Shown one piece after another: positions 1-35,293 of a stretch of 35,293 nt of DNA. The stretch lies in the NCBI GenBank assembly GCA_027623355.1, contig JAQBWB010000002.1, positions 1 to 35,293 on the forward strand, written 5' to 3'. The translations under genes were made by a program, and so were the position numbers. Source of the stretch: Nanobdellota archaeon (GTDB lineage: Archaea > Nanobdellota > Nanobdellia > Woesearchaeales > JACPBV01). The notes under the pieces are model-generated. The model was not told where the DNA came from, made no database searches, and was given only the letters and a program-made list of their open reading frames with translations. Positions within the stretch are counted from its first letter, which is position 1; the number at the start of each line of letters is the position of its first letter.

Positions 1-77
1 CAAGGAATAATCTCAGGAATTTCGAAGATGGTTGCTTTAGCAGCCTACGAACGCTAGTGACTATGCTATCCACATAC
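1..77 (+). mobile_element. MITE-like element, copy A (3' part only, cut by window start)
   Basis: Positions 1-77 match the 3' module of the complete copies at 19990-20187 and 32482-32700 (caaggaataatctcaggaatttcgaagatggttgctttagcagcctacgaacgctagtgactatgctat.cacatac). One mismatch lies in the terminal repeat, at position 70. Confidence 0.6.
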
Positions 78-91
78 AATAAACAGAAAAG

Positions 92-99
92 TGTATATA
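92..99 (+). promoter_or_regulatory. TATA-box-like element upstream of the RHH gene
   Basis: tgtatata lies 22 nt upstream of the in-frame ATG at 122. Other operon-first genes in the window show the same spacing. Confidence 0.35.
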
Positions 100-104
100 C
101 CAAA

Positions 105-121
105 GGGTATCTATGGGTATC
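105..121 (+). promoter_or_regulatory. Direct repeat GGGTATC-N3-GGGTATC between TATA and start codon (possible antitoxin operator)
   Basis: gggtatc at 105-111 and again at 115-121, 10 bp apart, immediately before ATG 122. RHH antitoxins usually autoregulate through repeats that overlap their own promoter. Confidence 0.25.
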
Positions 122-379
122 ATGAACACACAGATTAATCTAAAGATTAATCTAAGAATGCCTCAAACGCTGCCGACTTCAGTTAAATCATATTCAGATG
201 AGCACGGATATGGTTCAGTACAAGACTTCATCAAAGAAACAGTGAGAGAGAAATTGTTTGATGAGCCAGAGATAAGCAAGGATGAGTTGAATCTGGTAAA
301 GAAACTTGTTGCAGTAAGTGAAAAGAAAAAGCTCTATGGTACAGAGGAAGAATTATTCAATAAGTTAGGGAGAACCTAA
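113..379 (+). CDS. Ribbon-helix-helix (CopG/ParD-like) antitoxin-like protein
   Basis: 88-aa ORF; the start may instead be the in-frame ATG at 122. The N-terminal INLKINLRMPQTL strand followed by helices fits the RHH pattern. A RelE-like reading frame follows directly. Confidence 0.6.
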   Translation: MGIMNTQINLKINLRMPQTLPTSVKSYSDEHGYGSVQDFIKETVREKLFDEPEISKDELNLVKKLVAVSEKKKLYGTEEELFNKLGRT

Positions 380-678
380 CAAGGGAATATGAAATTATTC
401 CGTCAACTTTTTTTCTTGAACAAATCAACAATCTCAGCGATGACGCAAAGAAACTAATTGGAGAAAAACTAAGTCTAGCAAAGATAAATCATTATAGGTT
501 TAAGCGAATAGAAGGATACCAATTATTTCTTTTTAGAATTAGGTTTGAAGATGAGAGGAAAGAAAAAAGAGTAGTATATCTAGTGGATAAACCAAAAGTG
601 AAGGTTCTCTGTATTCTTGACAGGAGTGGAGAATACAAACAATTCAGGAAATTTCTAAGAAGCCATGGCCACCTCTAA
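364..678 (+). pseudogene. RelE/ParE-like toxin reading frame without an in-frame canonical start codon
   Basis: Open frame 364-678 is absent from the ORF track. It translates as ..EYEIIPSTFFLEQINNLSDDAKKLIGEKLSLAKINHYRFKRIEGYQLFLFRIRFEDERKEKRVVYLVDKPKVKVLCILDRSGEYKQFRKFL, a RelE/ParE-like pattern. No ATG, GTG or TTG occurs in frame near the 5' end. The ATG at 389 is in a different frame, upstream of a T7 run at 408-414. Confidence 0.5.
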
Positions 679-702
679 ATTATCACTTTAACCCCAATCA
701 TA

Positions 703-710
703 TTTATAAA
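703..710 (+). promoter_or_regulatory. TATA box for the 737-4797 operon
   Basis: tttataaa ends 27 nt upstream of ATG 737. Confidence 0.45.
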
Positions 711-736
711 GAAAGCTTTATTCTAAAGAACTCAAG

Positions 737-1708
737 ATGAATGACTTTTGGAAGGCAAAAAACGTTCTTGTAACCGGAGCAGATGGATTTATAGGCAGCT
801 GGGTTGCTAAAGGACTAATTGATGCAGGAGCAAATGTATTCACAATAGTAAGAGACCTAAAAAGAGTCTGTAGTCTAGACCTTCTAAATATTAAAGACCA
901 TTTAACCATCATCCAGGGAGACATCATCGACTATGCCCTTGTAGAACGCACCATCAACGAAAAAGAAATCGATACTGTCTACCATCTAGCAGCACAAGCA
1001 CTAGTACAAATCGCAAATGCAGGCCCACTCTCAACCTTCAAATCAAACATCGAAGGTACCTGGAACATTCTTGAAGCATGCAGACTACATAAAGTTAAAA
1101 GAGTAATCGTAGCATCAAGCGACAAAGCCTATGGTGTACAAAAAGAGCTACCCTACAACGAAGATTCACCTCTACACGGACTCTATCCTTACGATGCATC
1201 CAAAGCATGCGCAGATATCCTAACAAGATCCTATGCAACCTCCTTCAATCTAAATACAGTTGTAACCAGAAATGCAAACACCTACGGCCCAGCAGATCTA
1301 AATTTCTCGAGAATCATTCCAGACGCAATCGTAACCTTACTAGAAAATAAAGAATTCGTCATCAGAAGCGATGGAACTCCCGAGCGAGACTACATCTACA
1401 TCAAAGACGTCGTATCAGCCTACCTCAAAATAGGAGAAAACATGGAAGATAAAAAAGGCCAAGCCTACAACTTCGGTTCCGGCATTCCCACATCCGTAAA
1501 AGAACTCTTCGCAACAATAGCGAAAGTACTAGGTAAAGATGCACAACCAAAGATTGAAGGGAAAGCAAGCAATGAAATTGACAGACAATTCCTCGATATC
1601 ACAAAAGTAACTTCAACCTTCGATTGGAAACCAGAATTCACACTTGAACAAGGTCTAAAAGAAACCGTAGAATGGTATCAAAACAACAAGGAAAGACTAA
1701 CAAGATGA
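737..1708 (+). CDS. NAD-dependent sugar-nucleotide 4,6-dehydratase/epimerase (extended SDR, CDP-glucose 4,6-dehydratase-like)
   Basis: The N-terminus FWKAKNVLVTGADGFIGSW carries the Rossmann GxxGxxG motif. SSDKAYG and YDASK (YxxxK) are present. Length is 323 aa. Confidence 0.75.
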   Translation: MNDFWKAKNVLVTGADGFIGSWVAKGLIDAGANVFTIVRDLKRVCSLDLLNIKDHLTIIQGDIIDYALVERTINEKEIDTVYHLAAQALVQIANAGPLSTFKSNIEGTWNILEACRLHKVKRVIVASSDKAYGVQKELPYNEDSPLHGLYPYDASKACADILTRSYATSFNLNTVVTRNANTYGPADLNFSRIIPDAIVTLLENKEFVIRSDGTPERDYIYIKDVVSAYLKIGENMEDKKGQAYNFGSGIPTSVKELFATIAKVLGKDAQPKIEGKASNEIDRQFLDITKVTSTFDWKPEFTLEQGLKETVEWYQNNKERLTR

Positions 1709-2349
1709 AAGATGTTCTTATCTGCCTACCTACAAGAAACGAAGCAGCCAATATCCAATACATGATCGACAAGTTAAAAATTCTAAACTATCCTATTATC
1801 GTTGCCGATGCAAATTCTAGAGATGGAACTGTAGAGATAGCCAAAAAGAACAATATCGAAGTCTATCAAAGAGAGGGGCATGGAAAAGCCTACGGTGTAA
1901 GAAAAGCACTACAAGTAGCAAAAGAAAAGAAAGCGAAAATTCTAGTCTTCATCGACTGCGATCGTACCTATCCAACACAAGCAATTCCCAAAATGGTTGA
2001 ATTAATGCAACACAACGACACAGTCATCTGCTACCGAAGCCAAAAACACATTAAACCTCTACACAGAATAGGAAACAACATCCATACCATTGCAATCAAT
2101 CTTTTATTCGGCTCCAACCTAAAAGATATCAATTCCGGATTACGAGCAATACGTGTAGATAAATACAATAAACTCAGATCAGTTGGTTTCGATATCGAGG
2201 CAGAACTCACAATCATTGCAATCCGCAACCACCTCCGTATTAAACAATTCCTCATCCGCTACGAAGAACGCACCGGAGACTCCAAAATAAGACTTCAAGA
2301 CGGCATCACCATCATGCTGAGAATTCTCAAAGAACGTTTACGATTCTAG
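1705..2349 (+). CDS. Family 2 glycosyltransferase (soluble, DPM1-like)
   Basis: I start it at ATG 1705, which overlaps the upstream stop as ATGA. The sequence MKDVLICLPTRNEAANI...IVADANSRDGT...FIDCDRTYP is a GT-A fold with a DxD motif. Confidence 0.7.
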   Translation: MKDVLICLPTRNEAANIQYMIDKLKILNYPIIVADANSRDGTVEIAKKNNIEVYQREGHGKAYGVRKALQVAKEKKAKILVFIDCDRTYPTQAIPKMVELMQHNDTVICYRSQKHIKPLHRIGNNIHTIAINLLFGSNLKDINSGLRAIRVDKYNKLRSVGFDIEAELTIIAIRNHLRIKQFLIRYEERTGDSKIRLQDGITIMLRILKERLRF

Positions 2350-2384
2350 TAAAACTTAAGAACTCATAAGCAATCATAAGCAAC

Positions 2385-3830
2385 ATGCTCTTCAACTCAC
2401 TCCACTTCCTAATCTTCTTCCCCATAGTGCTCTTCATCTATTTTTCCATCGCTCACAAATACCGTTGGATTGTCCTTTTACTCAGCAGTTATTATTTCTA
2501 CATGTCCTGGAAGCCAGAATACATCATCCTCATCATGATTTCAACGATTATAGATTATATTGCAGCAATCCAAATAGAAAAATCCGAATCAAAAGCAAGA
2601 AAAAAGAATTTCCTCATATTAAGTCTAGCAACAAATCTAGGATTACTCTTCGCTTTCAAATATTTCAACTTCTTTAGCGAATCCACTCGCGCCATCTTAC
2701 AACACTTCGCTATTCCATTAGATCCCATGACACTCAAAGTCTTATTACCAGTAGGAATCAGCTTCTACACCTTCCAAACTCTAAGCTACACCATAGATGT
2801 GTACCAAGGAAAAATAAAACCACAAAAACATCTAGGAATCTTCGCAGTATACATAGCATTCTTCCCCCAACTAGTAGCAGGACCAATAGAACGAGCAAAA
2901 AACCTCCTGCCACAATTCCTAGAAAAACATAATTTTGATTACAAAAGAGCCACAAACGGACTAAAACTCATGCTCTGGGGCTTCTTCAAGAAAATCGTCA
3001 TTGCAGATCGTTTAGCAGTACTTGTAAACACCATCTACAACGACCCCACAGGATTCACCGGACTACCTCTAATCATAGCAACCATCTTCTTCGCCTTCCA
3101 AATCTATTGTGATTTCTCCGGATACTCCGATATCGCAATAGGTTCAGCCCAAATGATGGGGTTCACCCTAATGGACAACTTCAAACGTCCCTATTTCGCA
3201 AGATCCGTCTCCGAATTCTGGAAACGATGGCACATTTCATTATCCACATGGTTTAGAGACTATGTCTACATCCCATTAGGGGGAAATAAAGTATCAATTC
3301 CAGGGTGGCACCTCAATATCGCAATTGTTTTCTTATTATCAGGATTATGGCACGGCGCATCATGGACCTTCGTGGTATGGGGAGCCATCCATGGAGCACT
3401 CTTAATCATTGAACGCCTAACAAAACCGCTAAAACAAGCATTTTTCAACATAACCAGGATAACAAGACTTCCAAAATTAACCCACCTAATAGAAATGGTA
3501 TTCACTTTCTCAGTTGTAACGATAGCCTGGATCTTTTTTAGAGCAAATTCGATTGCAGACGCCTGGTACATCCTAACACATCTCTTCACCAACCTTACAT
3601 TTGCACAACTCAACATCCAGATGGGCGCAAAGTGGATATCCCTGATTGTAGCCGTAGGAGTCATTGCATTCATGGAGTTCGTCCACCTTATACAAGAACA
3701 CAAAACCATCCGACAGTTCATGTCCAACAAACCAGTAGTACTACGCTGGATAGTATATCTAGCAATCATCCTAGCAATAATTATATTCGGAGTCTTCAAC
3801 AACACACCATTCATCTATTTCCAATTTTAA
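2385..3830 (+). CDS. MBOAT family membrane O-acyltransferase (AlgI/DltB-like)
   Basis: 481-aa polytopic protein. It has the MBOAT signature FWKRWHISLSTWFRDYVYIPLGG and a later LSGLWHGASW motif with histidine. Confidence 0.85.
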   Translation: MLFNSLHFLIFFPIVLFIYFSIAHKYRWIVLLLSSYYFYMSWKPEYIILIMISTIIDYIAAIQIEKSESKARKKNFLILSLATNLGLLFAFKYFNFFSESTRAILQHFAIPLDPMTLKVLLPVGISFYTFQTLSYTIDVYQGKIKPQKHLGIFAVYIAFFPQLVAGPIERAKNLLPQFLEKHNFDYKRATNGLKLMLWGFFKKIVIADRLAVLVNTIYNDPTGFTGLPLIIATIFFAFQIYCDFSGYSDIAIGSAQMMGFTLMDNFKRPYFARSVSEFWKRWHISLSTWFRDYVYIPLGGNKVSIPGWHLNIAIVFLLSGLWHGASWTFVVWGAIHGALLIIERLTKPLKQAFFNITRITRLPKLTHLIEMVFTFSVVTIAWIFFRANSIADAWYILTHLFTNLTFAQLNIQMGAKWISLIVAVGVIAFMEFVHLIQEHKTIRQFMSNKPVVLRWIVYLAIILAIIIFGVFNNTPFIYFQF

Positions 3831-3831
3831 A

Positions 3832-4797
3832 ATGAAAGAACACAAAATAAAATTCGTAAAAAGAGGCACCCTTTTCCTACTCATAGCCCTAATCACAATC
3901 CTTCTAATTAATCAAGCCTATATCACTAAAATCCTACCAAAGAAGCAAGTCTTCAGAAAAGAGACCGAGTGGCAAACATACAAGTCTTCAATTCCAAACG
4001 CAACACTCCAATACGCCCTCTTCGGTGATTCGCATACACTCTATGCATCAAATCCAAATTTCATAAACAACTCCTATAACTTCGCGTCATCTGCAGAAGG
4101 TTACATCGAAACCTACTACAAACTAAGAAAGATAATAGAAATCGACAACATCGAAATAAAAACAATCATCCTAGAAGTAGACCCCCACACCTTTTCCGAA
4201 AAAACAAGAGCAAACGAAGGACTATTCCATGAATTAAGATATTACACCCAATTCATTCCTCTAAAAGAAATAGCAAAGCACAAAGAACAGAGCATCATCT
4301 CATTAGCAATAGAAAACCATTTACCCATTATCGGAAAAGGGGATGAAATACTTTCACAAGTAGTTTCAAGCGAGATAGATAAAGGATGGATTAGTAGCAA
4401 AAAAGTGTTTGAAGACAAAGACAAACAAAAAATAGCAAGAACCCAATACAAAAAACACTTCACTGCTTCCCCAAACCTAATACAAGAGAAAACATTCACT
4501 TACTTCAAAGAACTCCTCAAATTCGCAAAAGAAAACGAAATCAACATCGTTCTAGTCACCTACCCCCTCACTAAAGAATACCAAAAAGAGATAGAAAACC
4601 TACAATTAGATACTTACTACAACACCATTCTCAAAGAAGCAAATACTATCAGCACATCATACCATATTCTAGAATATCAAGCCCTATTCCTAGAACATCC
4701 AGAATACTTTGGAGATGCAGACCATCTTAACCATCAAGGCGCAGAACAATTTTCAAAAAAACTACAAGAAGACTTAATCACGCTTATATTTAAATGA
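3832..4797 (+). CDS. Membrane-anchored SGNH/GDSL-like partner of the MBOAT (DltD/AlgJ/AlgX-like)
   Basis: It starts 1 nt after the MBOAT stop and has a single N-terminal TM segment. FGDSHT is an SGNH block I-like motif and DADHLNHQGA near the C-terminus is a DxxH block V-like motif. Confidence 0.5.
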   Translation: MKEHKIKFVKRGTLFLLIALITILLINQAYITKILPKKQVFRKETEWQTYKSSIPNATLQYALFGDSHTLYASNPNFINNSYNFASSAEGYIETYYKLRKIIEIDNIEIKTIILEVDPHTFSEKTRANEGLFHELRYYTQFIPLKEIAKHKEQSIISLAIENHLPIIGKGDEILSQVVSSEIDKGWISSKKVFEDKDKQKIARTQYKKHFTASPNLIQEKTFTYFKELLKFAKENEINIVLVTYPLTKEYQKEIENLQLDTYYNTILKEANTISTSYHILEYQALFLEHPEYFGDADHLNHQGAEQFSKKLQEDLITLIFK

Positions 4798-7074
4798 GCG
4801 CACATACCAAAAAACATAACCAAGAACAAAAAGTAACGTCACAATAGAAATCCAAACCCCCTTTCTAAAAGAATCCGATGAATAGTACAATACAACCTCC
4901 TCATCCGCAACAATCAAGGCACTACCCACCCCATTCGCACGATACAAGGTCTGTTCCCCACTAGCCCGCCATTCAGGGAACTGAGAAAACTGCTCAGCCA
5001 ACACCACAATTCCAGAATATCTAGAACTATCTACAGTATACCCATTTGGAGTGTAATCAAGAATATCAAAAGGAGTAACCAAACCAGGACTCAAACCCTT
5101 CAAAAATGAAACAACCTCATCAGTACCAAGGGCAGTCTTTCCCTGCAACACATCAGGCAACAACACCCCCCCACGTTCAACAAATATTCTCAAAACATCA
5201 ATATCAAGTTCAGATAGTGTAGAGCCCGCCAAAAAGATAACCTCTGCATGTTCAATCAAAGCATTAGAAGAAGGATGCTCACCACCAAGAATAATGACCA
5301 TTGAGGTAGGATCAAAGCTATCCTGCACCATAAGGGAATACATCAGCTGTTTTGCATCGTTTTCCTTACCATACACCACAATCGGATGCGAAACAGCATA
5401 AGCACGAGGCAACCAATCAGTTAACTCATACAAATAAGGCCCATACTCCGGATCTCCAGGGAAGACAAATTCACAAGCCCCACAAACTTCATAGGTATCA
5501 ACCAACTCCAAACGAGAATCATTAACTTTTTTGCTAGAATAAAAGTAACGAGTATTCAACATCTGGTAAAACTTCAAAGGATTATATCCTCCAGCTCCTA
5601 GCAAATATTCATTCACATACGAAGGCACCCACACATTGATAGCACCCCAAACAACCTGTTGTTTGTAAGGAATCCCATATACCGATGCCGGAGCACCTAT
5701 CCAGGTAGTCTCCAGATTATGAATCCTAAATACTCCCTTCTGTTCAGAGAGATAAGAAAACAGTGCATTATCCTCCAACATACTCTCGTACGTGTACGGT
5801 TCCTGAGTATCATAATCAGCTCGAGCCGTAAAATAACCAACGTTCAAGAGCAATCCCAAAACTAAGACTACAAAAACACCAAGAATAACTTTTTTCTGCT
5901 TAAACAATGATATTCGTGAGGAAAGATAAGAAAACAAAGACTGGGCACCCTGTGCGGCCAAAATACCAGCCGGAAATCCAACCAAATACAATATCCGGGC
6001 GATATGATGCCCCCGATTAAATCCAGGAAAAAACTTCCACAGTAAATAAAACAAAGATCCCCCACTTGCAGCAACAAAAAGCAATACCAACATCACCCAT
6101 CCCAACATCACCGAGCGCTTTCTCCAGGCAATCAATGAACAAAATACCAAGAACAAAGCGACATATCCAATAGCAACCTGATCTGCACTGCCCAAGTACA
6201 CCGGACCAATTGCCCCCAATACGAGAAATGGATGAACCCAATAATCTGATGCCTTTTCAAGCACCAAGTACGAATCCCGAGCACCCTCTAACGATCTTCC
6301 CGAACTCAAGCTAGAATGCTCACCAAAATCAAGCACAGGTAAGATCTTAACAGCACCCAATCCAACACACACAATAACCGCTACGAAACCTATCGTAACA
6401 ACACGAACCAGGACAGATGTACTAAGCTTAGAGAGAACATGCACCATCAAGTACACCCCAAACAAAAAGGCAGTGTAAAAGAAAATAGGAGGATATCCTT
6501 GATTGAATTGCAGTACAAAAGCAACCCCAATGAGCATACTCCAAAATACTCGCTCTCTCATCAGACGAGAAGCAAGCGCATGAGCCAAAAACAAAAACAC
6601 AACAGGAACGTAATAGTATGCCAGCAACATCTCATCGCCCAAGGTCAATGTATTCTGCAAGGGAAACGCACTAAACAAGAACACCAAGCTTCCAATAACC
6701 GCAAATTTGTCCTGAATCTTAATCTTTCTAAGATAGTAAAACATTGCAATCCCGCCCATAATCATCAGCAACATTTTCTCCAGATTAAATGCAGCAGCTA
6801 CCGATACAAAAGAGGAAAAAAGCGTAAAGGGACGAAACACCATATTCTGAGCCTGTCCAAAGAAGGGAGTTCCACCAAAATAATAAGGAATCCAATGCGG
6901 AAAGAACCCCTCGCGAACAGCCTCCTGAATAAAGCTCCCCATCGTCAAGTAAAAACCACGCTCACCGTGATGGTTAATGTGATTCAACCTAAAAAATCCA
7001 GTATAGCCAAGATAAAAGAACATCAACACGACCAAAACCATCAACCACCTATTCTTCCTAAAGAACTCCTTCAT
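4774..7074 (-). CDS. YfhO-like GT-C-type polytopic membrane protein, paralog 2
   Basis: 766 aa with about 400 aa of N-terminal TM helices and a soluble C-terminal half. It is clearly paralogous to 7427-9730: WLPRAYAV..VVYGKE, VERGGVLLPDVLQG, and an N-terminal FFPHWIPYYFGGTPFF loop. Confidence 0.55.
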   Translation of the reverse strand: MKEFFRKNRWLMVLVVLMFFYLGYTGFFRLNHINHHGERGFYLTMGSFIQEAVREGFFPHWIPYYFGGTPFFGQAQNMVFRPFTLFSSFVSVAAAFNLEKMLLMIMGGIAMFYYLRKIKIQDKFAVIGSLVFLFSAFPLQNTLTLGDEMLLAYYYVPVVFLFLAHALASRLMRERVFWSMLIGVAFVLQFNQGYPPIFFYTAFLFGVYLMVHVLSKLSTSVLVRVVTIGFVAVIVCVGLGAVKILPVLDFGEHSSLSSGRSLEGARDSYLVLEKASDYWVHPFLVLGAIGPVYLGSADQVAIGYVALFLVFCSLIAWRKRSVMLGWVMLVLLFVAASGGSLFYLLWKFFPGFNRGHHIARILYLVGFPAGILAAQGAQSLFSYLSSRISLFKQKKVILGVFVVLVLGLLLNVGYFTARADYDTQEPYTYESMLEDNALFSYLSEQKGVFRIHNLETTWIGAPASVYGIPYKQQVVWGAINVWVPSYVNEYLLGAGGYNPLKFYQMLNTRYFYSSKKVNDSRLELVDTYEVCGACEFVFPGDPEYGPYLYELTDWLPRAYAVSHPIVVYGKENDAKQLMYSLMVQDSFDPTSMVIILGGEHPSSNALIEHAEVIFLAGSTLSELDIDVLRIFVERGGVLLPDVLQGKTALGTDEVVSFLKGLSPGLVTPFDILDYTPNGYTVDSSRYSGIVVLAEQFSQFPEWRASGEQTLYRANGVGSALIVADEEVVLYYSSDSFRKGVWISIVTLLFVLGYVFWYVRSFKYKRD

Positions 7075-7445
7075 TTTTGTATCAACCCAATCATCTGAAA
7101 AACAATAAATTTAGCAAGAAATAACGTCCCAATTACGACCGAACTAGCAACCCATCCTGCTACCGAAAAATAATCTACTAATAACGAAATAAATGCAATC
7201 GTCAACAACGGAAAAAAAATATTTGCAGCAGTATATTTGAGAAACTGAGCATGAATTAATTTAATAGCAAGATAATGATAGTATCGACCAAAGAATGCAA
7301 TAACAACAACCATCGTACTACCCCAAAAACCAGAGAATCCAAGAACATCAATCAAAAATGAGGTAAACAACATAGTGAGCACAGCCCATACTACACCAAC
7401 ACTCAAGAATTTCCCAAAATCAAGCATCAGTTTTTTCTTTTCCAT
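7071..7445 (-). CDS. GtrA-like small 4-TM protein (putative polyprenyl-phosphate-sugar translocase)
   Basis: I start it at the internal ATG 7445 (MEKKKLMLDFGKFLSVGVVWAV..). It has about 124 aa, four hydrophobic helices and the GtrA-type KFLSVG motif. It is sandwiched between the two YfhO-like genes and overlaps both of them. Confidence 0.55.
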   Translation of the reverse strand: MEKKKLMLDFGKFLSVGVVWAVLTMLFTSFLIDVLGFSGFWGSTMVVVIAFFGRYYHYLAIKLIHAQFLKYTAANIFFPLLTIAFISLLVDYFSVAGWVASSVVIGTLFLAKFIVFQMIGLIQK

Positions 7446-9730
7446 AATCGAAACCCAAAATAACCCAGAACAATAAAGATACTCAGCAGTGTAATCCAAA
7501 CACCAACCACATACGATCGAGGAAGATAACTAAACTGCAGACTTTCAACTGAACCATCCAGGTACAAAGCAGTATTCATCCGATTAGCAATAATTAAGTC
7601 ATGACTTTTGCCCCGATCATCTTCAGCTTTCCATCCTTTAAACTGTGAAAACTTCTCGCTGTATACCAAAAATCCTTTTTCACCCGTAACATCAACCGTA
7701 CGATGATCAAAGTCCGACATCACAATAACATCATCATCAATCATCCGCAAACTAGTATTAAATGAATCAAGCACAGCAATCAACCGAGCATCCGAAAGCT
7801 GCTGCTCACCTTTTGTAATATCGGGTAATAACACCCCTCCCTTGCGTACATATTCTTCTAGTAATAGTTGGGAGGAACCATCAACTGAACCTTCAGTAAG
7901 CACAATAGCAGAATATTTACTCAATGCAGTCATCGAATAATCGCCTATAGTAGCCTTACCCTGCAATAGAGTCATATGGCTAGGATTGTAAGAGGGATGC
8001 AACATTAACCCATAACTCATCTGAACAACAGCATCTTCTTTACCTACAACAAGAATAGCATCATCAATCATGTACGCTCGTGGCAGGAACTGTGTATTTT
8101 CATACACATACGGGCCCCATCCCTTATCCAGATGCTCATCCGGACTTGGAAAGCAGATAGTACAATCATCAAACCGCTTAACAAACCTAAATCCAGAAAG
8201 ATTCAAGGGTTCACGAGCAGTCAAATACTTCACATTTAATATTCCCCAGAATCGTGCAGGATCTCTAAACGAAACACCCAAATATTCATTCATATATTTA
8301 GGGTTCCAAATAGTATCATATTTGTAAATGTGCTCTAACCGTAACGGAACGTTGTAAAAGTCAGTTCCCCAGTCAATTCCCCTAGTCTCCCACGTCTGCA
8401 TCCTAAAATGGCCGGGTTGAGAACTTATGAACTGCAATGCATCATTACCAGCAATCGCATCATTAACATCATACCACTCACCCTTTTCAACGCCCGAGTA
8501 CGGGCTAACGTTAAACACCACTAAATTCAAAAACAACAAACCGAGCAATGACCAAAAGAAGACATTCTTCTTAGCAAACCGCTTTGAAAACTCCGCAGCA
8601 CCAAAACCAGCTAAAATACTAAAGCAAAATGCAAACATGAAAATACTTCTGTCGATATAACGCAAACTCTTGAAGAATGGAACAATATTCCAAAGTAGTT
8701 TATACAAACCAAACGTGTTAGTCGTAACTAAAACAGCAAACACACTAGCAATCGTGAAGAACAACACCTGTTTATTCCTCCACCGTTTCCAAATCGCAAA
8801 CGCGCCCAGTAAAAAGGCAATAATACCGACATGATCGCTAATCCCTTTTCTTTGAATATCTGGAAAGCCTTCATACAAAGGTTCAATCAACCGTCTAGGA
8901 ATATCCGAATACTGAATCTGCCTTCCCGAAGACTGTTCCCAAACCGTATTTCCTCGACTGGTATCTCCGATAAAGCTTCCCTGCGGCACAATCCTTTGAG
9001 CACTTAACCCAAAAAACAACACCAAAATAAAAAATGCAGCGAAACCCGTCTTCACCAAACGAGCCTTAGAGAATTTTGAAAGAACATGATATACCAAGAA
9101 CAATCCAAAGTACAATCCAAACCACATAGTAACCTTATTGTCAGCGTTCATCCTAAACAACAAAGAAAACACAATACTCGCAAGCACACTATACTTCAAC
9201 CAATCCTTTTCCATAACCGCCTTCATCCCGAGCATAAACCCTAAAGGCATCAGAGCATACCCAGACAACGTTGAAGACCAACCCCAACTCAACAATTTAA
9301 GCATGTGAGCATTCAAAATATACACAAATGCAGCAATAAAGGCATACCTCCTTTCAAGCCCCAAATACTGTGCAAAGAAGTACATAGAAATGCCAGCGAT
9401 CAAAAACAAGACCAAATAATTCAACTTCAACGCCAAGACCGTGCTAGGAACCAATAGCAATAGCGGAAAGTAAAAACTGTCAAGACCCTCAGAAGGCTTC
9501 ATCAATAAGGGATTACCACTAAACCCATAAGGATCCCACAACGGCCAAAAATCACCATATTCCGTAAGCGAAATCTTCAACCGCTCAATCTGAGGATAAT
9601 ATCCAGTCAACATATCTCTCCCAGGTAATGTAGAATCAAGAAACTGCGAAAGAAATAAAGGCGTAAAAACCAAGAAGAACAACAAGTAAGGCAAATGCGG
9701 CTTTATCCTAGAAGATACACTCTTTCGCAT
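7427..9730 (-). CDS. YfhO-like GT-C-type polytopic membrane protein, paralog 1
   Basis: I start it at ATG 9730 (MRKSVSSRIKPHLPYLLFF..), not at 9967. The longer form would run through the divergent promoter region and into the gene at 9828. Motifs: FWPLWDPYGFSGNPLL loop, ILNVKYL, FLPRAYMIDDAILVVGKED, VRKGGVLLPDITKG. Confidence 0.55.
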   Translation of the reverse strand: MRKSVSSRIKPHLPYLLFFLVFTPLFLSQFLDSTLPGRDMLTGYYPQIERLKISLTEYGDFWPLWDPYGFSGNPLLMKPSEGLDSFYFPLLLLVPSTVLALKLNYLVLFLIAGISMYFFAQYLGLERRYAFIAAFVYILNAHMLKLLSWGWSSTLSGYALMPLGFMLGMKAVMEKDWLKYSVLASIVFSLLFRMNADNKVTMWFGLYFGLFLVYHVLSKFSKARLVKTGFAAFFILVLFFGLSAQRIVPQGSFIGDTSRGNTVWEQSSGRQIQYSDIPRRLIEPLYEGFPDIQRKGISDHVGIIAFLLGAFAIWKRWRNKQVLFFTIASVFAVLVTTNTFGLYKLLWNIVPFFKSLRYIDRSIFMFAFCFSILAGFGAAEFSKRFAKKNVFFWSLLGLLFLNLVVFNVSPYSGVEKGEWYDVNDAIAGNDALQFISSQPGHFRMQTWETRGIDWGTDFYNVPLRLEHIYKYDTIWNPKYMNEYLGVSFRDPARFWGILNVKYLTAREPLNLSGFRFVKRFDDCTICFPSPDEHLDKGWGPYVYENTQFLPRAYMIDDAILVVGKEDAVVQMSYGLMLHPSYNPSHMTLLQGKATIGDYSMTALSKYSAIVLTEGSVDGSSQLLLEEYVRKGGVLLPDITKGEQQLSDARLIAVLDSFNTSLRMIDDDVIVMSDFDHRTVDVTGEKGFLVYSEKFSQFKGWKAEDDRGKSHDLIIANRMNTALYLDGSVESLQFSYLPRSYVVGVWITLLSIFIVLGYFGFRLWKRKN

Positions 9731-9751
9731 ACTCACAATAACCCCAAACTC

Positions 9752-9759
9752 AATAAAAA
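9752..9759 (-). promoter_or_regulatory. TATA-like box for the YfhO/GtrA operon
   Basis: The minus strand reads tttttatt, 22 nt upstream of ATG 9730. Confidence 0.35.
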
Positions 9760-9797
9760 GCTTTGGATTTGACAGATTTAATCCTATTTCAGATATC

Positions 9798-9805
9798 TTT
9801 TTATA
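9798..9805 (+). promoter_or_regulatory. TATA-like box for 9828-10754
   Basis: tttttata ends 23 nt upstream of ATG 9828. Confidence 0.4.
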
Positions 9806-9827
9806 GCAACCATCACAATAAAAACCT

Positions 9828-10754
9828 ATGAAAAAGCAGGTAAAAATACTCGTAGCAATAGCAATCACCCTCGGACTACTGTTCATTCTAGCACAATCAA
9901 TAACACTAGAATCATTAAAACAAGCCTTCCAATCGTTCTCACCAATCATTCTAGCTATAGCATTCATAGCATATGTAGTAGCTAACTATTTCCGAGCAGC
10001 AAGATTCCAAGGAATGTTAGAAAAGCATGTCTCAACTAAGAACCTTTTCGGAATCGTCTGCCTCCACAACCTATTCGCACAACTTCTACCAGCAAGAACA
10101 GGTGAAGTAAGTTTCCTAGTCATGATAAAAAAGAAGGGCATAGCAATAGAAAACAACATCGCAACCTTAGGAATGGCCCGTATTCTAGACGCATTTGTCG
10201 TAGCTGCAATCCTGGTCATAGGAATCCTAGCCCTCCCCACAGCAGAAGCAAATCTCCTAACCATCTCAGTAGCATTGTTAATACTTCTAGCCCTAGGCCT
10301 ACTAACACTCTACGCCCGCCCCAACTGGATAACGATGATCATCGAATGCATTCTACCCAACAAACCAACCTGGCTCAAGACCCTAAAAACAAAAATCATC
10401 GGAACCATCCATGCATTATCCAAAATCCTCCACAACAAAGGAAAGATAAAACTCACAATCAACACCCTAGGCATCTGGCTCTTCATGTATATTTCAACCA
10501 TAGCACTCCTAAAAGCAGTAGTACCCGAAATCACCTTACTAGGCTCACTCTTAGTAGCAAGCCTACCGGTAATCGTCTCAGCATTACCCATCCACGGAGT
10601 TGCAGGATACGGATCAACCGAAGTAGCCTACCTCTTACCGTTAGTCTTACTAGGAATCTCAGCAGAAACAGCCATTGCAGCAGGATTCGCAATTCACTCA
10701 GTAGAATTAATCTTTATGCTAGCAGCTGCACCGCTAGGATTCTTTAACAGATAA
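9828..10754 (+). CDS. Flippase-like / lysyl-PG-synthase-TM-like (UPF0104) membrane protein
   Basis: 308-aa protein with about 8 TM helices. The N-terminus MKKQVKILVAIAITLGLLFILAQSITLESLKQAF...NYFRAARF is typical of this family, which usually lies next to GT2 genes. Confidence 0.5.
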   Translation: MKKQVKILVAIAITLGLLFILAQSITLESLKQAFQSFSPIILAIAFIAYVVANYFRAARFQGMLEKHVSTKNLFGIVCLHNLFAQLLPARTGEVSFLVMIKKKGIAIENNIATLGMARILDAFVVAAILVIGILALPTAEANLLTISVALLILLALGLLTLYARPNWITMIIECILPNKPTWLKTLKTKIIGTIHALSKILHNKGKIKLTINTLGIWLFMYISTIALLKAVVPEITLLGSLLVASLPVIVSALPIHGVAGYGSTEVAYLLPLVLLGISAETAIAAGFAIHSVELIFMLAAAPLGFFNR

Positions 10755-11882
10755 CGCATTCTTCCATTTACTAACATACTGTTCCCAGCTAAACACAGAA
10801 GCATAGTACAATTGAGCACCCTCACCGAGAGCATGACGCTTGCGAGCATCCAAAGCAAGTGATTCAACACCTGCAACCAAAGAATCAACATCATTAGCAA
10901 CTATCATCGCATTCTTAGCATTCAGATGGCACCTATGGGACTCAGTAGAAACCGCTAGTATTGCCTTTCCAGCACGCAAGAACACCGTAACCTTCGAAGG
11001 AAACCCATTATCTAAATACCGTAAAGACAAAGCAATGTCTCCTAAAGCAACAATCGAAGGCATCTCAGAAAATTCAGGCGAATAAGTAATCACATTCGAA
11101 TAAGCAGAAGGATCAAACAACGAACGTATATCTCCATCACTTCCCGCAATCAAAAACTTAATCCGAGAAAAGATTTCATGTTTACTCGCAGCTACAGCAG
11201 TAATCAAAGACACCAACATCTCACTGCCCTGATAATGAGCTAAGTTACCTATCCACAACACAACAATATCGTTATTCTCAATACCAATCTTCTTCCGCAA
11301 AGAACTTACAGCACCCATATCTGCCTTTTCGTTCCTATTAGCCGGCACAACAGGCATATCAAAGGACTCAACCGAAGGATACCTCTCCTTCAAATAAGAA
11401 ACCTCCCGAGTAGTAATCGGAACCAACACATCAGCCCCACGAAACACAATCTTCTCATATCCACGAAGAATAAAACTCAAAACCCCACCAGGAGCGCAAC
11501 TTTCATGCGGCAAACAATGCATCCGATACACATGTCGAGTCTTGAACAATTTACGCAAGATTAAACCAGGAAACGCACCATCCTCCAAACTAACAATCTG
11601 TGAATAGGTAGTATGTTTCATCAAGGAATAAGCCTTAGCAAAAAGCAAAGGCATCAATATCAACTTACGAATACTAAATCCAGGTGGAAGTGAAGAAAAA
11701 GGATGCTTAACCCTATGAACGGTACAATGCTCTATCTTCGAAGCATCACCAATAGAGGTAGTAACCAAATCAACCGCAAATCCACTCTCAATCAGAGCGT
11801 GTACAATATTAAGAATAGCTAATGGAGTCCCCCTATTGATAACATAGGGTTGAGGACACAATAAAATAACTTTTTCTCTCAT
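10734..11882 (-). CDS. GT-B fold glycosyltransferase (family 4-like)
   Basis: 382 aa. The N-terminal KVILLCPQPYVINRGTPLAILNIVHAL and the C-terminal FPSKVTVFLRAGKAILAV resemble GT4 retaining transferases. Confidence 0.65.
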   Translation of the reverse strand: MREKVILLCPQPYVINRGTPLAILNIVHALIESGFAVDLVTTSIGDASKIEHCTVHRVKHPFSSLPPGFSIRKLILMPLLFAKAYSLMKHTTYSQIVSLEDGAFPGLILRKLFKTRHVYRMHCLPHESCAPGGVLSFILRGYEKIVFRGADVLVPITTREVSYLKERYPSVESFDMPVVPANRNEKADMGAVSSLRKKIGIENNDIVVLWIGNLAHYQGSEMLVSLITAVAASKHEIFSRIKFLIAGSDGDIRSLFDPSAYSNVITYSPEFSEMPSIVALGDIALSLRYLDNGFPSKVTVFLRAGKAILAVSTESHRCHLNAKNAMIVANDVDSLVAGVESLALDARKRHALGEGAQLYYASVFSWEQYVSKWKNALSVKES

Positions 11883-11900
11883 AAACCGAATAACTTGGAC

Positions 11901-12830
11901 CTAATTAAATGTCTTGCGGTACCAAGCAACCGTTTCAGCAATACCATCCGGTAAAGAAGTAGGGGGTTCCCAATTAAGCAGCTTCTTCATCTTTTCACCA
12001 ATTAAAATCTTCTTCATAGCACCGTCAGGTTTATCCCTAGCATACGTAAAACTACCACTCCACCCAGCTGCCGATTTAATCATCTCAGCCAATTCGCTAA
12101 TAGAAACACCCTTAGTAACACCAATATTCATAACCTCATTCGCCGTAAAAGAATCAAACTGTTCAACAGACCGAATGATAGAGTCAGCACCATCCTCGAC
12201 ATACAACCATTCCCGTATAGGTTTACCCGAGCCCCAAATCTCAATAGTAGCATCTCCAGTATCCTGGGCCTCCATAATCTTCTTCAATAACGCTCCAAGA
12301 GCATGACTCCGAATAGGTTCAAAATGATCGTGAGGACCATACATGTTAGGAAAAATTAAATGAACGGGTTTAAAATCAGCATCCTGTTTACAATACGATA
12401 AGCAAGCACCCCACAACAGACGTCGAGGCATAGCATAACTCAAAATAGATTCATGTACCGCACCCTCCCAAAGAAGAGATTCCTCATATTCACCTAATTT
12501 ACCGGGGTACACACAATTAGGAACAACATTCAATACTTTCTTTACACCACTAGCATGACAAGCCTTAATTAAATTCAATCCAATATGAACATTATCCTCA
12601 AAGATCTCAACCGGATACAGAGCATTATAGCCAATACCACCTACGTGAGCAGCACAATGCACAACAAGTTCAGGCTTCTCAGAATCTAAAAAACTTTTAA
12701 ACTTTTCAAAATCACGAATATCAATGCCCTCGCCCCGACTACAAGAAACAACCTCATGACCTGCAGCCCTCAATTTAGGAACTAAAGCCTTCCCTAAAAA
12801 TCCAGTTCCACCCGTAACGACGATTTTCAT
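11901..12830 (-). CDS. GDP-L-fucose synthase-like (Fcl/GMER-like) SDR epimerase/reductase
   Basis: MKIVVTGGTGFLGKAL is the Rossmann motif. CAAHVGGIGYNALYP, FPNMYGPHDHFEPIRSHALGALLKK, IWGSGKPIREWLYVED and DKPDGAMKK match my recollection of Fcl. Where YxxxK is expected the sequence reads YAMPR. Confidence 0.6.
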   Translation of the reverse strand: MKIVVTGGTGFLGKALVPKLRAAGHEVVSCSRGEGIDIRDFEKFKSFLDSEKPELVVHCAAHVGGIGYNALYPVEIFEDNVHIGLNLIKACHASGVKKVLNVVPNCVYPGKLGEYEESLLWEGAVHESILSYAMPRRLLWGACLSYCKQDADFKPVHLIFPNMYGPHDHFEPIRSHALGALLKKIMEAQDTGDATIEIWGSGKPIREWLYVEDGADSIIRSVEQFDSFTANEVMNIGVTKGVSISELAEMIKSAAGWSGSFTYARDKPDGAMKKILIGEKMKKLLNWEPPTSLPDGIAETVAWYRKTFN

Positions 12831-13915
12831 GCGTAAAACTCCTTGATAGCAAAACTTATGGCATCAATCTGTTCATCAGTAACCTTAATAGACGATGGCA
12901 ACCATAATCCTTTGCCAGCAAATTCTTCAGTAACCGGAAACGAACCACTCACAGAATAAGCCTCCTGCGAATGAATAGGCGGATAAATAGGACGACTACC
13001 AAAACCTTTTTCCTTAAGAAATGCAACCAACTCATCTCGCCTAGAAACATACACATCGATAAACCAAGGTGCAGTATTTTCCAAATCAGTAGCAATAAAA
13101 GAAACCTCTTTAACCTCAGCTAAACCATCCTGATAGCGCTTAAACATTTCCTTCTTACGTGAAACTCGTGAACCCAATTTCTTCATCTGTTCAACGCCAA
13201 TTACAGCCTGCATATCAGTAAACTTGAAATTATAACCAATCGAATCGTGAAAGTCATTTCCACCCGAGCTTCTACCAAAGTCCTTCAACTTTCGCATCTT
13301 TTCATACAGACCATCATCGTCCGTAATCAAAGCACCACCCTGTCCTGTGGTAATAATCTTAGGAGCGCTAAATGAAAAGCTACCGATAGAACCATACCGA
13401 CCAATGTGTTTACCCTTGTAAAAACTTCCAAGAGACTGAGCAGCATCCTCAATAAAGAAAATACTGTGCTTATCACAAAAAGCTCTAACCAATTCTAAAT
13501 CATTAGTCCGACCATTAAAAGAAACATACATCAATGCCTTAGTTTTTGGAGTAACAGCTTTCTCAGCAGCCTCCAAGTCCATACATAAGGTATCCGAAGC
13601 AACATCAACAAACACAGGACTAGCACCAATCATCTTAGCAGAGTTAGGAGTAGCAATCATAGTCATATCAGGAACAAGTACCTCATCCCCAGCTCCAACA
13701 CCAGCAGCTAACAAAGCAAGTGACAAACTAATCGTACCGTTATTAGTAACAACACAATGCTTTGCACCTGTAAAGTCACAAATCATCTTCTCAAACTCCT
13801 CAGTTTTCTTAAATTCAGTCAACCAAGCTCCAGAAGACAGATAGGAGTTCATAGCCGAAACCTCAGCATCATCAATAACAGGCTCCATCTGTGGAATAAA
13901 ATCACTCATCCTCAA
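12827..13915 (-). CDS. DegT/DnrJ/EryC1/StrS-family PLP-dependent sugar aminotransferase
   Basis: 362 aa. The lysine motif is SFSAPKIITTGQGGALIT. The layout GAKHCVVTNNGTISLSLAL ... FFIEDAAQSLGS is as expected for the family. Confidence 0.85.
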   Translation of the reverse strand: MRMSDFIPQMEPVIDDAEVSAMNSYLSSGAWLTEFKKTEEFEKMICDFTGAKHCVVTNNGTISLSLALLAAGVGAGDEVLVPDMTMIATPNSAKMIGASPVFVDVASDTLCMDLEAAEKAVTPKTKALMYVSFNGRTNDLELVRAFCDKHSIFFIEDAAQSLGSFYKGKHIGRYGSIGSFSFSAPKIITTGQGGALITDDDGLYEKMRKLKDFGRSSGGNDFHDSIGYNFKFTDMQAVIGVEQMKKLGSRVSRKKEMFKRYQDGLAEVKEVSFIATDLENTAPWFIDVYVSRRDELVAFLKEKGFGSRPIYPPIHSQEAYSVSGSFPVTEEFAGKGLWLPSSIKVTDEQIDAISFAIKEFYA

Positions 13916-14321
13916 TCACCTTTTTATCTTTCTCAATTCCCGGGTACGGACCATTCTTGACCTCAAAAACCTCGGTACCATCCTCTAAAATGTGATACGA
14001 ATGACCTCCCAGCATAACCAAGATAGCCTGACCTTCTTTAATCGTAAACTTCCCAATAACCGACTCATCCTCGGCATACAAAGTAACCTCTAATGAACCC
14101 TTCTTAACGTACACAAATTCCTGTGTAATGTTTGATACACGCTCACAAACCTTATGTGAATGAGGTTTAGTAACATAGCCAGAATCATACCTCCAAGATC
14201 CAACCTGAACAAACTTCTCATCCTCAGTGTAGAATGATAAACCAGAACCTAAATTATTACCATCAATAATACGAGCATACTCCTTTCCTTCATGTTCAAT
14301 CTTCTGCATATTCTCTACCAT
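13902..14321 (-). CDS. Cupin-domain protein (possible sugar-nucleotide ketoisomerase/epimerase)
   Basis: I start it at ATG 14321 (MVENMQKIEHEG..), 4 nt after the upstream stop. The first cupin motif is PHSHKVCERVSNITQEFVYVKKG and the second is GGHSYHILEDG. It overlaps the DegT start by 14 nt. Confidence 0.5.
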   Translation of the reverse strand: MVENMQKIEHEGKEYARIIDGNNLGSGLSFYTEDEKFVQVGSWRYDSGYVTKPHSHKVCERVSNITQEFVYVKKGSLEVTLYAEDESVIGKFTIKEGQAILVMLGGHSYHILEDGTEVFEVKNGPYPGIEKDKKVIEDE

Positions 14322-14325
14322 AGTA

Positions 14326-15249
14326 TTAGTACCGCTTATAGCTGTATAATGTTTTATCCTTATAATAATTTTTAACACAAATATCTGCAATAATACCAGA
14401 GACAATCAAGTTCAATCCAATCAGAACTAAAAAGATTGCGACCGTAGGCAAAAAGGTATTAGACAAATCAACATCCTGAAAGATCTTCAAGTAAATAGAA
14501 AAGAGACCAGACACAAAACCAAGGAAACCTACCGATAACCCTAAGAATCCAAATACATGAATAGGTCTATTGGAATACTTCTGCCAGAACCACACCAAAA
14601 TAAGATCCATAAATCCCTTAAATAAGCGAGACATCGAATATTTAGTCTTACCATGTTTTCTGGCACGGTGATTCACCTTAATCTCACCCACGTTAAACCC
14701 TTTCCAAGTAAGTAACGCAGTAATATAGCGATGCATCTCACCAAATAATCGTAAATCTTCTAGACATTCTTTTTTATATACCTTAAGCGAACATCCAGAA
14801 TCATGAATCTTCTCACCAGTCATCCATCTTCGCAGAGGATTAGCGAGTGCAGAAAAGAATTTTTTAGAAAGTGAATCACGTCGAGCTGTTCTCCAACCAC
14901 TAATAGCGTCATACTTATCAGTTAAAGCTTCCAACATCAAAGGAATATCATGAGGATCATTCTGAAGATCGCTATCCATAACAACAACCACATCACCCGT
15001 AGCTTCTGTAAAGCCAGCCTCCCATGCAGAGCTCTGACCAAAGTTCCGTCTAAAGCGCAATGCAACAACAGATTTATCTTTTTTCTTAATCTGCATAATC
15101 TGCTTAAAGGTACCATCCGTCGAACCATCATCAATGAAGATAATTTCATACGTATGCTTCATCGAATCTAGCACCGATTTCAACTCGGAATACAAAGGAA
15201 CCATGTTAGCAGATTCATTGTACGTTGGCAAGATAATGCTTAATTTCAT
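14326..15249 (-). CDS. Polyprenyl-phosphate glycosyltransferase, GT2 with C-terminal TM pair (GtrB/ArnC/CsbB-like)
   Basis: MKLSIILPTYNESANM...IFIDDGSTDGT...VVMDSDLQNDP is the GT-A domain. Two C-terminal TM helices follow (VFGFLGLSVGFLGFVSGLF and TVAIFLVLIGLNLIVSGII). Confidence 0.8.
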   Translation of the reverse strand: MKLSIILPTYNESANMVPLYSELKSVLDSMKHTYEIIFIDDGSTDGTFKQIMQIKKKDKSVVALRFRRNFGQSSAWEAGFTEATGDVVVVMDSDLQNDPHDIPLMLEALTDKYDAISGWRTARRDSLSKKFFSALANPLRRWMTGEKIHDSGCSLKVYKKECLEDLRLFGEMHRYITALLTWKGFNVGEIKVNHRARKHGKTKYSMSRLFKGFMDLILVWFWQKYSNRPIHVFGFLGLSVGFLGFVSGLFSIYLKIFQDVDLSNTFLPTVAIFLVLIGLNLIVSGIIADICVKNYYKDKTLYSYKRY

Positions 15250-15272
15250 AGTCGTCTAGGGTTAAAATTCGC

Positions 15273-15280
15273 TATATAAA
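15273..15280 (-). promoter_or_regulatory. TATA box for the GT2-led operon
   Basis: The minus strand reads tttatata, 24 nt upstream of ATG 15249. Confidence 0.5.
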
Positions 15281-15428
15281 CATTTGTTTTCCACCAGTAT
15301 GTTCCACTGGGGGGATGCAAATGTGCTCAATCACCATCAAAGTGGTTATCGACACATTTGTTTTCCACCAGTATGTTCCACTGGGGGGATGCAAATGTGC
15401 TCAATCACCATCAAAGTGGTTATCGACA
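15281..15428. repeat. Perfect tandem duplication, 2 x 74 bp
   Basis: 15281-15354 and 15355-15428 are identical (catttgttttccaccagtatgttccactggggggatgcaaatgtgctcaatcaccatcaaagtggttatcgaca). The pair fills the gap between the hldC stop and the GT2 TATA box. Confidence 0.95.
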
Positions 15429-15435
15429 GCTTCGC

Positions 15436-15915
15436 CTAACCCTGTAACCTCCCAATTATTGAGGTAGTTGAATACCCATCTAAAAGCGTAACAACATGAA
15501 TTCTACCGCCATTTTTCTTTACAGTAGCACTTTCAATACAATCCTCGCCATACTCACTCCCATTGACATGCACCTCAGGTTTCAATACCTCGAGCAGCGC
15601 ATCAGGAGTCTCCTCTGAAAATATAGTAACATAATCAACACAACCTAACCCAGCAAGCACTCTAGCTCTATCCACATCAGAATTAATTGGACGCGAATCA
15701 CCTTTATTCCTCTTAACAGAGGCATCATCATTAACTCCAACAATCAACACATCACCCTGCTTCCGAGCTTCCTCTAAAAACGCAACATGACCTGCATGTA
15801 AGATATCAAACGTACCATTACACGTAACAATATTCTTTCCAGAAGATCGAAGACCATCAACAAGCGAAATCAATTCTTCGCGACTTTTAACCTTACCACT
15901 AGTAAGCATGTTCAA
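15436..15915 (-). CDS. hldC: D-glycero-beta-D-manno-heptose 1-phosphate adenylyltransferase (HldE domain II as a stand-alone protein)
   Basis: NGTFDILHAGHVAFLEEARKQGDVLIVGVNDDASVKRNKGDSRPIN is the cytidylyltransferase-fold HxGH motif. It closely resembles the C-terminal half of E. coli HldE. Confidence 0.85.
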   Translation of the reverse strand: MNMLTSGKVKSREELISLVDGLRSSGKNIVTCNGTFDILHAGHVAFLEEARKQGDVLIVGVNDDASVKRNKGDSRPINSDVDRARVLAGLGCVDYVTIFSEETPDALLEVLKPEVHVNGSEYGEDCIESATVKKNGGRIHVVTLLDGYSTTSIIGRLQG

Positions 15916-16855
15916 TCTCCTCTCGTAACTGATCTAAACTACAAGATGATGTACCAATCTTACCAACAACAATTCCTGCAGCATGATTAGCGAGCAAAGC
16001 AGCCGAATTCAAATCAGCTCCCGCAGTCAAAGCAAGCGCCAAGGTAGCAACAACCGTATCTCCCGCTCCAGAGACATCATACACCTCTTTAGCCTTCGTA
16101 GGAATTTCAGAGTAATCAGCATTCTTTTGGAACAATCCCATCCCTCGTTCACCCATCGTAATCAAGACATCAGCTCCTAGCTGACCCACTAAAGCATTAC
16201 CTATTTTAGCAATCTCATTCTCACCAGCAACCATCTCCTGAGCCTCCTTGATGTTTGGAGTAATCAACCGAGCACCAGCATACCATGCAGAGTGCTTAGG
16301 TTTAGGATCAACAATAATCGGAGCATCAGTAAGCTTATTTATAGAATCAAGAACATTCTTAGTAATAACACCTTTAGCATAATCAGAAATAATAATAGCA
16401 TCAATATCCTTCAATAACGGAGTAATCTTATCCAATAACATTTTTTCAACATCCGCACTCAAATAATCATCCTTCTCATGATCATATCGAATCAACTGTT
16501 GATTCTGGGCCATAATCCGAGTTTTCTTTGTTGTAGGCTTCGAAGCATCCTGAATAATACAATGAGTATCAATCCGTCTTTTCAACATCCCATTAGTAAG
16601 CGAAACACCTGCACCATCATTACCTATAACCCCAGCAACAAATACCTGCCCGCCTAAACTAGCAACATTACTAGCAACATTAGCAGCTCCACCCGGAATA
16701 AAAGCCTCCTTCAAAACTCTAACAACCTGAACAGGAGCCTCCGGACTAACGCGAGTAACATCTCCAAAGAGATAGACATCAAGCATAACATCTCCTACCA
16801 CCAGGATCTTTTTCTGCTTAAATCCCTCCAACAAACCTAACAGTTTATCTTTCAT
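15899..16855 (-). CDS. hldA: D-glycero-beta-D-manno-heptose 7-phosphate kinase (HldE domain I as a stand-alone protein, PfkB family)
   Basis: KILVVGDVMLDVYLFGDVTRVSPEAPVQVV, GGAANVASNVASLGG and VYDVSGAGDTVVATLA match the N-terminal half of HldE. Confidence 0.85.
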   Translation of the reverse strand: MKDKLLGLLEGFKQKKILVVGDVMLDVYLFGDVTRVSPEAPVQVVRVLKEAFIPGGAANVASNVASLGGQVFVAGVIGNDGAGVSLTNGMLKRRIDTHCIIQDASKPTTKKTRIMAQNQQLIRYDHEKDDYLSADVEKMLLDKITPLLKDIDAIIISDYAKGVITKNVLDSINKLTDAPIIVDPKPKHSAWYAGARLITPNIKEAQEMVAGENEIAKIGNALVGQLGADVLITMGERGMGLFQKNADYSEIPTKAKEVYDVSGAGDTVVATLALALTAGADLNSAALLANHAAGIVVGKIGTSSCSLDQLREEIEHAY

Positions 16856-17744
16856 GAGTATCTAACCATGCAAAATAATCTGCAATCGCCTCCTTGAGTT
16901 TCCATTGAGCAGTATATCCTAATGCAGACGTAGCCAAATCAACTGAGGCATGCGTATGCACCTGATACGATGCAGTATACGGGTTAGGAATCCATCTCTC
17001 CGATTTCGAACTACCCAAAACCGATTGTACCATTTGCAATACAGATGCAAACGGCGTTGCAATTCCAGTTCCAACATTATACACTCCAGATGAAGTAGCA
17101 TCTAACGCTTTAACCGTAGCACTAACAACATCCTTAACATAAATATGATCGCGCTTCTGATTCCCGTCTTCAAAAATACCTGGATCCTCACCCGATTGAA
17201 TCTGTTTTCTCCACTGATAAATCATACTCGAGCTAGCTCCTTTGCCAGCCTCTCGCATCCCAAACACATTGAAATAACGCAAGCCAACAACAGTAAGCTG
17301 ACTAAAATGCTCCTTAGCAATAACATCCATCTTCACCTTAGATCGAGAGTAAGCATTCAATGGAGCAACAGATTGACTTTCCTTCATAGGAGTTTCACCA
17401 TTACCATACACTCCAGCAGAGCTAATATACACAAGCTTAGCTTTTTTATCAAGTGCAAGCTTCAACACATTGCGAAACCCAGAAACATTAGCCCTAACCA
17501 TTTCCTCATCATCAGTAAACGTGGTATCCGTAATAGAAGCCTCGTGAATGATAGCATCAAAATCAGAATCTAAAGAAAACGGTTGAGAAACATCAATATC
17601 CAAAATACCGCCATCAAATCCATCTAAATTCTCAACATGACCCGAACTCAAATTATCCAAAACCGTAACATCATGCTTATCCTTCAAAGCATGCACAATA
17701 TTAGAGCCAACAAACCCAGCTCCACCAGTTACTAAAATTTTCAT
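16845..17744 (-). CDS. hldD: ADP-L-glycero-D-manno-heptose 6-epimerase
   Basis: MKILVTGGAGFVGSNIVHAL, VGLRYFNVFGMREAGKGASSSM, FEDGNQKRDHIYVKDV and NVGTG resemble E. coli HldD/RfaD along the whole length. Confidence 0.8.
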   Translation of the reverse strand: MKILVTGGAGFVGSNIVHALKDKHDVTVLDNLSSGHVENLDGFDGGILDIDVSQPFSLDSDFDAIIHEASITDTTFTDDEEMVRANVSGFRNVLKLALDKKAKLVYISSAGVYGNGETPMKESQSVAPLNAYSRSKVKMDVIAKEHFSQLTVVGLRYFNVFGMREAGKGASSSMIYQWRKQIQSGEDPGIFEDGNQKRDHIYVKDVVSATVKALDATSSGVYNVGTGIATPFASVLQMVQSVLGSSKSERWIPNPYTASYQVHTHASVDLATSALGYTAQWKLKEAIADYFAWLDTHER

Positions 17745-18118
17745 TAAACTTCCTCCGGAATCTCTATAGTAGAAAGATCAACAGCACCACTATCCTCACT
17801 TCGATATGAGTCAGAATCTTCGTGATGGGTACTAAATTCAAAAATCTCACTATCCTCCAATCCAGTAAAACGATGGAGTGTATTAGGAGTAATCAATAAG
17901 GACTGACCCGGACGCATAATCTGCCGCTCATCGCCCAATTCCATGAGCACCTTGCCTTTAGTAACGTAAAAAGTCTCATCTTTGTTCTTGTGTTGATGCA
18001 CACTACATCTAAAACCCTTCTTCAATTCCAGAATCTTGCCACAATACTCTTTATTGACAATCCAGACCTCTTTACCCCAAACCTTATCAACTTCTTTGTG
18101 TTTTGTAACAATATCCAT
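17744..18118 (-). CDS. Small cupin, type II phosphomannose-isomerase-like
   Basis: 124 aa. VWGKEVWIVNKEYCGKILELKKGFRCSVHQHKNKDETFYVTKG...LHRF is the PMI-type cupin pattern. Its stop overlaps the hldD ATG as TAATG. Confidence 0.6.
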   Translation of the reverse strand: MDIVTKHKEVDKVWGKEVWIVNKEYCGKILELKKGFRCSVHQHKNKDETFYVTKGKVLMELGDERQIMRPGQSLLITPNTLHRFTGLEDSEIFEFSTHHEDSDSYRSEDSGAVDLSTIEIPEEV

Positions 18119-18131
18119 GGTATCCTCTTGG

Positions 18132-18150
18132 GGTATGAACTATTCATACC
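18132..18150. promoter_or_regulatory. Perfect palindrome GGTATGAA-cta-TTCATACC between TATA box and first gene of the heptose operon (candidate operator)
   Basis: 8-bp arms with a 3-nt spacer, 14 nt upstream of ATG 18118 and 16 nt downstream of the TATA box at 18166-18173. This places it around the expected transcription start. Confidence 0.45.
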
Positions 18151-18165
18151 ATATACACTAGGAAG

Positions 18166-18173
18166 TATATAAA
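18166..18173 (-). promoter_or_regulatory. TATA box for the cupin-hldD-hldA-hldC operon
   Basis: The minus strand reads tttatata. It lies 48 nt upstream of ATG 18118, an unusually long spacing for this window. Confidence 0.4.
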
Positions 18174-18239
18174 GCTTACGCTTTAAACACGTTTTCCTCA
18201 CTAGAAAGAAGATACAAAAGTACTTATACTAGTATACCT

Positions 18240-19001
18240 TTGCATACTTTAGTGAAAAAGACCAAGATAGCAATCTCAGTAAATCCAACACTCCTTGCAC
18301 AGATAGATGCCAAAGTAGATGGCTCAATTATCAGATCCCGTTCTCAAGCCATGGAATACTATCTCCAAAAAGGCCTCCAAGAAAGCTCAATCACAACAGC
18401 AGTCCTATTAATCAGAGGCTCACACCACGATATCTGTCTAAAAACAATAAACAACGCAACATTACTCCAAAAGCAAATTCAATTCTTCGCAAATAGCGGA
18501 ATAAAAAAAGTCCTTATCGTAACCCAACACTCCACACTAACAAATAAACTACTCCTAGAAACAGAAAAAGCACCTATTGAAACCACGATTATCGAAAAAG
18601 AGGCAAAAGGCAACGCCCAAGCACTCCACGCAATAAAAGACCAACTCCCCGACACATTTATAGTAATGTCTGGAGACACCTACAACAAGTTCGACCTCAC
18701 CAAGATGATAAAAAAACATCTAGGCGCAGACAAACTAGCCTCAATGGGATTAATGACAAGATCAATTGCCGCAACCTATGGGAATGCCATCCTTGACGGG
18801 GACTTAATCATAGACTTCCAAGAGAAACCCAAAGCAATCTCCTCAAATATCGTAAATGCAGGAATCTACATCTTCAAAAAGGAAATCTTCGAGCTGTTTG
18901 AAAAATCAAGCTCACTAGAAAAAGACATATTCCCCAAAATAGCAAGAATAAAACAACTACTTGGCTTCTTCACCCACGGTGAGTATGAGCATCTAGAATA
19001 G
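18240..19001 (+). CDS. RHH DNA-binding domain fused to a degenerate sugar-phosphate nucleotidyltransferase-like domain
   Basis: The N-terminus KKTKIAISVNPTLLAQIDAKV...SRSQAMEYYLQKGL is RHH-like. The rest aligns by eye to NTP_transferase (GIKKVLIVTQH, GNAQAL, FIVMSGDTY, FQEKP, VNAGIYIF). The GGxGTRL signature is replaced by LLIRGSHHDI. The start is TTG 18240 or GTG 18252. Confidence 0.55.
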   Translation: MHTLVKKTKIAISVNPTLLAQIDAKVDGSIIRSRSQAMEYYLQKGLQESSITTAVLLIRGSHHDICLKTINNATLLQKQIQFFANSGIKKVLIVTQHSTLTNKLLLETEKAPIETTIIEKEAKGNAQALHAIKDQLPDTFIVMSGDTYNKFDLTKMIKKHLGADKLASMGLMTRSIAATYGNAILDGDLIIDFQEKPKAISSNIVNAGIYIFKKEIFELFEKSSSLEKDIFPKIARIKQLLGFFTHGEYEHLE

Positions 19002-19003
19002 CA

Positions 19004-19071
19004 GCATTGCTGACGCCCATCGAGGTGCATGAGTTTAAAGAACTCATCATCGCACCGTACCTCAGCAATGC
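19004..19071. other. Long imperfect inverted repeat / three-helix hairpin
   Basis: Three arm pairs: gcattgctga (19004-19013) with tcagcaatgc (19062-19071), ggtgc (19024-19028) with gcacc (19052-19056), and atgagtt (19029-19035) with aactcat (19041-19047). It starts 3 nt after the stop codon at 18999-19001. Confidence 0.6.
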
Positions 19072-19083
19072 GCCAGAGGCAAA

Positions 19084-19091
19084 CTATAAAA
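19084..19091 (+). promoter_or_regulatory. TATA box for the AEC transporter gene
   Basis: ctataaaa, about 22 nt upstream of ATG 19114. Confidence 0.4.
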
Positions 19092-19113
19092 ACGCTCTCA
19101 ATCCAAAAAGAAT

Positions 19114-19983
19114 ATGAACGTCATAACTCAAACCCTTCTGCCAACCTTCCTCATCATTCTAGTAGGATATCTCATAGGAAAGAAAAGAAAAGTAGACTTA
19201 GTACCCTTTACCGACCTCATCATATACATCACTGGACCCGCATTAATAATCTTCTCAATAGCAAAATCAACCCTAGACCTAAAAAACGCAGCCAACATAT
19301 CTATTTCCTCATTTTTAGTCATCCTAGGAATGGGAACCATCACCGCAATAATACTAAAACTAACCAAATCAAAAAAGCGTGGACTATACCTTCCAATAAC
19401 CGTAGGCAACACCGGTTTTCTAGGATTACCCCTTGCCTTATTCGCTTTCGGAAACGAAGGGCTAGCACGCGCCATAGTATACGACATCACCAATGCAATA
19501 CTAATCTTCACCGTTGGAATATACCTAATAAGTAATCACTCCGACTTCAAAGAAGTGTTCAAAATTCCATTAATTTACGCAGCAATCCTAGGAGTAATCC
19601 TCAACCTCACAAAAACCACCATCCCCTCAACAATAGCAACCCCTCTAGAGATGATTGGTCTAACAACCATACCGCTAGCCCTAATGATCCTCGGCTACAA
19701 TCTCACAAAAATAAAAATAACCTCCCTAAAAACAACAGTAGGTGCATCTCTACTAAGAATCCTAGGCGGATTCACCCTAGCCTTCATCATCACCTCCTTT
19801 TTAGGCCTACAAGGAATAGACCGCGGCATCGTCCTCATCCTAGCGGCACAACCCTCATCCATGATGTCAATGATTCTCTGCAAAAAATACGATCAAGATG
19901 CCGAGCTAGCAGCCTCAATAGTGTTTGTAAGTACGCTCATAAGCATCATCACAATACCTCTTATTCTCACCTTCGTACAATAA
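19114..19983 (+). CDS. AEC (auxin efflux carrier / Mem_trans) family transporter
   Basis: 289-aa polytopic protein. The N-terminus MNVITQTLLPTFLIILVGYLIGKK and the motif GNTGFLGLPLALFAFG are typical of the AEC family. Confidence 0.7.
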   Translation: MNVITQTLLPTFLIILVGYLIGKKRKVDLVPFTDLIIYITGPALIIFSIAKSTLDLKNAANISISSFLVILGMGTITAIILKLTKSKKRGLYLPITVGNTGFLGLPLALFAFGNEGLARAIVYDITNAILIFTVGIYLISNHSDFKEVFKIPLIYAAILGVILNLTKTTIPSTIATPLEMIGLTTIPLALMILGYNLTKIKITSLKTTVGASLLRILGGFTLAFIITSFLGLQGIDRGIVLILAAQPSSMMSMILCKKYDQDAELAASIVFVSTLISIITIPLILTFVQ

Positions 19984-19989
19984 CCAGGG

Positions 19990-20187
19990 GTATGTGCATA
20001 GCATCATCAAGTCGAAATATTTGAAATACAAAATTAGACTAACCAGAGGGTTGGCTCCTGTTGCGAGAAGCTCGCTTCTTGCTCGCTTCAAACATTGGAG
20101 AATGTCAGCCTCCATAACTATATGTAAGATTTCGAAGATGGTTGCTTTAGCAGCCTACGAACGCTAGTGACTATGCTATGCACATAC
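19990..20187 (+). mobile_element. MITE-like element, copy B (198 bp, variant 5' module)
   Basis: It starts with gtatgtgcatagc and ends with gctatgcacatac. The 3' 60 nt are identical to copy E. The 5' subterminal part (catcatcaagtcgaaat) resembles copy D. The flanks differ, so there is no target-site duplication. Confidence 0.7.
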
Positions 20188-20232
20188 CATTTTTCACAAC
20201 TTATTTAAACCAAATTCAAGTTCTAAAACTTT

Positions 20233-21129
20233 ATGGAAACCACAGATAAGATTTGGATGGATGGAGAGTTAGTAAATTGGCAAGATGCCAAGATTCATGT
20301 TATCAGTCACGCACTCCATTACGGCAGCTCAGTATTCGAAGGAATAAGATGTTATAAAACCGAAAAAGGCACAGCCATTTTTAGACTAAAAGAACATGTA
20401 GAACGTCTCTTCTTATCAGCAGAAACCCTAGCAATGAAGGTACCCTTCTCAAAAGAGCAAATAGAGCAAGCAATCATAGAAACCGTCAAGACAAACAAAC
20501 TAGAAACAGGATACATCCGACCACTAATCTTCTACGGCTATGGCAAAATGGGGCTAGACCCCGTTGGAGCGCCCGTAAATGTAACGATAGCAGTTTGGCC
20601 CTGGGGATCATACCTGGGTGACGAAGCCGTCAAATTAAAAACGGCAGAAACCATCAGACTCCACCCAAAATCATTCAAACCACAAGCAAAAGTAGGCGGA
20701 TTCTATGTTAATTCAATCTATGCCCACCAAGAAGCAAAGAAAGCAGGCTTTAACGAAGCGCTAATGCTTGACCACGAAGGAAACATAGCAGAAGGACCTG
20801 GCGAGAATATTTTCATGATGAAAGACGGAAAAATAATAACTGCAAAAGCAGGATCCATCCTACCTGGAATAACAAGAGACACAATCCTAACAATAGCAAA
20901 AGACAACAACATCGAAATAGAAGAACGCACCGTAACACCAGAAGAACTAAAACAGGCAGACGAAGTATTCATGGTGGGTACCGCAGCCGAGGTAACATTA
21001 GTAGACCAAATAGATGATACTGAAATAAAAAACAACCATACAGAAGAAAAAGCGAAATTCTTCAGAACCACCTACCTTGATATTGTACAAGGAAAGCAAG
21101 ATAAGTACAAAGACTGGCTCACATTCTAA
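20233..21129 (+). CDS. ilvE: Branched-chain amino acid aminotransferase (class IV PLP)
   Basis: HYGSSVFEGIRCY..GTAIFRLKEHVERL, YIRPLIFYG and EGPGENIF match the IlvE pattern. 298 aa. Confidence 0.85.
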   Translation: METTDKIWMDGELVNWQDAKIHVISHALHYGSSVFEGIRCYKTEKGTAIFRLKEHVERLFLSAETLAMKVPFSKEQIEQAIIETVKTNKLETGYIRPLIFYGYGKMGLDPVGAPVNVTIAVWPWGSYLGDEAVKLKTAETIRLHPKSFKPQAKVGGFYVNSIYAHQEAKKAGFNEALMLDHEGNIAEGPGENIFMMKDGKIITAKAGSILPGITRDTILTIAKDNNIEIEERTVTPEELKQADEVFMVGTAAEVTLVDQIDDTEIKNNHTEEKAKFFRTTYLDIVQGKQDKYKDWLTF

Positions 21130-21167
21130 CCAATATATTTAAGTACTCTTTTACCTAAATTATTCAT

Positions 21168-21536
21168 ATGAACAAAGCACTTCTAGTTTTGAACCTAGTA
21201 GCAGCTCTAGTAACAATCAATATTCTCATAGCAGAACCCTCTGTAATCGGACATGCCGTAGCAGAAGATGATGTATTCACGGTAAGCAAACCCGTAAAGA
21301 TTGCAGTAGTAGTAATCATTCTAACGCTGATAGCAGATGTAGCCGTCTATGTTGCAGAACTAAAGAAAAAAGAACTCAAGGAATTAGGTTCCTCAATTAA
21401 AAATAAAGTAGAAAAGAATGTAAAAATAAACTTCAAAAGCGAGAAATCAAAGAAACCGGAAAAAATACTCCGTTTACAAACCAAAAAGAAAAAAGCAAAG
21501 AAGAAAATAATGCCTAAAAAATCAACAAAAAAATAA
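21168..21536 (+). CDS. Small membrane protein with lysine-rich C-terminal tail (hypothetical)
   Basis: 122 aa with two hydrophobic segments, followed by KKKELKELGSSIKNK...KKKKAKKKIMPKKSTKK. No family recognised. Confidence 0.4.
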   Translation: MNKALLVLNLVAALVTINILIAEPSVIGHAVAEDDVFTVSKPVKIAVVVIILTLIADVAVYVAELKKKELKELGSSIKNKVEKNVKINFKSEKSKKPEKILRLQTKKKKAKKKIMPKKSTKK

Positions 21537-21540
21537 AGCC

Positions 21541-21550
21541 AAAAAAGAAA
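21541..21550 (-). terminator. Oligo-T tract after the SRP RNA
   Basis: The minus strand reads tttctttttt immediately after the 3' closing helix of the RNA. Oligo-T termination is the archaeal type. Confidence 0.5.
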
Positions 21551-21826
21551 GTGGGAAGGCGCACCAAAAAATGAGCACAAACCTACACAGTTGGCTAACC
21601 TCAAAAGTTCCTCGACTCCGCTACCCGCAGGACATCAACACAATAATTTAAGGCTGCTTCATTCCTGATCTCACCTGGTTCACTAAAGCATTAATCCCTA
21701 TGGACAGAGTTTCAACGTTACAGTTGAGACCACCTGCATAAGCAATGCCGCTTCTCCGGCTTCGACTCCCCTAAAGCGCGTTCAAGGTAACAGAAGAGCG
21801 CTACACTTCCAGCCTAGCCTTCCCAT
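21551..21826 (-). ncRNA. Signal recognition particle RNA (7S / long archaeal-type SRP RNA)
   Basis: The minus strand contains CCAGGUGAGAUCAGGAAUGAAGCAGCC, which matches the helix 8 motif (E. coli 4.5S CCAGGUCAGGUCCGGAAGGAAGCAGCC) and has a GGAA tetraloop. The 5' GGGAAGGC pairs with the 3' GCCUUCCC. GCUAGGCUGG is Alu-domain-like. Length is about 276 nt, with no coding potential. Confidence 0.85.
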
Positions 21827-21846
21827 GAACCAAAAACCAACCTTCT

Positions 21847-21854
21847 TTTTTAAA
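21847..21854 (-). promoter_or_regulatory. TATA box for the SRP RNA
   Basis: The minus strand reads tttaaaaa, ending about 21 nt upstream of the predicted RNA 5' end. Confidence 0.5.
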
Positions 21855-21868
21855 GCTTTATGATTAAA

Positions 21869-22002
21869 GTATGTGCATAGCATCCTAAGGTCGAAATTCT
21901 TTCACCTTTCACAAGCAGGTGCGTTGCGAGGGGTCGACCCCTCCGGGGACGCAGCACCTTCAAGGAATAATCTCAGGAATTTCGAAGAGGCTATGCACAT
22001 AC
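21869..22002 (+). mobile_element. MITE-like element, copy C (134 bp, shortest complete copy) with 8-bp target-site duplication
   Basis: The perfect 13-bp terminal inverted repeats are gtatgtgcatagc and gctatgcacatac. The subterminal stem is tcgaaattc with gaatttcga. The internal palindrome is gaggggtcgacccctc. tgattaaa flanks it at 21861-21868 and 22003-22010. Confidence 0.8.
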
Positions 22003-22021
22003 TGATTAAAGCAACTTGTAA

Positions 22022-25000
22022 TCACTTCTTTCTCTTCAAGTGCCTTCTAACACACATCCGAGTGTAGTGATGCTTTAGATGCACATGTGGATGCAGCACC
22101 TGACGCCACATCAACTTCCAATAGTGCCACGGCTTCTCCCATAGAGTATTTGGAGAGCTCTCCATAAAGTGGCCTACATACAACACATGCATCCGATCAT
22201 GTGCCTTTCGAGCAGCATGCACATTACCTTTCTTCAAATGCCCACGAATAACCTTTCGTAGCATCTTCATCTTAAACAACGGATGATCAAATTGCATAAC
22301 CCGTTTGCGATGCCTCTTAACCCGTTTCCACAGGTAGCGTTTTAGCAAGAAATTATGCTTGCCAGCATCAATCACCAAATAATGTCTGTTCAATTCCCGA
22401 TACAATGCATGTGCCTCCTCAACACGCTTTTTTCGTGTATAATGATTCAACGACTTGTGCACCTTCCAGAACCGTGCAAATGATTTGTTAGTATGCACTA
22501 GAGTGAAGAACACAGCCTTGTTCAACAAGAAGGAAGCTAATATCAGTAAGAAGATTCTAATAATTTGCTTGGGAGTGATTGTTTTGAACGAAAATCCTTT
22601 GAAACAATCAATGGGACAGTTCAGTTCATCCTCTCCCTGTCCACAGACACCGTTACCACATTTACATCCCGTCGCATCAAAGGTAGCATCATCCGAAATC
22701 CGCTGCCCAACCAAGATGTATCTGTCTTTACTAGAGCAAGCATCAATATGTAAGTCATAATACAACGTGTTTCCAACAGCAGTTTCAACTCCCGCAGCTA
22801 TAATTTCCCGAGCTATAATCTTCTCGATAAGTTTTCTTGAAACCTCTTGATCAATCAAACCAGTGTGCGTCACATTAATGTCCCAATAATTAGTACATCT
22901 ATTGTTAATGTATTCATCCCCGATACGCTGAGCGCTTTTAATAGTGACCAAACCATCGTGAGTCTCATTAGTAGCATCAATTTCAAGCAAGTTACCAAAC
23001 TGCTGCGTATTCGTTCCAGCAATAACAAAATAATCAACTCCAGGTAGTCGTGGAGTAACAAGGCCTTCTTTCAACAGATCAATGAGCTGGTTATTAACAT
23101 TAAACAGGTTGTTGTACTTACTTACTTTGTTAACCAAGAACTTATACACCTTCAGATAATTTTCAAGGAACGCTGCACCTTCATTAGGAACACCCACCAA
23201 GATAACTTTTTTCACTTTAGGGATAAAGGTATATTTCTGTGTTACATTATTAGCAACAAACGCATCATACAACGTTTTCTGAGCAACAATCCCCCCTAGA
23301 CTGTGAGCAGCAATGTACAAATTATCAAATTCTTCAACGTTCAACTCAATACTATCCATCAAATCTTGAGTAATATCATCTATTGTACGCGTACTACTAT
23401 ATCCATACGTCCACGTCTGGAACGGCTGCTCAGTAAGCTCGATATCAGCAATAATATCCTCAAACGTATCCGGACTACTAGTAAATCCGTGGACTAATAA
23501 TACGGCATCTCGCGAAGTACCATTATACACTTTCTCGAATGAAGAGTTCACACAGAATTCACAGATAGTTCCCATAATCGTGAATAACCCTACGCTTTCA
23601 TTGTCCAGGTACTGTTCAATCGATTCAATCTCTGCCGTCACCGTACCCGCATCCTTATCAATCACCCCACCTAATGGATTCCATTCATCATTCTGACGAG
23701 CAAAAATTTGCAATCCATCAATATCAATATTCTTAGTTTGATCCTCCAAATAAGCCAATGTCAATGTACTCGTTCCCGTATCCTCAATCCGCAAGTGCGA
23801 CGGGTTACCAATAATTTTCAGGAACTCATTGACTGCCTCTTCTACTGTTTCATTACGTGCAACGAATTCAACACCATCAACCGTAACATTACCTTCAGAA
23901 AGATTAACATCTGTCGTATCTGCTTCAAGTTCCGTCCGTTTGAATTTGCCTGTATCCGAATCAAAGCACTCCAAGCGGGAAGTCACATTGATAAGAGTCG
24001 GAACACACACATCTCCAGTACATCTGAGCATCGTCAAGTTCACATACTGCTCAGGGATACTTACCGTAAAGTCAATCTCATGCCCAGCACACTGGATTCG
24101 GAACGGATCCAATACTACTTGGAATCCTTCAGGAACATCCGTTTCCTCAACTGTCGACTGATGAATACTAACATCTCCCCCCTTCCCGCCTGAAACCCGT
24201 CTACAAGGAAGTGTTGTAGCACCTAACTGGAGACCATTTTTAGATCCAGGAGATGCCAAAGAAACCGATGCAGCAGCAGCCGCAGGTGCAGCCGCAGGTG
24301 CAGCTGCAGCCGGAGCCGGAGGTGCAGGCGAATAGCTCACAGGACACGTGCCACAATCTCCCATACAGTTACTACACGTTTCAGCCCCGTTACAAGTGCC
24401 ATCTCCACACCAATCACAATCAGCCTTACAGCTAGTAGCCTCACCCCCACCACAATACCCATCGCCACAGTAAGAGGAAGCAGCGACAGTAACCCTAACC
24501 TGTTCTGAGAAATAATACTCAGAATCATTGAAACCGATAGTTACGATAGACGAACCAGTATAATCCAGTGCAGGAGTAAATGTAGCAATCGAGGTTGTTT
24601 GATTAATCACCACATTAACTGTACTCGAAGTATTTCCAGTAACATTAAACGACATAGGGTCCCCATCTTGATCCGCATAATATTGCAACAACGTAATCGA
24701 TTTAGGCGTATTCTGCCCGACACTTAGCGTAAGCAAGCTATTATTGATGAACGGAGGACTATTCAAAATCGTCAATGTCTCACTAAACACGGGCGTCCCA
24801 TTATCAAACGTATCATCTGCCGTTGCCGATACATTCACGACATCCCCCTTAGAAAAGTTACTAGCACTAAACGTACCACTTATGGCATAGCTGCCTTGAG
24901 TTAAAGAAACAACCGTCTCATTTCTAGCAGGTGTACCATTCACATACCATCTAAAAGTAATACTTCCGCCATCCCCATCATCATCAGAATAGTTAGCCTG

Positions 25001-28000
25001 CACCCACAAATCATCCACAGATCGTACATTAGAATCATTCAACGTAACGTTATCCGCTACTGGAGGACTATTCACAATAGTAATCTCTGCACTGGCTACA
25101 GCAGGAGAGGTCCCTGCCACAGTATCCTTAGCAGTAGCTGTAACATATACAGTATTACCTCGAGAATAAAGCACACCAGTAAAGTTACCTACCGCGGTAC
25201 CTCCCGTGAGAATGGTACTAGCAGTCTTACTAGAGCTAAAGATACTATTTACATACAATGCAAATGTAACATTAGAAGTATCCCCATCCGGATCCGTAAC
25301 GGTAACATTCACACCGACAATATCTTTAGCCTTCACCTGCGTGTTGTTCAATAAAGGAACACCAACAGAAGGATACCCATTAGCGATCGTCGTAACATCG
25401 CTCCAATAAGTATCAGAAATATCGGTGCTATCATTCGCAACAATCGTCACATTAATCTCATCAGTTCGATTATAAAAACTGAGGCTAAGGTTCGATGACA
25501 CAAAGGTACCATTTGTAAGATTAAAAATAGTTTCATTAAAGATAGCAGTAGCATTCAGGTACCACGTAAATGTCAAACTCCCATTATCTCCATCGTTATC
25601 GATAAAGGTAGCATTAATGGAGGCATTTTCAGAGGAATTGAAAAACGGATTAACAAAAGTTGCAAAGTTAAAGGAAATATTTTGAACAAGGGGGGGACCA
25701 TTCGCAACCGTCAACGTAAGACTGGTAATCGTAGTATTATCTTCAGTATCATTTGCAACCACGGTCAAATTAATCTTATCATTCCTGTTAAAGTTAGCAC
25801 TATCAAGAGTAGAGAACACAGTAGCTCCACTAGCACCCAAAGCAATGAATTTATTAGATTGAACAACAACATTATTTACCCTCCAATATAGGTTAGCGGT
25901 TCCAGTATCTCCATCATAATCCGAATAATTAGCCTCCCCATACAAATCATCATTCGAATTAGGAGCACTATTATTAATTCCAGGTCTGGAAACATTTGAG
26001 GGCGTATTCGTAACCGTAGCATTCGTCCCCTTAATAGCCGCAACATTGTTAGTAGCATCCGTGGCATTAGCATAGGAAACAATCACTGTATTTTTCATGT
26101 AATTGTTATAACTAAAGTTCACCACAACAACCCCTCCGGATACAACATGATACACCGTCCTCCTATCCTCAATTCTTCCACTCACACTAAGATATATCGT
26201 AACATTCCCATTATCTCCATCAATATCGGTATAGGTAGTATTGGCAGTTACATTCGCACGCGAAATAGTTGTAGAAGTATTAATAATCGGCGCAGTAACC
26301 ACTGGAGCACCATTCGCAACCGTTAAACTCTGACTATTCACAACTGTTGAATTATCACTACTATCATTAGCATATACCGAGAAATTAATGATTAATCCTT
26401 TTGTAAGATTAGTACGCGACAGGTTCGATCGAGCAATAGTACTACTCAACACCGGCTGAATCGTTTCATTGAAAATTGCAGTACCATTCAAGAACCACGT
26501 AAAGTGCACACTACCATTATCTCCATTCGCATCTGTAAACGTTACATTCCCATACAAATCATCATGCGTTGTAATGGTCAGGGTATTATTCAAGGTAGCA
26601 TTAGCAAGCGTAGGAGCAATATTGCTTCCAGAGGCGACACAACTACTTCCGTCACAAGTACCATAATCAGGATCAAAGTTTCCATTTCTAAGAGTAGCAT
26701 CACAAAAATCACCATTACTACAAGAGGTGCTACAAGCATCTGCATAGATAGAACCTGCAGTCCCATTACACAAATAGCCTGAGGTCCAACATACGCTAGA
26801 TCCATCACACTGCCCATCCTGCAAGAAACCACTACCATTGATACTACTATCGCACGCAAATCCTCCTTCAGTTCCACTACAGGCGTTGAAATAATTCGCA
26901 GAGGAAATATCACTCACCGCGCACGCCTCCAATTTACAACTCATAGTTATGATGCCGGCAGATGAGCAAGCACTTGAAACACACACCCCAGTCCCATTCG
27001 GCTGATACCCTGAAGCAGAGCTGTCTGCACAAATCATCCCCTCACTCCCAGCAGTACAACTAGAATTCTCATTTCCTGAATGGAAATTAACTGCAACCCC
27101 TCCCGTCAAATTATCACCATATTCGCCTGATGAAGTACCAACCGAACAGGTAGCAGACGTATAACCATTCCGAGCACAAATGCCTTTTAACGTAGAGTCA
27201 GAATAATAATCACAACTTGCACCCAAGTGATCAATACATTCAGTTACATTATGACATCTATCAGCAGTACTAATCTGACTGTCCCCACTTAAATCAATGC
27301 ACGTATTAGTAGTATTACCAAACGACACATTAACGTAACATCCCTCCCCCCAATTCTCAGCCACACTCAACCGACAAGCAATCCCGCTAGCACTATTCTG
27401 TGCCATCGAGGTAATATTACCAAACGTAATGTTCTGATAGTGTCTACCTTCTGTAATAACATCAACCGTATGCCTACCAGTTGTATTACACGAATAATCC
27501 AAGAACGAATATCCTGCAACAGCATATACTCTGTCAACCGATTGAGCCAACGTAATCAAGCTACCATTCTCCAACAACAGATAACTATTCGCAGAAGAAA
27601 AATTATTGATCCGATCAAATAGCACATCCTCTCCACACCGCAATGTGTTCAACTTCAGATCATCCTGTGTATACGGATTATCTTCAGTCATCTCTCGATA
27701 CCGAGTTCCATTTACCGTAAAGATCGTCAAATTAGCATTACCTGAAGTCTCAAACTTAACCGTCCACTCCCCGCCCAATGCAGGATAACTCTGCACATTC
27801 AAAATTGTTAAACTAATCTCATACGTCTGATTCGAAAGGTGAGGTACAACCCATTCAATCTCCTCTAGCAATCCATTATGATCACGATCAACACCCACAA
27901 AGTCAACCTCCACTCGACCATCCGGAGTAATCCAATGTAAGATAACATTTGCCGCCTCAATCTCTCTCGGCAATGAGGAATAAGCAACAATATCTTCGTA

Positions 28001-29992
28001 GTGCACATCCGAACTAATCACAACCTCTTTAGTAGTGTTCGTCAACATTCTCTCCGATGCCCGAGGTGCCTCCGTGTAATATTCAACAGCTACCTCGCTA
28101 GCAATCTCTCCAATAATCACCTCAGAAACACCCGCATCTGAAGAGGTATCCGCAATAGCAAATCCAGTTACCGTAACTGATTTCAACCAAGCAAAGAATC
28201 TTGGCAACAACCCATCGCCAACCGTGCTAGCAACTACATAACCCGTCAACACATTTTTCTCATTTCTAAGAGCAACCAATTCCCGATTAATGTCTCCCAC
28301 AGAAGAAATCGCAGTAGGACTATCTCGAACGAGTGCAAGTTTCTCATTCGCTAATCTTTCCTCAATTTTTTCAATATGATCAATCCGCTTCTCAGCCCGG
28401 AACAAGCTCAAGTTCTTGAGCCTTCCCGCATCCCTAACAACCACTTTCTCCAAGCTCCTATTATCAGAAAGATCAATCACCGAGATATTCAAAATAGCCG
28501 AACTAATATTCACGCTCAGGTTAATTACATCCTCAGACGAATTAACAAAGGTGACCCACCGTACAGGCTCATTCAACCGCACCTTGGGCTTTTCAGTAAC
28601 GACAACCACATCAACATCATCCATGCTAGCTGGACGCGAAACTACATCTATCCACATCACAGGCGAGGTTGCCGAGTAATGCCCATCTGTTGCCGTAAAG
28701 TACAAGCCACCACGTCCAATCTCCTCAGTTGTAATCGTAACAATACTCCCATCTAACACAACATCAACAATCCCCTCAACAAAGTAGGAGTAATTCAATG
28801 CATCTCTATCCTCATCCACAAAATAATCATTAAGATCAATGTAGTGTACATCTCCGGCGTACCACGTTCTATTAGAAAAGTTTTGAACCAATACTGGAGG
28901 ATACAAAGAGATATTGAATTCCTGTAAAACGGTGTAGTGAACCGAATCCACATCCAAGGTACCAGCATCAACCTCAACCCTAAAGGTAATCAAAGAAGCA
29001 TTAACATTCAATAGACAACTTTCAACACAACGTCCCTCAAAGACTATTCTTCGCTCAATAAATTCAGCAGTCGAATACTCCACGTCAGAATACCGAATAT
29101 CACTAGTAACCGCCTCCAGATCAAGCGCATAATGTACCAACCGACTTGAAATAGTATTCATAGTCTCCATTGCATACCGATCTGCCGTTAGATAGAATGG
29201 TGCATCCCACGATCCAACAGCCTCCAATCCAACAAATCCACAACAATCAACAGCTCCCTGACAAGCTACCGGTTTGCTATTAACACTCCAAATGCTACAT
29301 AATCTCTCTGTATCCACCACACTATCGGTTTCAACACTATACGTAAAATATTCATCCGTGTGCGCAACCAACCTATCGGGAGCGATAAGACGTATATCGA
29401 GAGTAACATTCAAAGCAACCTCCGCAACAGTGCTTTCATTTTCAACTTCACCATCATCCACAACTAATCCCGTAATCGAGCTTAATCCCGCATAAGAGCT
29501 ATCATACACCAAGTACGATTCATTACCTACGTCCGCATATACTCTAGCTACTCCATCCTTACTCAAACTCCCACTAATACTCAAACTACTCAAACTGCCT
29601 GGATGCAATAACTCAAATGTATAACTAGCATTCCCACTAAACCGCTCACCAACCGTTTCCTCAAACCCAACCTGTTCACTAATAGTTACAAATCCAACAA
29701 ACGGCTTGAAGAATGCAAACATCGACAGCGCAACAATTACGAGCAGAAACGCAACAACCTGTGCAACCTCTTTCTTCGCAGCAATCTTAGCCCGATGACT
29801 AAACAATTTTTTCCATTCAGCTCGAGAACGATCCGACACACTCTCCCGCATCAAGCTTCGATAGTTATGAGGAGTAATCTCCCTATTTCGATATTCTTTC
29901 TCAATCGAAGAAATATCCTTAGCTATCGCCCTTTCGAGATCAGCACGGCTACAGGAATCTACTCCTCTTTCAGTAAATCTCCTATCTGACAT
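22022..29992 (-). CDS. Giant (2656 aa) two-TM-anchored, sequon-rich surface protein with PKD-like repeats, Cys-rich modules and an alpha/beta-hydrolase domain
   Basis: One uninterrupted ORF. The N-terminal 76 aa are polar, followed by a TM segment (aa 77-95). Seven modules carry DxDGD motifs (TDANGDNG, TDIDGDNG, SDYDGDTG, IDNDGDNG, TDPDGDTS, SDDDGDGG, ADQDGDPM). There are two Cys-rich regions and a Pro/Ala linker. The hydrolase motifs are LLVHGF...AAHSLGG...THDG. A second TM segment and a 157-aa His/Lys/Arg-rich tail follow. Confidence 0.85.
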   Translation of the reverse strand: MSDRRFTERGVDSCSRADLERAIAKDISSIEKEYRNREITPHNYRSLMRESVSDRSRAEWKKLFSHRAKIAAKKEVAQVVAFLLVIVALSMFAFFKPFVGFVTISEQVGFEETVGERFSGNASYTFELLHPGSLSSLSISGSLSKDGVARVYADVGNESYLVYDSSYAGLSSITGLVVDDGEVENESTVAEVALNVTLDIRLIAPDRLVAHTDEYFTYSVETDSVVDTERLCSIWSVNSKPVACQGAVDCCGFVGLEAVGSWDAPFYLTADRYAMETMNTISSRLVHYALDLEAVTSDIRYSDVEYSTAEFIERRIVFEGRCVESCLLNVNASLITFRVEVDAGTLDVDSVHYTVLQEFNISLYPPVLVQNFSNRTWYAGDVHYIDLNDYFVDEDRDALNYSYFVEGIVDVVLDGSIVTITTEEIGRGGLYFTATDGHYSATSPVMWIDVVSRPASMDDVDVVVVTEKPKVRLNEPVRWVTFVNSSEDVINLSVNISSAILNISVIDLSDNRSLEKVVVRDAGRLKNLSLFRAEKRIDHIEKIEERLANEKLALVRDSPTAISSVGDINRELVALRNEKNVLTGYVVASTVGDGLLPRFFAWLKSVTVTGFAIADTSSDAGVSEVIIGEIASEVAVEYYTEAPRASERMLTNTTKEVVISSDVHYEDIVAYSSLPREIEAANVILHWITPDGRVEVDFVGVDRDHNGLLEEIEWVVPHLSNQTYEISLTILNVQSYPALGGEWTVKFETSGNANLTIFTVNGTRYREMTEDNPYTQDDLKLNTLRCGEDVLFDRINNFSSANSYLLLENGSLITLAQSVDRVYAVAGYSFLDYSCNTTGRHTVDVITEGRHYQNITFGNITSMAQNSASGIACRLSVAENWGEGCYVNVSFGNTTNTCIDLSGDSQISTADRCHNVTECIDHLGASCDYYSDSTLKGICARNGYTSATCSVGTSSGEYGDNLTGGVAVNFHSGNENSSCTAGSEGMICADSSASGYQPNGTGVCVSSACSSAGIITMSCKLEACAVSDISSANYFNACSGTEGGFACDSSINGSGFLQDGQCDGSSVCWTSGYLCNGTAGSIYADACSTSCSNGDFCDATLRNGNFDPDYGTCDGSSCVASGSNIAPTLANATLNNTLTITTHDDLYGNVTFTDANGDNGSVHFTWFLNGTAIFNETIQPVLSSTIARSNLSRTNLTKGLIINFSVYANDSSDNSTVVNSQSLTVANGAPVVTAPIINTSTTISRANVTANTTYTDIDGDNGNVTIYLSVSGRIEDRRTVYHVVSGGVVVVNFSYNNYMKNTVIVSYANATDATNNVAAIKGTNATVTNTPSNVSRPGINNSAPNSNDDLYGEANYSDYDGDTGTANLYWRVNNVVVQSNKFIALGASGATVFSTLDSANFNRNDKINLTVVANDTEDNTTITSLTLTVANGPPLVQNISFNFATFVNPFFNSSENASINATFIDNDGDNGSLTFTWYLNATAIFNETIFNLTNGTFVSSNLSLSFYNRTDEINVTIVANDSTDISDTYWSDVTTIANGYPSVGVPLLNNTQVKAKDIVGVNVTVTDPDGDTSNVTFALYVNSIFSSSKTASTILTGGTAVGNFTGVLYSRGNTVYVTATAKDTVAGTSPAVASAEITIVNSPPVADNVTLNDSNVRSVDDLWVQANYSDDDGDGGSITFRWYVNGTPARNETVVSLTQGSYAISGTFSASNFSKGDVVNVSATADDTFDNGTPVFSETLTILNSPPFINNSLLTLSVGQNTPKSITLLQYYADQDGDPMSFNVTGNTSSTVNVVINQTTSIATFTPALDYTGSSIVTIGFNDSEYYFSEQVRVTVAASSYCGDGYCGGGEATSCKADCDWCGDGTCNGAETCSNCMGDCGTCPVSYSPAPPAPAAAAPAAAPAAAAASVSLASPGSKNGLQLGATTLPCRRVSGGKGGDVSIHQSTVEETDVPEGFQVVLDPFRIQCAGHEIDFTVSIPEQYVNLTMLRCTGDVCVPTLINVTSRLECFDSDTGKFKRTELEADTTDVNLSEGNVTVDGVEFVARNETVEEAVNEFLKIIGNPSHLRIEDTGTSTLTLAYLEDQTKNIDIDGLQIFARQNDEWNPLGGVIDKDAGTVTAEIESIEQYLDNESVGLFTIMGTICEFCVNSSFEKVYNGTSRDAVLLVHGFTSSPDTFEDIIADIELTEQPFQTWTYGYSSTRTIDDITQDLMDSIELNVEEFDNLYIAAHSLGGIVAQKTLYDAFVANNVTQKYTFIPKVKKVILVGVPNEGAAFLENYLKVYKFLVNKVSKYNNLFNVNNQLIDLLKEGLVTPRLPGVDYFVIAGTNTQQFGNLLEIDATNETHDGLVTIKSAQRIGDEYINNRCTNYWDINVTHTGLIDQEVSRKLIEKIIAREIIAAGVETAVGNTLYYDLHIDACSSKDRYILVGQRISDDATFDATGCKCGNGVCGQGEDELNCPIDCFKGFSFKTITPKQIIRIFLLILASFLLNKAVFFTLVHTNKSFARFWKVHKSLNHYTRKKRVEEAHALYRELNRHYLVIDAGKHNFLLKRYLWKRVKRHRKRVMQFDHPLFKMKMLRKVIRGHLKKGNVHAARKAHDRMHVLYVGHFMESSPNTLWEKPWHYWKLMWRQVLHPHVHLKHHYTRMCVRRHLKRKK

Positions 29993-30278
29993 GCTTCACC
30001 TTTTTCGTAGCCTTACTATATGCAGTCCACACCGTTTTGTAATCTCGATGCAATACTGCTGCAATCTCCTTGAACGACAATCCCTGCTCATCCTTGAGAT
30101 ACAAACAAACAGCCTCCTGCATACCTAATTCAGGTCTAAACGCAGAAACAGGAACGCTTTTTTCATTCGAACCAACCAACTCAGAAAATAATTCGGGATG
30201 TTCAATCAACTGCTCCTTGAGCTTACCCAAAAGAACATCAATAGCCGCAATCTGACGCTCCTTCAACTTACCGACCAT
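29982..30278 (-). CDS. Small HTH protein (sigma-70 region 4 / LuxR-type-like), paralog 2
   Basis: 98 aa. LGMQEAVCLYLKDEQGLSFKEIAAVLHRDYKTVWTAYSKATKKV fits the pattern of a helix-turn-helix protein. It overlaps the giant gene start by 11 nt. Confidence 0.6.
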   Translation of the reverse strand: MVGKLKERQIAAIDVLLGKLKEQLIEHPELFSELVGSNEKSVPVSAFRPELGMQEAVCLYLKDEQGLSFKEIAAVLHRDYKTVWTAYSKATKKVKHVR

Positions 30279-30528
30279 GCTTCACCTTAGCATTAAAGTT
30301 AGCACTCCACACTGTCTTGTAATCTCGATGTAACAATGCAGCAATCTCCTTGAACGACTTCCCTTTCTTCACTAAATCACTACACACCGCCTCCTGCATA
30401 CCTAATTCCGCAGAAAACACAGATAACGGAATTTCAGACGGAACAGAGTCAGTTTCATCAATCAAAATCTTTCGTAACCTAGAACAAAGTACCTCAATAG
30501 CCTTTTTTTTCGGTGTAACCGAATCCAC
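30268..30528 (-). CDS. Small HTH protein (sigma-70 region 4 / LuxR-type-like), paralog 1
   Basis: 86 aa with a GTG start. LGMQEAVCSDLVKKGKSFKEIAALLHRDYKTVWSANFNAKV is close to paralog 2. It overlaps paralog 2 by 11 nt through the same AAGGTGAAGCATG junction. Confidence 0.55.
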   Translation of the reverse strand: MDSVTPKKKAIEVLCSRLRKILIDETDSVPSEIPLSVFSAELGMQEAVCSDLVKKGKSFKEIAALLHRDYKTVWSANFNAKVKHGR

Positions 30529-30550
30529 ACTTCTTAATTAATAAGATTTA

Positions 30551-30558
30551 CTTATAAA
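30551..30558 (-). promoter_or_regulatory. TATA box for the HTH-HTH-giant protein operon
   Basis: The minus strand reads tttataag, 23 nt upstream of the GTG start at 30528. Confidence 0.45.
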
Positions 30559-30594
30559 TATTCCTAATAATTAGCTTAAAATGAACATAAATAC

Positions 30595-30630
30595 ACAATA
30601 ATCAACAATAATCAACAATAATCAACAATA
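30595..30630. repeat. 10-bp tandem repeat, atcaacaata x 3.6
   Basis: acaata is followed by three perfect copies of atcaacaata (30601-30630). The period is one helical turn. The tract lies about 40-80 bp upstream of the TATA box. Confidence 0.9.
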
Positions 30631-30654
30631 GTGTTCTTATCTAATAAGAACACT
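30630..30654. promoter_or_regulatory. Perfect 11-bp-arm palindrome agtgttcttat-cta-ataagaacact
   Basis: It directly abuts the 10-bp repeat tract. It has the same arm-cta-arm layout as the palindrome at 18132-18150. Confidence 0.5.
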
Positions 30655-30692
30655 AAACTAAGAGAAATTGCAAAAATAAGGAAAAAAGACAC

Positions 30693-30815
30693 GTATTAAG
30701 CATCGTCAAGTCGAAATCGCTATGAAACGATTACTGGCTCGTCGTGGGGGTTACACCATACGAGTCACAGAGCCTTCAAAGTCTAAAGTAGGATTTCGAA
30801 GGTGATAATACACAC
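30693..30815 (+). mobile_element. MITE-like element, copy D (diverged relative)
   Basis: gtattaagcatcgtcaagtcgaaatc ... ccttcaaagtctaaagtaggatttcgaaggtgataatac is collinear with copies B and C. The ends are eroded (gtatta and taatac). The stems are kept but with different bases. Confidence 0.5.
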
Positions 30816-30825
30816 GAAAAAAGAA

Positions 30826-31812
30826 CTAAGCAAAACGACTAATCTTCAAAAATACAAAGAGTACATATGCAAAAATAAGCAAAACACCCTTCCACATCTC
30901 CCCTCTACCAATCTGACCTTTGTGCCAGATCAATCCTAAAGCAAGCAACGTAACAACGAATAGATAAGGGATATCAAAGCGAAGTAGATCAGGATGAACT
31001 AATATTCCTGTTCCAGAGGCTATTGCTCCTACCCCTAAAGCAAGCATCGGATTCGTGATATTGCTGCCAACGATCGTACCGAGTGAAATACCCTGGGCCT
31101 TCTGCAACGCAGCTCGAACCGAAGTTGATAATTCAGGCAAACCTGTTCCGACACCCACAATCAAAACCCCAATGAAACTCTGGCTCACTCCCCAAAGTCC
31201 TGCCAGCTTAATTGCACTCCCTACAACTAATTCAGTAGAGACAAAAAGAATACCAAAACTAAGAATACAAAGCCCCCCATTCTGTAAATAATGCATAATA
31301 CCTTCTCCTTTAACCTTCGTCGCCTCAATTTCTTTTTTACTTTGCTTCACAAGAGAGCTATCTCGAGTAAGTAATCCTAAATAACCAAGATACAATATTA
31401 TCATCACCATTCCTTCCCAGAACTCAAACACGTTACCGGTAAGACTAAACACATACAATAAGCCGAGTGCAAAAAGAACCATGGGTCCATCACGAGTAAA
31501 TAACGATTTATCTGCATACAACACACCAAGTAATGCAGTAATTCCTAAAATAAAAGTAATCTGAGTAATATCGCTACCCACATTAGTACCCATAGCAATA
31601 CCACTAGCCTCAATTCCTGAACGAATCTTCAATCCAGAGGTAAAGTTAGTCATAATTTCTGGTATAGAAGTCCCAATAGAGATAATAGTCAATCCCACCA
31701 GCGTATCAGAAATATTCAGCAATCGAGCAATACGCTTAGCAGCATCCACCAAGTATCCCGATCCCAGGTACAATCCCACAATCCCCGCCAACATAAAAAA
31801 GAGTAAACTCAT
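30826..31812 (-). CDS. Ca2+/cation antiporter (CaCA family, YrbG/NCX_Mj-like)
   Basis: 328 aa with about 10 TM helices. Both alpha-repeat signatures are present: ISIGTSIPEIMT and GVGTGLPELSTS. Confidence 0.8.
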   Translation of the reverse strand: MSLLFFMLAGIVGLYLGSGYLVDAAKRIARLLNISDTLVGLTIISIGTSIPEIMTNFTSGLKIRSGIEASGIAMGTNVGSDITQITFILGITALLGVLYADKSLFTRDGPMVLFALGLLYVFSLTGNVFEFWEGMVMIILYLGYLGLLTRDSSLVKQSKKEIEATKVKGEGIMHYLQNGGLCILSFGILFVSTELVVGSAIKLAGLWGVSQSFIGVLIVGVGTGLPELSTSVRAALQKAQGISLGTIVGSNITNPMLALGVGAIASGTGILVHPDLLRFDIPYLFVVTLLALGLIWHKGQIGRGEMWKGVLLIFAYVLFVFLKISRFA

Positions 31813-31820
31813 TGTTTCAC

Positions 31821-32438
31821 CTAAATATCATCCATCTTGGGATCAAATCCCTTTTTCCATTCTCGTTCACCATACACATCCGGATCATCAATAAAACCAA
31901 TGCCCTGCAACTGTTCCAATAAATCTGCATCTCCCTTCACCGAGCGTAATGCATACTCCGCAAGCAACACAATTCCAGGATGACTCTCTCCATCAGGTTC
32001 AAATTCAACATGTACATAACCTCGTTTACTCGCTTTACGCAACAAAACAGTACTATTCCCATTCTGTCCTCGCTTGTAAGTAAGGTAGGCAGTATCACTA
32101 ATCTGCGACGCAAAAGCCGAAAAACCCTCAGTGTTCTCAACAGTAGCACTATCAAACCGAGCAACCCCTATTCCACTAACGCCATCCAGCTTCATCGCCT
32201 CATCAAAAACAGCCTTCACGTTCTTATCTTTCACAAATACACTAAGAACTCCAGAATTACTAATTGAAAAAGAAACATCTCGATATTGAGTATTAGCCTT
32301 AACAAGAATCTTCCGCAAAACATCGATATATACCTGTAAACCCTTAACACGCTTACTCTTAGCATTCCGAATCCCAGAATGCACCGCAAAAAGAGCAACC
32401 ATCTCCTTTACAAAGATACGATGCGAACGTTTATCCAT
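31821..32438 (-). CDS. Hypothetical soluble protein, co-oriented 8 nt upstream of the antiporter
   Basis: I start it at ATG 32438 (MDKRSHRIF..), 22 nt downstream of a TATA-like box. The TTG at 32450 is unlikely. No motif recognised. Confidence 0.45.
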   Translation of the reverse strand: MDKRSHRIFVKEMVALFAVHSGIRNAKSKRVKGLQVYIDVLRKILVKANTQYRDVSFSISNSGVLSVFVKDKNVKAVFDEAMKLDGVSGIGVARFDSATVENTEGFSAFASQISDTAYLTYKRGQNGNSTVLLRKASKRGYVHVEFEPDGESHPGIVLLAEYALRSVKGDADLLEQLQGIGFIDDPDVYGEREWKKGFDPKMDDI

Positions 32439-32459
32439 AACCGTACACAAAAAGAGGTT

Positions 32460-32467
32460 TATTTAAA
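32460..32467 (-). promoter_or_regulatory. TATA-like box (atttaaat) for 31821-32438
   Basis: A palindromic A/T box 22 nt upstream of ATG 32438. Confidence 0.4.
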
Positions 32468-32481
32468 TCTTAGCATTATTC

Positions 32482-32700
32482 GTATGTGCATAGCGTCCTA
32501 AGGTCGAAATTCCTTGATGCCTCAGAAGCGCGGGTGCGTTGCGAGGGGTTGTTGCCGAACCAAGTGAGCGCAACTAAGAAAATGTTTCATTTTCCGTTGC
32601 TCCCTACGGGAACGCAGCACCTTCAAGGGATAATCTCAGGAATTTCGAAGATGGTTGCTTTAGCAGCCTACGAACGCTAGTGACTATGCTATGCACATAC
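32482..32700 (+). mobile_element. MITE-like element, copy E (219 bp, longest) with 8-bp target-site duplication
   Basis: It has the same 13-bp terminal inverted repeats. cattattc flanks it at 32474-32481 and 32701-32708. Compared with copy C it carries an extra internal hairpin block and the 35-nt 3' module atggttgctttagcagcctacgaacgctagtgact. Confidence 0.8.
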
Positions 32701-32702
32701 CA

Positions 32703-33278
32703 TTATTCTTCAACAATAATTTCGCCACGCATAGATTCTCTATCAGTAAATATCAAATCAGTATACACAAATGTTCCAGGTTTCTCGAAAGTATGGCTAA
32801 ATTGCTCCCCTCTAAAAAACCGTTCACTCCTAAACTCTTTGTTATAAGAAATAAGCAGATGAAATACCCCTCCAATCTTAAACTGATCATTATTCTTCCA
32901 GATAATAGTATCCCCCACCTTAATCGTAAGTTTTGAAGGCTTTAAGCGCAATGCCTCTATATTAACAATGTACGTCTCGCCAGTCGGTTTGTCTTCAGTA
33001 GCATTAACAACCACTTCATCAGCCTCATTCTCTACCTCAACTACAGTATCTTCTACTACAGTATCTTCTACTACAGTATCTTCTACTACAGTATCTTCTA
33101 CTACAGTATCTTCTACTACAGAATCACTAGAATCCTCAACAACTACTTCATCAACCACATCAGAAACAACACTCTCAGTAGATCCACTCTTAATAGAAAC
33201 ATCAGTAGGATTCTGACAACCCAGAACTACAAAAACTAGAACAATAAGTGCTATGGAAGGACTCCAGCGCATCTTCAT
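32703..33278 (-). CDS. Putative lipoprotein with VEDTV tandem repeats and a cupredoxin-like C-terminal domain lacking Cu ligands
   Basis: The signal peptide ends in the lipobox-like VLGC. An acidic Val/Asp/Glu linker follows. The C-terminus LTIKVGDTIIWKNND...FSHTFEKPGTFVYTD...MRGEIIV follows the cupredoxin pattern, but the Cys and the second His positions are not conserved. Confidence 0.5.
   Translation of the reverse strand: MKMRWSPSIALIVLVFVVLGCQNPTDVSIKSGSTESVVSDVVDEVVVEDSSDSVVEDTVVEDTVVEDTVVEDTVVEDTVVEVENEADEVVVNATEDKPTGETYIVNIEALRLKPSKLTIKVGDTIIWKNNDQFKIGGVFHLLISYNKEFRSERFFRGEQFSHTFEKPGTFVYTDLIFTDRESMRGEIIVEE
33041..33120. repeat. 15-bp tandem repeat x5.3 inside the lipoprotein gene
   Basis: ctacagtatcttcta occurs as five perfect copies at 33041-33115, followed by a partial copy. 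On the minus strand it encodes (VEDTV)5. Confidence 0.95.
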
Positions 33279-33322
33279 ACAATAAAGTAGTACACCTACA
33301 CTTTTAAATCTTACTTAACAAA

Positions 33323-33330
33323 CTATAAAT
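33323..33330 (+). promoter_or_regulatory. TATA box for the XPD gene
   Basis: ctataaat ends 23 nt upstream of ATG 33353. Confidence 0.4.
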
Positions 33331-33352
33331 AACACCACTCATCCCAAAAATC

Positions 33353-35224
33353 ATGGAACATTCTCTATTTCCTTTCGACGAAATAAGGCCGATTCAATCG
33401 GACATGATTAATGATGTCAAAAGCGCAATAGGGGCTAAACAACATCTTATCGCCCATGCCCCAACCGGACTAGGAAAAACAGCAGCATCCCTAGCGCCTG
33501 CACTAGAATACGCAAAAAAGAACGGATTAAGGATTTTTTTTCTAACTTCCCGTCACACTCAACACCATATCGCAATTGAAACGCTAAAAGCAATAAAGAA
33601 CAAGCACGGAACCAAAATCACCTGTGCAGATCTCATAGGGAAGCAATGGATGTGCTCCCAACCGAATGCAGGCGCACTTTATAGCAACGATTTCCAAGAC
33701 TATTGTAAAAAATTACGAGAAGAAAACCAGTGTGAGTTCTACACCAACACCAAAAAACCTGCAGGCATCCCTACACTACAAGCAGAGACTGCCCTACATG
33801 ATTTAGGCATCAAAAGCCCGATGCACGTAGAAGAGGTAATAGAGCACTGCAAAAAGAATAAGTTATGTCCTTACTATACAGCAGAACTGCTTTCAAAAAA
33901 GGCAGATGTCATCATCGCAGATTATTTCTACATGTTTCACCCTCAAATCCGAGATACCTTCATGAATAAAATCGAGGCAGAGCTCGAAAAGTCAATCATT
34001 ATCATCGATGAAGGCCACAATCTCCCAAAAAGGTGTAGAGAATTACTTTCTCACAATCTAACCAATGTAATGATAGATCGAGCAATCAAAGAGGCCCAAA
34101 AATACTTCCTAGAAGAGCCAGAAAAACTCCTCAATCATGTTCGCGATGCACTTCAATCTGCTTCCAAAGTACTTGAAACAAAAGAGGAGGCATTAGTAGA
34201 TAAAGAAGATTTCGAAAAGCCCATCAACGATCAAGCGGACTATCAAATCGTCATCACCAAGCTCCACGATGTGGCAGATGAAATCAGAAAGAAGCAAAAG
34301 AACAGCTACATCGGTTCCATCGCATCTTTCCTAGAGGCCTGGACCGGCCAAGACTACGGATTCACCAGAATCATCCAACAAAAGTCATCCTACGATAAAT
34401 CAATGATACAACTAAGCTACAACTGCATCGATCCCTCCATCGTTACGAAAGAAGTCATCGAACGAGCCCATTCAATTATCTGCATGTCCGGCACCATCAC
34501 ACCTACCGAGATGTATTCAGATATCCTAGGATTCCCTCAAGCACGTGAAAAGCAATATCCCTCCCCCTTCTCTCAAGAAAATAGGTTAGCGATTATAATC
34601 CCCCACACCACAACAAAATACACTAGCAGATCAGAGAAAGAATACGAAAAGATGGGAAAAATAGCGGCAGACATCGCAAATACCGTTCCCGGCAACACAC
34701 TCATCTTCTTCCCAAGCTACGCATTACGAAATAGCGTCTATCCTTATTTCCAGGAGTGGTGCCAAAAAGAAACCATGATCGAGCGCCAAGGTCTATCAAA
34801 AGAAGACAAACAACATATCCTAACCCGCTTCAAAGAACACAAGGCACTTGGAGCTGCATTACTAGCAGTAGCAGCCGGATCGTTCGGAGAGGGAATAGAT
34901 CTTCCAGGAGATTTATTGAAATGCGTCATCGTTGTCGGTATCCCTCTAGAAAAACCATCTCTAGAAGTAAAAGAGGTCATGTCCTACTATCAAGATAAGT
35001 ATGGTCGTGGTTTACAATACGGCTACATCTTTCCAGCAATGATCAAAACCCTACAAAATGCAGGACGTTGCATCAGATCGCAAAGCGATCGTGGCGCAAT
35101 CATCTTCCTAGATGAACGCTACCAACTCCCCATGTACAAAGAGTGCTTCCCAGAAGAGTACAACGTCCAAGTCCTAGGAGATTACAAGAAAAGCCTCCAA
35201 GAATTCTTCGCAAAAAAGCAATAA
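33353..35224 (+). CDS. xpd: XPD/Rad3-family (DinG-like) Fe-S cluster DNA helicase
   Basis: AHAPTGLGKT is the Walker A motif and IIIDEGHNL is the DEAH-box variant. Cysteines are spaced as in the XPD 4Fe-4S domain (WMCSQ, DYCKK, NQCEFY, LCPYY). The C-terminal motifs FGEGIDLPG and GRCIRS are present. Confidence 0.85.
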   Translation: MEHSLFPFDEIRPIQSDMINDVKSAIGAKQHLIAHAPTGLGKTAASLAPALEYAKKNGLRIFFLTSRHTQHHIAIETLKAIKNKHGTKITCADLIGKQWMCSQPNAGALYSNDFQDYCKKLREENQCEFYTNTKKPAGIPTLQAETALHDLGIKSPMHVEEVIEHCKKNKLCPYYTAELLSKKADVIIADYFYMFHPQIRDTFMNKIEAELEKSIIIIDEGHNLPKRCRELLSHNLTNVMIDRAIKEAQKYFLEEPEKLLNHVRDALQSASKVLETKEEALVDKEDFEKPINDQADYQIVITKLHDVADEIRKKQKNSYIGSIASFLEAWTGQDYGFTRIIQQKSSYDKSMIQLSYNCIDPSIVTKEVIERAHSIICMSGTITPTEMYSDILGFPQAREKQYPSPFSQENRLAIIIPHTTTKYTSRSEKEYEKMGKIAADIANTVPGNTLIFFPSYALRNSVYPYFQEWCQKETMIERQGLSKEDKQHILTRFKEHKALGAALLAVAAGSFGEGIDLPGDLLKCVIVVGIPLEKPSLEVKEVMSYYQDKYGRGLQYGYIFPAMIKTLQNAGRCIRSQSDRGAIIFLDERYQLPMYKECFPEEYNVQVLGDYKKSLQEFFAKKQ

Positions 35225-35226
35225 CC

Positions 35227-35293
35227 GTATGTGCATAGCATCCTAAGGTCGAAATTCTTTCACCTTTCACAAGCAGGTGCGTTGCGAGGGGTC
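35227..35293 (+). mobile_element. MITE-like element, copy F (5' part only, cut by window end)
   Basis: 67 nt identical to the first 67 nt of copy C. It begins 2 nt after the XPD stop codon. Confidence 0.65.

Follow-up and report, generated by a model that had tools for sequence, protein, structure and literature searches.

We analysed a window of 35,293 nucleotides (the whole stretch of DNA considered here) from a Nanobdellota archaeon, in which the gene for a putative regulator faces a divergently transcribed operon of heptose genes. The regulator, hereafter RHH-NT, consists of a ribbon-helix-helix (RHH) segment followed by a domain resembling sugar-1-phosphate nucleotidyltransferases. The features of the locus, in window coordinates, are as follows.

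15436 to 15915, minus strand: HldC, heptose 1-phosphate adenylyltransferase (TIGR02199, E = 3.3e-52, 176 bits; cut-off 181.5)
15899 to 16855, minus strand: HldA (TIGR02198, E = 2.7e-109, 365 bits, over the cut-off of 345)
16845 to 17744, minus strand: HldD-like ADP-glyceromanno-heptose 6-epimerase (TIGR02197, E = 1.8e-78, 263.9 bits; cut-off 274.6)
17744 to 18118, minus strand: cupin, first gene of the operon (Cupin_2, 1.7e-12; MannoseP_isomer, 3.6e-8)
18133 to 18149, no strand: putative operator O1, GTATGAA-cta-TTCATAC, placed after the heptose operon's TATA box and before its start codon
18166 to 18174, minus strand: TATA box of the heptose operon, TTTATATA as read on the minus strand
18222 to 18230, plus strand: TATA-like box of the regulator gene, ACTTATACT, with AAAAG before it
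18232 to 18247, no strand: putative operator O2, GTATACC-TTT-GCATAC, degenerate and with a spacer 1 bp shorter, between the TATA-like box and the start codon of the regulator gene
18252 to 19001, plus strand: RHH-NT regulator gene, 249 aa from GTG 18252 (open reading frame list and homologue starts)
18252 to 18386, plus strand: predicted NikR-type RHH DNA-binding domain, residues 1-45 (Pfam, PDB profile search, AF2)
18393 to 18998, plus strand: sugar-1-phosphate nucleotidyltransferase-like domain, residues ~48-249 (PF00483, AF2, Foldseek)
18411 to 18443, plus strand: degenerate G-loop region I54-K64, IRGSHHDICLK, in place of xGGxGTRLRPLTxxxPKP (9-residue deletion)

The divergent cupin-hldD-hldA-hldC operon described in a first-pass annotation, made from the letters alone, is borne out by the TIGRFAM and Pfam matches listed above, and heptose genes lie divergently upstream of the regulator in 52 of the 54 homologous loci with enough flanking sequence. 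Type II mannose-6-phosphate isomerases contain a cupin domain to which the small protein encoded by the first gene is related; that gene sits where GmhA stands in other loci. HldC is the last gene of the operon because the gene that follows, GT2, has its own TATA-like box, located in a 187-nt gap. On the promoter side, TATATAAA at 18166-18173 lies 48 nt from the cupin ATG, exactly the distance first annotated; in other loci the corresponding BRE/TATA element (CGAAAG-ATTTAAATA, minus strand) is found 5-20 nt from O1. Given general archaeal promoter geometry, the transcript of the operon would be expected to begin inside O1, some 23 nt past the TATA box.

The regulator gene was initially read as a 253-aa open reading frame beginning at TTG 18240. 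This frame (18240-19001) does exist, but the N-termini of the homologues all read M-[KT]-K-x-K-I-A-I-S and align with GTG 18252; because every homologue begins at the corresponding position, translation probably starts there and yields 249 aa. The TATA-like box, which a visual alignment matches to AAAGT[AT]TAAATA / AAAGTTTTTATA of homologous loci, is only about 22 nt upstream of this GTG, which suggests that the mRNA is leaderless or nearly so. The sequencing runs found to contain the window sequence were DNA metagenomes only, with no RNA sequencing run among them.

RHH-NT belongs to a sizeable family, with 569 close homologues and, at E ≤ 1e-10, 423 clusters at 50% identity. The fusion of an RHH to a nucleotidyltransferase-like domain is present across several DPANN lineages and perhaps also in some bacteria. 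Public annotation describes the protein as an enzyme only (sugar phosphate nucleotidyltransferase), and many entries of the family carry this name or that of 'hypothetical protein'. A literature search on the fusion, on DPANN RHH regulators and on archaeal heptose regulation returned nothing about the RHH-NT family, in agreement with the initial impression that the fusion is not a described class of regulator.

Judged by profile matches and predicted strand-helix-helix topology, the N-terminus of the regulator is an RHH domain, as had been proposed. RHH_1 was the top Pfam match for each of the 23 family N-termini tested (best E = 3.8e-6), with the window's own N-terminus at 16.7-17.8 bits, under the cut-off of 20.5. 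Compared with the PDB, a profile of the diverse family retrieved E. coli NikR (1q5v/2hzv, E = 1.2e-10), an RHH antitoxin (1.5e-6), P. horikoshii NikR (2.6e-5) and CopG (1.3e-4); the NikR match requires this diverse-family profile, a narrow profile of heptose-subfamily N-termini giving a weak antitoxin match only. In the AF2 model, a single chain in which strand pairing would need the dimer, residues 1-50 (pLDDT 86-97) comprise an extended segment at 1-11 and helices at 12-20 and 30-44. The extended segment contains the strand KIAISV, and an RSRSQ turn, invariant in the family, leads into helix 2. In the strand, distant members and NikR have R-T-T where the heptose subfamily has K-A-S, although the half-site described below is the same as NikR's. 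The RHH is the best-conserved part of the protein, and would be expected to bind DNA with its paired strands, as a dimer or a dimer of dimers, on half-sites 11 bp apart.

The remainder of the protein matches PF00483 (NTP_transferase) with E = 2.1e-23 and 83.6 bits (cut-off 21.2) over profile positions 28-208 of 245; positions 1-27, the part with the G-loop, are unmatched. A first AF2 prediction using 30 close homologues was unusable (pLDDT 58) and was superseded by a model based on a 121-sequence alignment (pLDDT 96.2), whose best Foldseek matches are VTC1 (E = 2.1e-18, TM 0.73), GMPPA/GMPPB and AGPase. The motifs GNAQAL, MSGDTY, FQEKP, NAGIYIF and IRGSHHDI picked out by the first-pass annotation are all found in the translation. 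The reported loss of the GGxGTR loop is real and exceeds substitution. More specifically, alignment with canonical nucleotidyltransferases beside distant family members (L081, L083) reveals a 9-residue deletion that removes GTRLRPLT, and no family member examined, even at 26% identity, lacks this deletion. The consensus of the shortened loop in the heptose subfamily is [LI][KR]G[ESD][HD].

In RmlA and GMPP structures, the Asp residues of the G-D and W-x-D-x-G motifs are metal ligands. The first (D142) is retained in the regulator; at the second position the heptose subfamily has His without exception (H247) and some distant members keep Asp. Little or no variation is seen at the sugar-phosphate pocket residues E191-K192, G177, N202/G204 and E223. 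Compared to the nucleotidyltransferase family, the regulator thus has the fold and the pocket motifs (GD, EKP, NAG, SLE) but not the signature loop and the two acidic metal ligands, which is the combination of a kept pocket and lost catalytic residues that had been anticipated. Scores against named enzymes in NCBIfam fall far under the cut-offs: 37 versus 300 bits for HddC (NF049965), 76.6 versus 292 for Arch_glmU and 53.4 versus 320 for rmlA_long. From its residues, the domain is predicted to be catalytically dead and, by analogy, to act as a ligand sensor.

Two further observations concern this domain. The nearly invariant K64 and G56 remain in the shortened loop, and some residual nucleotide chemistry, though improbable, may persist. 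As to its ancestry, GDP-mannose pyrophosphorylase and archaeal GlmU-type enzymes are closer and score better than HddC or RmlA, and the suggested origin, if taken to mean HddC or RmlA specifically, is not supported.

Between the two genes, the perfect palindrome GGTATGAA-cta-TTCATACC is present at 18132-18150 as first described and overlaps the predicted transcription start. The window by itself does not make it significant: perfect inverted repeats with 8-bp arms occur 11 times (at about six distinct places) compared to a mean of 5.7 in shuffled sequence. Its significance lies instead in conservation across loci. The exact 14-base core is found once per locus in 64 of 80 homologous loci, whose regulator proteins are ~50-89% identical, and not at all in 813 kb of shuffled sequence. 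In each of these loci the core lies downstream of the heptose operon's TATA box and ahead of its start codon, typically 1-20 nt (in a few cases up to ~60) from the ATG of the first gene and with the TATA box 5-20 nt upstream. Half-site positions carry 2 bits each versus 0.2-0.3 in the flanks; the arms are invariant while spacer and flanks vary, with no compensatory change.

O1 remains with the operon where other genes have displaced the regulator (L004, L051, L059, L063, L077, L080) and is found ahead of non-homologous HddA/HddC-type cassettes (L133, L107, L147). When metagenomes were scanned starting from the operator, the regulator and/or heptose genes were present at 71 of the first 120 matches; the other 49, operator-only matches of heterogeneous GC and position, resemble background. 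In the window, no copy was found beyond O1, matches with two to three mismatches being at chance level, and no additional site recurred across the 80 loci. Taking the window, the 80 loci and the metagenome scan together, the heptose cassette and the regulator gene were the only regulon members found. The E. coli NikR operator, GTATGA-N16-TCATAC (PMC7055735), has the same half-sites as O1, which ties O1 to a NikR-type RHH; an enrichment of GTATGA half-sites was seen upstream of two of five distant family members as well.

On the regulator side, a second palindrome, tatactagtata, had been reported at 18224-18235. It is present, at 18225-18236, but consists of the TATA-like box and the left half of the degenerate O2, and we rejected it as a functional unit: only L001, the 89%-identical relative, preserves it, other loci having a TATA followed by half-sites. 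In 44 of 81 sequences, a CATAC half-site ends at most 10 nt from the start codon, after GTA[AT]TAC or GTATGAA, often with TACTAC in the middle. This pattern suggests that O2-type sites mediate autoregulation of the regulator; at the window locus, where O2 is degenerate and 1 bp short, such autoregulation may be weak.

Several known systems resemble parts of RHH-NT. NikR (E. coli 1Q5V/2HZV, P. horikoshii 2BJ1), a nickel-responsive, ligand-dependent repressor of a neighbouring operon, is the nearest solved relative of its RHH, and shares with it the half-sites GTATGA/TCATAC in the same inverted orientation (PMC7055735) as well as the layout, with the RHH at the N-terminus and a domain for ligand binding and oligomerisation at the C-terminus. 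The two differ in that domain (an ~80-aa ACT-like nickel-binding domain in NikR, an ~200-aa nucleotidyltransferase fold here), in half-site spacing (N16 versus one turn, N5, in O1) and in the ligand, a metal versus presumably a sugar metabolite. NikR_C with its His/Cys ligands is absent: after the RHH, Pfam reports NTP_transferase only, and AF2 and Foldseek indicate a nucleotidyltransferase fold. Lacking both this domain and the N16 spacing, the regulator is not assigned to the NikR family.

GMPPA (7D72), among the top matches by sequence and by fold, has, as proposed for the regulator, a nucleotidyltransferase fold without catalysis that senses a nucleotide sugar for feedback; it is a non-catalytic paralogue of GDP-mannose pyrophosphorylase and a GDP-mannose sensor that controls its catalytic partner by protein-protein allostery (PMC11228364). 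Plant AGPase large subunits and eIF2B gamma/epsilon are similar pseudoenzymes of this fold. GMPPA continues into a C-terminal left-handed beta-helix, whereas the regulator ends at 249 aa without one and its output would be the RHH. We do not class it as a GMPPA-type protein, and by analogy its sensor function may be like that of GMPPA. Arc, MetJ (which uses a small-molecule co-repressor) and CopG bind as dimers of dimers at a pair of promoter-overlapping sub-sites spaced by about one helical turn, but are minimal RHH proteins of 45-105 aa without an enzyme-derived sensor domain. Finally, the DNA-binding trigger enzymes PutA (RHH with proline catabolic enzymes), NadR (HTH with NMN adenylyltransferase) and BirA also fuse a DNA-binding domain to an enzyme-type domain of the pathway they regulate. 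Their enzyme domains are active, in contrast to the deleted catalytic loop of the regulator, and the real nucleotidyltransferase of the pathway here, HldC, has an unrelated fold.

Taken together, the RHH, the loss of the catalytic loop, the synteny and the conserved operator support the original reading of a heptose-linked repressor with a pseudoenzyme sensor. We think it likely that the regulator is a one-component repressor of the heptose operon, made of a NikR-type RHH and a dead nucleotidyltransferase sensor, with end-product co-repression as the preferred logic. The oligomerised nucleotidyltransferase-like domains would join two NikR-type RHH dimers, and these would occupy the paired half-sites of GTATGA-N5-TCATAC, one helical turn apart. 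Since O1 covers the predicted transcription start, the bound protein would block recruitment of RNA polymerase or initiation, while the weaker copy O2, between the regulator's TATA and start codon, would provide autoregulation. The sensed ligand could be the NDP-heptose end product or, otherwise, heptose-1-phosphate or heptose-1,7-bisphosphate. Feedback by the end product would parallel NikR, MetJ and the pseudoenzyme GMPPA. The case for an end product as ligand is weakened by O1 being common to ADP-heptose-type and HddA/HddC-type pathways, the end products of which differ in nucleotide and anomer.

The same regulator could also work with the reverse logic, the apo-protein repressing and a precursor or intermediate (for example heptose-7-phosphate, heptose-1,7-bisphosphate or heptose-1-phosphate) releasing the operator, so that the substrate induces the operon. 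Early intermediates are indeed the only metabolites that the ADP-heptose-type and HddA/HddC-type cassettes have in common, and an operator downstream of the TATA box fits either sign of ligand effect. A nucleotidyltransferase pocket is, however, built for a sugar-1-phosphate plus a nucleotide, and NikR and GMPPA, the nearest proteins by domain type, respond to the end product or to excess product (PMC7055735, PMC11228364). We regard substrate induction as unlikely, though next in weight to end-product co-repression.

We give very little weight to the idea that RHH-NT is an active trigger enzyme like PutA, BirA or NadR, an unusual nucleotidyltransferase (making, for example, an alternative NDP-heptose) that also binds DNA. 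The conserved D142, E191-K192, NAG motif and E223, the Gly and Lys kept in the shortened loop and the public annotation would all suit such an enzyme. Against it, the GxGTR loop, with its NTP phosphate-holding Arg, is deleted in every member examined, down to 26% identity; the second metal-binding Asp is replaced by His in the heptose subfamily; the enzyme-specific profiles score as low as reported above; and the operon has its own adenylyltransferase in HldC. Just as improbable, in our estimate, is that the palindrome is a site for another factor or an RNA hairpin of the 5' leader, where it would fall beside a GAGGA Shine-Dalgarno-like motif, with RHH-NT a mere conserved neighbour that perhaps regulates the heptose enzymes by protein-protein contact, since GMPPA-type pseudoenzymes act on proteins and not on DNA (PMC11228364): invariant arms without compensatory change are the signature of a protein site, the half-sites at the regulator promoters stand in arrangements that form no hairpin (three half-sites or direct repeats), and the NikR half-site, its enrichment upstream of distant family members and the strong conservation of the RHH likewise argue against this reading.

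Beyond this locus, the RHH-NT family may comprise nucleotide-sugar-responsive factors whose subfamilies tune different pathways for cell-surface glycan precursors, namely ADP-/GDP-heptose at this locus and, at others, cassettes with UDP-GlcNAc 2-epimerase or a different nucleotidyltransferase; we consider this broader proposal about evenly balanced. Archaeal NDP-heptose enzymes have recently attracted interest because their products are innate-immune agonists (PMC11461863). Repression of the heptose operon by RHH-NT would suggest that surface glycans containing heptose matter enough to DPANN episymbionts to be kept under tight control. The genomes of DPANN archaea are tiny and contain few recognisable regulators, and to our knowledge essentially nothing has been known of how they control gene expression. 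If correct, our proposal would provide the first defined ligand-sensing regulator with its operator and regulon in DPANN, and a new nucleotide-sugar sensor module. The circuit is testable, consisting of a regulator, a 17-bp operator, a target operon and a likely ligand class, and is conserved in many Woesearchaeales and related lineages. It would also correct the many database entries named as enzymes or hypothetical proteins, and its one-component design, a NikR-type head on a dead nucleotidyltransferase, would be new and a candidate nucleotide-sugar biosensor.

RHH-NT, an N-terminal ribbon-helix-helix (RHH) segment fused to a sugar-1-phosphate nucleotidyltransferase (NT) fold, is encoded divergently from a heptose operon, with O1, a candidate operator ahead of that operon, and O2, a degenerate copy before its own start.

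Features of the RHH-NT locus
18240 (TTG) or 18252 (GTG) to 19001, plus strand: putative RHH-NT regulator gene (ORF list)
17744-18118, minus strand: small cupin, divergent gene
Divergent gene, minus strand: HldD-like epimerase (TIGR02197, 1.8e-78)
Divergent gene, minus strand: HldA heptose-7-phosphate kinase (TIGR02198, 2.7e-109, above curated cut-off)
Divergent gene, minus strand: HldC heptose-1-phosphate adenylyltransferase (TIGR02199, 3.3e-52)
18132-18150: O1, perfect palindrome GGTATGAA-cta-TTCATACC, read from the sequence
18166-18173, minus strand: TATA box of the heptose operon, 48 nt from the cupin ATG
18232-18247: O2, GTATACC-TTT-GCATAC, degenerate, spacer one base shorter than in homologous locus L003
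21553-21824, minus strand: archaeal signal recognition particle RNA (RF01857, 111.7 bits, E 8.7e-25)

Homology search returned 569 close relatives of RHH-NT, all about 249-250 aa and, among the 120 listed, 61-100% identical to the window protein; databases name them only 'sugar phosphate nucleotidyltransferase', 'nucleotidyltransferase family protein' or 'hypothetical'. The first-pass annotation had read a 253-aa protein, the length of the frame from TTG 18240. That frame is present, but because all relatives start M-x-K-x-K-I-A-I-S, at the position of GTG 18252, the protein is most likely 249 aa long. Its most conserved part is the N-terminal 45 residues (KIAISxDxxLLxxIDSKVDGSIIRSRSQAIEYFLRKGL). 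Pfam RHH_1 scores 16.7-17.8 bits on the window N-terminus, slightly under the cut-off of 20.5 bits, and is the top match for all 23 family N-termini tested (best 3.8e-6), while a wider-family N-terminal profile matches the RHH domain of E. coli NikR (E 1.2e-10) as well as P. horikoshii NikR (2.6e-5) and CopG (1.3e-4). Both results bear out the RHH head proposed earlier. The rest of the protein matches Pfam NTP_transferase (2.1e-23) at profile positions 28-208 only. Because an AlphaFold input of 30 close homologues gave a pLDDT of 58, the structure was taken instead from a 121-sequence alignment including distant relatives (pLDDT 96.2, pTM 0.87). This model comprises an extended N-terminal segment and two helices, after which comes a full alpha/beta nucleotidyltransferase fold, whose Foldseek neighbours are Arabidopsis VTC1, human GMPPA/GMPPB and ADP-glucose pyrophosphorylases (E down to 2e-18, TM 0.73).

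Family members were aligned with two canonical nucleotidyltransferases encoded next to distant relatives, which bear AGGLGTRLRPLTYYITKAMVP and CGGEGTRLRPYTYTIPKPML at the catalytic loop. In every RHH-fused protein aligned, distant members included, a 9-residue deletion takes out GTRLRPLT. The heptose-linked subfamily goes further: the GG of the loop is reduced to [KR]G, and the Asp of the C-terminal WxDxG motif, retained in some distant members, is replaced by an invariant His (GEYxH). Invariant or nearly so are D142 (G-D), E191-K192 (EKP), the NAG motif and E223 (SLE). By comparison with RmlA/GMPP-type enzymes, we assign the binding of the NTP phosphates and of the second metal to the lost elements, and the walls of the sugar-phosphate and nucleotide pocket to the kept ones. 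Enzyme-specific NCBIfam models all score far under cut-off (HddC, for example, 37 against 300). Given the deleted loop and lost Asp, the retained pocket residues and the sub-cut-off enzyme scores, the earlier proposal of a ligand-binding pseudoenzyme is well founded at the sequence level.

A species-level scan (one genome per species) identified 131 loci with relatives, of which 80 were fetched. Counting loci whose upstream flank spans 4.5 kb or more, 52 of 54 carry heptose-nucleotide genes upstream on the opposite strand, so the divergent arrangement first seen in the window is a kept one. Operon content varies and the association with the regulator is constant: variants include cupin-HldD-HldA-GmhB-HldC, GmhA with a 301-aa deoxyhypusine-synthase-like protein followed by HldA-GmhB-HldC, and mixtures of the two types. 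Across L001-L080 the operon opens with one of two genes and never has both, a small cupin or a SIS-domain GmhA; its second gene is HldD or the 301-aa deoxyhypusine-synthase-like Rossmann protein. This either/or pattern suggests that the cupin may be a non-orthologous replacement of sedoheptulose-7-phosphate isomerase, and the deoxyhypusine-synthase-like protein one of the epimerase. The window operon has the cupin and lacks GmhA and GmhB. Pathway fusions also occur: GmhB-HldC (361 aa, L003:2421-3506) and HldE-like HldA-HldC of ~500 aa (L070:3766-5271, L079:4100-5584). In a Woesearchaeota MAG (L035:4074-5828), a LAGLIDADG homing-endonuclease-like gene (276 aa) lies between operator and cupin and a DUF1643 gene (195 aa) between cupin and HldD; the operator still heads the enlarged operon.

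The palindrome and the 48-nt TATA-to-ATG distance described in the first-pass annotation are both present. In the window alone, a perfect inverted repeat with 8-bp arms is no rarer than in shuffled sequence. Across the fetched loci, the exact core GTATGAANNNTTCATAC occurs once per locus in 64 of 80 and with one mismatch in another 11, against an expectation of 0 exact and 0.2 one-mismatch copies when the same 813 kb are shuffled. O1 mostly lies 1-20 nt, and in a few loci up to ~60 nt, from the first start codon, whichever gene comes first, and a BRE/TATA element (CGAAAG-ATTTAAATA, operon strand) stands 5-20 nt upstream of O1. Archaeal TATA boxes usually stand ~23-27 nt from the start site; from this spacing, we infer that operon transcription starts within O1 in every case. 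Half-site positions carry 2 bits, compared with 0.2-0.9 for the 3-nt spacer and flanks. No co-variation is seen between the arms, a pattern that speaks for sequence-specific recognition by a protein and against an RNA hairpin.

Where genes intervene between regulator and operon (L004, L044, L046, L051, L059, L063, L077, L080), the palindrome remains with the operon. In three further loci (L133:3661-5426, L107, L147:1399-3150), GTATGAA-N3-TTCATAC precedes a non-homologous, GDP-heptose-type cassette instead of HldA/HldC, namely an HddA-like GHMP kinase (best NCBIfam match HddA, 3e-68, under cut-off) and a canonical NTP_transferase with an intact GG-K-GER loop. RHH-NT is again divergent and adjacent in L133 (40% identical to the window protein) and L147. 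When only the DNA pattern (operator with TATA) was used to scan 241 million metagenome records, the same pairing came out: among the first 120 matches, 71 adjoin the regulator and/or heptose genes, 50 of them both, and the remaining 49 vary in GC content and in many cases fall inside ORFs.

Related half-sites also occur between TATA and start codon in the regulator's own promoter, typically as TATAAATA-GTAATAC-N3/4-TACTAC-N3/4-TTCATAC(C)-ATG or GTATGAA-N3-GTACTAC-N3-TTCATAC, and a CATAC half-site ends no more than 10 nt from the regulator start codon in 44 of 81 sequences. As a sequence pattern, this is a classic signature of autoregulation. The second palindrome noted earlier, tatactagtata, does exist, one base off its original placing (18225-18236, not 18224-18235). 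As a unit it was rejected: it combines a TATA-like box with the left half of O2 and is not conserved beyond the 89%-identical L001.

The operator of E. coli NikR, the closest solved relative of the RHH head, is GTATGA-N16-TCATAC (PMC7055735), and its half-sites exactly equal those of O1. NikR is a tetramer in which two RHH dimers flank a central metal-binding tetramer (PMC7055735). At O1 the half-sites are N5 apart instead of N16, as would follow if the placing of the two dimers depends on the C-terminal domain, which is not the same in the two proteins. Of five distant family members, two also have an excess of these half-sites upstream (3 and 2 sites per 175 nt against ~0.1 expected). RHH-NT is very probably the factor that binds O1.

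We therefore propose a model, likely as a whole, in which RHH-NT would act as a one-component repressor, binding O1 across the heptose operon start and, more weakly, O2 across its own, with a heptose metabolite in the presumably dead nucleotidyltransferase pocket setting operator occupancy. Which ligand this would be is close to an even call. By analogy with NikR, MetJ and GMPPA, we prefer end-product co-repression; GMPPA lacks catalytic activity, binds GDP-mannose and holds back its paralogue GMPPB (PMC11228364). Since one operator is common to ADP-type and HddA/HddC-type cassettes, an early common intermediate, or subfamily-specific ligands, stay in play beside the preferred end product.

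The window is archaeal: it carries the archaeal signal recognition particle RNA, and its nearest relatives are Woesearchaeota/Nanoarchaeota MAGs. Its DNA comes from an aquatic metagenome, and the sequencing runs that contain it are all of DNA, none of RNA. Mechanical ORFs drawn across the signal recognition particle RNA are spurious, since that stretch encodes the RNA. Many MAG records with this Woesearchaeota-type locus, L001 included, are titled 'uncultured Methanosarcinales archaeon' (binchicken co-assemblies), which looks like a taxonomic mislabel. The heptose operon leads a long minus-strand glycan island (10734-18118) that also holds GT2, a second cupin-like ORF, a DegT-type aminotransferase, an NAD epimerase and GT1/GT4; only its first four genes stand behind the operator. 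Inside the 187-nt hldC/GT2 gap, a 74-nt unit without Rfam match is tandemly duplicated (15265-15412, copies 92% identical); it carries short internal inverted repeats, and the TATA-like box of the GT2 gene lies within the first copy. A second cluster (737-4797, plus strand) encodes a dehydratase, GT2, MBOAT and DUF1574. Beside the island, a giant 2656-aa ORF (22022-29992, minus strand) has many N-x-S/T sequons, Cys-rich stretches, domains that recur and, close to its C-terminal third, a GHSLGG-type alpha/beta-hydrolase motif. It probably encodes a very large glycoprotein, secreted or on the cell surface, of a kind common in DPANN. Further long perfect palindromes lie at 30630-30654 (AGTGTTCTTAT-cta-ATAAGAACACT, 11-bp arms), between this ORF and an Na/Ca exchanger gene, and at 132-153 (AGATTAATCT-aa-AGATTAATCT).

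Searched exhaustively, 1.84 billion cluster representatives yielded 4377 matches at E<=1e-3, of which 423 reach E<=1e-10; those listed are for the most part full-length RHH-plus-NT proteins of 240-290 aa, with identities as low as 26%. Members with a named source belong to Aenigmarchaeota, Micrarchaeota, Nanohaloarchaea, and Woese-, Pace- and Nanoarchaeota. A 275-aa homologue (L085:5001-5828), with neither sugar genes nor GTATGA sites nearby, shares a 268-kb contig with trigger factor, bacterial-type NusA and inorganic pyrophosphatase; the first two make it probably bacterial, and the fusion thus probably occurs in some bacteria too, perhaps CPR. Other distant members, all with the loop deletion, adjoin different nucleotide-sugar genes: a canonical NTP_transferase (L081), a UDP-GlcNAc 2-epimerase with or without NTP_transferase (L083, L084) or an NAD-dependent epimerase/dehydratase (L086).

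Pfam, NCBIfam and source annotations register the enzyme-like domain only, and neither the fusion nor any regulator of archaeal heptose synthesis was found in a full-text search, an absence of evidence within the literature covered. As proposed here, RHH-NT would work like NikR and MetJ, as a ligand-gated RHH repressor, with a GMPPA-like kind of sensor. It is not a NikR, having no nickel-binding domain and a different operator spacing; nor a GMPPA, having no beta-helix domain and, as we infer, DNA binding as its output; and, with the signature loop deleted, it would not be a PF00483 enzyme in the functional sense. We class RHH-NT as a putative one-component RHH repressor, conserved over several DPANN lineages, whose sensor module is of a kind not described before.

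Follow-up and report, generated by a model that had tools for sequence, protein, structure and literature searches.

A covarying, MITE-like repeat family, probably of recent activity, in Woesearchaeota/Nanoarchaeota (DPANN) archaea

A family of short intergenic repeats in a DPANN archaeon represents, with a probability that we put at about 85%, a recently active, non-autonomous MITE of Woesearchaeota/Nanoarchaeota. The window, that is, the whole 35,293-nucleotide stretch of contig JAQBWB010000002.1 that was analyzed, contains six copies or fragments of this one family. The MITE reading stands because target-site duplications flank copies of the repeat elsewhere and because related genomes retain empty sites. 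The family appears to be undescribed, and its hairpin core is unusually well conserved.

The window belongs to the chromosome of a DPANN (Woesearchaeota/Nanoarchaeota) archaeon. It carries an archaeal SRP RNA gene, a protein-glycosylation cluster, an XPD helicase gene and a gene for a repetitive 2656-aa protein, and three of its proteins have their best named homologues in Woesearchaeota/Nanoarchaeota. The genomes of DPANN archaea are very small and compact, and nearly all knowledge of these organisms comes from metagenomes. The SRP RNA is the only feature of the window that reaches the Rfam gathering score, and it is covered by metatranscriptome contigs from related organisms. Measured at third codon positions on the coding strand, GC skew amounts to -0.55 in plus-strand genes and +0.49 in minus-strand genes, an extreme strand asymmetry that is independent of gene direction.

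Table 1. Positions of the repeat copies, their parts and flanking duplications, with the neighboring SRP RNA gene and variant-end copies on other contigs (window coordinates unless a contig is named).
Feature	Positions	Strand	Description
Copy A	1-77	+	3' part of a long-variant element, cut at the window start; ends GCTATCCACATAC
Copy B	19990-20187	+	198-bp long variant; extra hairpin modules in the apical loop and beside the 3' terminal repeat
SRP RNA gene	21553-21824	-	Archaeal SRP RNA (context, outside the element); Rfam RF01857, 111.7 bits
Copy C, left target-site duplication	21861-21868		TGATTAAA; 8 bp, perfect
Copy C	21869-22002	+	Minimal 134-bp element; ends GTATGTGCATAGC and GCTATGCACATAC
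Copy C, terminal repeats	21869-21881 and 21990-22002
Copy C, subterminal box	21891-21899 and 21977-21985		TCGAAATTC pairs with GAATTTCGA
Copy C, core stem, first part	21918-21922 and 21954-21958		GGTGC with GCACC
Copy C, core stem, second part	21925-21928 and 21950-21953		TGCG with CGCA
Copy C, apical hairpin	21938-21941 and 21945-21948		CCCC, TCC loop, GGGG
Copy C, right target-site duplication	22003-22010		TGATTAAA
Copy D, left duplication	30681-30688		GAAAAAAG; 8 bp, perfect
Copy D	30689-30815	+	127 bp, diverged subfamily; ends ACACGTATTAAGCATC ... GGTGATAATACACAC
Copy D, right duplication	30816-30823		GAAAAAAG
Copy E, left duplication	32474-32481		CATTATTC; 8 bp, perfect
Copy E	32482-32700	+	219-bp long variant; same ends as copy C; 3' module GGTTGCTTTAGCAGCCTACGAACGCTAGTGACTAT
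Copy E, apical-loop insertion	about 32548-32604		About 55-60 nt
Copy E, right duplication	32701-32708		CATTATTC
Copy F	35227-35293	+	5' part of an element, cut at the window end
Variant-end copy, L011	3730-3859
Variant-end copy, L012	5988-6118
Variant-end copy, L012	6122-6253
Variant-end copy, L021	4785-4914
Variant-end copy, L032	1467-1598

An earlier note, made from the letters of the window, had described six intergenic copies in one orientation, and this holds for the window. A covariance model of the family, run unfiltered over the whole window, recovered these copies and nothing else, with far higher scores on the plus than on the minus strand (121 versus 51, 46 versus 9, 36 versus 6 and 30 versus 6 bits); the match to copy C had 121 bits (E 4e-29), and that to copy D 46.5 bits (plus) versus 9.4 (minus). 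The note's estimate of about one copy per 6 kb, which is equivalent to about 160 per Mb in the window, is likewise borne out, as are the 134-bp extent of copy C, its ends and its 8-bp flanking duplication (21861-22010) and the presence of the same 8-mer, CATTATTC, on both sides of copy E. Its coordinates for copies A, B, C, E and F stand, and those for copy D (30693-30815) have to be extended on the left by four nucleotides. Copy D keeps the conserved box (GTCGAAAT / ATTTCGAAG) and the core stem, and its terminal repeats are a diverged variant. The 13-mer terminal repeat is absent from the rest of the window. The first 67 nt of copies C and F are identical, which fits recent activity.

Perfect duplications flank copies C, D and E, and copy B has no recognizable duplication (flanking 8-mers, 1/8). 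The earlier note had left it to other copies whether the flanking 8-mers are duplicated generally, and they are: among 30 complete copies, the two 8-mers match at 8/8 positions in 10, at 7/8 in 5 and at 6/8 in 3, so that 15/30 match at 7/8 or better, and two further copies have 7-bp repeats directly touching both ends. When the right 8-mer was shifted by 8 nt as a control, the maximum was 5/8. The insertion targets are A/T-rich, namely short spacers at gene ends, and no conserved motif abuts one element end in the flanks of the 30 copies. Insertion targeted to promoters with a fixed polarity (a TATA-like motif 13-21 nt to the left) was considered and rejected: TATA-like A/T 7-mers at 11-17 nt from the ends are about equally frequent on both sides (13 left versus 10 right, of 29), which argues for a symmetric preference for A/T-rich spacers, with no polarity.

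Empty sites were found by comparison with a syntenic sister lineage, whose aminotransferase, XPD and epimerase are 86%, 91% and 91% identical to the window proteins and in which gene order is identical over the full window. There, the spacers that correspond to copies A, B, D, E and F are short and element-free, so that the relatives for which the earlier note had asked supply empty sites at 5/6 window positions. At site A, the right flank TAAACAGAAAAGT... is orthologous to an element-free intergenic spacer of the sister lineage. Site B has no element in L044, L046 and L055, where the orthologues of the Mem_trans and aminotransferase genes flank an empty spacer, and site D is empty in L044/L046. 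Site E of the sister lineage reads ...CTTAG TATTATTC CTCAAC..., with a single 8-mer and no element, whereas the window reads ...CTTAG CATTATTC [219 bp] CATTATTC TTCAAC.... At site F, the orthologous XPD-methyltransferase spacer is 46 nt long and element-free in L048/L049. The empty spacers measure 21-46 nt at four of the five sites and about 200 nt at site D; in so compact a genome, spacers this short suffice to explain why only a few nucleotides separate copies from stop codons. Since the sister lineage lacks an element at 5/6 sites, the copies are of recent date and can be dispensed with in that lineage.

The right duplication of copy E includes the stop codon (TTA on the plus strand, 32703-32705) of the minus-strand gene 32703-33278, and copy F begins 2 nt past the stop codon of the XPD helicase gene. 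Copies A and F were also considered as the halves of one copy on a circular molecule, and this was rejected, as their flanks are orthologous to two different sister-lineage spacers.

Both window ends lie inside copies, where the assembler broke at the repeat, and this might suggest that the repeats are an assembly artefact or a chance similarity. That reading is almost certainly wrong, since copies with unique flanks lie within long contigs of many independent assemblies, the model E-values reach 1e-29 and lower, and the empty sites are precise.

The minimal unit of the family is non-coding and 126-134 bp long, growing to as much as 331 bp with inserted modules, and no protein-family match overlaps the copies. 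The 13-bp perfect terminal inverted repeats of the earlier description hold for copies C and E; in most family members the repeat is 16 bp long (GTATGTGCATAGCATC / GATGCTATGCACATAC), and copy C has one mismatch within these 16 bp. At the left end, the terminal repeat is followed by a conserved 6-nt spacer, N-T-N-A-R-G, and by a 9-bp box, TCGAAAT(C/T)C. At the right end, the inverted box, G(G/A)ATTTCGA, is followed by a single A and the inverted terminal repeat. Since a 6-nt spacer on the left contrasts with a lone A on the right, the ends are unequal in structure and, judged by this layout, would also differ in function. The interior consists of variable linkers, a covarying core stem whose sequence is wholly different between subfamilies, a G-run and a 4-bp hairpin, CYCC-UAC-GGRG; this conserved apical hairpin joins a C-run to a downstream G-run (CCCC-TCC-GGGG, 21938-21948 in copy C). 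Long copies (B, E, L002, L005, L013, L033, L038 and sister-lineage copies) contain extra small hairpin modules, which sit in the apical loop or beside the right terminal repeat and some of which are common to distant copies.

The element folds as one long hairpin (copy C fold z-score -6.2 against dinucleotide shuffles), and its self-complementary architecture is conserved. In a MAFFT alignment of 19 minimal copies, 96.3% of cells were paired and 10/34 pairs had changed on both sides, a result matched by 0/500 shuffles, with 30-50% of cells paired in slid controls. The corresponding values for 30 copies fitted to the covariance model, an alignment that leans toward the structure used for fitting, were 96.1%, 23/34, 0/500 and 30-50%. 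The terminal helix takes part in this conservation, with 97.5% of its cells paired over the 30 copies. The earlier note had spoken of a partly covarying core; with compensatory changes in 23/34 pairs, the covariation is stronger than it claimed. Its perfect palindrome in copy C, GAGGGGTCGACCCCTC, does not share in this: it is peculiar to that copy, and its pairing, at 70.8%, does not exceed that of shuffled or slid controls, so that it is rejected as a conserved helix. Two other readings of the conserved loops were set aside, a K-turn because the sequence does not fit on inspection, and a UNCG-tetraloop register because the covariation, judged against slid controls, supports a 4-bp stem with a 3-nt loop.

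Covariation in all four helices, the terminal one included, is also what would be expected if the elements were functional structured RNAs, either a mobile small-RNA gene or a cis-acting module (leader, stabilizer, terminator or insulator). The terminal "inverted repeat" would then be the closing helix of an RNA, which is compatible with a MITE origin. We regard such a function as rather unlikely. The subfamilies do have different ends that nevertheless remain self-complementary around a conserved core, and the apical 4-bp hairpin does have a conserved loop of the U-N-C type (UAC, UCC, UUC), but matching, subfamily-specific ends would also arise if every subfamily tracked a transposase of its own. 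Neither folding energy nor z-score differs between the strands, and no clear strand asymmetry was found. Wobble-type mismatches in the model helices favor the plus strand, with about 22 G-T versus 6 A-C once two doubtful pairs are excluded, and conflict with an independent, unbiased count of single mismatches in folds made without G-U, which gave 5 G-T versus 5 A-C. For several copies, a Shine-Dalgarno sequence and ATG follow immediately downstream, so that these copies would be transcribed as leaders, if passively, yet the orientation of copies relative to neighboring genes is mixed. On reading, the family consensus showed neither a T-tract of five or more nucleotides nor a TATA-like promoter sequence. 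Rfam yielded no matching family, either for the whole window at gathering thresholds or for 19900-22100 (copies B and C) at E up to 10, so that the repeats do not correspond to a known structured RNA, an outcome that the earlier note had considered. Where RNA runs have words in common with 21500-22100, the coverage is confined to the SRP RNA of related organisms and leaves out the element; a word search found no RNA run that contains copy E or the canonical copy.

The occupation of a site beside the SRP RNA promoter in two lineages (see below) is a further point in favor of an RNA role; against it, 5/6 window sites are empty in the sister lineage. The same emptiness, together with the equal folding of the strands and the missing T-tract and TATA sequence, leaves unsupported the earlier suggestion of a recruitment as terminators, insulators or small-RNA genes. 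On the preferred MITE reading, the hairpin would most likely serve the element, in transposase binding or synapsis of so short an element or in tolerance of transcription through it, rather than the host.

The copies that the covariance model picked up and the end pattern missed carry other outer terminal repeats, with both ends changed complementarily. They comprise the variant-end copies on L011, L012, L021 and L032 (Table 1), copy D of the window and the sister-lineage copies. All retain the inner AGCRTC, the box and the core architecture, and one has a perfect 8-bp duplication, GATAATTG. Relatives among insertion sequences with their own transposases normally differ in matching ends. A shared, covarying interior is less usual for MITEs, which as a rule have conserved ends and a free interior. 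The combination of variant ends with a kept interior hints that the pairing itself may matter.

At site C, which runs from the stop codon of the gene for the 2656-aa protein to the SRP RNA promoter, the window has an element and so has the sister lineage, in the same alignment column and of another subfamily. The duplications are TGATTAAA twice in the window, and GAATTGCA and GAATTACA in the sister lineage; a third lineage (L054/L055; 75% protein identity) has a single TGATTGCT and an empty site. Because the repeats of each pair are more alike within a lineage than they are to their orthologues, they point to two separate insertions into the same 8-bp register. From these sequences, we favor two independent insertions over the alternative that an old insertion was overwritten by gene conversion. 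Site C is one site, and it provides no evidence of host function. Copy C lies 7 nt upstream of the likely SRP RNA TATA box, TTTTTTAAAG (21844-21853, read on the minus strand), which was assigned by inspection.

These observations bear on the form in which the element acts. A folded single strand of DNA or RNA, rather than a pair of protein-binding ends, is suggested by the end changes, which are compensatory only, and by a box and core more conserved than the ends; it is suggested as well by the register at site C, hit twice by different subfamilies, and by eight copies on one strand in a region of extreme skew. We consider it doubtful that this is the functional form. If true, it would mean either hairpin-dependent transposition with 8-bp duplications or a mobile non-coding RNA gene in DPANN archaea.

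The single orientation in the window, which extends to both sister-lineage copies, is statistically only suggestive. There is no doubt that five of the window insertions are independent events of recent date, and the chance of a single orientation has a two-sided p of about 0.03 for six events, or about 0.02-0.03 for six or seven. As a family-wide rule the orientation fails: on L011, L012, L021 and L032, copies occur on both strands within a few kb, and in other genomes, where the skew is weak, copy orientation bears no relation to local GC skew. The one-strand pattern may reflect chance or a lineage-specific link to replication.

Such a link would follow if the elements moved as folded single strands at the replication fork, as IS200/IS605-derived palindromic or REP-like elements do with tyrosine transposases. 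This reading, which is very improbable, would explain why all six window copies and the two sister copies lie on one strand of a region with extreme skew, and why the whole element is one hairpin whose arms co-evolve. However, IS200/IS605- and REP-type elements have neither target duplications nor terminal inverted repeats, and here 8-bp duplications are the rule. Neither end adjoins a conserved 4-5-nt target motif, copies on both strands coexist on the four contigs just named, and the orientation bias reaches only the modest p values given above.

The MITE family has multiplied recently. About 62 kb of the sister lineage contain 2 copies, both of another subfamily, compared with 6 in the 35 kb of the window; the canonical subfamily (GTATGTGCATAGC...) was therefore amplified in the window lineage after its split from the sister lineage. 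In the source metagenome, X1, word depth is 7-8 over the unique flanks and 2000-4700 when summed over the element ends, which is several hundred times the flank depth and is drawn from over 100 contigs that differ in their flanks; since other populations may contribute, the figure does not give copies per genome. The end depth in X1 fits the local density of one copy per 6 kb. Extrapolated from window density and metagenome depth, the repeat could make up several per cent of a genome of about 1 Mb. Since both window ends lie inside copies, the repeat breaks assemblies and is a practical obstacle to closing such genomes. It is also a marker of recent, lineage-specific evolution, as 5/6 insertions postdate a split at about 90% protein identity. 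The family offers a clean set of filled and empty sites, a conserved inner box that could be used as bait for the transposase, and a suitable test case for why some MITEs keep a covarying hairpin.

The family is not confined to this lineage. An exact scan with GCATAGCNTCNTNANGTCGAAAT of one genome per species gave 21 loci, of which 17 are true copies, in at least 9 other DPANN bins (Woesearchaeota, Nanoarchaeota and unclassified archaea) that come from several sites, and the remaining 4 were rejected as chance bacterial matches. The same scan of metagenome contigs gave 17 further copies, and more than 40 family copies with differing flanks are present in other contigs. Groundwater, drinking water, freshwater, sediment, soil and peat yielded more than 20 DNA runs that contain words of a canonical copy. 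Many family matches sit at contig ends, as at both ends of the window, a location typical of assembly-breaking repeats. In viral contigs, the end pattern produced five chance matches only, and the family was not found in the plasmid and phage collections.

A full-text literature search found neither end sequence, and searches for MITEs of Woesearchaeota/DPANN gave only a general census. The text of this census of 183,232 genomes (PMC11602168) places a "Woesearchaea" genome among the archaea densest in MITEs, at 105 per Mb, and does not describe the present family. The family shares with other prokaryotic MITEs a size of about 130 bp, the lack of coding capacity, terminal inverted repeats, a duplication of fixed length, many intergenic copies and dependence on a transposase in trans. 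It differs from them in having no known partner insertion sequence and in that the outer repeats vary by subfamily while the inner box and covarying core are conserved. The SM1-SM4 elements of Sulfolobus solfataricus are an example of prokaryotic MITEs.

Correia elements of Neisseria and ERIC/IRU elements of enterobacteria are imperfect palindromes of about 100-150 bp that form long hairpins when transcribed, lie between genes or within operons and occur as length variants with insertions. They resemble the family in the hairpin palindrome, the location in spacers and the length variants, and differ in being bacterial. Correia elements, moreover, duplicate TA rather than 8 bp, their RNA hairpins are cut by RNase III, and some carry promoters. 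REP/BIME elements (PMC2817692, on REP elements and their tyrosine transposases) and IS200/IS605-derived palindromic elements are likewise high-copy extragenic hairpins, and IS200/IS605 insertion is polarized relative to replication. Unlike the family, they have no terminal inverted repeats flanked by duplications and insert beside a short, specific motif.

The 8-bp duplication and short terminal inverted repeats are features that the family shares with several groups of transposons. Insertion sequences of the IS6, ISL3, IS256, IS66/ISBst12 and IS1595 families duplicate 8 bp, as do eukaryotic hAT-derived MITEs. The ends of the IS66 family begin with GTA, as do those of the present repeats, which makes IS66/ISBst12 a possible lead for the partner. 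No transposase of the IS6, ISL3, IS256, IS66/ISBst12 or IS1595 families was found linked to these ends. In the MITE reading, a transposase acting in trans would make 8-bp staggered cuts in the target; it would most likely be of the DDE type, a class read solely from the 8-bp duplication and the inverted repeats.

The earlier note had seen no transposase gene in the window, and a protein-family search of its sizeable open reading frames agreed, finding no transposase domain in any of them. An autonomous element with matching ends was not found in the genome and metagenome collections either, where all matches to the end pattern were MITE-sized or truncated; as this search was keyed on the end pattern, a partner with other outer ends would escape it. 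Many accepted MITE families are without a known partner, and genome bins tend to lose insertion sequences. One candidate for the autonomous partner, L031, with 1722 bp between its ends and the only transposase found within a copy of the family, was rejected: it is a copy, or a two-copy chimera, split by an unrelated IS4-like element that has its own ends, CAATGTCATTAAGTTA, and encodes this transposase. An IS630-like element adjoins this IS4-like insertion.

Two loci from other genomes or metagenomes carry paired copies of the MITE (the non-autonomous, hairpin-forming repeat family), and in each pair the members belong to different subfamilies. Further inverted repeats, which look like leftovers of other copies, flank both pairs. 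The close spacing of the paired elements, together with these remnant-like repeats, suggests that MITE copies tend to insert into, or next to, each other. A further copy, in the non-window locus L031, is split by an IS4-like insertion sequence of 1583 bp that encodes a 429-aa DDE_Tnp_1 transposase and has the ends CAATGTCATTAAGTTA. The MITE halves on either side of the insertion are of different subfamilies, and an IS630-like element adjoins the split copy. The same junction is found in a second such locus, L037.

Features of the window and of related MITE loci
Feature	Locus	Position (nt)	Strand	Remarks
MITE element pair	L012	5988-6253		opposite orientation, 3-5 nt apart
MITE element pair	L032	1467-1735		opposite orientation, 3-5 nt apart
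MITE copy with IS4-like insertion sequence	L031	~430-2150	minus (element)	insertion in apical loop
Small two-gene cassette	window	113-680		upstream of epimerase gene
74-bp unit, two tandem copies	window	15265-15412		in spacer; 92% alike
Archaeal SRP RNA gene	window	21553-21824	minus	Rfam RF01857, 111.7 bits
2656-aa ORF	window	22022-29992	minus
Small helix-turn-helix genes	window	29982-30278, 30268-30528		mutual paralogues; precede 2656-aa ORF
15-bp tandem repeat TCTACTACAGTATCT	window	33022-33140		~7 copies; within minus-strand ORF 32703-33278

Within the window, the first 67 nt of the minimal copy C (21869-21935) and of the terminal copy F (35227-35293) are identical. Another assembly may extend the window through one terminal MITE copy, because an entry identical to the protein encoded at 20233-21129 lies on a 36,669-bp contig, slightly longer than the window.

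The window also contains tandem repeats. Each 74-bp unit holds a hairpin (ACATTTG ... CCAGT..ACTGG ... CAAATGT), and the corresponding spacer is only 38 nt long in the syntenic sister lineage. The depth of these units in X1, the source metagenome, is ~3-4x that of the flank; the repeat is therefore low-copy or locally expanded, and it is unrelated to the MITE. The 15-bp repeat would, as translated, encode a short peptide repeat.

Metatranscriptomes from marine and hydrothermal-vent settings contain close variants of the SRP RNA. The 2656-aa ORF, which had no Pfam match, contains internal repeats of ~306 nt each (24746-26568) and has a counterpart of similar size (2643-2660 aa) at the same position in the sister lineage; its product is probably a giant surface protein. 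In the cassette, the first ORF is whole (88 aa), while the second appears disrupted: it spans 98 aa in the sister lineage, and just a 31-aa ORF is open in the window (583-678).

Overall, the window (1-35293) has a GC skew of -0.25 and an AT skew of +0.18, and its G/T-rich minus strand bears ~70% of the coding sequence. The coding-strand third-codon GC skew is -0.55 for plus-strand genes and +0.49 for minus-strand genes. This extreme asymmetry, independent of gene direction, is common to the window and the sister lineage and is seen in L044, L046, L048 and L051. Skew of such strength, unusual for an archaeon, suggests that there is only one replichore and that it is strongly polarised.

What the first reader, a model, noticed from the sequence alone, without database searches (positions are those of the whole stretch)
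22022..30528. Candidate novel system: two duplicated sigma-r4/LuxR-like HTH proteins translationally coupled to a giant two-TM surface protein
Three genes form one tightly coupled unit. HTH1 (30268-30528) overlaps HTH2 (29982-30278) by 11 nt, and HTH2 overlaps the giant gene by 11 nt. Both overlaps use the same junction, AAGGTGAAGCATG, which encodes the K-V-K-H C-terminus, a GGTGA Shine-Dalgarno sequence and the next ATG. The small gene was therefore tandemly duplicated as an ATG-to-ATG unit. The two paralogs keep near-identical C-terminal HTH halves (LGMQEAVC...SFKEIAA.LHRDYKTVW) but have diverged N-terminal halves. The giant protein has a 76-aa polar cytoplasmic N-terminus before its first TM segment, and a basic cytoplasmic tail after its last. 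This layout parallels bacterial ECF sigma / anti-sigma pairs, where a small region-4-type DNA binder is co-transcribed with a membrane protein whose short cytoplasmic N-terminus sequesters it and whose large outer domain senses the environment. My hypothesis is a contact- or surface-state-sensing circuit. The giant adhesin/hydrolase would hold one or both HTH proteins at the membrane and release them on host contact or on damage to the ectodomain. I know of no described archaeal system of this kind.
Basis: inference. Interest (0 to 1): 0.75.

Follow-up and report, generated by a model that had tools for sequence, protein, structure and literature searches.

The report
Self-regulated DPANN giant surface-protein operon
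Two small DNA-binding proteins sit in front of a 2,656-residue surface protein in one archaeal operon. This pairing, plus a matching DNA palindrome at the promoter, recurs across tiny symbiotic (DPANN) archaea, and in many relatives the DNA binder is fused to the inner tail of the giant protein.

Summary
HTH1, HTH2 and the giant gene lie on the minus strand and overlap by 11 nt at two identical AAGGTGAAGCATG junctions (2 found, 0.07 expected). The small proteins belong to a large, unnamed DPANN family whose C-terminal half superposes on ECF sigma region 4. They lack region 2, so they are not sigma factors.

In nearly all of about 40 independent loci, the family gene overlaps the start of a membrane-anchored surface-protein gene. 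These downstream proteins often share about 800 N-terminal residues with the window's giant.

New here is a 15-bp palindrome, TCTTAT-N3-ATAAGA, that flanks the TATA box of these operons. There are 35 hits in 29 HTH promoters and none in 195 control promoters. The window has one copy between the TATA box and the leaderless GTG start, and one 121 nt upstream.

In the fused two-domain subfamily the site is directional instead. At least 27 of the top 150 family representatives are giants (up to 5,919 aa) carrying 2 or 4 HTH copies after their last membrane segment.

Best reading: a dedicated autoregulator of a surface-protein operon.

The parts
30635..30649 (.). Distal operator: perfect palindrome TCTTATTAGATAAGA, 121 nt upstream of the HTH1 start. 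The extended inverted repeat covers 30629-30655.
   Evidence: The same motif lies at -101 in L001 and -91 in L007 (10-bp steps). Caveat: also flagged as a terminator-like hairpin.
30591..30630 (-). 10-bp tandem repeat (TATTGTTGAT x3 plus TATTGTGTAT) between the distal operator and the core promoter. It sets their spacing in whole helical turns.
   Evidence: Absent in L001/L007.
30552..30558 (-). TATA box TTTATAA, preceded by a purine-rich BRE-like AGGAA. Its centre lies 27 nt upstream of the GTG start, implying a leaderless transcript.
   Evidence: conserved GGAA(A)TATTTATAA across loci. The position rule comes from general knowledge of archaeal promoters.
30532..30546 (.). Proximal operator TCTTATTAATTAAGA (1 mismatch), between the TATA box and the start codon.
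   Evidence: The equivalent site lies at -19 +/- 2 in 15 other loci.
30268..30528 (-). HTH1: 86 aa, GTG start, member of the DPANN region-4-like HTH family.
   Evidence: 82 bits to the family profile; dN/dS 0.29.
30276..30288 (-). Junction 1, AAGGTGAAGCATG: the KVKH codons of HTH1, a GGTGA Shine-Dalgarno and the ATG of HTH2.
29982..30278 (-). HTH2: 98 aa, member of the same family, passes the Pfam Sigma70_r4_2 cutoff.
   Evidence: 122 bits; dN/dS 0.14.
29990..30002 (-). Junction 2: the identical 13-mer, carrying the ATG of the giant gene.
22022..29992 (-). Giant surface protein, 2656 aa. It has 98 N-glycosylation sequons, 58 Cys and six ~103-aa repeats with a DxDGD motif.
   Evidence: dN/dS 0.13.
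29765..29992 (-). Cytoplasmic N-domain (aa 1-76), with the motif EITPHNYRSLM...RAEW shared with relatives (ITYSEYE..GKT..EW..YD).
29672..29767 (-). TM1 (aa 76-95) followed by the family motif KPFVGFVTISEQ (consensus P..ITG[FYL] v T[IV] s . E).
27383..29938 (-). Conserved N-terminal module (aa 19-870), 30-40% identical to the HTH-linked proteins of L015, L016, L020, L021, L027, L030 and L036. It includes IEWVVPHLSNQTYE.
23159..23524 (-). Possible alpha/beta-hydrolase region with a GxSxG motif (AHSLGG, aa 2229-2234). Tentative.
   Evidence: (sub-threshold Pfam hits, E 0.02-0.15). No PDB sequence match.
22496..22564 (-). TM2 (aa 2477-2499, 23 hydrophobic residues).
22025..22492 (-). Basic, His-rich cytoplasmic tail (156 aa; K22, R19, H19, D3, E5). 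It sits where relatives carry fused HTH arrays.
   Evidence: Not HTH-like.

Best explanation
The three genes form one autoregulated operon of a type conserved in Nanoarchaeota/Woesearchaeota-like DPANN archaea.

HTH1 and HTH2 belong to a DPANN-specific family of ~97-aa DNA-binding proteins. Their C-terminal half has the sigma-70 region 4 fold, but they are not sigma factors.

Inferred mechanism:
- The proteins bind as dimers (homodimers or an HTH1/HTH2 heterodimer) to the 15-bp palindrome TCTTAT-N3-ATAAGA.
- One copy lies between the TATA box and the leaderless GTG start, where a bound protein would block assembly of the archaeal transcription machinery.
- A second copy lies 121 nt upstream, phased by 10-bp repeats.
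- The regulators therefore set the level of their own transcript.
- Through two identical 11-nt overlaps, translation of the regulators is coupled to that of the giant glycosylated surface protein.

Shown: gene layout, fold, family membership, conserved linkage, and motif enrichment and position.

Inferred: that the HTHs bind this motif, the sign of regulation, and the single transcript.

The input signal is unknown. Because relatives fuse the HTH to the giant's cytoplasmic tail, the state of the giant protein at the membrane is the most likely input.
For: **Fold and family**
- HTH2 scores 30.6 bits on Sigma70_r4_2 (cutoff 25.7).
- The AF2 model has pLDDT 83.5. Foldseek matches ECF sigma region 4 structures at rmsd 0.5-0.8 A over 46 residues.
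- The family holds 2175 clusters at 50% identity with E<=1e-3. The recognition helix RDYKT[IV]W is nearly invariant.

**Linkage**
- In the loci with room downstream, a same-strand ORF overlaps the HTH stop by 4, 8, 11 or more nt. 28 of 32 such ORFs have an N-terminal TM segment.
- 13 of 32 are homologous to window giant aa 70-870, with E from 1e-12 to 1e-183.

**Operator**
- 39 sites with <=1 mismatch occur in 265 kb of 26 loci. 32 lie within 160 nt upstream of the HTH start, at about -60 and -19, flanking the TATA box.
- Extended to 29 loci, there are 35 hits in the HTH promoters and 0 hits in 195 control upstream regions of the same loci.
- In the 35-kb window, the two best matches (0 and 1 mismatch) both lie at this promoter. 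The only other hit at <=2 mismatches is a 1-mismatch site inside a gene at 16426.
- Operator symmetry tracks protein architecture. Single-domain loci have a palindrome. Fused two-domain loci have a directional TCTTACATATTAAGTA in same-orientation arrays of 5-8 sites.
- The AF2 model of a two-domain member is a compact unit (pTM 0.75), with a short strand at the IPVSIF motif in each half.

**Selection**
Both paralogues and the giant gene are under purifying selection.
Against: - No binding data exist. Another factor could recognise the palindrome.
- The window lacks the canonical -60 site. Its distal palindrome also looks like a terminator-type hairpin downstream of the Na/Ca exchanger gene.
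- The whole-window count at <=2 mismatches is not above chance (3 found, 3.4 expected). The support comes from position and cross-locus conservation.
- Loci were collected through the HTH, so the reverse linkage (giant to HTH) is untested.
- Some downstream partners are not giants: 253-520 aa in L032 and L059-L061.
- Co-transcription is inferred from the overlaps only.
Confidence: 0.62

Rival explanations
1. Membrane-coupled signalling. The giant protein controls the HTHs by holding them at the membrane on its cytoplasmic N-domain or basic tail. In fused relatives it carries them covalently. It releases them, or lets them act, when the ectodomain engages a host or is damaged. Autoregulation would then be the output arm of a contact sensor.
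For: - Rosetta-stone fusions: at least 27 of the top 150 family representatives are 597-5919-aa proteins with 2 or 4 HTH copies at the extreme C-terminus, after a hydrophobic segment and an RRKKK cluster.
- L047, L049, L051 and L053 show the same fusion in genomic context.
- These fused giants share the window giant's N-domain, TM1 motif and IEW..PHLSNQTYE module.
- The window giant has a normal TM2 and a 156-aa basic tail in the position of the fused HTHs.
- Castelle et al. 2021 noted sigma-70-like genes in Woesearchaeota with no anti-sigma partner.
Against:
- The N-domain is missing in many members, and C-terminal anchors are missing in several full-length ones.
- The tail is unrelated to the HTH.
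- The hydrophobic segment before the fused HTHs is short (about 13-16 residues, often with a charged residue), so its membrane-spanning topology is inferred.
- No conserved protease neighbour was seen.
- Fused loci also keep a free two-domain HTH gene upstream.
Confidence: 0.22
2. The small proteins are not promoter-specific regulators. Instead they act on the giant gene's expression in another way, for example as processivity or anti-termination factors for very long transcripts, or as factors that help the nascent N-terminal anchor of the downstream protein.
For: - The link is always to the start of a protein with an N-terminal TM and xTG motif, through translational coupling.
- Sigma region 4 contacts RNA polymerase in bacteria (general knowledge).
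Against: - The downstream partner can be as short as 253-520 aa, so transcript length is not the common factor.
- The invariant recognition helix, paired with a promoter-specific palindrome whose symmetry follows protein architecture, points to sequence-specific DNA binding.
Confidence: 0.1
3. They are true bacterial-type sigma factors acquired by DPANN archaea, as automatic annotation suggests ('sigma24 family').
For: - One source names a close homologue of HTH2 (P0002, 85% identical) a sigma24 family protein.
- The best structural matches are ECF sigma region 4.
Against: - The proteins are only 86-98 aa, with no region 2 hit in Pfam or NCBIfam.
- All NCBIfam sigma hits fall far below cutoff (19-21 bits against 43-184).
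- Archaea lack the bacterial core polymerase.
- The motif is a palindrome flanking a TATA box, not a -35 element.
Confidence: 0.02

Closest known systems
ECF sigma factor / transmembrane anti-sigma pairs (e.g. SigE-RseA, AlgU-MucA, SigW-RsiW)
   Same: - A region-4-type HTH is co-transcribed with a membrane protein that has a short cytoplasmic N-terminus and a large external part.
- The best structural matches of the HTH are ECF region 4 domains.
   Different: - No region 2, no anti-sigma domain, and an archaeal host with TBP/TFB promoters.
- The HTH is predicted to bind a palindrome as a dimer rather than a -35 element within a holoenzyme.
- The gene order is HTH first, with overlap into a giant protein of 0.25 to more than 3 thousand residues.
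Membrane-tethered transcription factors (ToxR/CadC type; proteolytically released SREBP/ATF6/Notch type)
   Same: In the fused relatives, a DNA-binding module is joined through a hydrophobic segment to a large external domain.
   Different: - In the window the HTHs are separate proteins.
- The fused forms have two membrane segments, ectodomains of up to ~5,700 residues, and 2 or 4 tandem HTHs.
- No cleavage site or protease partner is known.
Small archaeal region-4/LuxR-like HTH proteins (Tfx, UPF0251/DUF134, HTH_10 of Bat)
   Same: Small archaeal proteins with a region-4-like HTH that act, or are thought to act, as ordinary regulators (own knowledge; one search lists such domains in archaea).
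   Different: - No significant match to those families: PRK04217 scores E 0.023, far below cutoff, and there is no GerE hit.
- Distinct conserved motifs (P.S.F..LGMLE, RDYKTIW) and a fixed genomic partner.
'Sigma-70' family fam00359 of Woesearchaeota (Castelle et al. 2021, PMC8204110)
   Same: Sigma-70-annotated genes prevalent in Woesearchaeota, with no anti-sigma factor and an unclear mechanism. This is probably the same or an overlapping family.
   Different: Identity with fam00359 was not checked. That paper, as read through the passages returned for 'sigma', 'anti-sigma', 'large protein' and 'surface', reports no linkage to surface-protein genes, no operator and no fusions.

Membership tests
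ECF (group 4) sigma-70 factor | Region 2 domain (Sigma70_r2) that binds core polymerase and the -10 element | tested here: not met
   No region 2 hit at E<=1 in Pfam or NCBIfam. The proteins are only 86 and 98 aa.
ECF (group 4) sigma-70 factor | Region 4 HTH domain | tested here: met
   HTH2 scores 30.6 bits on PF08281 (cutoff 25.7). HTH1 is sub-threshold at 16.9 bits. Foldseek matches region 4 of SigE, AlgU, SigR and SigD at rmsd 0.5-0.8 A.
ECF (group 4) sigma-70 factor | Whole-protein score above the family cutoff (TIGR02937 sigma70-ECF) | tested here: not met
   19.0 bits against a cutoff of 42.9.
Transmembrane anti-sigma factor | N-terminal cytoplasmic anti-sigma domain (e.g. zf-HC2, RskA or RseA_N type) | tested here: not met
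   No Pfam or NCBIfam hit in giant aa 1-76. The N-domain is absent from many homologous partners. The structure was not modelled.
Transmembrane anti-sigma factor | Direct binding of the partner HTH protein | not testable with these tools
No multimer tool was available.
LuxR/GerE HTH (PF00196) | Significant match to the GerE profile | tested here: not met
   No GerE hit at E<=1. RcsB, DosR and SdiA appear only as lower-ranked fold matches.
Membrane-tethered transcription factor | DNA-binding domain and membrane segment in one polypeptide | tested here: not met
   Not met in the window, where the genes are separate. Met in relatives L047, L049, L051, L053 and P0125-P0258.
DPANN ~97-aa region-4-like HTH family (defined here, alignment A3) | Full-length match to the family profile, including P.S.F..LGM.E and RDYKT[IV]W | tested here: met
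   HTH1 82.4 bits, HTH2 122.1 bits; alignments.
DPANN ~97-aa region-4-like HTH family (defined here, alignment A3) | Stop codon overlapping the start of a gene for an N-terminally anchored surface protein | tested here: met
   11-nt overlap in the window. The same holds in most loci with enough downstream sequence to judge.
DPANN ~97-aa region-4-like HTH family (defined here, alignment A3) | Palindrome TCTTAT-N3-ATAAGA at its own promoter | tested here: met
   Sites at 30532-30546 and 30635-30649. Cross-locus enrichment with 0 hits in 195 control regions.
HTH-linked giant surface-protein family (defined here) | TM1 followed by the xTG[FYL] motif and the ~800-aa conserved N-terminal module | tested here: met
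   Window aa 76-107 and 19-870. BLASTP E from 1e-70 to 1e-178 against L015, L016, L020, L021, L027, L030 and L036.

The most novel reading that the evidence does not exclude
DPANN archaea use their giant surface proteins as contact or integrity sensors wired directly to transcription. A family-specific region-4-like HTH is either fused to the giant's cytoplasmic tail, or, as in this window, made as free proteins that the giant's cytoplasmic segments capture. It reaches the palindromic operators only when the ectodomain state changes. That would be an archaeal counterpart of anti-sigma or Notch/SREBP-type signalling, and would answer why 'sigma factors' exist in Woesearchaeota without anti-sigma partners.
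Probability: 0.22. Interest if true: 0.9.

Novelty: new variant of a known kind. Interest (0 to 1): 0.72.

Why it matters
DPANN archaea live attached to other cells, and their giant surface proteins are thought to mediate that contact. Almost nothing is known about how these genes are controlled.

This analysis turns a puzzling annotation ('sigma factors' in archaea, with no partners) into a concrete and widespread module:
- a defined protein family,
- a predicted operator,
- a fixed promoter layout,
- a fixed target gene family.

It also identifies natural fusions that place the DNA binder on the inner tail of the giant protein.

Every element can be tested with recombinant proteins and short DNA fragments, without culturing the organism. 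If the membrane coupling is real, it would be a new way for a cell to report the state of its surface to its genome.

Tried and rejected
- **True sigma factor:** rejected. No region 2, and scores far below cutoffs.
- **LuxR/GerE, Tfx or UPF0251 membership:** no significant hits.
- **Phage or defence origin:** nothing in PHROGs beyond a weak sigma hit, and nothing meaningful in PADLOC. No relatives of the HTH or the giant in IMG/VR.
- **Basic tail as a degenerate HTH:** rejected (hhalign probability 0.1).
- **PDB sequence relatives:** none for the HTH family or for the hydrolase-like region. The 'hydrolase' label therefore stays tentative.
- **Whole-fold match for the two-domain model:** none; only single region-4 units match.
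- **Homologue search with giant aa 1-900:** Reverse linkage could not be tested for this reason.
- **L009 as a single-copy example:** withdrawn. Its next gene starts MADNARK, like HTH2 (MADKVRD).
- **Bacterial-type promoter scan:** uninformative for an archaeon.
- **Literature:** five searches found no description of the linkage, the operator or the fusions.

Full report
**1. Observation**

The minus strand carries three ORFs: 30268-30528 (GTG start, 86 aa; HTH1), 29982-30278 (98 aa; HTH2) and 22022-29992 (2656 aa). Each junction overlaps by 11 nt and uses the same 13-mer, AAGGTGAAGCATG. That 13-mer occurs exactly twice in the window, against 0.07 expected and 0 of 100 shuffles reaching two.

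The two small proteins are 52-55% identical and align over their full length. Compared with orthologues in a related marine lineage (L001), dN/dS is 0.29 for HTH1, 0.14 for HTH2 and 0.13 for the giant gene. All three are therefore functional genes.

The giant protein has these features:
- a polar 75-residue N-terminus;
- a hydrophobic segment at aa 76-95;
- about 2,380 residues with 98 N-glycosylation sequons and 58 cysteines;
- a 23-residue hydrophobic segment at aa 2477-2499;
- a 156-residue tail rich in K, R and H.

**2. Genomic setting**

The neighbours are ordinary cellular genes:
- a Na/Ca exchanger (30826-31812);
- an XPD-type helicase (33353-35224);
- a class IV aminotransferase (20233-21129);
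- a long glycan-biosynthesis cluster in the first 18 kb.

The closest relatives come from marine metagenomes and share the order exchanger, HTH1, HTH2, giant. A Woesearchaeota genome (L016) shares the order XPD, 209-aa protein, HTH, giant. Named family members come from Woesearchaeota, Nanoarchaeota and Nanoarchaeia bins. The window is therefore from a DPANN archaeon of that group. This is an inference from relatives; the window holds no tRNA or rRNA gene.

**3. What the small proteins are**

- HTH2 passes the curated Pfam threshold for Sigma70_r4_2 (30.6 bits against 25.7). HTH1 gives only sub-threshold HTH hits.
- All NCBIfam sigma-factor hits are far below cutoff and cover region 4 only.
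- An AlphaFold2 model of HTH2 built on a 47-sequence family alignment has mean pLDDT 83.5. It shows two N-terminal helices, a linker, and a three-helix C-terminal unit.
- Foldseek places the last ~46 residues on region 4 of ECF sigma factors (SigE, AlgU, SigR, SigD) at 0.5-0.8 A rmsd.
- No region 2 is present.

They are region-4-like HTH proteins, not sigma factors.

Profile searches define a well-conserved family of about 97 residues, with the motifs P.S.F..LGMLE....YL.D...LSF.EIA..L.RDYKT[IV]W..Y.KAKKK. The family has 2175 clusters at 50% identity with E<=1e-3, and 1868 with E<=1e-10. It has no specific Pfam model, no PDB sequence relative, and no name beyond automatic labels such as 'sigma24 family' or 'UPF0251'.

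**4. Conserved linkage**

I collected loci through the HTH from species-representative genomes (5 loci), metagenomes (40 loci) and look-ups of individual family members.

In most loci that extend beyond the HTH stop, a same-strand ORF starts 4, 8, 11, 14 or 17 nt before that stop. Its size ranges from 253 aa to more than 3,330 aa, the larger ones being truncated by the locus end. In L059 an 8,120-aa gene follows further down the same strand.

Of 32 non-redundant downstream proteins, 28 have an N-terminal hydrophobic segment within the sequence available. Most of these carry a motif P..ITG[FYL] directly after it, followed by a conserved v-T-[IV]-s-x-E-x-x-[FY] stretch.

Window giant aa 19-870 aligns at 30-40% identity with the partners in L015, L016, L020, L021, L027, L030 and L036, with E from 1e-70 to 1e-178. 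The ectodomains beyond that module differ:
- LamG in L014;
- DUF285 in L015;
- subtilase in L047;
- a possible alpha/beta hydrolase in the window.

The cytoplasmic N-terminal extension ranges from none to more than 450 residues. Where it is present, it shares a motif (..ITYSEYE..GKT..EW..YD) with window aa 37-60.

The pair is thus a conserved two-gene cassette with a variable outer part. One limit applies: every locus was found through the HTH, so I could not measure how often family giants lack an HTH. The one search that could have addressed this returned nothing.

**5. A conserved operator (new)**

Aligning the regions upstream of the HTH genes showed a fixed layout. A 15-bp palindrome, TCTTAT-N3-ATAAGA (core CTTA-N5-TAAG), appears on both sides of a TATA box.

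- In 26 single-domain loci (265 kb) there are 39 sites with at most one mismatch. Of these, 32 lie within 160 nt upstream of the HTH start. They cluster at -60 +/- 2 and -19 +/- 2. Only one site is clearly elsewhere.
- As a like-for-like control, 195 upstream regions of other ORFs of at least 150 aa in the same loci hold no site. The 29 HTH promoters hold 35.
- Three further single-domain loci fetched afterwards (L058-L060) show the same layout; the two-domain locus L061 shows a directional variant of it.

In the window, the proximal site (30532-30546, one mismatch) lies between the TATA box (30552-30558) and the GTG start (30528). The perfect site lies at 30635-30649. The only other hit at <=2 mismatches in 35 kb sits inside a gene at 16426.

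The TATA centre is 27 nt from the start codon. By the usual archaeal spacing this implies a leaderless transcript and puts the proximal site where the initiation complex assembles. A protein bound there should repress (inference from known archaeal repressors).

The window clade lacks the canonical -60 site. Instead it has the distal palindrome at -121 (window), -101 (L001) and -91 (L007). These are steps of 10 bp, produced in the window by a 10-bp tandem repeat at 30591-30630. Caveat: the window's distal site is part of a 12-bp-stem inverted repeat followed by a T-rich run, which a terminator scan also picks up.

**6. Operator symmetry follows protein architecture**

In the subfamily where two HTH units are fused into one 155-180-aa protein, the promoter motif is not a palindrome. 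It is a directional 16-mer, TCTTACATATTAAGTA, which keeps the CTTA-N5-TAAG core. It occurs in same-orientation arrays of 5-8 sites, spaced about 43-46 or 55-58 bp apart, immediately upstream of the HTH gene. About 40 of 47 sites in 131 kb lie there.

The two repeats of these proteins have different recognition helices (..RD.RTIW.. and ..R[DN]YKTI[WY]..).

An AF2 model of a two-domain member is confident (pLDDT 87.2, pTM 0.75). It shows a short strand at the conserved IPVSIF motif of each half. No solved structure matches the whole arrangement.

A symmetric site for a single-domain protein and an asymmetric site for a fused pseudo-dimer is what one expects if the operon's own HTH binds the motif. 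This is the main argument for assigning the operator to the HTH. It remains an inference.

**7. Copy number and fusions**

Two HTH units recur in several forms:
- two genes, in the window clade and independently in L033;
- one two-domain protein, which is common;
- three or four repeats in one protein.

L007/L008 carry a single gene whose N-half equals L001 HTH1 and whose C-half equals L001 HTH2. This could be a recombinational collapse at the shared ELGMQEAVC segment or an assembly artefact.

The most striking result concerns the giants. Among the 150 best-scoring family representatives, at least 27 are proteins of 597-5,919 aa with 2 or 4 HTH units at the extreme C-terminus.

The sequences read (P0125, P0131, P0133, P0135, P0144, P0157, P0183, P0245 and others) share the window giant's N-domain, its TM1 and xTG motif, and the ..IDYIEW.VPHLSNQTYE.. 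module. They then end in ..YST..G.WTIRI, followed by 8-10 hydrophobic residues, an RRKKK cluster and the HTH array.

Four loci show the fusion in context: a free two-domain HTH gene, then a 1,494-1,785-aa surface protein ending in a fused two-domain HTH, then a ~340-aa membrane protein gene.

Such fusions are classical evidence that two proteins act together. They place the HTH on the cytoplasmic side of the giant's last membrane segment. Caveat: that segment is short (about 13-16 residues, often with one charged residue), so the topology is inferred from the basic cluster that follows. The window giant's own TM2 is a normal 23-residue segment. Its tail shows no similarity to the HTH.

**8. 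Most likely mechanism**

The best-supported reading (confidence about 0.6) is a dedicated autoregulator.
- HTH1 and HTH2 bind the palindromes at their own promoter.
- The proximal site gives negative feedback.
- The two identical overlaps couple synthesis of the regulators to that of the giant surface protein.

It lacks any direct test, and its proposed N-terminal docking domain is not universal. Other roles, such as processivity or help with membrane insertion, fit the data less well (about 0.1). A true sigma-factor role is excluded by domain content.

**9. Comparison with known systems and novelty**

The module works somewhat like an ECF sigma / anti-sigma pair or a membrane-tethered transcription factor, but it is a member of neither. 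Region 2 and an anti-sigma domain are absent, and in the window the DNA binder is not tethered.

Castelle et al. 2021 (PMC8204110) reported sigma-70-annotated genes prevalent in Woesearchaeota, found no anti-sigma factors and called the mechanism unclear. I did not check whether their family is this one.

Five full-text searches found no description of the linkage to giant surface proteins, of the operator, or of the fusions. I therefore rate the finding as a new variant of a known kind: an autoregulated HTH operon, with a membrane-coupled form in relatives. Interest is 0.72, because the module is widespread, sharply defined and directly testable.

Noticed in passing
L001-L006, 3' end of the HTH1 orthologue (e.g. 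L001:9940-10011): The C-terminus of HTH1 carries a variable tandem repeat of 30 nt (VKDGSVKYAK, 1 to 3 extra copies between assemblies). This is a repeated copy of the gene junction itself. The window has none.
   Followed up: partly
L007:923-1192 and L008:55-324: A single HTH gene that is an exact chimera of the L001 HTH1 N-half and HTH2 C-half, followed by the giant gene with the same 11-nt overlap. It is either a recombinational deletion between the paralogues or an assembly collapse.
   Followed up: partly
window 15280-15428: A perfect 74-bp tandem duplication (2.0 copies, 100% match) in the gap between ORFs 14326-15249 and 15436-15915 of the glycan cluster.
   Followed up: no
window 33040-33125: A 15-nt repeat (5.7 copies, 98% match) inside ORF 32703-33278, a 191-aa protein with a weak plastocyanin-like copper-binding hit.
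   Followed up: no
window 1-18118: A long cluster of sugar-nucleotide and glycan genes (epimerases/dehydratases, GT2, GT4, MBOAT, DegT aminotransferase, GtrA-like, cupin). It may supply the glycans for the 98 sequons of the giant protein.
   Followed up: partly
L047:3228-3577 (similar in L043, L045, L049, L051, L053): Eight same-orientation copies of TCTTACATATTAAGTA in about 350 bp, arranged as four repeated site-TATA-site units upstream of the two-domain HTH gene.
   Followed up: partly
L059:13698-20291: A gene called as 8,120 aa lies on the same strand a few genes after the HTH and its 518-aa partner. P0133, a fused family member, is 5,919 aa.
   Followed up: no
window 24266-24328 (giant aa 1889-1909): A Pro/Ala linker encoded by a GCAGCC-type repeat separates the repeat-rich ectodomain from the C-terminal hydrolase-like part.
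   Followed up: no
L014:13739-15232: A second paralogue of the surface protein (53% identical N-terminus) follows the first directly, with no HTH gene of its own. One HTH can therefore precede two family genes.
   Followed up: no
window 27293-29992 (query): The word-indexed homologue search with giant aa 1-900 returned no hit at all, not even the window's own protein, after filling its 8000-candidate list. This is probably an effect of the low-complexity, sequon-rich sequence.
   Followed up: no
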